From: Pirellulaceae bacterium | Lineage (GTDB): Bacteria; Planctomycetota; Planctomycetia; Pirellulales; Pirellulaceae | DNA length: 25,415 bases | Direction: 5' to 3' | Assembly (NCBI GenBank): GCA_035649415.1 | Contig: DASRJP010000151.1 | Coordinates: 1 to 25,415 of the forward strand | Shown: positions 1 through 25,415 of the stretch, one piece after another | Layout of the letters: the number at the start of each line of letters is the position of its first letter | Numbering within the stretch: the stretch's first letter is position 1 | Translations under genes and position numbers: made by a program | The notes under the pieces: generated by a model | The model's database searches: none | What the model was told of the DNA's origin: nothing | The model's input: the letters and a program-made list of their open reading frames with translations, nothing else

Positions 1-153
1 TGGCAGACTCGTTCATACCTGGCGCGATGGCCGTGATCTATCTCGGCCTGCTCGCCTACTTCGCCGCCATCGGCGGTTACAAACCTGTGCACATTGGCGA
101 AGTGAAAAATTCCGGCGGGCATTAGGCCCGCGCGCGCCTACGGAAATCGAAGT

Positions 154-1200
154 TCACTCAGGGCGGGTGAGTCGCAACACGCCCCCCTGTTTTTCGGCTC
201 GAATGCCGCCGGGGAACATTTGCGCCGGCGCCGCGGGGCCGTTGGCGCCCAAGCAGGCCAGCGCGCGGAGTTGCTCCCACTTTTCAAAGCTCATGTCGGC
301 CAGCGGCCAGCCTTGCTCCTGCCACAAATGGATCAGCAGGTAGCGCTCGATGAGTTCTCCTCCTCCGCCGAATGATTTGGTGAATATCTCCACGCCGCCG
401 GCAATCGGCCGGCTAATCTGCCGCGCCAGGTGCAAAGCGTGCCGGCGAAAATGCTCGTCGGCCTCGTCCGCAATGCGTGCCAGCCGCAGCAGGGCCGCGC
501 GGACGTGCGGACTATAGTCCCGCTCTAGGAGCGGCAATAGCTCGTGACGGATGCGGTTCCGCGTCAAGTCGAGGAGGCGGTTAGTCGAATCTTCGCGATA
601 GATCTTGTCGAGCAGCTTCAAGTAGTCGAGAACCTCGCCGCGAGTCACATCCAGCAGCGGGCGGATCAGCGTGGCCGCCTCGGTGAGCTGCCGCGTGCGG
701 GGGATTCCGGCCAGACCGGCCAGGGCAGTGCCGCGGAGAATGTGGTGCAGGATCGTCTCGACCTGGTCGTCAGCGGTGTGGGCGGTGGCCACGTAGCGAG
801 CGCCGCATTGATTTGCCGCCCGTGCCAGAAACTCGTATCGCGCCTGCCGGGCGACCCCCTCCAGCCCCTGGCCGCCGTGGGCAGCGCCCAGATCACCGTC
901 CGCTGCGCCAACGATGCACTCGACGCCGACTTCGCGGGCCAGGTCCTCGACAAAGGCCTGGTCCTGTTCCGACTCGCTGCCGCGGAGCTTGTGGTTGAAA
1001 TGGGCGGCCACGAGCCGGCCTGAGCTGGCGACGCGAAGCTGCGACAGCCCCAAGAGCAGGGCCACGCTATCTGCCCCGCCCGATACCGCCACCAGCACCG
1101 TCACGTCGGCCCAGCGCTTCGGCGGCCAGGAGTGGCTAAGTTTGGTGAGGAAATCGCTCATCGAGTGTCGTAGGACGGGCTTCCCGGACCGTCCAAACAT
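154..1200 (-). CDS. tilS: tRNA(Ile)-lysidine synthetase TilS
   Basis: 348-aa ORF. PP-loop ATP-pyrophosphatase motif SGGADS (VLVAVSGGADSVALLLG) lies near the N-terminus, followed by a TilS-like substrate-binding region. Alternative start at Met14 (coordinate 1161). A 14-bp inverted repeat brackets the annotated ATG. Confidence 0.85.
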   Translation of the reverse strand: MFGRSGKPVLRHSMSDFLTKLSHSWPPKRWADVTVLVAVSGGADSVALLLGLSQLRVASSGRLVAAHFNHKLRGSESEQDQAFVEDLAREVGVECIVGAADGDLGAAHGGQGLEGVARQARYEFLARAANQCGARYVATAHTADDQVETILHHILRGTALAGLAGIPRTRQLTEAATLIRPLLDVTRGEVLDYLKLLDKIYREDSTNRLLDLTRNRIRHELLPLLERDYSPHVRAALLRLARIADEADEHFRRHALHLARQISRPIAGGVEIFTKSFGGGGELIERYLLIHLWQEQGWPLADMSFEKWEQLRALACLGANGPAAPAQMFPGGIRAEKQGGVLRLTRPE

Positions 1201-1935
1201 GAGACGCGCAACGAAGCCCGTCCTACAGAACGACCACCGCGCCGAATGGTTGCAGTATCATCCGTCTCTGCTAACATACACCTGTCGGGGCCGGCAATGT
1301 CGCCCCCCCGCTTAACGAGTACAACTGGAATTCAAAGGTTGGTTGTGCCGGCGGATGTTTGCAGCCGGCAGCAGAAATGGCCTGATGCACGTTGACGACA
1401 CCGCTCGCTGCTCGCCCGCTCGCGGGCAAGCGGCAGGCGGAAGTGGTAGTCAGCTGGTTGGAACCCGGAGAATCGGATCGATGCACCTGATCCTGTGGAT
1501 CCTGCGGTTATTGTTTGGCCTGCACCTGGACGGTTCTGCCCGTCCGCTGCCAGTGGCGGTCCGCCCCGATGGCCGGACTGAATGCCATCACGGCGCGGAA
1601 TGGCTGTGGAACTGGCTGAGGGGGTGTGCCGACTGGCTGAGAATACGATTCTGGCGGCCGCGCCCCAGGGGCTGGGTCCAAAGGCCAGGGGGCGGACTGG
1701 TCCGCGGCACCGCACCCCCCGGTACCGATTGAACCGCGGGGGACGCGCTAGTCGTATTTCTTGCTGGCCACGATTGAGTCGATCCTTCAGGCTGCCGGGC
1801 TCAGCCCGCGACGGCCGTTCTGCTGTTTGCCCTGGTCGCTTGTCCGGATGGTTTGACGCCGGGCCGAGTGACAAATTATGGGCCGCTGCCGCTTCGCTGC
1901 CACGACTGCCGGACTGATCAAGGAACGCAGCCGTG

Positions 1936-3489
1936 ATGGTGCCGATCTGGCTTTTGGTGGTGTGTATGGTGGTCACCTTTGCGCTGACGGTAGGTGGCCT
2001 GAAGCTGCTGGACCGCTTGCGCAAGATCGACGCGGAGACGCAGGCCCGGGAGATTGTCCACAAAGCGGATCAGGAAGCGGCCGCCAAGTCCAAGGAAGCG
2101 GAGCTGGCCATCAAGGAGCGCGACCTCGCACAAAAGTCGGACGCCGAACGGCAGTTCAATGTCATCCGCGAGGAGCTGCGCGAGCGCGAACGGACACTCG
2201 ACAAGCGGCAGGAGACGCTCGAGCAGCAGGCCGACGACATTCGCAAGCAGGAGCGGATCGTGGAATCGACTCAGCGGCGGCTGGCCGACCGCCTCGAGGA
2301 CACCAACCGCCGCAACGAAGAGCTGGGAAAACTTCTCGACATGCAGCGGCAGACGCTCCACAGCCTGTCGGGGCTCTCGCCCGGCGAGGCGACCAAGCGG
2401 CTGCTCGATTCGCTCGAGCAGGAGCTTCAGCAGGAAATGGGCTCGATCGTCATGCGACACGAAAAGCGGATGGGCGAAGTCGTCGAACAGAAGTCGCGGG
2501 ACATGCTGCTTACGGCCCTCCAGCGGTATGCCGCCACGCACACGGCCGAGAGCACGACCAGCACGGTGGACATCCCCAACGACGAGATGAAAGGACGGAT
2601 CATCGGCCGCGAGGGACGCAATATCCGCACATTCGAGAAAGTCACCGGTGTGGATGTGATCATCGACGATACGCCGGGCGTGGTGATCGTCAGCGGTTTC
2701 GACCCAGTCCGACGCGAGGTCGCCCGCCAGACTCTCAACAAGCTGATTGCCGACGGCCGAATTCACCCCACGCGGATCGAGGAAATCTTCAATTCAACGC
2801 AGAAGGAAATCGAAGCCTTCATCCAGAAGAAAGGGGAGGAAGCGGCGCAGGAAGTGGACATCCACGGCATCAATCCGAAGGTGCTGTACATGCTGGGGCG
2901 GTTGCACTTCCGGACTAGCTACAGTCAAAACGTGCTGCGGCACAGCATCGAAGTGGCATTTCTGTCGGGGCTGATGGCGGAGATGGTGAGTTTGAATGGC
3001 GACATCGCGCGCCGCAGCGGCCTGCTGCATGACATCGGCAAGGCGGCCGATCACGAGCTGGAAGGGGGGCATCCCAAGATCGGCGCCGACATCCTCAAGC
3101 GGCATGGCGAGCGGCCGGAAATTGTCCACGCGGCGCTCGGCCACCACGACGAGATCATCACCGAGTATCCCTACACGATGCTCGTGGCGACCGCCGATGC
3201 GTGCAGCGCGTCGCGGCCGGGCGCCCGCCGCGAATCGCTAGAGCGATATATCAAGCGCATGGAGGAGCTGGAGACGATCGCCTGCGGCTTTCCTGGTGTG
3301 GAACAGGCGTTTGCGATCCAGGCGGGCCGCGAGCTGCGAGTGATCGCCAGCGCCAAGGACACCGACGACGCCAAGGCGGCCAAGATCTGCCGCGATATTG
3401 CCAAGGCTTTCGAGGAGCAGCTCACATATCCAGGCGAGATCAAGGTGACCGTCGTGCGCGAATCGCGGTTTACGGACGTGGCGAGGTGA
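1936..3489 (+). CDS. rny: ribonuclease Y
   Basis: N-terminal TM helix, long K/E/R/Q-rich coiled coil, KH domain ([26 protein letters not shown]), HD domain (LLHDIGKA ... GHHDE): the canonical RNase Y architecture. GTG at 1933 is followed by ATG at 1936, with an AAGGAA Shine-Dalgarno upstream. Stop TGA at 3487-3489. Confidence 0.9.
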
Positions 3490-3492
3490 CAA

Positions 3493-3553
3493 GTAGCAGG
3501 CACACTCCGAGTGCCGTCCGGCAAGCTAACGGCACACGGAGTGTGCCTACTAC
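3493..3553. repeat. inverted pair of a 24-nt hairpin repeat (REP/BIME-like), copy A
   Basis: Left arm 3493-3516 is GTAGCAGGCACACTCCGAGTGCCG, the reverse-complement form with 2 mismatches. A 13-nt spacer follows. Right arm 3530-3553 is CGGCACACGGAGTGTGCCTACTAC. Each arm can fold as a GGCACAC-NNN-GTGTGCC hairpin. The same 24-mer recurs at 23422-23445, 23569-23592 and 24486-24509. Confidence 0.6.
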
Positions 3554-3570
3554 CTATTTGGGGGACTGCG

Positions 3571-4386
3571 GTGCGAATCCTGCTCATCGGCGACATTGTC
3601 GGCAAGCCCGGCGTGAAGATCGTCACCGAGTCGCTGGCCGCGATGCGGCAGAGGGAGCGCATCGACCTGGTGATTGCCAACGGGGAAAACTCGGCCGACG
3701 GCTCGGGAATCAGCCCCAGCATCCATAAGAAGCTGATTGCCGCCGGGGTCGATTGCATCACCCTGGGGGACCACATCTATCGCCGCAGCGAAATCGCGCC
3801 GGTGCTGGCGAGCGAAGCGAACATCCTGCGGCCGGCCAATTATCCGGCGGCCGCGCCGGGCCGCGGCTGGACGGTGGTGAAGGCTTCCGATGGCACGTCG
3901 GTGGCCGTGATTAGTTTGCTCGGCCGCGTCTTCATGCGGCCGGTCGATTGCCCGTGGTCTGCGGTTGATCGGGTGCTGGCTGAAATTCCCGCAGAGGTGA
4001 AAGTTCGCATCGTCGATTTTCACGGCGAAGCTACCAGCGACAAGCAGCTCATGGGGCGCTATCTCGACGGCAAGGTGACTGCCGTCCTGGGAACGCACAC
4101 GCACGTGACCACAGCCGACGAGCAAATTCTTCCCGGTGGCACGGCCTTTCAGTGCGACGTCGGGATGACAGGCCCGCACGAGAGCATCCTCGGCCGCCGC
4201 ATCGACCGCGTCATGGAGACGACGCTCACCTTCCAGCCGACGCAGTTTGACGTGGCCACTGGCGACGTGCGACTTTGCGGCACCGTGGTCGATGCCGACC
4301 CGCAGTCCGGCCGGGCGACGGGGATTCGGCGACTGAAAGTAATGGAGGGAGAGCTGGGAGGCATGCCACCAGCCAGCGAACCGTGA
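3571..4386 (+). CDS. ymdB: YmdB-family metallophosphoesterase (2',3'-cyclic-nucleotide phosphodiesterase-like)
   Basis: The N-terminus VRILLIGDIVGKPG matches the B. subtilis YmdB start. Metallophosphoesterase motifs are present: DLVIANGENSADGSG, GDH, GTHTHV. GTG start at 3571 with a GGGGGA Shine-Dalgarno 7 nt upstream. rny-ymdB synteny is conserved in many bacteria. The ORF-track start at 3511 would read through the repeat element, so it is unlikely. Confidence 0.85.
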   Translation: MRILLIGDIVGKPGVKIVTESLAAMRQRERIDLVIANGENSADGSGISPSIHKKLIAAGVDCITLGDHIYRRSEIAPVLASEANILRPANYPAAAPGRGWTVVKASDGTSVAVISLLGRVFMRPVDCPWSAVDRVLAEIPAEVKVRIVDFHGEATSDKQLMGRYLDGKVTAVLGTHTHVTTADEQILPGGTAFQCDVGMTGPHESILGRRIDRVMETTLTFQPTQFDVATGDVRLCGTVVDADPQSGRATGIRRLKVMEGELGGMPPASEP

Positions 4387-4396
4387 CGCTCGGATG

Positions 4397-4735
4397 TCAT
4401 GTTCCAACCTGCCCGCCGGTTCGCTGACCATCGGAACTGCCGCCGAACTTGGCCACGAATTCTTCGTCGGTATAGGTGGGCAAAGCCCCTTTGCGGCAGC
4501 CGACCAAAAGCAAATCGCCAAATGCAGCCAAAAACGCCACCGTTGCGCAGCCGCAACCAAGCCACAATGGATATCCGCGGAAGATGCGGACTGTCGACGC
4601 GGCGCTTTCGCCCTGGCCGAGGGGGTCATGAGTGCTTAGCGACTCATTCACGCTGTCGCGAATCGCCAGGCCGAGCGCCGAACCGATGACCAGGAAGGCC
4701 AAGACACACTTGAAGACGATCAGGCGAGTCAACAT
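4397..4735 (-). CDS. hypothetical small membrane protein
   Basis: 112-aa ORF with an N-terminal hydrophobic helix (LIVFKCVLAFLVIGSALGLAI) and a second hydrophobic segment (CGCATVAFLAAFGDLLLVGC). Codon third positions are GC-rich, consistent with coding. No recognisable domain. Confidence 0.35.
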   Translation of the reverse strand: MLTRLIVFKCVLAFLVIGSALGLAIRDSVNESLSTHDPLGQGESAASTVRIFRGYPLWLGCGCATVAFLAAFGDLLLVGCRKGALPTYTDEEFVAKFGGSSDGQRTGGQVGT

Positions 4736-5057
4736 GGGGCCTGCTCCGGATCAGACACAAGGTGCGGGCGAGGAACTAGCAACTCTAGTTCACGGCCCAC
4801 TTTCATGAGAGTTTTACCGGTGGACTGCCCGCTGTATCGGTTGCTGGTACAAGTCGTACAGCCCGCAAGCGCCGCAAGCGAACGCTGCGACGCAGAGAAA
4901 AGCGAGCTTGCGCCAGTCGCTGGCAAGGGCTGTCCAAGTCCTCGCCCCGTCCTTAAGCGCCGCCCGTCCCAGTTCATAAACGACGGCACGAAGGCGTGCT
5001 AGCCACGAGCGCTTGCCGCGCTTAGGATGAAATTTCCATCTTGCCGGAGCCCGCGCC

Positions 5058-5537
5058 TTGCATTATCCTTCGCCCCCTTCCCTGCCGGAGGCTGTGCGCG
5101 CGCCGCCAGGGCACCCCTGGGTGCTCTTGTGGTACGAGCGGGCCGCGCTGCTGGTGGCGGGGGGCGTCCTGGTGACGCTGCTGGGGATTGCCGCGTGGCT
5201 GGAGCCCAGTCCGCTGGGCCTGGGGACCCATCAGCAGTTGGGCTTGCCCCCCTGCACGATGCGGTTTTTGTTCCACATTCGGTGCCCGAGCTGCGGCATG
5301 ACGACGAGCTGGGCGCACCTCATGGAAGGGAACCTGTTGGGCTCGCTCAAAGCCAATGCGGGCGGAACGCTGCTAGGATTGACGGCACTTTTGAGCGGGC
5401 CGTGGCTGGTGGCCTCGGGCCTGCGGGGCCGCTGGCTGTGGGGTCCGCCGCACGAGCTGGCGGTGCTCGCCGTGGCCGCCGCGGTGGTGCTGGTGACGCT
5501 GGCCGACTGGTGCCTGCGACTGGCGATGGGATGGTAA
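5058..5537 (+). CDS. DUF2752-family membrane protein
   Basis: The signature CTMRFLFHIRCPSCGMTTSWAHLMEGN (CP-x-CG-x-T motif) is flanked by TM helices. The start is uncertain: TTG at 5058, or an internal GTG near 5121 (VLLWYERAALL...). Confidence 0.7.
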   Translation: MHYPSPPSLPEAVRAPPGHPWVLLWYERAALLVAGGVLVTLLGIAAWLEPSPLGLGTHQQLGLPPCTMRFLFHIRCPSCGMTTSWAHLMEGNLLGSLKANAGGTLLGLTALLSGPWLVASGLRGRWLWGPPHELAVLAVAAAVVLVTLADWCLRLAMGW

Positions 5538-5570
5538 CGAAACGAAGCCCTTTCAAGCAAAGGATTGCTC

Positions 5571-6221
5571 ATGGGCAAGCGGCATTCGCTTCTGGCGGCG
5601 CTGGGACTAATGGCAATCGTGGCATCGTCCGGCGGCTGCACGTTTGTGGCGCAGACAATTGGCGCCATCGAAGGGCACGAGATCGTGCCGGCCAAATTCA
5701 ACGGCCTGGAAGGTAAGCGGGTGGCCGTCGTATGCATCGACGTCAACTCGCTGTACGGCCCGGGCGACGAGGCCGATCTGCTGGCCCGCGGCGTCAGCAC
5801 CCAGCTCAGTCAGAACGTCAAGAACATCAAGATGGTCAAGCAGTCGGAAATTCACGACTGGATCGACCAGCAGGACCAGGCGCTGGTCGATTTCCGCAAC
5901 GTCGGCCGCGGCGTCAAGGCGGATATGGTGATCGGCATCGACCTGAACTCGATCAGCACCCGCGACGTGGGGACGCTGCTCCAAGGGAAGGCAAACATCG
6001 CCGTCAAGGTGTTCGACATGTCGCGGCCCGACGAGCCAGTGTATGAGAAGCCGCCGACGGTCATGGAATTCCCCGAGCATGGCGGTCGCCACGTGACCGA
6101 GAACGAAGCCAACTTCCGAGTCATGTTCCTGCGGATCCTGGCGGACAAGATCACGAAAGACTTCTACGCGCACGACCGCACGCTCGATTTCGGCCGCGAC
6201 GCGACCTACATCGGCGATTAA
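5571..6221 (+). CDS. lipoprotein (hypothetical)
   Basis: ATG at 5571 with an AAGGA Shine-Dalgarno 9 nt upstream. Signal peptide plus lipobox (LMAIVASSGGC). The reading frame is clean and the composition is coding-like. It directly follows the DUF2752 gene. Confidence 0.75.
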   Translation: MGKRHSLLAALGLMAIVASSGGCTFVAQTIGAIEGHEIVPAKFNGLEGKRVAVVCIDVNSLYGPGDEADLLARGVSTQLSQNVKNIKMVKQSEIHDWIDQQDQALVDFRNVGRGVKADMVIGIDLNSISTRDVGTLLQGKANIAVKVFDMSRPDEPVYEKPPTVMEFPEHGGRHVTENEANFRVMFLRILADKITKDFYAHDRTLDFGRDATYIGD

Positions 6222-6246
6222 CGGAGCCGCAACTGCACGCGGCGTG

Positions 6247-8400
6247 CTACAGCTTGGGCGGCGGCCGCTTGGGCGGCGGCCGGTTGAGCATCGCCTTGCG
6301 GTCGTTGGCCGCGGCCGGAACGTTGTTATTCACGGCGGCCACGGCATTCCGCGGCGGATTGAGATCAGTGAACTCTTCTTTCCACTTCCAGCCCAGCGGG
6401 TCCTTCAGCTCCCGCTCCGCCAAGAGCGCCCAGGGCGTGCCGGGATGATCCTTGATCACGCGGTTCAAGTACATCTTGGCCCGCTCGGCCATCTTGACCA
6501 TCTGACTGCCGACCGTGATCTCTTCCGACGGCGCGAGCACCCAGGTGTTGTTCTTGGGCTCTTTGAACTTCAGGCCGCGCTTGGCTGCCGCGAGGATCTG
6601 GTTGTACCCTTCCGTGCGGACCTTGACCGCCAGCACCCGGCCCATCGCCAGATCGTAGCCGGCCCGCCAGCGGGGCGTCTCCTCTTTGTCGCGGTCCGCT
6701 TCGCCATTTTTGAGAAGCTCAAACAGGGTGTTGATCTTCGGCTCTAGTGCCGCGGCCGACTGCTGGGCCTCGGTCAGCGCGGCGGCAAATTCCCCTTCTT
6801 CGCGCTTCACGAACCGCAGCCGCGCCTCGGCCATCTGATCGATCTGCGACCGCGACGCCGCTTCGACAAGCGAGGACCGCGCGGCGTTTTTCTTGACGCG
6901 ATCGACGTATTCCCGGGCCGAGACATATTCCGGCCGATATGGCCGCATCGTTTCGGGGTCGAAGAAATACTGCAGGTGCGAGGAGAAAGCGTCCACTTCG
7001 CCGCGTGTAACTCGCCGACGAACGTCGCGATTGGGATGCACGGCGAAGTAGATCCCGCCGGTTTCGACGCACAACCGCGTCAATGCGTAGGGACCAAAAC
7101 CTGAATCGATGGCGATCTCGTCCTCCTGCTGGCCGGAGAAACCCAGCTTGATCCGCTCGAGCATCAGCGACTCCGGACCTTGATCAACCACGCCCCACTG
7201 TGCCGACTGGTCGTAATTCGGATCGGGATCGACCCATTTCATCATCGTCTCCCGCCGGCCGAAGGGGGCAGGCACGCCGACGACGTACACGGGCATCGTC
7301 CAGCGGCGGCACATTTTGACCGTCTCGTCCAGCATCCGCTCGTCGGAGCCGGCTTCATCCGTGAACACTACGATCATCACGTTGCGATCGGGCTCCTGCG
7401 ATTGCGTCTGGTAGCGATACTCGGCATAAGTCTTGGCAATCTCCCGGACGGCGGAGAACACGTGTTCTTCGCCGCTGTTGTCGTTCGGGATCGACTTGAC
7501 TGCCTGCTTGAGCTCGTCCAGGCTGTCGGTCGGCTTTTTCGTCATCAATGTCAGGCTTTGGCCGAAGGCCACCACGGAAGACAAGAGCGGCGCGTCTTCA
7601 TGTTTGGCAAATGCGCTGGCGCCGGACGCTTCGATGATCCCGAGCTCTTCGTAAATCTTGTCGAAACGGTCGTGTATCGCCTGCCGCTGCGGAATCAAGC
7701 TGGCGGTCTGATCGAACATCCAGACGACGAGGGTCTTGCGCTCTTCGAGGGAAAGCAGGATTTCGTGCGTCAAGCGGTCGATGGCGCCCGCGGCGCCCGT
7801 CGTCCCTTCTCCGGCGGCGCCCTTGACGGCGACGTTCTTGTTGAAGTGCAGACCCGAGGCGACTGCGACAATGTTGTTGATTTCAATCTCGGGATTGGGC
7901 GTGTCGGTCACGTCGGCGTGCTGCGGCACGACGGAGACTTCCGAAACGATGGGCGCTTCCGACAGCGCCATGGCCTCGCCGCCGACGCTATTGGCCCCCA
8001 CCTCGATGCTGGGCTGATTGCTGAAATAGAATTCCTCGGGGACGTTGAACTGCTCGACCTTCTCGACCGTCGTCAGGGAACTGACCAGGACGATCGCCGG
8101 TTCGGCAGGCGTGAAAGTCGGGAGCAGACCAAGGGCAACCAGCAGCGCCATATGAACGACGAAGCTGATCGCAAACGACCAGGTATCGTGATCGAGCGGA
8201 TGGACGTCGTCCCCACTTCCCTGATGCCACCAATATCGCAAACTCTGAAAGACGCTCAACGTGGATCTCCTCTCGGTGCTTGCTCTTGGTGCCGAGCGAT
8301 CCGCCCCCTCAAGTTGGCTCGCTGCCAGCCCCGTTGTTACGGAGCTCCCTGCATTGTCAGTGAATTCAGGGCCAAATGCAACGCTTCGATTCGCCGCCAC
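6247..8400 (-). CDS. von Willebrand factor A (vWA) domain membrane protein
   Basis: 717-aa ORF. One TM helix (WSFAISFVVHMALLVALGLL) follows an N-terminal region of about 75 aa. vWA MIDAS-type motif (LVVWMFDQTASL ... VMIVVFTDEAGSDE). Long C-terminal helical region. Start taken as GTG at 8400; the exact start is uncertain. Confidence 0.8.
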   Translation of the reverse strand: MAANRSVAFGPEFTDNAGSSVTTGLAASQLEGADRSAPRASTERRSTLSVFQSLRYWWHQGSGDDVHPLDHDTWSFAISFVVHMALLVALGLLPTFTPAEPAIVLVSSLTTVEKVEQFNVPEEFYFSNQPSIEVGANSVGGEAMALSEAPIVSEVSVVPQHADVTDTPNPEIEINNIVAVASGLHFNKNVAVKGAAGEGTTGAAGAIDRLTHEILLSLEERKTLVVWMFDQTASLIPQRQAIHDRFDKIYEELGIIEASGASAFAKHEDAPLLSSVVAFGQSLTLMTKKPTDSLDELKQAVKSIPNDNSGEEHVFSAVREIAKTYAEYRYQTQSQEPDRNVMIVVFTDEAGSDERMLDETVKMCRRWTMPVYVVGVPAPFGRRETMMKWVDPDPNYDQSAQWGVVDQGPESLMLERIKLGFSGQQEDEIAIDSGFGPYALTRLCVETGGIYFAVHPNRDVRRRVTRGEVDAFSSHLQYFFDPETMRPYRPEYVSAREYVDRVKKNAARSSLVEAASRSQIDQMAEARLRFVKREEGEFAAALTEAQQSAAALEPKINTLFELLKNGEADRDKEETPRWRAGYDLAMGRVLAVKVRTEGYNQILAAAKRGLKFKEPKNNTWVLAPSEEITVGSQMVKMAERAKMYLNRVIKDHPGTPWALLAERELKDPLGWKWKEEFTDLNPPRNAVAAVNNNVPAAANDRKAMLNRPPPKRPPPKL

Positions 8401-8721
8401 AAAGCGACGTTATTCCTTCCCTATCGGTCAGCCGCGGCACTTTCTCAGCCGCGCATGAACTCCGGACAATAAGTTCTTCACCAATCCCTACTTAAAGCGA
8501 ACGAGCCGGCCCATCGTACTCGCCATCAGTGGCGGCGGTGGGGCTTTGGCACCGGCCGGGATGCCGTAGCCGAAGGCCGACCTAAGTGCTTGGAGGCACA
8601 GGAGCTTCGTCGCAAAACTTGATTGACGCTTGAGCCCAGCGCATTTAGGATTGAGTCCGGAAGCTGGCGCCAGGGGCGCTCAGACCCCGCCCAAGTTGGA
8701 CGGAGAAAAGAAGCCTTTACC

Positions 8722-9714
8722 ATGGCCCACGAAATGCTGCCTACCGCTGGCTCAGCGCTGATCACCCGCCGCACCTTGCTGGGAGGAGGCTTGGCGGCCA
8801 CTGCCGCCGGCGTTCTGGTCCCGTCCGCCTTTGGTCAGGCGAAGAAGGACGAACCGGCGAAGATTCCCGAACCGGAACCCGTCTCGCTTGAAACCAAGGA
8901 CGGCGTTCAGCTCAAGGCGATGTATTACGGTGGCACGGCAAAGAAAAAATCTGTTCCCATCCTGATGATCCACGGCTGGGGTGGACAGCAGGACGAGTAC
9001 CGGTTGATGGCCCTCTCTCTGCAAAAGCAGAAGGAGGGATATTCGATTATGACGGTGGACCTGCGCGGTCACGGGGGTAGCACGCGGCAGCGCCAGCCGG
9101 ACAACGATTTCAAGGAGATTGACCCGGCGAAGATGCGCAACACCGACCTGGACAAGATGGTCCTGGATCTGGAGGCCTGCAAAAAGTTCCTGGTCAAAAA
9201 GAACAACGCTGGCGAGCTTAATGTTTCCGCGCTGTGCCTGGTCGCTGCCGAATTCGGTGCGATTATTGCGCTGAAGTGGTCCTTTTTGGACTGGAGCGTA
9301 GAGCGGCTTCCCGCGTACAAGCAGGGGCAGGATGTGCGAGGCATCGCACTGCTTTCGCCCGTTGAATCGTTCAAAGGGTGCACCGCGAGGCCGGCAATCA
9401 ACAGCCCCGTGATTCGCGAAAAGACGATTTCCAAGATGATCTGCGTCGGCGGCGACGACTCCAAGGCGCTGGCCGAGGCCCGCCGAATGCACACCACGTT
9501 CGAAAAATTTCATGGCAAGCCGCCGCCGGCCGAGGACGCAGCTCAGAAGCAGGATCTATTTTTCGTTTCGGTGGAAACCAAGCTTCAGGGGACGCAGCTC
9601 TTGGACCGGGCGTTCACGACGCCGCGGGACCTGGCCACGTTCGTCAACCTGCGGCTGGTGGCGAAGATGGACGACTTCCCCTGGGAAGAGCGACGCAACC
9701 CGCTGGGGAATTAG
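8722..9714 (+). CDS. Tat-secreted alpha/beta-fold hydrolase
   Basis: Twin-arginine signal (ITRRTLLGGGLAATAAGVLVPSAFGQA). Alpha/beta hydrolase hallmarks: ILMIHGWGG and TVDLRGHGGS. Start at ATG 8722 (MAHEML) or ATG 8734. The ORF-track start at 8623 is upstream and unlikely. Confidence 0.8.
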   Translation: MAHEMLPTAGSALITRRTLLGGGLAATAAGVLVPSAFGQAKKDEPAKIPEPEPVSLETKDGVQLKAMYYGGTAKKKSVPILMIHGWGGQQDEYRLMALSLQKQKEGYSIMTVDLRGHGGSTRQRQPDNDFKEIDPAKMRNTDLDKMVLDLEACKKFLVKKNNAGELNVSALCLVAAEFGAIIALKWSFLDWSVERLPAYKQGQDVRGIALLSPVESFKGCTARPAINSPVIREKTISKMICVGGDDSKALAEARRMHTTFEKFHGKPPPAEDAAQKQDLFFVSVETKLQGTQLLDRAFTTPRDLATFVNLRLVAKMDDFPWEERRNPLGN

Positions 9715-9745
9715 CGGCAGGTCGCAGCGGCCGGCGCATTCACTC

Positions 9746-10417
9746 TCAATTCCCTTTCTCGGGAACGCGGACAAACGTCTCCGTCGGCTCGTGCAGATCG
9801 GGAATGACGATCGCGGCCCCCACGGGAAGAATCTCGCGGGCCAGAATCACATCGGCATTGGCTGCCAGCAACTTGTCCGCGTGCTCGCGCGAGCCGAGCA
9901 TCCGCTCGGCGATGTCTTCCAGCGTGTCGTGCCGGCGAATTCGGTAATAGCGCCTGTCGTGCGGCGGACTTGGCGGGGTGACCGACGAGCGATTCAACTC
10001 CGAATCGATCGCCGCAGTTGACGCGGCCTTGGCACGCGACTCGCTGGACTGGGAAGCGTAGCTGGCTGGCAGCCGCGGAAGCGGCCCGGTCTGATCGACC
10101 TTGACCAGCTTTCGTCGTGGCACGCCCTGGTCGAGCACGGCAGTCAGCGGTTCCAGGCCGTGCTGGGAACGAACCGATCGCTCAATCGCCGGTGACGACA
10201 CTTCCGCAGGCTGATCCACGACCTTCGGCGGCGCAGGTCGGTCCGCTAACGTGGCCACTGCCGCGGGGACTACGGAGGCGGGAAAATCGTCCTCCTCCAG
10301 CAGGGTCTTGCGAAACGGCCAGGCCGCGCAGAAGCCGGCCGCCATGATGGAAAGACCGCACCAGATGCGCCGATTCCCCACAGGAGTTACCCCCTGAGAG
10401 TGTGTGGAAAGCGGCAT
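9746..10417 (-). CDS. LysM domain membrane protein
   Basis: C-terminal LysM motif (YYRIRRHDTLEDIAERMLGS ... ADKLLAANADVI ... PVGAAIVIP). N-terminal TM (IWCGLSIMAAGFCAAW) and a Pro/Ser-rich linker. ATG at 10417, with TTG at 10432 as an alternative. Confidence 0.65.
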   Translation of the reverse strand: MPLSTHSQGVTPVGNRRIWCGLSIMAAGFCAAWPFRKTLLEEDDFPASVVPAAVATLADRPAPPKVVDQPAEVSSPAIERSVRSQHGLEPLTAVLDQGVPRRKLVKVDQTGPLPRLPASYASQSSESRAKAASTAAIDSELNRSSVTPPSPPHDRRYYRIRRHDTLEDIAERMLGSREHADKLLAANADVILAREILPVGAAIVIPDLHEPTETFVRVPEKGN

Positions 10418-10564
10418 CCGGTGCCAAGACAATCCTCTACATCGACCATCGGCCCTCAGCGCAGAGAAAGTCCACCGGGACGGGCAAAGGTCGGTTTGGG
10501 CGTTTGGCGGTGAGAGGATCGGTGGGGCAAAATCCAGCGGCTGGCAAATGCCAGGCGAGTGGGC

Positions 10565-13500
10565 TCAGGTCCTGCCGCCGGCTGTGGTCACGGGCTCCTT
10601 GATCGCTGCAGCCTTGGCCCGCTGCGGCACGGTTGGGCTGGTTTTCATCAGCCACAGTAGCATCGGAGCGGCGATGAACACGGTGCTGTACGTTCCGGAA
10701 ACCACGCCGATGAGCATGCAGAAGGCGAAGGTATGGATCCCCTCGCCCCCCCAGATGTAAAGGATGACCACCACCAGAAGCGTCAAGCCGCCAGTCAGCA
10801 GCGTGCGGCTCAGAGTCTGATTGATGGCGTCGTTGATCATCTGGGCAGAGATGAGCGTGCTCTTGCCGCGGATCTCGCGAATGCGGTCAAAGATCACGAT
10901 CGTGTCGTTGATCGAGTAACCGATCAGCGTCAGGAATCCGGCCACGACCGTCAGGCTGATCTTGAATTCCTCAATTCCCAAGAATCCGAGGGCCGAGGCG
11001 ACGTAGTAACTGGCGCCGATGCCCGCCAGCATCACCAGCGTGTCGTGCGCGAGCGAAGCGATTGCGGCAATGCCCCAGCTCAGTTTCTGGAAGCGGAACC
11101 AGATGTAGGCGGCAATGCCGAGTAGGCTCACGAGGACGGCTGAGAGGGCCTTGAGCTGCATGTCGAGCGTCACTTGTCCGGAGACGCTGCTGGAGTTCTG
11201 CCAGACTGGCGTGGCATCCATCGATTTCTTGAGTTCCGTCAGCACCGCTTTGGCAGCCTCCTCGCCCAGCGGCAGGGTCGTCTTCCACGTTTCAAAGGGT
11301 GCGTTGTCGCGGCCATCCCACTGCGGGTTGGCAACCTCGACGAACGGGTGCTGCGCGATTGCCCTTTCGGAGGCCTGGCGGATGTGCTCCAGCAGTGCGT
11401 AGGCGCTGATCCGGTTATCAGGGAAGCGGATTTCGACAACGGTCTTTTGTGTGCTCGGCGCGGCCGGTTTGGTCTCTGCGGCGGGAGGCGTGGCGGCGGA
11501 CGACTCGGGCGCGGCGGGAGGAGCTTTTGTCCCTTCAGCCTTCGCAGGTGCAGCTTTTTCATCGACTGGCGAATCCTTGGCCTTTTCAACCTCCGACTTT
11601 GCTGCTTTCTCCTCCTGGCCGCAGTCCGACGACTTCTCGCCGGCTGCTTTTTCTTTTTCCCCGGCAGCGGCACCCTTCTCCTCGGGTTGCACGGGCGGCG
11701 CAGCGCTTTCCGCAGCACCGGCGGCCGGGGCAGCTCCGGTCGTCTCGAGGATCTTGTACTCCATGTGGTACGTGCGGATGCGATCCGCACCCGTCTTGGG
11801 ATCCTTTAGCGCCTGTTGGACGTGTTTTTCCAGATCGGCCACCTTCTCCAGCGAGGAGTCGATCTTATGCACCGTGCCCGGCGCCTCTCCCGCAATCGAG
11901 ATTTCGTAGACCTGATAGTCCACCGAGGAGTTGGTCTTGGGGTCCTTCACGTCGTCAAACTGGTCCCGCATCGCCAGACGGACTTTGTCGGCGCTCATGG
12001 CTTGCCGCAGCATCGGAATCACGGAGGACCCGCCTTTGAGATCGATGTCGAAAATGCCGGCCCCGCGCGACACGGTTGCGACCAGACCGATGAAGATCAG
12101 CAAGCACGATGCGATCGTCATCGGTGGGAACAGCTTCACCCAGTCCACATTGGGATGGGTGAGAAACTTCGTCATCGACATCGAGGTGAGCCAGCGCGTC
12201 CGCTCGCCAGCGTCGAAGATCACGCGGGCACAAAAGATGGCGGTGAACATACTGATCACGTTCCCCAGCATCAGCGTAATGCCGAAACCGCGGAGCTGAT
12301 CAGTGCCGATCACATAAAGTACGAGGGCGGTCAGAAACGTCGTCAGGTTGCCGTCGATGATGGCGGACAGAGCCCGATCGAAACCGTTGCGAAGGGCCAT
12401 TCGCAGGGCGGCGCCACGCTCCGTTTCCTCGCGGATACGCTCGAAAATCAGCACGTTGGCGTCGATCGACATGCCCACCGTGAGCACCAGGCCCGCCAGC
12501 CCCGGCAGCGTAAACGGGGCCTGGATGATGATCATGATCGCCACGGTCAGCAGCAGGTTCAGCACCAGGGCCAGCGCGGCGGTAATCCCGGCAAACCGGT
12601 AGTACAACGCCACCAGGACCAGCACCACCAGCAGAGAAATCGCCAGCGACCAGCTCCCTTTGATGATCGTGTCCAATCCCAGGATCGAGCCGATCAGGTT
12701 CTCGGCGATCGGGGTTGGAAACAGGACGACCGGCATGCTGCCGGACTTGAGCAGCTCCGACATGAAGCGGACTTCCGGCTCGGTAAAGCGGCCGTGAATG
12801 TAGCCTTGCTCCGTGATCTGCCCTTCGATCGTGGGAGCCGAGATCAACTCGCTGTCAAACACGACGGCAAGCTGCCGCCTGGGGGGCGGGAGATTCTGAC
12901 CCGTCAGCGCCCCCATCTTGCCGATCCCTTCCCCCTTCATCGTGAAGTTGATGCGATAGCCATCGGCTTCCAGCGACGGCCAGGCGTAGGCCAGATCCTC
13001 TCCCCGCACGTCCAGGTCGTCGCTGTCGGGCGCCCGCAGCAGGACCTCGATATCGGGAATCTCGCGGGCGGCCAACACGCGGGCTGCGCCTTGGCCGCTG
13101 TGGTCGAATTGTGCGATCTCGTCAGGCGTGAACGTGAGGATTTCACCCGTCGCGGAGTTGCGGACCATGTCGCCACCTGCCGGCGAATAACGCAGCGGCG
13201 AATTGGGCTTGGTCCGATCCTCGCGGGCGACTTTCGTCCAGATGCCGATCGTCTTTTCGACCTTTTCGGGGCTGTCGTCGCTGACGTTGACGGTATACGA
13301 CTTTTTGCGGACAGGATCCTTTTCCTGCTCTAGGGCCGCTTCGCGGATCTGGGCGTCGTTGCTCTCGTTGTCAGCGACGATGAGGAACCGCAGCGAGCCG
13401 GTGGCGGTGACCCGGGCCTTGATGTCGTCGATCTGGGCCTTGTCCACCTCGGAGACGATGATCTCGATTTGCTTGGGACCGGCCTTGCGGATGACCAGAT

Positions 13501-13903
13501 CCTTGACGCCGCTGGGATTGAGCCGCTGCCGCAGCACTCCAATAACGGAATTGAGGTCGTAATCACCCTTTCCATGAGGGTTGAGCAGAGCCGTCCGCGC
13601 TTCATCCACCTCGTAGACCAGATTCACGCCCCCCCGCAGGTCGGCGCCGAGCTTGAACACACCGAATACGATGATGGCGATCGAGAAGGCCCAGGAAGCC
13701 AGGATCAGACTGAATTTCCAGCCAAAGCCTTTCAGCCGCATGGAACTGGCCAGTAAGTACCCCAGCGCAATGCTCACCAAAATGGCGGCCAGAGATACGT
13801 AGAGGACGGGCGGAATGCCGAAAAAGGTAATCGACTGCTTGAAACTGGGTTCGAGCAGTTGATCGATGGCCGCAACCAGCGGCAGTAGACTGTCAGACAA
13901 CAT
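10565..13903 (-). CDS. secDF: protein translocase subunit SecDF (fused SecD-SecF)
   Basis: 1112 aa. SecD N-terminal TM, periplasmic domain and an RND-like 6-TM bundle, followed by a SecF TM, periplasmic domain and second 6-TM bundle. AAGGAAC Shine-Dalgarno 9 nt upstream of ATG 13903. Contains a K/A/E/P-rich low-complexity insert of about 100 aa in the SecF periplasmic domain. Confidence 0.95.
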   Translation of the reverse strand: MLSDSLLPLVAAIDQLLEPSFKQSITFFGIPPVLYVSLAAILVSIALGYLLASSMRLKGFGWKFSLILASWAFSIAIIVFGVFKLGADLRGGVNLVYEVDEARTALLNPHGKGDYDLNSVIGVLRQRLNPSGVKDLVIRKAGPKQIEIIVSEVDKAQIDDIKARVTATGSLRFLIVADNESNDAQIREAALEQEKDPVRKKSYTVNVSDDSPEKVEKTIGIWTKVAREDRTKPNSPLRYSPAGGDMVRNSATGEILTFTPDEIAQFDHSGQGAARVLAAREIPDIEVLLRAPDSDDLDVRGEDLAYAWPSLEADGYRINFTMKGEGIGKMGALTGQNLPPPRRQLAVVFDSELISAPTIEGQITEQGYIHGRFTEPEVRFMSELLKSGSMPVVLFPTPIAENLIGSILGLDTIIKGSWSLAISLLVVLVLVALYYRFAGITAALALVLNLLLTVAIMIIIQAPFTLPGLAGLVLTVGMSIDANVLIFERIREETERGAALRMALRNGFDRALSAIIDGNLTTFLTALVLYVIGTDQLRGFGITLMLGNVISMFTAIFCARVIFDAGERTRWLTSMSMTKFLTHPNVDWVKLFPPMTIASCLLIFIGLVATVSRGAGIFDIDLKGGSSVIPMLRQAMSADKVRLAMRDQFDDVKDPKTNSSVDYQVYEISIAGEAPGTVHKIDSSLEKVADLEKHVQQALKDPKTGADRIRTYHMEYKILETTGAAPAAGAAESAAPPVQPEEKGAAAGEKEKAAGEKSSDCGQEEKAAKSEVEKAKDSPVDEKAAPAKAEGTKAPPAAPESSAATPPAAETKPAAPSTQKTVVEIRFPDNRISAYALLEHIRQASERAIAQHPFVEVANPQWDGRDNAPFETWKTTLPLGEEAAKAVLTELKKSMDATPVWQNSSSVSGQVTLDMQLKALSAVLVSLLGIAAYIWFRFQKLSWGIAAIASLAHDTLVMLAGIGASYYVASALGFLGIEEFKISLTVVAGFLTLIGYSINDTIVIFDRIREIRGKSTLISAQMINDAINQTLSRTLLTGGLTLLVVVILYIWGGEGIHTFAFCMLIGVVSGTYSTVFIAAPMLLWLMKTSPTVPQRAKAAAIKEPVTTAGGRT

Positions 13904-13983
13904 GGCAAAACGTTCCTTGGCCTGGACCAGTAGATTCTCCAGCCGATTACGAACCTAGAAATTCCTGAGCGGCGCTAAGAGCG

Positions 13984-14364
13984 TCAAGTCGATTCCTTGG
14001 CGTCGGAGGTTTCCTCTTCCGGACTTCCGACGCGGGAAATGGCGCTGCGCAACACTTTAATCTTGGTGTTGTTTCCGTCGTCCACCCGCAAGGTCACCAC
14101 TGCCGATCCGGGCGCGGCATTGACCACCGTTCCGCAGATCCCGCCAATCGTGACCACCTGATCGTTTTTCTTGATATTCGCCAACAGCTGCTCCATCTCC
14201 TTGCGCTTGCGCCGCTCGGGCGCAATCAGCATGAAGTAAAAGAGCACCCCGATGATCAGAAACGGCCAGAGCTGAAACCACAGCGAAGATGCGGGGCCGC
14301 CGTTGCCGCCTTTTTCCTGTTGCGCAAGCAGCGGAAGCAAATCGACCAGGGTGGCAATATCCAA
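13984..14364 (-). CDS. yajC: preprotein translocase subunit YajC
   Basis: Single TM plus YajC core (LIIGVLFYFMLIAPERRKRKEMEQLLANIKKNDQVVTIGGICGTVV). It sits between tgt and secDF as in the E. coli tgt-yajC-secD-secF operon. The ORF-track start (14553) overlaps the tgt stop and gives an implausibly long N-terminus. The start is placed at TTG 14364 (LDIATLV...); GTG 14415 is an alternative. Confidence 0.75.
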   Translation of the reverse strand: MDIATLVDLLPLLAQQEKGGNGGPASSLWFQLWPFLIIGVLFYFMLIAPERRKRKEMEQLLANIKKNDQVVTIGGICGTVVNAAPGSAVVTLRVDDGNNTKIKVLRSAISRVGSPEEETSDAKEST

Positions 14365-14527
14365 GGGGATCGCCCTCAACTTGCGGACGCTATGGCCCGC
14401 CGGGCTCAGCGGCACGCGGCCAATGGAAAACGGCCCGGGGAAAACCGCTCGCTCGGGCCGGTTCTGAAACACCAACCAGAAATCATAAAGCCTTGCGCCA
14501 CAACGGGCAAGGGCAGCATTTGCGGGC

Positions 14528-15670
14528 TCAAATCGCTCCCGGCGAGCGGTCATTCGATACCGCTCGCCACCGCGCCAGCTTTTGTTCGCAAAAGGCCGCG
14601 AACCGATCCTCGGTAATCGCCTGCCGCGACTGGGCCATCAGCCGCTGGTAGTAGGTCAGGTTGTGTGCGGTCAGCAGGATCGGCCCGAGCATTTCGTCAG
14701 CCAGAAACAAGTGCCGCAGGTAGCCCCGGCTGTGTCGGCAAGCCGGGCAGCAGCAGCCTTCTTCCAGCGGGCGATCGTCAAGTTGGTGGACCGCATTACG
14801 CAGCCGCAGCGGACCGTCGTCTGTGAACGCCATGGCGTTGCGTCCATTGCGCGTCGGCAGGACACAGTCGAACAGATCCACGCCTCGGCGAATCGCCTCC
14901 AGCAGGTCTTGCGGCCGGCCCACGCCCATCAGGTATCGCGGTTTGTCGGCCGGAAGGACCGGAGCAACGGCATCCAGGATCCGGTACATCTCCTCGGGGG
15001 TCTCACCCACGCTCAAACCGCCGATCGCATAACCGCCGAAATCGAGCGCCATGAGCGCTTGGGCGCACTCGATTCGCAGCTCGGCATTCAGTCCCCCCTG
15101 GACGATGGCAAACTGGGCCTGGTCGCTGCGCTTTGCGGCCTGTCGGCAGCGCTGCGCCCAGCGGATCGACCGCTGGCAAGCGTCCAGGATGGTCGCTTCG
15201 TCGCTGGGAAGAGCGACGACATGATCCAGGACCATGGCCACGTCGCTGCCCAAGTCTTCCTGAATGGCGACCGCGCGCTGGGGGCTGAGCTCCATCAGGC
15301 GGCCGTCGATGTGAGAGCGAAAGATGGCCCCTTCCTCGCGGACTTTCGTCATTTGCGCCAGGCTGAAGAGCTGAAAGCCGCCGCTGTCCGTCAGGATTGG
15401 CCCGTCCCACCCCATAAAGCGGTGCAGACCGCCAAAATGCTTGATCGTCTCAGGGCCTGGCCGCAGCGCCAAATGGTAGGTGTTGCCCAGAATCATCTGC
15501 GCGCCGGTGTCCCGCACCTGTTCGATGGTCAATCCTTTGATCGTCGCCTGCGTGCCGACGGGCATGAATGCCGGCGTCTGAACGAGACCGTGCGGCGTGT
15601 GGTAAATGCACTGCCGGGCTGGACAACCAGCGTCCACATGAACGAGGCGAAAGGAAAACGCAGCAGGCAT
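14528..15670 (-). CDS. tgt: queuine tRNA-ribosyltransferase
   Basis: 380 aa. The N-terminus aligns with E. coli Tgt ([18 protein letters not shown]). Catalytic Asp region (ILTDSGGFQ). Zn site ([16 protein letters not shown]). The start ATG lies only 4 nt downstream of a strong palindrome and there is no obvious Shine-Dalgarno. Confidence 0.95.
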
Positions 15671-15674
15671 CGTA

Positions 15675-15721
15675 GAACGGAATTAGTTCCGTTCCTTTGG
15701 CGAACGGAATGAATTCCGTTC
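15675..15721. promoter_or_regulatory. two tandem GAAC-N12-GTTC palindromes (candidate operator or RNA hairpins) abutting the tgt start
   Basis: Palindrome 1 at 15675-15694: GAACGGAA-TTAG-TTCCGTTC. Palindrome 2 at 15702-15721: GAACGGAAT-GA-ATTCCGTTC. Their centres are 27 bp apart. They lie between the stop region of the TPR-alphaCTD gene and the ATG of tgt on the minus strand, and the tgt ATG follows 4 nt after the second palindrome. Confidence 0.4.
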
Positions 15722-15733
15722 CACACTTGAGCG

Positions 15734-17059
15734 TCAGTCGCCGCGGAGCTTCAGCCCGAGTTGGGTGAGCTTTTCCCGAACTTCATTGAGGCTGGTCACG
15801 CCGAAGTTCTTGCACTCCAGCAAATCGTCCCCCGACTTGCGGATCAACTCGCCGATCAGTGTCAGCCCCAGCCTGGCCATGCATTTGCGAGCCCGCACCG
15901 ACAGGTTCAGCTCGGAAATCGGGCGTTCCAGCAGCGCCTGCTCGTCGGGCGACATGGTCGCCACGTCGAGCGCCGGTTCGATGACGCCGCGTTCCTGCGC
16001 GAACTGTCCCAGCTCCAGTCCCTTCGACGAGAGCATCTCGCGAATTTCGACGAGCGACGTCTCGCCAAAATTCTTGCTCGACAAGAGTTCCAATTCCGTG
16101 GTCCGCGTCAGGTCCCCCAGCGTGCGAACGCCCATTTTTTGCAGACAGTTGCGGCTGCGGACCGACAGTTCGAAATCGCTGACGGGCACGCTTAGGAGCT
16201 GAGCAAGGCGGTCGTTCCGCCGCTGCGCCTCTTCGTCGATCCAGCCGCTGCCGGACGCCGATGCATCCTTCATGTACAGCCGCGCGCGGGGATGATCCGG
16301 GTATGCTTCCAGCACCCGCTGATAGCAGGACTGCGCACGGTCGTACTGATTGCGGTCTTCGTACAAGAGGCCCAGGTTGATTAGCGTGCCCACATTGGTC
16401 GGAAAACAAGCAGCCGCTCGCTGATAAAGCTGCAGCGCCGTCTCGTCGTTGCCGCGGCGATCGTTTTCCGTCGCCAGGGCGAACAGAGCGCCGGGGTGTT
16501 TGGGATCGGCTTCAACCGCCCGTTCCAGGAGGGCGATGGCCTCGCTGGGGCTTCCTCCCAGCGCGGAGACGGTGGCCGCCCGCTGATACAGATACTCGGC
16601 CGTCTGTTCCACAGCGCCAGAGAGCTTGTCGAGGGTTTCCAGTGCCTTCTTCGGATCGCGGGCGCAGCGCTGGGCTTCGGCGGTCGAAAGGGCGCAATCG
16701 TCGGCGTTGTAGCCGCCAACTTTCGCCGCCGCGAACGATTTCGCCGCCTCGGCATACTCACCCATCGCAAAGCGAGTCTTGCCCAGGTAGTAATGCGCGA
16801 CAGCGCCGCCATCGGCCGAACTGAGGGTCTCGATAGCGCTGCGGTAACGTCCCAGCAGGAAGTAACAGACTCCCAAGCGAACTTTGGCTGCCGGCGTGCG
16901 ATCCTCGCGGACCTCCAGCTCGGCTACCGCGTCACGCAACAGCGAAAACTGGGAATAGTCCTCGGCAATCGCGTGGATCAGCTGGGAGATCTCCCGCGGC
17001 CCAAACGTGCTGTTGGACAGGACAATTTCGCGCAGATCGGCAAGGACGGTGGGTACCAT
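15734..17059 (-). CDS. TPR-repeat protein with two C-terminal RNA polymerase alpha-subunit CTD (alphaCTD) domains
   Basis: The N-terminal roughly 280 aa carry TPR-like repeats (YYLGKTRFAMGEYAEAAKSF, YQRAAACFP ... LGLLYEDRNQYDRAQSCYQRVLEAYPDH). Two C-terminal copies match the E. coli RpoA alphaCTD ([53 protein letters not shown]). Copy 1: FELSVRSRNCLQKMGVRTLGDLTRTTELELLSSKNFGETSLVEIREMLSSKGL. Copy 2: LNLSVRARKCMARLGLTLIGELIRKSGDDLLECKNFGVTSLNEVREKLTQLGL. ATG 17059 has a GGAG Shine-Dalgarno 7 nt upstream; TTG at 17065 is an alternative. Confidence 0.85.
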   Translation of the reverse strand: MVPTVLADLREIVLSNSTFGPREISQLIHAIAEDYSQFSLLRDAVAELEVREDRTPAAKVRLGVCYFLLGRYRSAIETLSSADGGAVAHYYLGKTRFAMGEYAEAAKSFAAAKVGGYNADDCALSTAEAQRCARDPKKALETLDKLSGAVEQTAEYLYQRAATVSALGGSPSEAIALLERAVEADPKHPGALFALATENDRRGNDETALQLYQRAAACFPTNVGTLINLGLLYEDRNQYDRAQSCYQRVLEAYPDHPRARLYMKDASASGSGWIDEEAQRRNDRLAQLLSVPVSDFELSVRSRNCLQKMGVRTLGDLTRTTELELLSSKNFGETSLVEIREMLSSKGLELGQFAQERGVIEPALDVATMSPDEQALLERPISELNLSVRARKCMARLGLTLIGELIRKSGDDLLECKNFGVTSLNEVREKLTQLGLKLRGD

Positions 17060-17167
17060 CAGCAACTCCGGTCAGTGATTCGTTTGGAAATCCTGTGGCC
17101 GCAAAACTTTACCAGGATGGCGCTTAACAGTGGGTGGGAGTTCTTCCTTCCCCGTCTGCGGCAAGAG

Positions 17168-17241
17168 AGCCAGCAGTGGGAGTCGAACCCACAACCCCCG
17201 CATTACGAATGCGGTGCTCTGCCGATTGAAGCTATGCTGGC
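17168..17241 (-). tRNA. tRNA-Thr (anticodon CGT)
   Basis: 74-nt cloverleaf on the minus strand. Acceptor GCCAGCA/TGCTGGC. D-arm GCTT-CAATCGGCA-GAGC. Anticodon arm CCGCA-TTCGTAA-TGCGG. T-arm GTGGG-TTCGACT-CCCAC. Discriminator T; no encoded CCA. Confidence 0.85.
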
Positions 17242-17465
17242 CTGCGGCTCACAGCTTTGTGGGCTGAAAACCTATAACGCTAGGCAATCGCATTTATAGC
17301 GTCAAGGCCCGATGGGGGAAAGGCTTGCGACGACGGACGCCAACCGTTGAGAGCTGTGCGGATCGATCGCAGCCGCGAGCGGCAACGCGTGATTGCCAAG
17401 AGCCTAGAGACTGTCTCGGCGACTAGGGTTCGCTTGCAGCCCGGACCGCGGGTGCGCAAAAAAAT

Positions 17466-17637
17466 CGGGGGCTCTGACGTACCAAAGACTCTTTGGTATG
17501 CGGTGATGGCCAGGGGCAAGGCAACCACGCCGCGAATGTTCGTCAGAGCCCCCACGGTCCTCAAATTTGATGTCGTGGAGTACACGACAATGCCCCCTCT
17601 AGGCACCCCGCGTGCCAGTTTTCATTTGTCCTCTGAT
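17466..17637 (+). other. structured 5' leader (candidate cis-regulatory RNA) upstream of the lipid-kinase/kdsA unit
   Basis: A 13-bp perfect inverted repeat (GGGGGCTCTGACG at 17467-17479 and CGTCAGAGCCCCC at 17541-17553) encloses an 8-bp/3-nt-loop hairpin (TACCAAAG-ACT-CTTTGGTA, 17480-17498). A further hairpin lies at 17571-17587 (GTCGTG-GAGTA-CACGAC). A terminator-like GGCAC-CCCGC-GTGCC followed by AGTTTTCATTTG lies at 17602-17628. The region is AT-richer than the flanking coding DNA. Confidence 0.3.
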
Positions 17638-17703
17638 GGCGCAGGTCACCATCGATGCAAAGACTTTCTGCTGAAGAGCTTATGTCGTTCATGCGGCCAC
17701 GAT

Positions 17704-18789
17704 ATGCTCGCTGACTACAAACCGCGTTCGCTGGCACTCGTTGGGACTTGTCTTGTTTCGCTACAATTGGCCCGGCTCAATGCTGCTCCTCGCGCCATTC
17801 TGCACCAGAACCGAACATCCCCGCGCGTGACGATTCCGCTTACCCAGATTGACAGCCGCGCCACGGAAGTGCTCATTGCCGTGAATCCAAATGCCGGGTC
17901 ACGCGCGCAGATGCCGATCGTGGAGGACCTGGTCCATCAGCTAACCACCCTGAATTTCCACGCCACGGTCTTCCACGAGATTGACGCGCTGGCTGCGGCA
18001 GCGGCCGAACAGACCGTGGCGGGGACACTCCGGGCGGTGGTCGCGGCGGGGGGGGATGGTACCGCCCGTCTGGTGGCCGAAATGACGCATGAGGGCACCC
18101 CGCTGACCATCCTGCCGCTGGGAACCGAGAACTTGTTGGCTCAGCACCTGGAGCTATCGACAGACACGCGCGCGATCGCACTCCGTATTGCCGCCGGGCT
18201 CACGGTGCGTCTGGATGCGGGTCAGGCCAACGGGCGGCTGTTCACGCTGATGGTGGGATGCGGTTTCGATGCAGACGTCGTACAGCGACTGCACCGCGAC
18301 CGGCGGGGGCACATTCACCATCTGTCGTACATCAAACCGATCGTGGATTCGATCCGTAATTACGACTATCCGCCGCTGCGGGTACACTATCGCAAAGTGA
18401 ACGGAAAATCGGCCGTACTGACGGCGAGGTGGGTGTTTGTGGTGAATTTGCCGCGTTATGCCGGCGGCCTGAATTTCGCCCCGAGCGCCTCGGGTACGGA
18501 CGGACTGCTGGATATTTGCACGTTTCGCGAGGGATCGCTGTGGAGCGGTCTGTTGTATTTGGGCGGCGTCGTGCTCGGACAGCACGAGGCGATGGAAGAC
18601 TTCTTCCAGGCCCACAGCACCGAAATGAAAATCGAATCGAAGGCCCAAGTCCCCTACCAGATTGACGGCGATCCCGGTGGCGAATTGCCGCTGTCGATCA
18701 GCGTGTTGCCGCAGCGGCTGACGGTTCTCGTCACTCGACCGTGGGCCGAGCGTTATGGGTTCGATACCGAGGAACGCGTGATGATGTGA
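17704..18789 (+). CDS. DAGK-catalytic-domain lipid kinase (YegS/BmrU-like)
   Basis: Diacylglycerol-kinase catalytic-domain motifs are present: [27 protein letters not shown]. The ORF-track start (17347) adds 119 arginine-rich residues over an obviously non-coding structured region, so the first plausible start is ATG 17704 (MLADYKPRS...). Stop TGA at 18787-18789. Confidence 0.8.
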
Positions 18790-19628
18790 ATGCTGCTGCT
18801 CATGACAACCCGGCCGCCATTGGTCCGTACCGCTGCGGGCGCGGCCAGAAGCTGCTGCTGATTGCCGGCCCGTGCGTAATCGAGACGCCGGACCTGACTC
18901 TGTCGATTGCCGTGCGGCTGAAAGAGATCGTCTCCGCTCTTCCGGTGCAGTTGGTGTTCAAGGCTTCCTTCGACAAGGCCAACCGCACCAGCGCCAGCGC
19001 CTTTCGGGGCGCGGGTCTCGACGAGGGCCTGGCGGTCCTGGCCGACGTAAAGCGCCGCATCGGCCTGCCTGTTACGACCGACATCCACGAGTCCCACCAG
19101 GCGGCGCCCGTCGCCGAAGTCTGCGATCTGCTTCAGATCCCGGCATTCTTGGCGAGGCAGACCGACCTGCTGGTGGCCGCGGCCCGCACCGGCCGCGCCG
19201 TGCACGTAAAGAAAGGGCAGTTCATGGCGCCGTGGGACATGCGGCACGTCGTCGACAAGCTGGCGGCCGCCGGCTGCAAAAACATCCTGCTTTGCGAGCG
19301 CGGCACGTTCTTTGGATATGGCCGCCTGATCAACGATATGCGTTCGCTCCCCATGATGCGCGACCTGGGAGTGCCGGTCGTCTTCGATGCCACGCACAGC
19401 GTGCAGGAGCCGGGTGGACTGGGCAGCGCCACGGGCGGCAATCGGGCGATGGTCGAGCCGCTGGCCCGCGCGGCGATGGCCGTCGGCATTGACGGGCTGT
19501 TTTTGGAGACGCATCCCAGTCCCGATTCCGCGCCGAGCGATGGCCCGAACATGCTGCGGCTCGACGACTTGCCCGCAGTTCTCGCGCGGCTACTGGCAAT
19601 CCGGAAGACCGTGGAGAGCTTTTCGTGA
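18786..19628 (+). CDS. kdsA: 3-deoxy-8-phosphooctulonate (Kdo8P) synthase
   Basis: Strong similarity to E. coli KdsA along the whole length ([56 protein letters not shown]). GTG 18786 overlaps the upstream stop (GTGA), with a GAGGAA motif 11 nt upstream. The upstream GTG 18741 is an alternative start. Confidence 0.9.
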
Positions 19629-21469
19629 GATCGCGACTCATTTGCGCGATTGTCCTGCCCGTGGCGGCCGTGCTGGCACTTATTGTGTCGGTGTCTGCGG
19701 GCGGCTGCTCGGTCGATCCCAATGAAAACGTCCCCCAGACGCAGGTCAGCTCGGACATCGTCCAGCCGGTGGACGATCTCACCCTGGCGGCAGGCGCCCT
19801 GGAGTCGATCCCTTCGTCCCCCGACAGCAAGACTGCCGAGCGCGCGCTGTACTATTTCAACAAGTGGATCCACCAGCAGGAAGAAGTGTCGATCGAGGAA
19901 AAACTCGATCCACTGCTGGACAATCTCCCGCAGAGCTACCAAATCGATCGGCTGAAGACCGACTTGCGGCGGCGATCGATCACGGAGAGTGATATTTTCT
20001 ATCTGCTCCAGTGCTCGTGGCTGCGCGACGTAGCGGCCCAAGTGGCGAAACAACCGATTGACGCCGATTTTCAGAAATGGCTGCCGGAACTGGAGCAGTC
20101 GCTGGGGATCGACGACGCCGAACGGCTGGCGCTTGCGCACCGGCTGTTCGACTGGACGATTCGCAACATCCAGCTCGACCCGCTCCCTCCTCAGCCGGCT
20201 CCCCCGAGAGCGACGACAGAAACCAACGATCCGGCTTCCGTCCGGGCTTCGCTTCCCGGTCCGCTGCGGGGCGAACTTGGTCCCGGGTATGGGCACCTCC
20301 CCTGGCAGGTGTTGATTTACGGCCACGGCGACGCCTGGGAGCGGTCGCGAATCTTCATTCTGCTGGCCCGGCAGGCGGGGCTCGATGCCGTGATGCTCGG
20401 CATTCCGCAGACCCAAGGGACCGGCGGCACGCGCCCCTGGATTGCCGCCGTGCTGCTGCGCGACCAATTGTATTTGTTCGATGCGGCGCTGGGATCGCCC
20501 ATCGCAGGACCCGGGGGAAAAGGAATCGCGACACTGGAGCAGGTCGTCGCCGATCTGGGGCTGCTAAGGGCGCTCGATTTGCCTGGCGACACAGCCTATC
20601 CGATTGGCGCCGACGATCTGTCGGAGGTGTCGGCACTGATCGACGGTGAATTGCCGTCGCTGTCGGTGCGCATGCGACTGCTCGAGCCGGCGATTGTTGA
20701 CAAGCGAAAGATGAAGCTGACGACCAGTCCCAGCGAGCTGAAACAGCGGCTGCTGACGTGCAAGCACATCTCCGCGGTCTCGCTGTGGCGCGTCGTGGTC
20801 GAAGCGGAGCTGTATCAGGTTGCGCTGTCGATGGCGCTCTCCAGTGACCCGGCACGCCTGGAGACACACGCGCGTGAGACGGGACTTTTTCTGCCTTCCC
20901 AACCGCTGATGCACGCGCGGCACCTGCACTTGCAGGGGAAATTCGATGCGCCGCCCGAAGGGGAAGAGCAGGCAGGCGCTCGCGAGCGCTATTTCAAGCT
21001 CCGCCCGTCGGACAAGGAGATCGAGGCGCTAGCGAACATGGAAGGAAGAGAGGCGCTGGGAGTGGGAGAGATGGTGCTCCCGACCGATCCCGCCCAGAAA
21101 AAGGCCGTGCTGGAAAGGATGATGGGCATGACGCGCAGCGCCAAACATCATGCCACGTTCTGGATCGGCCTGACGCACTACGAGAGCGGGGACTATGCCG
21201 CCGCCATCGAGTGGTTCCGCGACCGGGTGATTGCCGGCGCTCCGGATTCGCCCTGGCAACACGGCGCGCGATACAACCTGGGGCGCAGCTACGAAGCGCT
21301 GGGCCAGTGGGAAGAGGCTCGCGCGACCTACGTGACCGACGAATCGCCACAGCGGCATGGAAATCTCCTGCGCGCCGCCGCCATCGCCCGAGAACACCTC
21401 CAGGCGGCAGAGGCAAGCGGCGCGACGTCGGCGCCAGCGGACCCGCGATCGGCGGTGAATGACCCCTAG
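19625..21469 (+). CDS. large lipoprotein with degenerate transglutaminase-like core and C-terminal TPR-like repeats
   Basis: GTG 19625 overlaps the kdsA stop (GTGA). Signal peptide plus lipobox ([10 protein letters not shown]). The segment [26 protein letters not shown] ... [10 protein letters not shown] ... LFDAA resembles the transglutaminase-like Cys-His-Asp core with Cys replaced by Ala and His by Arg (inference). The C-terminus has TPR-like helices ([34 protein letters not shown]). Confidence 0.8.
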
Positions 21470-21622
21470 AGCGAACCGCCAGCGAGCGCAGCGCCTCTAA
21501 TACCTTCGTACCCCCCAATTCATCGACCTGCGAAAGATTGGCCCACATAGGGTCGCCGCAGAGGCTACGATTGTAGATAATAGGACAACCCTCAAGGCCA
21601 AGATACGCCCAGGAGTTCACTC

Positions 21623-22216
21623 GTGACTGCCGTACTCCAGCGTCCGACGCTCGTGCTCAACCGTAGCTGGCAGCCGGTGCGTGTCAGCACGGTTTCTCGC
21701 GCGCTGATCCTCGTCTGGAACGGCGTGGCCCGCGTCGTCGATCCGCACGACTTTCAGCAGTACGACTGGGACGACTGGTCGCGGATGAAGCCCCCGGAGG
21801 GCGAGCCGTTCATCCGCGCGGTGCGGCAGCACTTCCGCGTGCCGGAGGTGGTGACGCTAACGCACTACGACAAGCTGCCGGTGACGCACGTGGCCTTCAG
21901 CCGCCGCAACCTATTCAAGCGCGACGGCTACAAGTGCCAGTACTGCGGCGCTCACCCCCGGCCGGACGAGCTGACGATCGACCACATCGTTCCGCGCTCG
22001 CGCGGCGGCGAGAGCACGTGGGAAAACTGCGTGTTGGCCTGCATGGAGTGCAACAAGCGCAAGGCGAACCTCACGCCTGATGAGGCCAGCCTGCGGCTCC
22101 GCACCAGGCCGGTCCGCCCGCGCTGGAAGCCGCTGTACGCCTCGAGCCAGATGCCGATCGCCAGTTGGTCGAAGTTCATCAGCGAGGCGTACTGGACGGT
22201 TGAGCTGGAGCGATAG
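21623..22216 (+). CDS. HNH endonuclease
   Basis: 197 aa. HNH/zinc-finger nuclease motif: CQYCG ... ELTIDHIVPRSRGGESTWENCVLACMECNKRKAN. GTG start with an AGGAG Shine-Dalgarno 7 nt upstream. Stand-alone small HNH family (COG1403-like). Confidence 0.85.
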   Translation: MTAVLQRPTLVLNRSWQPVRVSTVSRALILVWNGVARVVDPHDFQQYDWDDWSRMKPPEGEPFIRAVRQHFRVPEVVTLTHYDKLPVTHVAFSRRNLFKRDGYKCQYCGAHPRPDELTIDHIVPRSRGGESTWENCVLACMECNKRKANLTPDEASLRLRTRPVRPRWKPLYASSQMPIASWSKFISEAYWTVELER

Positions 22217-22228
22217 GACGACGAAAAA

Positions 22229-22268
22229 GGCGCGGCGACGGCAAATGCCGTCGCCGCGCCCCATTTTG
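22229..22268. terminator. bidirectional rho-independent terminator between the convergent HNH and SPFH genes
   Basis: Near-perfect 13-15 bp GC stem (GGCGCGGCGACGGCA / TGCCGTCGCCGCGCC) is flanked by GAAAAA on the left and CCATTTTGA on the right. Read on the minus strand the hairpin is followed by TTTTTCG. Confidence 0.6.
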
Positions 22269-22304
22269 ATGCCGTGGTAAGGCAGGCGAGACGCTTGCCC
22301 CACG

Positions 22305-23405
22305 TTACAGCAGGTTGACGATCTTCTCGGCCAGACCCTTCTCACCGAGCACGACGCTCAGCTTGCCGCCGGAAGCGATCTTCTCGAGCACCTCCAGCTC
22401 CTTGAGCCGCATCAGCGTCGGGTTCTCCGCCAGCAGGCGAGCCGTGTTCGCCTGGCTGCGGGCCGCGGCAGTCTCCTCGCGGCGGGTGATCAAGTTGGCC
22501 TCGGCCGCCTTCTTGGCCTCGGTCACCTTGTTCAGCAGGTCCTTCATTTCCCCCGGCAGCATCACGTCCCGGATGCCGACGGAGAGGATTTCCAGACCCA
22601 GCCCGGTCGCGCGGCGACGCACGAGCTGCTCCAGCTCCGCCGCCACGGCATCCTTGCCAGTCAGCAGGGCGTCGAGCTCGCGAGTGCCGACGACCGCCCG
22701 CAGCACGAGCTGCACCTCGCGGTACAGGGCGGTGCGAACGTCCTCGCTGACGCTCACCGCCAGCCGCGGGTCGCTCACGCGGAAGGTCACGACCGCGGTC
22801 AGACGCAGGGTCACCTTGTCGGCAGTCATGATCTCCTGGCCGCCGACGTCGAGCATGGTCTCGCGGAGGTCCACCGGCACCAGCTTCACGCGGGCGACGT
22901 TCTTCCAGAACGCGTACTGCCCCGGCGGCAGAGTCTCGACGAAGTTGCCGTCGATGAGCAGGACGCCGGCGTGACCGGCCTCGACCGCCTGCACGTCGAG
23001 CAGCTTGTCCACGAGCGGCTGGCGGGCGATCGCCGGCAGCTCCTTGTGGGCAAAGCGGACGGTCCGCGCATCGACGAGCTCGACCTCGACCTTGCGGTGC
23101 GTGGTCCAGTAGGCGAACAGCCCCGGCCCCAGCACGTGGCTGAACCGGCCGTCCACCCAGACGAGCGCCCGCTCGTGGTCCTTGAGGTCCAGTACGGTTG
23201 CACGACCAGTCAGCACGCCGCTCTTGGCGATCATGTCGAGCTGCTCGTGGACCAACCACGGCGCGCGGAGCTGGGCGCGCTCAATCTTGAGTTTGCCCCA
23301 CGGATCGAACATCCAGTGGCGGCCCGCGCCGAGCAGTCGCTCGAAGACGCCGTCGCGAAAGACGATGCCGGCCTCGATGGGGCGGATCTTGATGGTCTTG
23401 AACAT
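22305..23405 (-). CDS. SPFH/band-7 (stomatin/prohibitin-like) domain protein
   Basis: The C-terminal roughly 190 aa form a typical SPFH domain plus coiled coil (LRLTAVVTFRVSDP ... ILSVGIRDVMLPGEMKDLLNKVTEAKKAAEANLITRREETAAARSQ). The N-terminal roughly 180 aa have no TM and contain three repeats of the SPFH N-terminal beta-motif. ATG 23405 (MFKTIKI) has a strong AAGGAGG Shine-Dalgarno 8 nt upstream. The ORF-track start (23432) lies inside the repeat element. Confidence 0.85.
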   Translation of the reverse strand: MFKTIKIRPIEAGIVFRDGVFERLLGAGRHWMFDPWGKLKIERAQLRAPWLVHEQLDMIAKSGVLTGRATVLDLKDHERALVWVDGRFSHVLGPGLFAYWTTHRKVEVELVDARTVRFAHKELPAIARQPLVDKLLDVQAVEAGHAGVLLIDGNFVETLPPGQYAFWKNVARVKLVPVDLRETMLDVGGQEIMTADKVTLRLTAVVTFRVSDPRLAVSVSEDVRTALYREVQLVLRAVVGTRELDALLTGKDAVAAELEQLVRRRATGLGLEILSVGIRDVMLPGEMKDLLNKVTEAKKAAEANLITRREETAAARSQANTARLLAENPTLMRLKELEVLEKIASGGKLSVVLGEKGLAEKIVNLL

Positions 23406-23421
23406 GGGATTGACCTCCTTC

Positions 23422-23592
23422 GTAGTAGGCACACTCCGTGTGCCGTCTCGTGCCCAGGCTCTGCCTGGTCACGCACGTACCCGAGGCTCTGCCTCGGAGG
23501 CTTGCTGTGGTCCTTATCTTGTTACGGGTCGCCGAGGCGAAGACTCGTGGCGGGTTGTGTGTGCGGTACGGCACACGGAGTGTGCCTACTAC
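23422..23592. repeat. composite 171-bp element bounded by perfect 24-bp inverted copies of the hairpin repeat (MITE/BIME-like), copies B and C
   Basis: 23422-23445 is GTAGTAGGCACACTCCGTGTGCCG, the exact reverse complement of 23569-23592, CGGCACACGGAGTGTGCCTACTAC. The 123-bp core holds two hairpins with identical CTCTG loops (CCAGG-CTCTG-CCTGG at 23454-23468 and CCGAGG-CTCTG-CCTCGG at 23481-23497). Flanks: CCTTC immediately left, A+CCTTC on the right. Confidence 0.55.
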
Positions 23593-23907
23593 ACCTTCGG
23601 GCAGCGGAGCGAAGCCAATCCCACGAGCACATGCGGAGTGCGCTTGAGCGGCACTGGCCGCGGCTGCGTCCGCAAAGGCCGTACGAGCATCAGCCGGTCG
23701 TGAACGACCGGCTAAGCGGCTCGGCGTGCCCGTGCCTTGGCAGCCCGGCGAGTGCCGCGGCATCCGCGCACTACAGGGCAAGTGCTGGTGTTGCTGTCGA
23801 GGCCGGCGGGACTAAATCCCACCGCTCGCTCGGCAGCAGATCGAATCTTCGCCCGCTCCCCTCCGGTTTTTGGTGGACGCTCTCGCGTCGGTCGGGTTTT
23901 CAGCCCG

Positions 23908-23980
23908 GTGTGGTACAGGAGTCGAACCTGCAACAGCCAGATTAAAAATCTGGTGCTCTATCCAGTTGAGCTAACCACGC
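23908..23980 (-). tRNA. tRNA-Lys (anticodon TTT), with two stem imperfections
   Basis: 73-nt minus-strand cloverleaf. D-arm GCTC-AACTGGATA-GAGC. Anticodon arm CCAGA-TTTTTAA-TCTGG. T-arm GCAGG-TTCGACT-CCTGT. Acceptor GCGTGGT/ACCACAC. It has a C2-A71 mismatch and a G49-U65 wobble. No encoded CCA. Confidence 0.7.
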
Positions 23981-24106
23981 TCTCGATGACGCCGGCGGTA
24001 TAACCCCTGGTCGGAACGGGCCGCGCCAAACGCTCGCGCGTGGGCGGCGACGCCGCGGGACGGGGCGACATCGGCGTAATTTCCCGGCGAGACAATCGCC
24101 GGGAAG

Positions 24107-24178
24107 AGACGTTGGTAGGAGTCGAACCCACAAAAGACCGCTTTGCAGGCGGCCGCCTGGCCGCTTGGCGTCAACGTC
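24107..24178 (-). tRNA. tRNA-Cys (anticodon GCA)
   Basis: 72-nt minus-strand cloverleaf. Perfect acceptor GACGTTG/CAACGTC. Short 3-bp D-stem (GCC/GGC). Anticodon arm GCCGC-CTGCAAA-GCGGT. T-arm GTGGG-TTCGACT-CCTAC. Discriminator T. Confidence 0.8.
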
Positions 24179-24184
24179 GATCGT

Positions 24185-24219
24185 TCAGTCCACAGTCCGG
24201 AGTCCACAGTCCCCAGTCA
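24185..24219. repeat. five tandem heptamers with AGTCC core
   Basis: tcAGTCC acAGTCC ggAGTCC acAGTCC ccAGTCa, located directly upstream (5') of tRNA-Cys on the minus strand. Confidence 0.4.
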
Positions 24220-24225
24220 AATACG

Positions 24226-24259
24226 AAAAAGGCCCGCGATCGCTGCGACCGCGGGCCTG
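24226..24259 (-). terminator. rho-independent terminator (minus strand) downstream of the TolC-like gene
   Basis: 9-bp GC stem AGGCCCGCG / CGCGGGCCT with an 11-nt loop. It is preceded on the plus strand by AAAAA, which is a U-run after the hairpin on the minus-strand transcript. Confidence 0.55.
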
Positions 24260-24485
24260 ATGAAATTTAATTCTCGAGGCGGGTGGTCAGCAGCGTAGCG
24301 GCAGCGCGCCTGTGGGCTGATTGCCGCCGCAGACTAGCTGGCACAAGGATCGCTCGAATCGCAAAGTTCGGACGGTTTGTATCACGTGATTGGCCTCCTC
24401 GTATGAAGATAGGGGACGCGGTCCTGGCGGGGAGGTTCGCGCGAAATCCACAAGACGTGGCAGGCGAGACACCTGCCTCACGGGA

Positions 24486-24509
24486 CGGCGCACGGAGTGT
24501 GCCTACTAC
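24486..24509. repeat. solo copy D of the 24-nt hairpin repeat, abutting the stop codon of the TolC-like gene
   Basis: CGGCGCACGGAGTGTGCCTACTAC has one substitution (A to G) relative to the consensus, and the change keeps the hairpin as a G-U pair. The minus-strand TAA stop (24510-24512) is immediately adjacent. Confidence 0.5.
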
Positions 24510-25415
24510 TTATTCGCCGCCTACGGCCCGCTGGAGTTCCGCCTGGCGCTGGTGATAGGCGACCGCGGCTTCCTGTTCCTTTTCGCGCAGCTCGATGAGC
24601 TGCCGCTGCGCCATGGCCAGGTCGAGGAACGTCGCCTTGGCGTTTTCGTAGTTGGCCCGCGTCGCCTCGACATTGAGCTGTGCCGAGGGAATCAGCTTCT
24701 GCCGGTAGAGTTCCGACGACTGACGCGTCTCTTCCAGCCGCTCGTACGCCTGCTGGACTTCGTACTGAATGTCGAGTTGCTTCTGCTCGTATTCGGCGAC
24801 CCGCTGGCTGAGGCGGAACTCGGCTTCGCTCACCGCAGCGTGCCGTTTGCGGCGATAGAGCGGGATGTTGAGCCCCACCCCGACCTGCCCCCACATCTCC
24901 TTCTCCGGCATCATGGCGTTATACGCGCCGATCACGTCGACGTCGGGGTAGTACTGCTTGTAGGTCAACTCGAGCGACGCCTGTTCGGCCTCGATGCGGT
25001 GTGCTAGTGCCGCCAGGTCCTGCCGCTGCAAAAGCGCCTGACTCATCAGCAATGGCGTCTCATCGGCGGGATCCAACTCGGGGAGTGCCGCCGGCGCTGG
25101 CAGCGGCGCATCCGGTTGCCGTCGCAAGAGCGTATTGATCCGCGCGACGGCGACGCGCTCCATCCGCTTCAGTTCGAGCTGTCGCCGCGCCAAGTCGGCC
25201 AGTTCCACGTCAGCCTGCAGCACATCCTGCTGCGTGACCAAATTCGTTTGATACCGCACCTGGGCGGTCTCGCGGAGCTGCGTCAGAAGCTCGGTGCTCT
25301 CGCCATTGAGCCGTACCAACTGTCGCACCAGGTAATAGTCGTAAAACGCCATCTGCGTCATCAGCGCCAGTTGAACGCGGGCATCTTCCGCATCGTGGAA
25401 CGCGGCATCGGCCTC
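24510..25415 (-). CDS. outer-membrane efflux protein (TolC/OprM family), C-terminal part; the 5' end lies beyond the window
   Basis: OEP-type coiled-coil repeat (LELTYKQYYPDVDVIGAYNAMMPE ... QLNVEATRANYENAKATFLDLAMAQRQLIELREKEQEAAVAYHQRQAELQRA). The reading frame stays open upstream of Met 25361 to the window edge (EADAAFHDAEDARVQLAL precedes it). Confidence 0.75.
   Translation of the reverse strand, partial: EADAAFHDAEDARVQLALMTQMAFYDYYLVRQLVRLNGESTELLTQLRETAQVRYQTNLVTQQDVLQADVELADLARRQLELKRMERVAVARINTLLRRQPDAPLPAPAALPELDPADETPLLMSQALLQRQDLAALAHRIEAEQASLELTYKQYYPDVDVIGAYNAMMPEKEMWGQVGVGLNIPLYRRKRHAAVSEAEFRLSQRVAEYEQKQLDIQYEVQQAYERLEETRQSSELYRQKLIPSAQLNVEATRANYENAKATFLDLAMAQRQLIELREKEQEAAVAYHQRQAELQRAVGGE

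Follow-up and report, generated by a model that had tools for sequence, protein, structure and literature searches.

The window analyzed here, i.e., the whole stretch of 25,415 nucleotides from a Pirellulaceae bacterium, carries copies of a short palindromic repeat beside rny, ymdB, and genes encoding an SPFH protein and an outer-membrane efflux protein (Table 1). A pattern scan with the 24-mer CGGCACACGGAGTGTGCCTACTAC, allowing up to 3 mismatches, returned exactly five matches in the window, and none of 100 dinucleotide-preserving shuffles of the window gave any match. All five copies are extragenic. These results agree with the original prediction, which had reported five copies, always between genes, and the distances to stop and start codons that it gave for the copies were all correct on recheck. 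An invariant A precedes the 24-mer, so that the conserved unit is 25 nt long.

As listed in Table 1, four of the units form two inverted pairs and the fifth stands alone. The pair of A1 and A2 occupies the gap between rny and ymdB. On the plus strand, A1 reads GTAGCAGGCACACTCCGAGTGCCGT, with one T-T mismatch in its stem; the rny stop codon (TGA, 3487 to 3489) is followed by caa and then by the GTAG of A1 at 3493, a gap of 3 nt. A2 ends at 3553, 17 nt upstream of the ymdB GTG start codon (3571), and does not cover the GGGGGA ribosome-binding site. At the SPFH gene (ATG at 23405), the CTAC end of unit B, read on the minus strand, precedes the start codon by 16 nt, a stretch that includes a GGAGG ribosome-binding site. 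The arms of B and C are complementary at 25 of 25 positions, a pairing additional to what had been recognized in the original prediction, and the 121-nt spacer between them is itself rich in small hairpins. Unit D, whose stem contains one G-T wobble, directly abuts with its GTAG end the TAA stop codon (24510 to 24512, minus strand) of the efflux gene; it sits in the 3' untranslated region of this gene, about 250 nt before the terminator at 24258 to 24230. Terminator-like sites of the region were found elsewhere than at the units, at 22229 to 22260 and 24258 to 24230. Three metagenome contigs, 99.6 to 99.9% identical to the window, have the same three units of the 23.4- to 24.5-kb clusters, and these near-identical contigs contain no further units in the next 8 kb beyond the window.

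Table 1. Repeat units, inverted pairs, and neighboring genes in the window
Feature	Coordinates	Strand	Description
RNase Y (rny)	1933-3489	+	Pfam
REP unit A1	3493..3517	-	24-mer match 3493-3516, 2 mismatches
REP unit A2	3529..3553	+	ACGGCACACGGAGTGTGCCTACTAC; 24-mer match 3530-3553
Inverted REP pair A1+A2	3493..3553	.	GTAG ends outside, 11-nt spacer ('HH dimer' or REPIN-like)
YmdB	3571-4386	+	Pfam
SPFH protein	22305-23405	-	Pfam
REP unit B	23422..23446	-	24-mer match 23422-23445
REP unit C	23568..23592	+	Partner of unit B; 24-mer match 23569-23592
Inverted REP pair B+C	23422..23592	.	GTAG ends outside, 121-nt spacer
tRNA-Lys, tRNA-Cys			Between the last two unit clusters
REP unit D	24485..24509	+	Single; 24-mer match 24486-24509, 1 mismatch
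Outer-membrane efflux protein	24510-25361	-	Pfam

The 25-nt unit reads AC-GGCACAC-GGA-GTGTGCC-TRCTAC, where R is A or G, and its reverse complement is GTAGYAGGCACACTCCGTGTGCCGT. On this other strand, the unit consists of GTAG, the dinucleotide YA, a 7-bp stem with a 3-nt loop, and GT, i.e., a hairpin with an unpaired GTAG tag, which is set off from the stem by the 2 nt and lies outside the pairing. For the wider family, one genome per species was scanned with the pattern GGCNCNCGGAGTGTGCCTNCTAC, giving a sample of at least 116 stretches and about 830 kb of other genomes. Among the matches listed, 829 kb held 169 canonical units and 77 diverged ones (1 to 6 mismatches), compared to a chance expectation of 0.2, and the 77 diverged units, which come from the same loci, kept the GTAG tag. 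The borders of the unit were sharp: in the alignment of the matches listed, the leading AC was conserved at 93 to 97% and the CTAC at 99%, where conservation inside the scan pattern, including that of CTAC, arises partly by construction because the pattern fixed these bases. The three bases after CTAC were only T-biased (a weak TTT, 50 to 69%), and the positions beyond were random. Moreover, the stem occurred in exactly compensated variants, namely, GGCACGC/GCGTGCC (10 units), GGCACAT/ATGTGCC (6 units), GGCATAC/GTATGCC (4 units), and GGCACTC/GAGTGCC (3 units). Thus, the pairing of the stem is under constraint. A single unit folds at -11.3 kcal/mol. The short stem-loop (7-bp stem, 3-nt loop) and the unpaired terminal GTAG together have the anatomy of a GTAG-type REP.

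The units are also arranged in the way that REPs are. Among the matches listed, neighbors no more than 300 nt apart had their GTAG ends outside in 59 cases and inside in 5, and 32 were tandem, head to tail. Outside-GTAG pairs had spacers of 1 to 179 nt with a mode of 9 nt, a distribution into which the 11 and 121 nt of the window fit, and the spacer sequences were unrelated in most genomes, the window included. One Pirellulales locus (L042) contains three 166-bp copies with a conserved spacer, which are REPIN-like, and several loci contain tandem arrays with periods of 40 to 90 nt. The unit therefore takes several forms: singles, tandem arrays, inverted pairs with GTAG outside, which are the commonest, and, in some genomes, fixed 166-bp elements. 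Both inverted dimers and clusters, which characterize REPs, were found. A target-site duplication was absent in 45 of 65 pairs, and the remaining pairs share no more than 2 to 4 nt in A/T-rich flanks. A BIME of the E. coli type was considered and rejected, as there is one unit type with the R polymorphism, and spacers of 1 to 179 nt have no shared motif. The repeat had been described in the original prediction as REP/BIME-like; the REP part of that description stands, given the GTAG hairpin, the inverted pairs, and the mostly extragenic copies, while the strict BIME part falls with the variable spacers and the lack of a linker motif.

Paired termini of this kind could in principle belong to a miniature element of the DDE type, i.e., a MITE with 25-bp terminal inverted repeats moved by the DDE transposase of a full-length insertion sequence. 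The 25-nt perfect inverted termini at 23422 to 23592 and the conserved internal sequence of the three 166-bp L042 copies are what such an element would have. Nonetheless, we consider this origin very improbable: target-site duplications are missing, singles and head-to-tail arrays are frequent, the spacers vary in length and are unrelated in sequence, each arm is a hairpin with its own GTAG tag, and no transposase of any kind recurs near the units.

The genomic context of the units was evaluated across the wider family. By crude ORF calls, approximately 124 of 137 clusters among the matches listed were extragenic and approximately 13 were intragenic; REPs are likewise predominantly extragenic and often lie just downstream of ORFs. 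The flanking genes occurred in every relative orientation, with no enrichment of the divergent-gene context. In 28 of 88 cases, the GTAG end lay -4 to +4 nt from a stop codon, and in 13 its TAG was the stop itself. Single units no more than 30 nt downstream of a stop codon faced it with the GTAG end 19 times and with the other end 5 times. On the other hand, conserved spacing to start codons, which the original prediction had suggested from the window, did not hold up in the family: for 82 units, the distance to the first in-frame start was spread over 6 to 32 nt and beyond with no sharp peak, and a spike at 1 nt was an artifact of the T-rich flank. Therefore, the agreement of 16 and 17 nt in the window is not a family property; such distances are compatible with the space that a ribosome-binding site requires. 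The presence of the units is independent of the genes around them. Clustering of neighbor proteins revealed no gene or protein family recurring beside the units, a comparison of the window proteins with the 116 REP loci gave no homologue or shared gene, and an all-against-all DNA comparison of the REP loci yielded six overlaps only.

The same context bears on the idea that GGCACAC-N3-GTGTGCC is an operator bound by a dimeric protein, such as a global regulator or nucleoid protein conserved in the PVC group. Such a site would account for the perfect dyad symmetry and for a sequence that is near-invariant across phyla; however, what the compensated variants maintain is pairing and not sequence, the flanks are conserved but lack symmetry (AC ... 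TRCTAC), and the units lie after stop codons or inside operons and not at promoters, with no enrichment of divergent genes. They also form tandem arrays and occur in phage structural operons. An operator is thus a highly unlikely explanation of the family. Several other kinds of element were compared with the units and rejected. The terminator scan reported no REP unit as an intrinsic terminator, with only the weak 3-nt T bias following CTAC; as judged by eye, the GG-N12-GC spacing is wrong for a sigma-54 promoter; there are no regular spacers as in a CRISPR array; and the GTTRRRY core of an integron attC site is missing.

In RNA folding, the rny-ymdB pair gave one hairpin of 25 bp at -45 kcal/mol (z = -4.4), and the 171-nt pair at 23422 to 23592 folds at -98 kcal/mol (z = -7.3). 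At the gathering score, Rfam 15 matched only the tRNAs; with permissive thresholds, nothing but generic long hairpins (miRNA precursors) matched around the units, with scores far under the threshold. To place the window pair in its lineage, we compared orthologous rny-ymdB junctions obtained via YmdB homologues, a check that had been proposed along with the original prediction. The REP pair is present in a relative with 90% YmdB identity (L147), where the spacer and the flanks differ from those of the window. Two junctions at 88% identity (L148 and L149) have no REP and contain instead the unrelated GC-rich palindrome CCGGAGGCTGTTAGCCTCCGG, and a junction at 77% identity (L150) likewise has no REP and contains a long AT-rich inverted repeat. 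Over 18 to 21 kb, no family units occurred in L148 and L150. The family is patchy among close relatives, and since the pair is present in L147 and missing from L148, L149, and L150, it represents a lineage-specific insertion and not a conserved regulatory site. Two options had been left side by side in the original prediction, a functional mRNA hairpin and a selfish insertion with a target preference; the junction comparison favors insertion.

These data must be weighed against the possibility that the unit is a host cis-regulatory RNA, kept by selection at specific gene boundaries, that stabilizes mRNA 3' ends, is processed by RNase III or RNase Y, or modulates the termination of translation. 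A good deal is consistent with such a role: the compensatory changes in the stem, the preference of single units for turning the GTAG end towards the upstream stop codon, the proximity of that end (within 4 nt) to stop codons, the very strong RNA folds, the ribosome-binding site left free, the extreme sequence conservation across phyla, and the presence of some palindrome in the rny-ymdB gap of every relative examined. However, the palindromes at 88% and 77% YmdB identity are unrelated to the REP, the contexts of the units have no gene family in common, and the distance to start codons is not fixed. Furthermore, tandem arrays, 166-bp composites, and intragenic and phage copies are not readily reconciled with an RNA element, no Rfam family matches, and an RNA hairpin would have no evident use for an asymmetric GTAG tag. 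We therefore regard a host RNA element as unlikely. All three of these rivals, the RNA element, the DDE-type element, and the operator, fare worse than the reading of the repeat as a GTAG-type REP.

GTAG REPs form a published superfamily. According to the text and supplements of Di Nocera, De Gregorio, and Rocco (2013, PMC3733652), they are defined by an unpaired terminal GTAG, stems of 6 to 9 bp, loops of 2 to 4 nt, and complementary stem variants; they occur as singles, dimers, and clusters, with GTAG-outside "HH" dimers the commonest; they lie mostly downstream of ORFs, with occasional in-frame intragenic copies; and they are linked to RAYT transposases. The same parts of that paper describe families GTAG-20/21/22 and the RAYT RB11751 in Rhodopirellula baltica, also list Planctomyces limnophilus, P. 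brasiliensis, and the verrucomicrobium Opitutus terrae (GTAG-17 to 20), and report that some families are found in distant organisms. The view expressed in the original prediction, that no equivalent family had been described for Planctomycetota, no longer holds, since planctomycete GTAG REPs were published in 2013 (PMC3733652). As far as the text and supplements describe the superfamily, the REP of the window has the same tag, stem and loop sizes, HH predominance, extragenic sites, and occurrence in Planctomycetes and Verrucomicrobia, and it differs in that no REP-specific RAYT locus was found for it. Neither the GGCACAC/GTGTGCC stem nor the peptides that it encodes occur in the text or supplements of PMC3733652; the window REP may still be identical to one of the 24 families of that paper. 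A full-text search of a collection of papers with the unit sequence gave no match. We class the GGCACAC-type REP as a novel, or as yet unnamed, representative of this known class.

Two further systems provide points of comparison. With the REPINs and RAYTs of Pseudomonas (Bertels and Rainey 2011, PMC3116915), the family shares inverted doublets that form one long hairpin, which at L042 may behave as the replicating unit, and the lack of target duplication; it differs in its mostly unconserved spacer (1 to 179 nt) and in its many singles and tandem arrays. In addition, REPINs are described as lineage specific and vertically inherited (PMC3116915), whereas the window unit is common to several phyla and phages. 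The REPs and BIMEs of E. coli, which are associated with RayT (YafM) (Ton-Hoang 2012, PMC3333891; Messing 2012, PMC3479197), likewise have GTAG 5' of the palindrome and lie in operon gaps and 3' untranslated regions, with many copies near stop codons. Unlike the imperfect E. coli palindrome, the window unit has a perfect stem, and it is also shorter; the family has neither the Y/Z unit types nor the conserved linker motifs of BIMEs (PMC3333891, PMC3479197).

A RAYT was sought in several ways. E. coli RayT (NC_000913) detected nothing by phmmer among 4,677 ORFs of the REP-bearing loci of the family, and a regular expression for the HUH...Y motif likewise found no match in these loci. The 11 RAYT/TIRYT sequences of the Di Nocera supplement, used with phmmer and as an HMM, and an HMM of 60 planctomycete RAYTs both returned nothing in the genome, metagenome, or viral loci, and a RAYT alignment gave no match in viral contigs. 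Altogether, phmmer, two HMMs, and the motif regular expression identified no HUH/Y1 ORF in approximately 0.95 Mb of REP-bearing DNA with approximately 270 units. A metagenome search for the REP followed at 203 to 233 nt, the usual distance, by ATGCCNRANCAY, which represents the MP[DNE]H motif, yielded three matches, all due to chance.

A search with R. baltica RB11751, by comparison, returned 863 homologous proteins of approximately 190 aa that are approximately 60% identical across the phylum; these relatives are invisible to Pfam and fall under the NCBIfam cutoff. Seven RB11751-like RAYT loci were examined, and none of the seven was flanked by a GGCACAC-type REP as in the window. Five of them carry GAATTC-type REPs such as GTAGCTGGATTCGCAAGAATTCAG, one, from Gemmataceae, carries a GAAGTC variant, and one carries a different inverted repeat; most of the seven are classical REPtrons. 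The GAATTC-type REP is near-identical across distant planctomycete families, so that a REP deeply conserved along with its RAYT is not peculiar to the window family. The RB11751-type REPtron (RAYT of approximately 190 aa with dimers of this REP) and the window REP have the same head, GTAG followed by 2 nt and GG (GTAGYNGG), form HH dimers, place a stop codon at or inside GTAG, and have sequences near-identical across distant groups. Their stems and loops differ, and the RB11751-type REP flanks its RAYT, whereas the window REP was never seen beside one.

An asymmetric GTAG tag is a hallmark of RAYT substrates. We consider it likely that the repeat is a GTAG-tagged REP family, mobilized by a RAYT, in a Pirellulaceae genome. 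An HUH/Y1 enzyme of the RAYT type, encoded elsewhere in the genome, would recognize and cut the single-stranded DNA hairpin with its GTAG tag, and copies would be pasted into single-stranded DNA with no target duplication. By analogy with REP/RAYT systems and with IS200/IS605 elements, movement as single-stranded DNA without target duplication is the most likely route; the enzyme itself we infer from established REP biology. Only insertions in intergenic gaps or at the very 3' ends of genes would then survive, and the inserted elements would be cotranscribed, given where they lie: the A1-A2 pair is within the rny-ymdB operon, and unit D is between the efflux stop codon and the terminator of that gene. 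In the rny-ymdB transcript, the pair would form a 25-bp hairpin that starts 4 nt after the rny stop codon and ends before the ymdB ribosome-binding site. This hairpin probably acts as a 3' stabilizer or a processing site, and it possibly brakes the termination of rny translation. Such effects on mRNA stability, processing, and translation termination are extrapolated from work on E. coli REPs, and we infer any RNA effect here on that footing.

With regard to taxonomic distribution, the 25-mer was found, among the matches listed, at about 47 loci of Pirellulales, 12 of Gemmataceae, 15 of Planctomycetaceae, 16 of unclassified Planctomycetota, 2 of Tepidisphaeraceae, and 16 of "Candidatus Poribacteria", the last including several closed chromosomes. 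Complete genomes with the unit include OY282374.1 and OZ241983.1 (Poribacteria), OZ244999.1 (Planctomycetota), OY969783.1 (Tepidisphaeraceae), and that of Pirellula staleyi DSM 6068. It also occurred in single metagenome-assembled genomes labeled Verrucomicrobiales, Kuenenia, and Alcaligenaceae, occurrences that may be binning errors. Two tailed-phage contigs of IMG/VR carry the unit, with 21 copies in 44 kb and 5 copies in 21 kb; both encode terminase, portal, head, and tape-measure proteins, and the units all lie at gene boundaries of the structural modules. A BLAST search of plasmids with a synthetic dimer gave no match. REPs usually differ from species to species. A near-identical 25-mer across these groups is atypical for REPs and could reflect a constraint at the level of the host. 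Because the 25-nt unit is near-invariant across several orders of Planctomycetota, Poribacteria, possibly Verrucomicrobiota, and tailed phages, and no RAYT adjoins any of approximately 270 units, the family may be an "orphan" or trans-phylum REP, a speculative reading that we hold to be rather doubtful. If so, one possibility is that phages spread the unit between lineages and a very conserved, unrecognized HUH enzyme keeps it uniform; another is that a host function holds the 25-mer invariant.

The units have practical consequences for annotation. They explain a spurious N-terminal extension of YmdB, which in three database entries is called as 291 to 292 aa instead of 271 aa, and the TAG donated by the repeat explains the stop codons of some genes. 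For a phylum in which such elements have been little studied, the window contributes a REP family with well-defined limits. Whether an insertion alters operon expression could be tested easily at rny-ymdB, since the pair lies within this operon, which includes the RNase Y gene. The cross-phylum spread, the phage copies, and the missing RAYT are the only part of these findings that goes beyond the routine. If true, a trans-phylum REP would be at odds with the common view that each REP belongs to one species, is inherited vertically, and is the partner of a linked RAYT. The presence of the unit in two phage genomes and several phyla makes it testable whether REP families are always private to a lineage and to its linked RAYT.

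The main REP, the GTAG-tagged hairpin unit with the GGCACAC/GTGTGCC stem, was found to enter predicted coding sequences (coordinates of all features are listed in the table below). Gene callers placed the YmdB start at a GTG within the REP pair, and the proteins miscalled in this way carry about 20 extra REP-encoded residues (VPSGKLTAHGVCLLPIWGTAV), with lengths of 291 to 292 aa versus 271 aa. Moreover, the TAG of the REP's own GTAG is the stop codon in 13 genes; therefore, the inserted unit either has taken the place of the 3' end that the ORF once had or provides its stop. Where relatives are without the main REP, the rny-ymdB gap is occupied by other palindromes, namely, CCGGAAGGCAACGCCCTCCGG and CCGGAGGCTGTTAGCCTCCGG in one relative (L148) and an AT-rich long inverted repeat (aatgaccaatgaccaagc...) in another (L150). 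Either hairpin elements are drawn to this site or a hairpin is under selection there.

The window holds a second, distinct GTAG-tagged REP pair, located between the tgt ORF and the gene upstream. Its other end is GTGG, and its head, GTAGAACGGAAT, was found again in L147, a relative carrying the main REP pair at rny-ymdB, and in a further locus, L085. The source genome is therefore host to at least two REP families. Other small hairpins lie near the main REP. One copy of a two-copy repeat directly adjoins REP unit D, and matches to this repeat were limited to contigs of the source genome; two small hairpins in the spacer of the second main-REP pair, related to each other, resemble those of the CNGGCAGAGCCNG type, present once each in loci L002, L010, L033, and L062. 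In addition, two strong intrinsic-terminator-like hairpins have stems of 13 to 14 bp followed by T runs.

A planctomycete RAYT clade is associated with a different REP. The clade comprises 863 proteins, all annotated as "hypothetical"; they are about 190 aa long and share approximately 60% identity across the phylum. A Pfam search of the clade returned nothing above the cut-off, and the NCBIfam model REP_Tyr_transpos was matched only at E values of 1e-7 to 1e-10. In most of the loci fetched, dimers of GTAGCTGGATTCGCAAGAATTCAG flank the RAYT gene, and this REP is likewise near-invariant between distant families.

Features in the window and in other loci
Feature	Location	Position (strand)	Detail
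YmdB start called within REP pair	Window; proteins P0122, P0123, P0124	3511-3570 (window)	
Gene stopped by REP TAG	L019	3461-3464	
Genes stopped by REP TAG	L012, L017, L041, L042, L050, L052, L059, L073, L100, L101, and others		
rny-ymdB gap	L148	9884-10000	
rny-ymdB gap	L150	9828-10000	
Second REP pair	Window	15672-15724	GTAGAACGGAATTAGTTCCGTTC, 7 nt, GAACGGAATGAATTCCGTTCCAC
Two-copy hairpin repeat	Window	22281-22311 and 24459-24489	GGCAGGCGAGAC(G/A)C(T/C)TGCC(C/T)CACG
Related small hairpins	Window	23452-23490	CCAGGCTCTGCCTGG and CCGAGGCTCTGCCTCGG; inside 121-nt spacer of second main-REP pair
Terminator-like hairpin	Window	22229-22260 (+)	3' of HNH endonuclease gene
Terminator-like hairpin	Window	24258-24230 (-)	Between tRNA-Cys and efflux gene with REP unit D in its 3' UTR
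RAYT clade loci	L122, L123, L124, L145, L146	Around 4000 or 10000	
RAYT clade locus	L121		
Phage contig	IMGVR_UViG_3300031576_000108		L128, L129, L131, L134, L135, L138, L141, L143
Phage contig	IMGVR_UViG_3300025935_000252		L132, L133

Contigs with the main REP were also present in MAGs of unexpected taxa, labeled Alcaligenaceae (L038, L107, and L116), Kuenenia (L040 and L063), and Verrucomicrobiales (L012 and L105). All three cases may be binning errors, and for Alcaligenaceae especially, misbinning looks more likely than true occurrence. Furthermore, main REP units were located at gene boundaries in two bona fide tailed-phage contigs (21 units in the first contig and 5 in the second), both with terminase, portal, S49 protease, head morphogenesis, and tape measure genes. 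No RAYT-like ORF was detected among the ORFs searched in either contig. REPs may spread via the phage genomes that carry them.

What the first reader, a model, noticed from the sequence alone, without database searches (positions are those of the whole stretch)
15734..17059. TPR protein carrying two tandem RNA-polymerase alpha-subunit C-terminal domains
The two C-terminal roughly 60-aa segments align convincingly with the RpoA alphaCTD. They include the VRS-x-NCL helix that carries the DNA/UP-element contact residue R265 in E. coli, and the GDL ... ELL ... N-x-G-x-x-SL-x-EI segment. In this ORF they are fused to an N-terminal TPR array rather than to an RpoA N-terminal domain. A free tandem alphaCTD protein could bind A/T-rich UP-like DNA, or act as a decoy or adaptor for activators that normally dock on the alphaCTD. 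The TPR part would supply protein-protein interaction (inference). The gene is followed immediately by two palindromes and the tgt-yajC-secDF cluster. tRNA-Thr sits in its upstream region.
Basis: partly seen in the sequence, partly recalled or inferred. Interest (0 to 1): 0.65.

Follow-up and report, generated by a model that had tools for sequence, protein, structure and literature searches.

The report
Free tandem alpha-CTD protein of Planctomycetes
This gene encodes a repeat-scaffold (TPR) protein that ends in two genuine copies of the DNA- and activator-contacting tail domain of RNA polymerase's alpha subunit but lacks the part that builds the polymerase; it is conserved across the phylum Planctomycetota, and no paper in the library searched describes it.

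Summary
The minus-strand ORF 15734-17059 (441 aa) has a TPR array of about seven repeats followed by two RNA polymerase alpha C-terminal domains (Pfam PF03118, E = 8e-41, two stretches). The first copy is 49% identical to E. coli alphaCTD. The modelled copies superpose on solved alphaCTDs at 0.6-1.1 A. The protein has no alpha N-terminal domain, so it is not RpoA.

It belongs to a large family of uniform length that includes Pirellulales, Phycisphaerae and Planctomycetales. The minor-groove arginine (E. coli R265) is kept in 100% and 99% of the two copies. The backbone-contact lysine K298 is replaced by threonine in both.

The gene heads a conserved housekeeping cluster (ruvA-ruvB-queH-spoIID-tgt-yajC-secDF, shortened to tgt-yajC-secDF here). 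In Pirellulales it sits just downstream of tRNA-Thr(CGU).

Function is inferred, not shown. The most likely role is a trans-acting DNA-binding adaptor in transcription, with two tethered alphaCTD modules on DNA and the TPR holding a partner. I found no paper on it and no curated full-length family. I could not check whether planctomycete RpoA keeps its own alphaCTD. Verdict: real, an unstudied variant of a known domain, moderately interesting.

The parts
15734..17059 (-). Complete coding sequence of the TPR-2x-alphaCTD protein (441 aa plus stop at 15734-15736).
   Evidence: ORF. The ATG at 17059 has GGAG six bases upstream. Homologues are 440-443 aa.
16895..17059 (-). N-terminal helical extension (aa 1-55). 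It is the least conserved part apart from the second linker: 17% mean identity among family representatives.
   Evidence: Helices 9-14, 21-33 and 37-50 in the model. Conservation.
16253..16894 (-). TPR superhelix (aa 56-269), about seven helix pairs plus a capping helix. The C-terminal three repeats are the best conserved.
   Evidence: Pfam TPR_1, TPR_2, TPR_16 and others. Model pLDDT is mostly 83-96 in this region. Fold matches are to consensus TPR, OGT and APC/C TPRs only.
16199..16252 (-). Connector between the TPR and alphaCTD1 (aa 270-287) with the conserved acidic D/E-E motif (D275, E276). The stretch aa 263-291 that spans it has the same length, 29 residues, in 120 of 123 representatives.
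   Evidence: Helix 276-289 in the model.
16004..16198 (-). alphaCTD copy 1 (aa 288-352), the most conserved part of the protein (67% mean identity among 50%-cluster representatives). R301 (codon 16157-16159) corresponds to E. coli R265.
   Evidence: PF03118. E. coli alphaCTD matches at E about 5e-15. 49% identity to E. coli. RMSD about 1 A to 3n4m, 3k4g and 9zum. Residue conservation.
15932..16003 (-). Variable acidic Glu/Ala/Pro-rich tether between the two alphaCTDs (aa 353-376). The stretch measured (aa 353-378) is 14-48 residues across the family, median 27.
   Evidence: Residues 357-364 have pLDDT below 50. Length and composition. 12% identity.
15737..15931 (-). alphaCTD copy 2 (aa 377-441), net charge +3. 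R389 (codon 15893-15895) corresponds to E. coli R265.
   Evidence: PF03118 best stretch 370-432. Streptomyces, B. subtilis and M. tuberculosis alphaCTDs match at E about 1e-12. Conservation.
17167..17241 (-). tRNA-Thr(CGU) 107 nt upstream on the same strand, probably co-transcribed with the gene.
   Evidence: ARAGORN and Rfam tRNA. The same tRNA lies upstream on the same strand in 20 of 22 Pirellulales loci, within 252 nt in 19 of them, with spacers as short as 29-45 nt.
15675..15722 (-). Two perfect 21-nt palindromes (GGAACGGAAyTnATTCCGTTC) between the stop codon and the tgt start. As RNA they fold into one long hairpin.
   Evidence: 0 expected by chance. RNA fold of -34.2 kcal/mol, z = -6.2. 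Absent from 80 related loci.
14528..15670 (-). tgt (queuine tRNA-ribosyltransferase), the next gene on the same strand.
   Evidence: PF01702, E = 3.6e-152. It lies directly downstream in 68 of 80 related loci.
10565..14553 (-). yajC (ORF 13984-14553; the true start is probably internal) and a fused secDF (10565-13903), completing the conserved downstream cluster.
   Evidence: PF02699, PF02355 and PF22599. Synteny.

Best explanation
SHOWN. The gene encodes a 441-aa protein with no hydrophobic N-terminal segment and so probably cytoplasmic (read by eye; no predictor was run). It consists of a TPR superhelix, then an alphaCTD domain joined by a connector of fixed length, then a second alphaCTD on a flexible acidic tether of variable length. 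It has no RpoA N-terminal domain. It belongs to a family of uniform architecture spread across Planctomycetota.

INFERRED MECHANISM. It acts as a trans-acting DNA-binding adaptor in transcription or nucleoid organisation.
1. Each alphaCTD module contacts DNA the way RpoA's does. The invariant arginine (R301, R389 = E. coli R265) enters a narrow A/T-rich minor groove. The N-x-G-x-x-S hairpin sits on the backbone.
2. The tether lets the two modules occupy sites about one helical turn apart, like the two alphaCTDs of RNA polymerase on an UP element.
3. The TPR groove holds a protein partner, not identified here; RNA polymerase or a regulator are the obvious candidates. The protein thereby couples that partner to DNA.
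4. The family-specific changes (K298 to T in both copies, K297 to E in copy 1, an extra Arg at the E. coli 267 position) suggest a binding mode related to, but not identical with, UP-element binding.
5. Its position behind a tRNA gene and at the head of a housekeeping cluster suggests constitutive, growth-linked expression. That points to a general role rather than an operon-specific one.
For: Domain identity: sequence; fold; RMSD 0.6-1.1 A to solved alphaCTDs, including DNA-bound 9zum, 3n4m and 1lb2.

Not RpoA: no PF01193 or PF01000 hit. rpoA equivalog scores are about 125 bits against cut-offs of 228-302.

DNA-contact residues over 123 representatives at no more than 50% mutual identity:
- R265 equivalent: 100% in copy 1, 99% in copy 2.
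- N294: 100% and 96%.
- G296: 100% and 98%.
- S299: 98% and 96%.
- In the more divergent copy 2, the non-hydrophobic positions kept at 90% or more are S263, R265, N294, G296, S299 and E302 (E. coli numbering), together with F295 and six leucines. This set includes four of the seven '265 determinant' residues (R265, G296, S299 directly, plus N294 on the same hairpin).
- R265 is a surface residue whose mutation in E. coli abolishes UP-element binding without unfolding the domain (established knowledge: Gaal et al. 1996; Benoff et al. 2002, PDB 1LB2).

Architecture: linker 1 is fixed at 29 aa in 120 of 123 representatives. Linker 2 is 14-48 aa, acidic and of low model confidence. alphaCTD1 is the most constrained segment at 67% identity, against 33% for the TPR.

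There are 456 50%-clusters at E <= 1e-30. At least 7998 90%-clusters match a profile, and the named ones come from Phycisphaerae, Planctomycetales and Planctomycetota.

Expression context: tRNA-Thr lies upstream on the same strand in 20 of 22 loci, with spacers down to 29 nt. A TTGACG -35-like hexamer lies upstream of the tRNA in the window and at least eight loci (read by eye).
Against: No experiment or publication on the family was found in ten literature searches.

K298 is Lys in the solved RpoAs inspected (E. coli, B. subtilis, M. tuberculosis, Streptomyces) and is needed for UP-element binding in E. coli (established knowledge). Here it is Thr in 94% and 88% of the two copies. Position 297 is Glu in 88% of copy 1.

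The protein as a whole is acidic: the TPR region is -6 here and -11.6 on average.

In copy 1 nearly every surface is conserved, including the equivalents of the sigma-contact (D259, E261) and activator-contact (T285, E286, E288, L289) patches. Conservation therefore does not single out the DNA face.

The tRNA-Thr promoter region in the window is not A/T-rich upstream of its -35, so no obvious local target is visible. The TPR partner is unknown.
Confidence: 0.45

Rival explanations
1. alphaCTD mimic, decoy or RNA-polymerase-associated adaptor with no essential DNA contact. The two modules bind proteins that normally dock on RpoA's alphaCTD (sigma region 4, activators, NusA-type factors). The TPR either sequesters them (anti-activator) or tethers the protein to RNA polymerase as an accessory subunit.
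For: Copy 1 keeps the equivalents of the E. coli '261' patch (D259 79%, E261 95%) and the '287' patch (T/S285 94%, E286 95%, E288 70%, L289 98%, G315 94%). The DNA-backbone lysine K298 is lost and replaced by a conserved E-T pair. TPR domains are protein-binding scaffolds.
Against: The same patches are poorly kept in copy 2 (E261 43%, position 287 variable). The minor-groove arginine, which has no known role in those protein contacts, is kept at 99-100% in both copies. Several of the 'patch' residues also help build the helix 3 / hairpin fold, so their conservation may be structural. No partner was identified.
Confidence: 0.2
2. DNA recombination or repair accessory that works with RuvAB. The HhH-type modules would bind branched or distorted DNA, and the TPR would recruit the branch-migration machinery.
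For: ruvA lies directly downstream on the same strand in 7 of 11 non-Pirellulales loci, with gaps of 7-147 nt, and is followed by ruvB in three.
Against: In Pirellulales (68 of 80 loci) and in four other loci the ruvAB genes are no longer adjacent, yet the gene keeps its place and its sequence. The ruvAB-que-tgt-yajC-secDF order is a widespread housekeeping arrangement without functional unity (established knowledge, for example B. subtilis). The domains score as alphaCTD, not as RuvA-type HHH_5.
Confidence: 0.1
3. Local regulator of its own cluster and/or of the divergent lipid-kinase (DAGK/YegS-like) and kdsA-like genes, that is, an envelope-biogenesis regulator.
For: The divergent DAGK_cat/YegS_C + DAHP_synth_1 pair is adjacent in the window, in 18-19 of 80 Pirellulales loci and in three distant loci, L082, L087 and L091. 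The gene is always first in its cluster.
Against: Most loci lack that pair within the flanks fetched, though many flanks are short. An alphaCTD reads minor-groove shape and has low sequence specificity (established knowledge). Sequence constraint is extreme: 63-93% identity among the Pirellulales-type relatives fetched, with two nearly invariant domains. This fits a general factor better than a local one. No conserved operator-like motif was found; the only palindromes are unique to this genome.
Confidence: 0.1
4. It is simply RpoA, a fragment of RpoA, or a member of another HhH family. This is the annotation-artefact reading; JGI/IMG labels it 'DNA-directed RNA polymerase subunit alpha'.
For: The JGI name appears on many homologues.
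Against: There is no alpha N-terminal domain. rpoA equivalog models reach only about 125 bits, through the CTD alone, against cut-offs of 228-523. The architecture is intact and of uniform length in thousands of clusters. PF03118 scores far above its cut-off, and no other HhH family appears among the 25 best Pfam families at E <= 1.
Confidence: 0.01

Closest known systems
C-terminal domain of bacterial RNA polymerase alpha subunit (RpoA alphaCTD; Pfam PF03118; PDB 1COO, 1LB2, 3K4G, 3N4M, 9ZUM, 1Z3E)
   Same: Same fold (RMSD 0.6-1.1 A) and 34-49% identity to E. coli alphaCTD. The same minor-groove Arg (R265), N294, G296, S299 and E302 are kept. Copy 1 also keeps L262, N268, C269 and the D259/E261 and T285/E286/E288/L289 patches. 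As in RNA polymerase, two copies are held together through flexible linkage.
   Different: It is not attached to an alpha N-terminal domain, so it cannot join the polymerase core the way RpoA does. The two copies are on one chain rather than on two subunits. K298 is Thr in both copies and K297 is Glu in copy 1. There is an extra conserved Arg at position 267. Copy 2 has K/R in place of N268.
Other non-RpoA proteins with an alphaCTD-like module: BREX kinase PglW (NCBIfam NF033442, PADLOC PglW) and small alphaCTD-only proteins (NCBIfam NF005841 / PRK07758, 95 aa)
   Same: They show that the alphaCTD module occurs outside RpoA. There is local similarity to positions 789-857 of the 1391-position PglW profile (E = 2e-6, 1e-6) and to PRK07758 (E = 4e-9).
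   Different: The scores are far below those families' cut-offs (25.7 against 990; 36.6 against 115). There is no kinase domain and no defence-system neighbours. Those proteins have no TPR array and not two copies.
Lineage-specific general RNA-polymerase/promoter factors such as CarD and RbpA of Actinobacteria (functional analogy only; from established knowledge)
   Same: Restricted to a phylum, strongly conserved, encoded among housekeeping genes, and plausibly acting at many promoters.
   Different: No sequence or fold relationship. Association with RNA polymerase is not shown here.
TPR-containing transcription activators that touch alphaCTD, e.g. Streptomyces AfsR (SARP-NOD-TPR; PMC10936776, PDB 8HVR)
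   Same: They combine a TPR array with transcription-initiation contacts. alphaCTD is a partner in those complexes (8hvr_K is among the fold matches).
   Different: AfsR binds alphaCTD and does not contain one. Its DNA-binding module is a winged-helix SARP domain. The architectures are not homologous beyond generic TPRs.

Membership tests
Pfam PF03118 RNA_pol_A_CTD (alphaCTD domain) | Profile score above the curated gathering threshold | tested here: met
   138 bits against 23.8, E = 8.1e-41, two separate stretches.
Pfam PF03118 RNA_pol_A_CTD (alphaCTD domain) | alphaCTD fold (compact helical domain with two helix-hairpin-helix motifs) that superposes on solved structures | tested here: met
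   Model pLDDT 86. The best PDB matches are RpoA chains, and isolated alphaCTD chains superpose at RMSD 0.6-1.1 A over 63-68 residues with target-normalised TM-score up to 0.92.
UP-element-binding alphaCTD ('265 determinant' of E. coli: L262, R265, N268, C269, G296, K298, S299) | All seven DNA-contact residues present | tested here: not met
   Copy 1 has 6 of 7 (K298 is T334). Copy 2 has 5 of 7 (N268 is K392, K298 is T422). The Thr is conserved in 94% and 88% of the family.
UP-element-binding alphaCTD | Binds A/T-rich minor groove DNA | not testable with these tools
   Only residue conservation is available: R265 equivalent at 100% and 99%.
RpoA, RNA polymerase alpha subunit (TIGR02027 / PRK05182) | N-terminal dimerisation and core-assembly domain (PF01193 + PF01000), and a whole-protein score above the equivalog cut-off | tested here: not met
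   No N-terminal domain hit. TIGR02027 scores 125.1 against a cut-off of 227.8. All rpoA models match only their own C-terminal positions.
Tetratricopeptide repeat proteins (TPR_1, TPR_2, TPR_16 and others) | Repeated 34-residue helix pairs scoring above the Pfam thresholds and forming a superhelix | tested here: met
   TPR_2 72.8 bits (cut-off 27), TPR_1 65.6, TPR_16 66.8. Fold matches to consensus TPR, OGT and APC/C TPR.
   No HHH-clan family other than PF03118 is among the 25 best of the 33 Pfam families found at E <= 1.
BREX PglW | Ser/Thr kinase domain, about 1400 aa, BREX gene neighbourhood, score above 990 bits | tested here: not met
   25.7 bits over about 70 residues only. The neighbours are housekeeping genes.

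The most novel reading that the evidence does not exclude
The protein is a general, phylum-specific transcription factor that docks on planctomycete RNA polymerase through its TPR. It would supply two extra alphaCTD modules in trans, giving the holoenzyme additional (or, if planctomycete RpoA has a reduced CTD, replacement) upstream-DNA and activator contact points. That would be a new class of RNA polymerase accessory subunit, and a natural uncoupling of alphaCTD function from the polymerase core.
Probability: 0.2. Interest if true: 0.8.

Novelty: new variant of a known kind. Interest (0 to 1): 0.58.

Why it matters
The alphaCTD is one of the best-studied regulatory modules in bacterial transcription, and it is known almost only as the tethered tail of RNA polymerase. 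Here a whole phylum keeps a separate protein with two such modules under very strong constraint. That implies a conserved job for alphaCTD away from the polymerase core.

Finding that job would open a view of transcription or chromosome organisation in Planctomycetota, whose gene regulation is poorly known (my own assessment, not a tool result). Candidates are a general promoter-DNA adaptor, a competitor for alphaCTD partners, or a polymerase accessory.

It would also give a natural system for studying alphaCTD-DNA and alphaCTD-protein contacts in isolation.

There is a practical consequence too. The family is labelled 'DNA-directed RNA polymerase subunit alpha' by one pipeline, and PF03118 has been used as a single-copy marker profile (PMC3663571). 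In planctomycete genomes this gene adds two extra PF03118 hits.

Tried and rejected
Literature. Ten full-text searches found nothing on this architecture (papers opened). They covered TPR plus alphaCTD, PF03118, the database names, Planctomycetes plus rpoA, and 'alphaCTD-like'.

Whole-protein fold search. The search against PDB returned only generic TPR proteins and no analogue of the full architecture. The AlphaFold-database library was not available.

Defence or phage origin. PADLOC gave only a weak local PglW match. PHROGs gave two weak matches to TPR families of unknown function. Rejected.

Palindromes as a conserved operator. They are absent from all 80 related loci, and the intergenic spacers there are unrelated. 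Rejected as part of the system. They are a local RNA hairpin or repeat element.

Known RNA elements. Rfam finds only the tRNA between 15500 and 17500. The simple scan found no promoter and no more terminator-like sites than in shuffled sequence (2 found, 2.0 expected).

Planctomycete RpoA. I wanted to test whether it keeps its own alphaCTD. No rpoA lies in the window or in 1.1 Mb of fetched loci. This was not done.

Full report
THE OBJECT

The minus strand carries an ORF at 15734..17065 that starts from a TTG. The ATG at 17059 is preceded by GGAG at a six-base spacing. It gives 441 residues, the length of essentially all close homologues.

DOMAIN CONTENT

Pfam reports RNA_pol_A_CTD (PF03118) at E = 8.1e-41, 138 bits against a gathering score of 23.8, as two separate stretches. 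A dozen TPR families cover roughly residues 50-262.

NCBIfam rpoA equivalogs match only through their C-terminal positions. They reach about 125 bits against cut-offs of 228-302 or more. Neither alpha N-terminal Pfam domain is found. The protein contains alphaCTD domains but is not RpoA.

Against solved structures:
- Copy 1 (aa 288-352) matches E. coli alphaCTD chains (1coo, 1lb2, 3k4g) at E about 5e-15.
- Copy 2 (aa 377-441) matches Streptomyces, B. subtilis and M. tuberculosis alphaCTDs at about 1e-12.
- Over the 65 core positions, copy 1 is 49% identical to E. coli, copy 2 is 34% identical, and the two copies are 46% identical to each other.

STRUCTURE

The full-length AlphaFold model has mean pLDDT 83. 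It shows two N-terminal helices, about seven TPR helix pairs with a capping helix (aa 56-269), and a helical connector. Two small helical domains follow, separated by low-confidence segments at 272-274 and 357-364.

A model of the tandem alone (pLDDT 86) was searched against the PDB. The matches are RpoA chains. Isolated alphaCTD chains superpose at RMSD 0.6-1.1 A over 63-68 residues with target TM-scores up to 0.92. They include DNA-bound complexes: 9zum (Caulobacter alphaCTD on AT-rich DNA), 3n4m and 1lb2 (E. coli alphaCTD-CAP-DNA), and 3n97 (alphaCTD-sigma region 4-UP DNA).

The whole model matched only generic TPR proteins such as consensus TPRs, OGT, SPINDLY and APC/C subunits. No solved protein has this architecture.

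FUNCTIONAL RESIDUES

For copy 1, E. coli residue number = query residue minus 36. For copy 2 the offset is 124.

I aligned 123 family representatives that are no more than 50% identical to one another. Conservation at positions known to matter in E. coli is shown below.

| E. coli position | Copy 1 | Copy 2 |
|---|---|---|
| R265 (minor-groove Arg) | R, 100% | R, 99% |
| N294 | N, 100% | N, 96% |
| G296 | G, 100% | G, 98% |
| S299 | S, 98% | S, 96% |
| E302 | E, 100% | E, 96% |
| L262 | L, 98% | L, 85% |
| C269 | C, 93% | C, 70% |
| N268 | N, 87% | K or R, 85% |
| K298 | T, 94% | T, 88% |
| K297 | E, 88% | variable (Q 43%, V 15%) |
| A267 | R, 95% | R in the query and >= 90% of 52 sequences |

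K298 is Lys in the four solved RpoAs whose residues were printed (E. coli, B. subtilis, M. tuberculosis, Streptomyces). The Thr is therefore a family-specific departure.

Copy 1 also keeps the equivalents of the sigma-contact patch (D259 79%, E261 95%) and of the activator-contact patch (T/S285 94%, E286 95%, E288 70%, L289 98%, G315 94%). Copy 2 does not.

In copy 2, the positions kept at 90% or more are S263, R265, N294, F295, G296, S299 and E302, together with six hydrophobic core leucines (E. coli 273, 281, 289, 307, 312, 314). The non-hydrophobic ones are thus largely the DNA-contact set. I take this as the best available argument for DNA binding. The argument rests on the published role of R265, K298 and their neighbours in E. 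coli (established knowledge), not on any test here.

ARCHITECTURE ACROSS THE FAMILY

Mean identity of the 122 full-length representatives to this protein, by segment:

| Segment | Mean identity |
|---|---|
| alphaCTD1 | 67% |
| alphaCTD2 | 51% |
| Connector (linker 1) | 37% |
| TPR | 33% |
| N-terminus | 17% |
| Second linker | 12% |

The stretch from the TPR cap to alphaCTD1 (aa 263-291) has the same length, 29 residues, in 120 of 123 sequences. The stretch measured between the two alphaCTDs (aa 353-378) varies from 14 to 48 residues (median 27) and is rich in Glu, Ala, Pro and Asp.

The picture is one alphaCTD held in a defined relation to the TPR and a second on a flexible leash. The leash resembles the flexible linker that joins the two domains of RpoA itself.

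DISTRIBUTION

- Close relatives (71-93% identity, 429-538 aa, nearly all 440-443) are abundant. They include Pirellula staleyi DSM 6068 at 81% identity.
The 80 best are 63-91% identical, and their titles are Pirellulales-type or unresolved Planctomycetota.
- An exhaustive search of 50%-identity representatives gave 456 proteins at E <= 1e-30. Of the best 150, 122 are 420-520 aa and most align over most of the query, down to 36% identity; the rest look like fragments.
- A profile of distant members retrieved at least 7998 90%-identity clusters at E <= 1e-30. The named ones come from Phycisphaerae, Planctomycetales and unclassified Planctomycetota. Thermoguttaceae appear.

Every organism name attached to a family member belongs to Planctomycetota.

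The databases call the protein 'alpha C-terminal domain-containing protein', 'tetratricopeptide repeat protein' or, wrongly, 'RNA polymerase subunit alpha'. No curated full-length family matched in Pfam or NCBIfam.

GENOMIC CONTEXT

In the window the gene is followed on the same strand by tgt, yajC and a fused secDF.

Among 80 related Pirellulales-type loci, tgt is directly downstream on the same strand in 68. secDF follows in 43, and many contigs end before it. Spacers run from 3 to 235 nt and are unrelated in sequence. Some contain hairpins and many are only a few bases long.

Eleven more distant loci reveal the probable ancestral arrangement:
- The full cluster is TPR-2x-alphaCTD, ruvA, ruvB, queH, spoIID, tgt, yajC, secDF. 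It is complete in L084, L087 and L088.
- ruvA is immediately downstream in 7 of 11 loci, with gaps of 7-147 nt.
- spoIID is immediately downstream in 3 of 11, and in one more after an inserted restriction-modification pair.
- Pirellulales have evidently lost the ruvA-to-spoIID segment from this site, leaving the gene next to tgt.

A divergent lipid-kinase (DAGK/YegS) plus kdsA-like pair lies upstream in the window, in 18-19 of the 80 Pirellulales loci, and in L082, L087 and L091.

tRNA-Thr(CGU) lies upstream on the same strand in 20 of 22 Pirellulales loci, within 252 nt in 19 of them, and in the window. Spacers of 29-45 nt in several species leave no room for a separate promoter. A TTGACG -35-like hexamer recurs upstream of the tRNA (read by eye). 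A tRNA-mRNA co-transcript is therefore likely. This is an inference.

The neighbours are housekeeping genes of several unrelated functions. I read the context as evidence of constitutive expression and antiquity, not of a specific pathway.

MECHANISM

What is shown:
- The domain identities.
- The absence of the RpoA N-terminal domain.
- The tethered two-module architecture.
- The conservation pattern.
- The distribution and the gene order.

What is inferred is the function. I favour a trans-acting DNA-binding adaptor (confidence about 0.45). Each alphaCTD would place its invariant arginine in a narrow minor groove. The tether would allow two sites about a helical turn apart. The TPR would bind an unidentified partner.

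The K298-to-T and K297-to-E changes and the added Arg at position 267 argue for a modified binding mode.

Rivals:
- A protein-only mimic, decoy or polymerase accessory (0.2). It is favoured by the preserved protein-contact patches of copy 1 and the lost lysine. It is disfavoured by the invariant arginine in both copies.
- A RuvAB-linked DNA-repair accessory (0.1). It is favoured only by adjacency in part of the phylum.
- A local regulator of the flanking genes (0.1).
- The reading 'this is RpoA or another HhH family' is refuted.

NOVELTY AND SCORE

The domains are textbook, and automatic pipelines already annotate the family. The bare observation is therefore retrievable from databases. I found no paper on the architecture in ten searches and no curated model for it.

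A phylum-wide, strongly constrained protein that carries two alphaCTD modules off the polymerase would surprise most people who work on bacterial transcription. It also makes a concrete question testable. I rate it a new variant of a known kind, with interest about 0.58.

The main gap is that I could not examine planctomycete RpoA. If it lacked its own CTD the finding would be much more important. From general knowledge I expect it to be canonical.

Noticed in passing
window 17167-17241 (-); loci L004-L078 at about 7680-7970: tRNA-Thr(CGU) lies upstream on the same strand in 20 of 22 Pirellulales loci and in the window, within 252 nt of the gene in 19 of them. Spacers of only 29-45 nt in several species imply a tRNA-mRNA co-transcript. 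A TTGACG -35-like hexamer recurs upstream of the tRNA.
   Followed up: partly
window 15675-15695 and 15702-15722: Two perfect 21-nt palindromes (GGAACGGAAyTnATTCCGTTC) fill the gap between the gene's stop and the tgt ATG. As RNA they fold into one long hairpin (-34.2 kcal/mol, z = -6.2) that ends 4 nt before the tgt start and would bury its ribosome-binding site. There is no U-run, so it is not a classic terminator. They are unique to this genome: none in 80 related loci, including one whose protein is 91% identical.
   Followed up: partly
L084, L087, L088 (complete); L081, L085, L086, L090 (partial): Outside Pirellulales the gene heads a long same-strand cluster: ruvA-ruvB-queH-spoIID-tgt-yajC-secDF. 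Pirellulales appear to have deleted ruvA through spoIID from this site. Some Phycisphaerae-type loci keep spoIID directly downstream.
   Followed up: partly
window 17347-19628 (+); L082, L087, L091: A divergently transcribed lipid-kinase (DAGK_cat/YegS_C) plus DAHP_synth_1 (kdsA-like) pair is conserved next to the gene in distant planctomycete lineages. The 480-aa ORF called in the window is probably too long at its 5' end, because the domains start at about residue 175.
   Followed up: no
homologues; PMC3663571: JGI/IMG names this family 'DNA-directed RNA polymerase subunit alpha'. PF03118 has been used as a single-copy marker profile in at least one phylogenomic study. In planctomycete genomes this gene adds two extra PF03118 hits.
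   Followed up: no
L082 9388-12160; L087 3685-4881: Restriction-modification genes are inserted into the conserved neighbourhood. A BanI-like endonuclease plus an N6/N4 methyltransferase sit between the gene and spoIID in L082. A methyltransferase sits between the lipid kinase and the kdsA-like gene in L087.
   Followed up: no
window 13984-14553 (-) and 10565-13903 (-): The yajC ORF as listed is 189 aa and overlaps the end of tgt. The YajC domain occupies only residues 94-173, so the real start is probably internal. SecD and SecF are fused in one 1112-aa ORF.
   Followed up: no
window 21623-22216 (+), 22305-23432 (-), 23907-24178 (-): A stand-alone HNH endonuclease ORF (197 aa) lies next to an SPFH/Band 7 protein, followed by tRNA-Lys(UUU) and tRNA-Cys(GCA). 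A second, unrelated TPR protein (614 aa) lies at 19625-21469.
   Followed up: no

Follow-up and report, generated by a model that had tools for sequence, protein, structure and literature searches.

A pair of GTAG-type REPs around the leader of an SPFH gene in a Pirellulaceae bacterium

A stretch of 171 bp with perfect inverted ends lies immediately upstream of an SPFH gene in a contig of a Pirellulaceae bacterium (GCA_035649415.1, DASRJP010000151.1, positions 1 to 25,415; this whole stretch is referred to here as the window). Is it one mobile element, or several sequences that came together at one place? The original prediction had taken it for a MITE-like unit whose flanking CCTTC pair could be a target-site duplication. 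We consider it highly probable that the 171 bp represent instead two independently acquired 25-nt repetitive extragenic palindromes (REPs) of the GTAG type, heads outward around the SPFH gene's own leader, in a mosaic cluster of palindromes; spread of the copies by a RAYT enzyme and effects on the RNA are what we infer beyond this.

The inverted arms and the core between them

A repeat search delimited two inverted arms of 25 nt each, 100% complementary, with 121 nt between them (Table 1). The perfect 24-bp arms described earlier are therefore real and one base longer, and the 123-bp core corresponds to the interval left when arms of 24 nt are counted. The setting was likewise described correctly: the cluster lies between the SPFH gene and tRNA-Lys, and the inner arm adjoins the Shine-Dalgarno with a gap of 16 nt to the ATG, the start codon being the complement of 23403-23405. 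The left flank reads CCTCCTTC up to the GTAG of the proximal arm, and on the right the CTAC of the distal arm runs into ACCTTC, so that both flanking CCTTC copies are present. Two hairpins are found in the core as well; their stems measure 6-7 bp, and the loops are more aptly given as TCT than as CTCTG.

Table 1. Coordinates of repeats, genes and related features in the window and in other contigs
Feature	Source	Position	Strand	Remarks
SPFH/Band_7 (slipin-type) gene	window	22305-23405	-	product matches PF01145 Band_7; repeats sit in its leader
Shine-Dalgarno GAAGGAGG of SPFH gene	window	23414-23421	-	source of left CCTTC; directly adjoins arm
Proximal REP copy GTAGTAGGCACACTCCGTGTGCCGT	window	23422-23446	+	GTAG head abuts Shine-Dalgarno complement; shared with L125, not with L126 or L120
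Two-hairpin module, second repeat family	window	23447-23497	+	CTCGTGCCCAGGCTCTGCCTGGTCACGC-N5-CCGAGGCTCTGCCTCGG; first 51 nt of core
Core hairpin 1	window	~23454-23468		CCAGGC/GCCTGG stem, TCT loop
Core hairpin 2	window	23481-23497		CCGAGGC/GCCTCGG stem, TCT loop
Rest of core	window	23498-23567	+	leader spacer and degraded second inverted module (~23532-23550, CCGAGGCGAAGACTCGTGG); from L125/L126 alignment and blastn
Distal REP copy	window	23568-23592	-	exact reverse complement of proximal copy; head at 23592
tRNA-Lys	window	23907-23980	-	neighbour of repeat cluster
Second doublet of the same REP family	window	3493-3553	3493-3517 (+), 3529-3553 (-)	heads outward; 2 mismatches in (+) copy; 11-nt spacer
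Single REP copy	window	24485-24509	-	1 mismatch; directly after TAA of ORF 24510-25361 (-), then hairpin of another family
Third hairpin family, GTGGGGCAAGCGTCTCGCCTGCC, GTGAGGCAGGTGTCTCGCCTGCC	window	22281-22303; 24459-24481	-; -	GTGG or GTGA head; one just past SPFH stop, the other adjoining the single REP copy
Another GTAG/GTGG doublet, GTAGAACGGAATTAGTTCCGTT, GTGGAACGGAATTCATTCCGTT	window	15672-15693; 15703-15724	+; -	heads outward; between two minus-strand ORFs, 1 base from annotated ATG of ORF 14528-15670
Two-hairpin module copies	L126	2342-2392; 2428-2478; 3691-3742
Two-hairpin module copies	L170	1204-1253; 1296-1345
Two-hairpin module copy	L205	2130-2179
AT-rich palindromic leader	L261	2337-2500		~165 nt, between GAAGGT block and SPFH start
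Tandem REP arrays	L010	569-780; 3513-3779
Tandem REP array	L085	6635-6925
Tandem REP array	L026	3930-4072
Tandem REP array	L073	7253-7341
Long-spacer doublets, DATKSN01	L019	1506-1672; 3716-3882; 6143-6307
Long-spacer doublet, DATKSN01	L067	2737-2903
'REPtron' layout	L251	1580-2860		at least 5 tandem REPs upstream and 4 inverted downstream of RAYT-like gene
Non-coding block	window	23593-23906	-
Non-coding block	L125	1933-2306
Non-coding block	L126	2068-2328
Non-coding block	L261	2031-2336
Non-coding block	L124	2562-2933

Sites matching the 24-mer with up to 3 mismatches occur five times in the window (3493+, 3530-, 23422+, 23569- and 24486-), while none of 100 dinucleotide shuffles contained any. 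These five copies occupy three intergenic sites in 25 kb, the extragenic location having been checked in the window. The published search rule for REPs (PMC6006769) asks for GTAG or GTGG, then 0-2 nt, then a stem of 7-20 bp that closes a loop of 2-5 nt. Each arm begins with GTAG, continues with TA and then a 7-bp stem (GGCACAC/GTGTGCC) around a TCC loop, and ends in a GT tail; AAA may precede the head. Over 469 copies, positions 1-4 are G, T, A and G in at least 99%, a figure to which the search pattern itself contributes. The 25-nt arm folds as single-stranded DNA into a hairpin of -7.4 kcal/mol (z = -3.9). Compensated changes, in which both sides of the stem are altered and pairing is kept, account for 43 cells, with the variants GGCACGC..GCGTGCC (15 times) and GGCATAC..GTATGCC (4 times); pairing of the hairpin is under constraint. 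Each arm is a copy of a GTAG-type REP.

The core has a different origin. Its first 51 nt belong to a second repeat family, a two-hairpin module that recurs elsewhere as CTCGTGCCCAGGCTCTGCCTGGGCACGC-N5-CCGAGGCTCTGCCTCGG over about 50 nt, and in relatives its first hairpin is the tip of an 11-bp stem. The SPFH leaders of relatives L125 and L126 each contain two inverted copies of the module, and L126 has another on the downstream side of the gene. Two contigs unrelated to the locus also carry it, L170 as an inverted pair and L205 in a single copy; the stems show compensatory changes between copies. When the core was searched by blastn, it matched only orthologous leaders and copies of this separate module, and in a relative (L126) it occurs without arms. 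The core is the resident SPFH leader and not cargo. Overall, the locus is a BIME-like mosaic cluster of palindromic repeats in the order REP(+), two-hairpin module, spacer, module remnant, REP(-). A second mosaic spot, at 24459-24509, places a REP beside a GTGG-type hairpin.

On the sense strand of the RNA, the two arms pair as a perfect 25-bp stem that ends at the Shine-Dalgarno (MFE -100.7 kcal/mol, z = -7.4). In a transcript, such a stem 5' of the Shine-Dalgarno might, as the modelled fold suggests, affect translation, the stability of the mRNA or its processing, RNase III being one candidate enzyme. A scan of 22200-24600 identified no sigma-70-like promoter.

Arm states among close relatives

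Relatives were drawn from the 90%-identity protein cluster of the SPFH protein, and their upstream regions were aligned; at the DNA level their SPFH genes are 89-94% identical to that of the window and to each other. The SPFH protein also occurs on three contigs of the same strain from different samples (L117-L119), but their upstream regions are identical to the window and hence uninformative. No REP was present in two orthologue loci of 71-73% identity (L121 and L124), which are too diverged for site-level comparison.

The remaining relatives differ in their arms. The window carries both, around a core whose distal module is truncated. In L125 (GCA_973355535.1) the proximal arm is present and the distal arm absent, and the core has an intact extra hairpin pair at the distal site. 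L126 has the core and neither arm. L120 has the core and no proximal arm, its contig beginning 61 nt upstream of the ATG, short of the distal site. L261 also lacks both arms; it is conserved up to GAAGGTTTA, after which an unrelated AT-rich palindromic leader follows, although its gene is 92% identical. The distal arm is thus absent from L125, L126 and L261, and the GAAGGT block that flanks it is kept in all three. GGAGG is retained upstream of the SPFH gene in every relative, whether a REP is there or not.

Because single-arm and no-arm alleles occur in relatives, the two arms are separate events and were acquired independently. The distal arm of the window is a derived insertion, accompanied by a deletion of about 30 nt, since it lies beside a truncated leader module that is intact in L125. 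The same intact module rules out, as far as the distal arm is concerned, that deletions in an ancestor carrying both arms gave rise to all the relatives. A single event does not reconcile the pattern of the proximal arm, present in the window and L125 and absent from L126 and L120, with the gene identities, and an explanation has to call on loss, parallel gain or recombination. Gains of arms at this leader would be single-copy events, one REP each. As had been foreseen, gain or loss of an arm alters the SPFH leader, and REP copies are gained or lost singly, only a few bases away from a ribosome-binding site. Across the relatives, at least three kinds of palindromic element have inserted between GAAGGT and the ribosome-binding site, which makes this interval a hot spot.

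These alleles also bear on the reading as a 171-bp MITE, a non-autonomous transposon in which 24-bp terminal inverted repeats enclose 123 bp of cargo and which inserted whole, duplicating CCTTC. Such an element would explain both the perfect inverted arms and the CCTTC on each side at an offset of one base, and four doublets of the Pirellulales MAG DATKSN01 with 119-121-nt spacers indicate that some long-spacer doublets can act as units. However, the core shows no similarity to the spacer conserved in those doublets, the arms separate in relatives and the core is found there without them. Other copies of the arms with this core, which the original prediction had proposed to look for, are absent from about 1.5 Mb of repeat-bearing DNA, the same strain apart. 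Empty sites, also proposed as a check, exist in relatives for single arms but not for the whole 171-bp unit.

The supposed target-site duplication fares no better, both CCTTC copies being pre-existing sequence. The right copy is part of GCCCGAAGGT in the conserved GAAGGT block, a sequence that relatives lacking the distal arm have as well, L125 with a single substitution. The left copy is supplied by the Shine-Dalgarno, read as its complement; in L125, TTTGGAGGG takes its place next to the same proximal arm. Flanking direct repeats at 143 heads-out doublets of the family, compared with shuffled pairings, were at chance level (3 against 1.8 expected for k = 4, and 1 against 0.5 for k = 5). Nor is cargo conserved, since spacers are 5-183 nt long, with no relation in sequence from one locus to the next, and no insertion sequence bearing such ends came to notice in the loci examined, which were inspected unsystematically for this. 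We give the MITE reading almost no credence, and reject it at this locus because L125 combines one arm with an intact leader. What stands of the original prediction is that the arms are a dispersed repeat of mobile type with arm-less alleles; the 171 bp are not one element. For annotation, this means that two unrelated insertions of tiny repeats, and no transposon, can lie behind a perfect inverted repeat that encloses a structured core, a matter that close relatives settle quickly.

Hosts, arrangement and spread of the repeat

The exact 23-mer of the REP was scanned against 185,579 species-representative genomes and was found in at least 116 stretches from at least about 75 species-level assemblies. 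Going by record titles, the matches listed comprise about 74 stretches with a Planctomycetota label and 31 with that of Candidatus Poribacteria, single-contig chromosomes among the latter. The planctomycete carriers among the matches listed are Gemmataceae, Pirellulales, Thermoguttaceae, Planctomycetaceae and one Kuenenia. Exact copies among the matches listed were also seen in MAGs labelled Alcaligenaceae (L017, L050, L056, L063, L094 and L100) and in a Verrucomicrobiales MAG (L005 and L049); these labels may reflect mis-binning. At least 120 metagenome contigs contain the exact 23-mer. In IMG/VR, nine stretches carry the REP, seven of them (L262-L266, L269 and L270) from one 44-kb contig, IMGVR_UViG_3300031576_000108, which has 20 copies in 38.5 kb; L165 was noted alongside. 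This REP-dense contig gave no RAYT match, one unrelated low-GC RAYT being found in IMG/VR, and although filed as viral it may be misfiled host DNA. The density is 5 copies in about 33 kb for the window and its extension, and roughly one copy per 3-7 kb overall.

Arrangement was analyzed for 474 copies at 236 loci, with up to 3 mismatches allowed. There were 144 heads-out pairs, 5 heads-in pairs and 54 tandem pairs. Spacers of heads-out pairs have a median of 26 nt and are mostly unrelated between loci, the commonest by 23-mer count being 13 nt. The three bases 5' of GTAG are A at frequencies of 0.72, 0.61 and 0.58. Tandem arrays of 3-6 copies with a fixed short spacer and a period of about 33-43 nt were observed in Poribacteria and Pirellulaceae (Table 1), some carrying the compensated stem variant GGCATAC..GTATGCC; repetition of REP and spacer together in these arrays points to slippage. 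In DATKSN01, heads-out doublets of the same REP with a conserved spacer occur at four sites, and doublet and spacer (about 167 nt) behave as a repeated unit there. Doublets with near-identical 13-nt spacers were found in JADLEL01 (L048, L072 and L110), and that of L071 is approximately their reverse complement.

Such doublets raise the question of whether the inverted pair at the SPFH gene is a strict REPIN, that is, a replicating unit that moved whole, with single copies as its decay products. The dominance of heads-out over heads-in pairs in the family is as this reading would predict, doublets within the JADLEL01 genome have spacers in common, and the doublet at 3493-3553 folds as one hairpin (-26.3 kcal/mol, z = -8.7). 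At the SPFH locus, however, the spacer is the ancestral leader, and its 121 nt are far from the lengths common in the family. The single arm of L125 is not a decayed form of the window's state, the distal module being intact there, and single-arm and no-arm alleles share the same spacer. The pair thus fails as a unit at this locus, although unit behaviour looks to be present in JADLEL01 and DATKSN01, and we regard the strict REPIN reading as quite improbable here.

A structure selected by the host, such as a terminator, an mRNA stabiliser or a binding site for an RNase or other protein, spread by recombination and slippage and needing no dedicated transposase, deserves consideration as well. 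Copies at 3493 and 24509 lie 0-3 nt past stop codons, the former doublet beginning 3 nt past the stop of ORF 1933-3489, and doublets are often flanked by AAA...TTT in the manner of bidirectional terminators. The tandem arrays with duplicated spacers are suggestive of slippage, the sequence is extremely conserved across phyla, and a cognate RAYT was not found in the approximately 1.5 Mb searched. Against this, presence and absence at the same site in relatives of 90-93% identity argue that the local function is not essential; the copies at the SPFH locus lack A/T runs; and a GTAG head next to a short hairpin is a hallmark of RAYT substrates (PMC3733652, PMC6006769). As the explanation of the locus, we judge host selection very unlikely, but it is compatible with the explanation by two REPs and does not exclude it.

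Under the two-REP explanation, the means of spread has to be considered. For GTAG REPs, a RAYT (HUH-Y1) enzyme makes the copies, working on single-stranded DNA. By analogy, a RAYT-type HUH/Y1 nuclease-transposase would spread the copies described here in the form of single-stranded DNA hairpins, leaving no target duplication. We searched about 1.5 Mb of REP-bearing DNA by tblastn with E. coli TnpA_REP (identical to PDB 4ER8) and 120 planctomycete RAYT homologues as queries. The sole credible match was a partial RAYT gene in L196, flanked by a different REP type. It led to 315 planctomycete homologues having the PEHxH, FW and YxxxNPV motifs in common with E. coli TnpA_REP. No RAYT bracketed by inverted GTAGTAGGCACAC REP copies was found in the approximately 1.5 Mb, a sample of some 500 copies in which, at about 1000 copies per genome, only 1-2 captures would be expected, so that the absence counts for little. 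Regular expressions for RAYT motifs gave no match, and peptides encoded by the REP were absent from planctomycete RAYT proteins. Two further candidates were discarded: a REP-bracketed ORF in L013 is a zinc-ribbon protein, and a weak match in L088 lies inside a large unrelated ORF.

At all six RAYT loci (L196, L247, L251, L252, L257 and L259), inverted arrays of REPs of other and longer types stand on both sides of the gene. The RAYT-like genes of planctomycetes encode about 160-170 aa with PEHxH, FWQ and YIHLNPV motifs, with long GTGG-headed REPs on either side, and the REP types of these 'REPtrons' differ between genomes. Judged from these motifs and their surroundings, predicted RAYT-REP systems do exist in Planctomycetota.

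Relation to known repeats and neighbouring elements

The REP shares with the GTAG REPs and BIMEs of Proteobacteria, among them the E. coli REP/BIME system (TnpA_REP/RayT, PDB 4ER8), a GTAG head beside a short G+C-rich hairpin, a high intergenic copy number, inverted pairs, mixed-motif clusters and a lack of target duplication (PMC3733652, PMC6006769). It differs from the proteobacterial GTAG REPs in having its own stem and loop sequence, in its hosts (Planctomycetota and Poribacteria) and in being identical across phyla rather than species-specific; moreover, a cognate RAYT was not found for the planctomycete and poribacterial REP in about 1.5 Mb. As in the REPINs of Pseudomonas fluorescens SBW25 (Bertels and Rainey 2011, PMC3116915), an inverted REP pair makes one long hairpin, doublets far exceed chance and some spacers are shared; unlike those, the arms at the SPFH locus are gained and lost singly and the spacer is the native leader. 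IS-derived bacterial MITEs are also short, non-coding and intergenic with inverted ends, but here there is no target-site duplication, no conserved cargo and no parent IS noticed, and the arms are independent.

The nearest described relatives are the GTAG families of the PVC group, Rhodopirellula baltica GTAG-20 and -21 and Opitutus terrae GTAG-17 to -20 (Di Nocera 2013, PMC3733652), which belong to the same superfamily and live in related hosts with several REP families per genome. The peptides listed there for intragenic REPs of R. baltica do not match translations of the 25-nt REP. Neither the REP nor its translations are present in the supplements of Di Nocera 2013 (PMC3733652) as far as these are available; identity with one of the families whose consensus sequences are given in its Figure 1 is possible. 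The REP sequence had no match in the literature or Rfam. The 25-nt family appears to be undescribed so far, GTAG-type REPs as such being already known.

According to the literature, REPs are for the most part specific to lineages and inherited vertically, and letter-perfect identity of one REP in Planctomycetota and Poribacteria is unusual. For a letter-identical 25-nt REP, at about one copy per 3-7 kb in at least two phyla, we offer a speculative and rather doubtful explanation: either the REP system moves between phyla, or a conserved host factor holds the hairpin constant for a cellular role. Movement between phyla, if true, would run contrary to the picture of REPIN-RAYT systems as lineage-bound and vertically inherited. 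A host-factor role, if true, would make single-copy gains by ribosome-binding sites a routine source of regulatory variation. The family lends itself well to testing whether REP systems pass on by vertical descent alone, and to tracing the enzyme that spreads this REP.

At least four hairpin families are present in the window. Two further sets of hairpins with GTAG, GTGG or GTGA heads were observed in addition to the REP and the two-hairpin module (Table 1). Over the whole window no Rfam family reached its gathering score, and 23380-23900 gave only chance-level matches at E <= 10. Between tRNA-Lys and the repeat cluster lies a non-coding block of 260-370 nt, which is conserved in all relatives and in part in a 71% orthologue locus. 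The five sequences available for it share a long-range closing stem and two near-invariant blocks, with five compensatory pairs; the block could be a small RNA or a structured leader.
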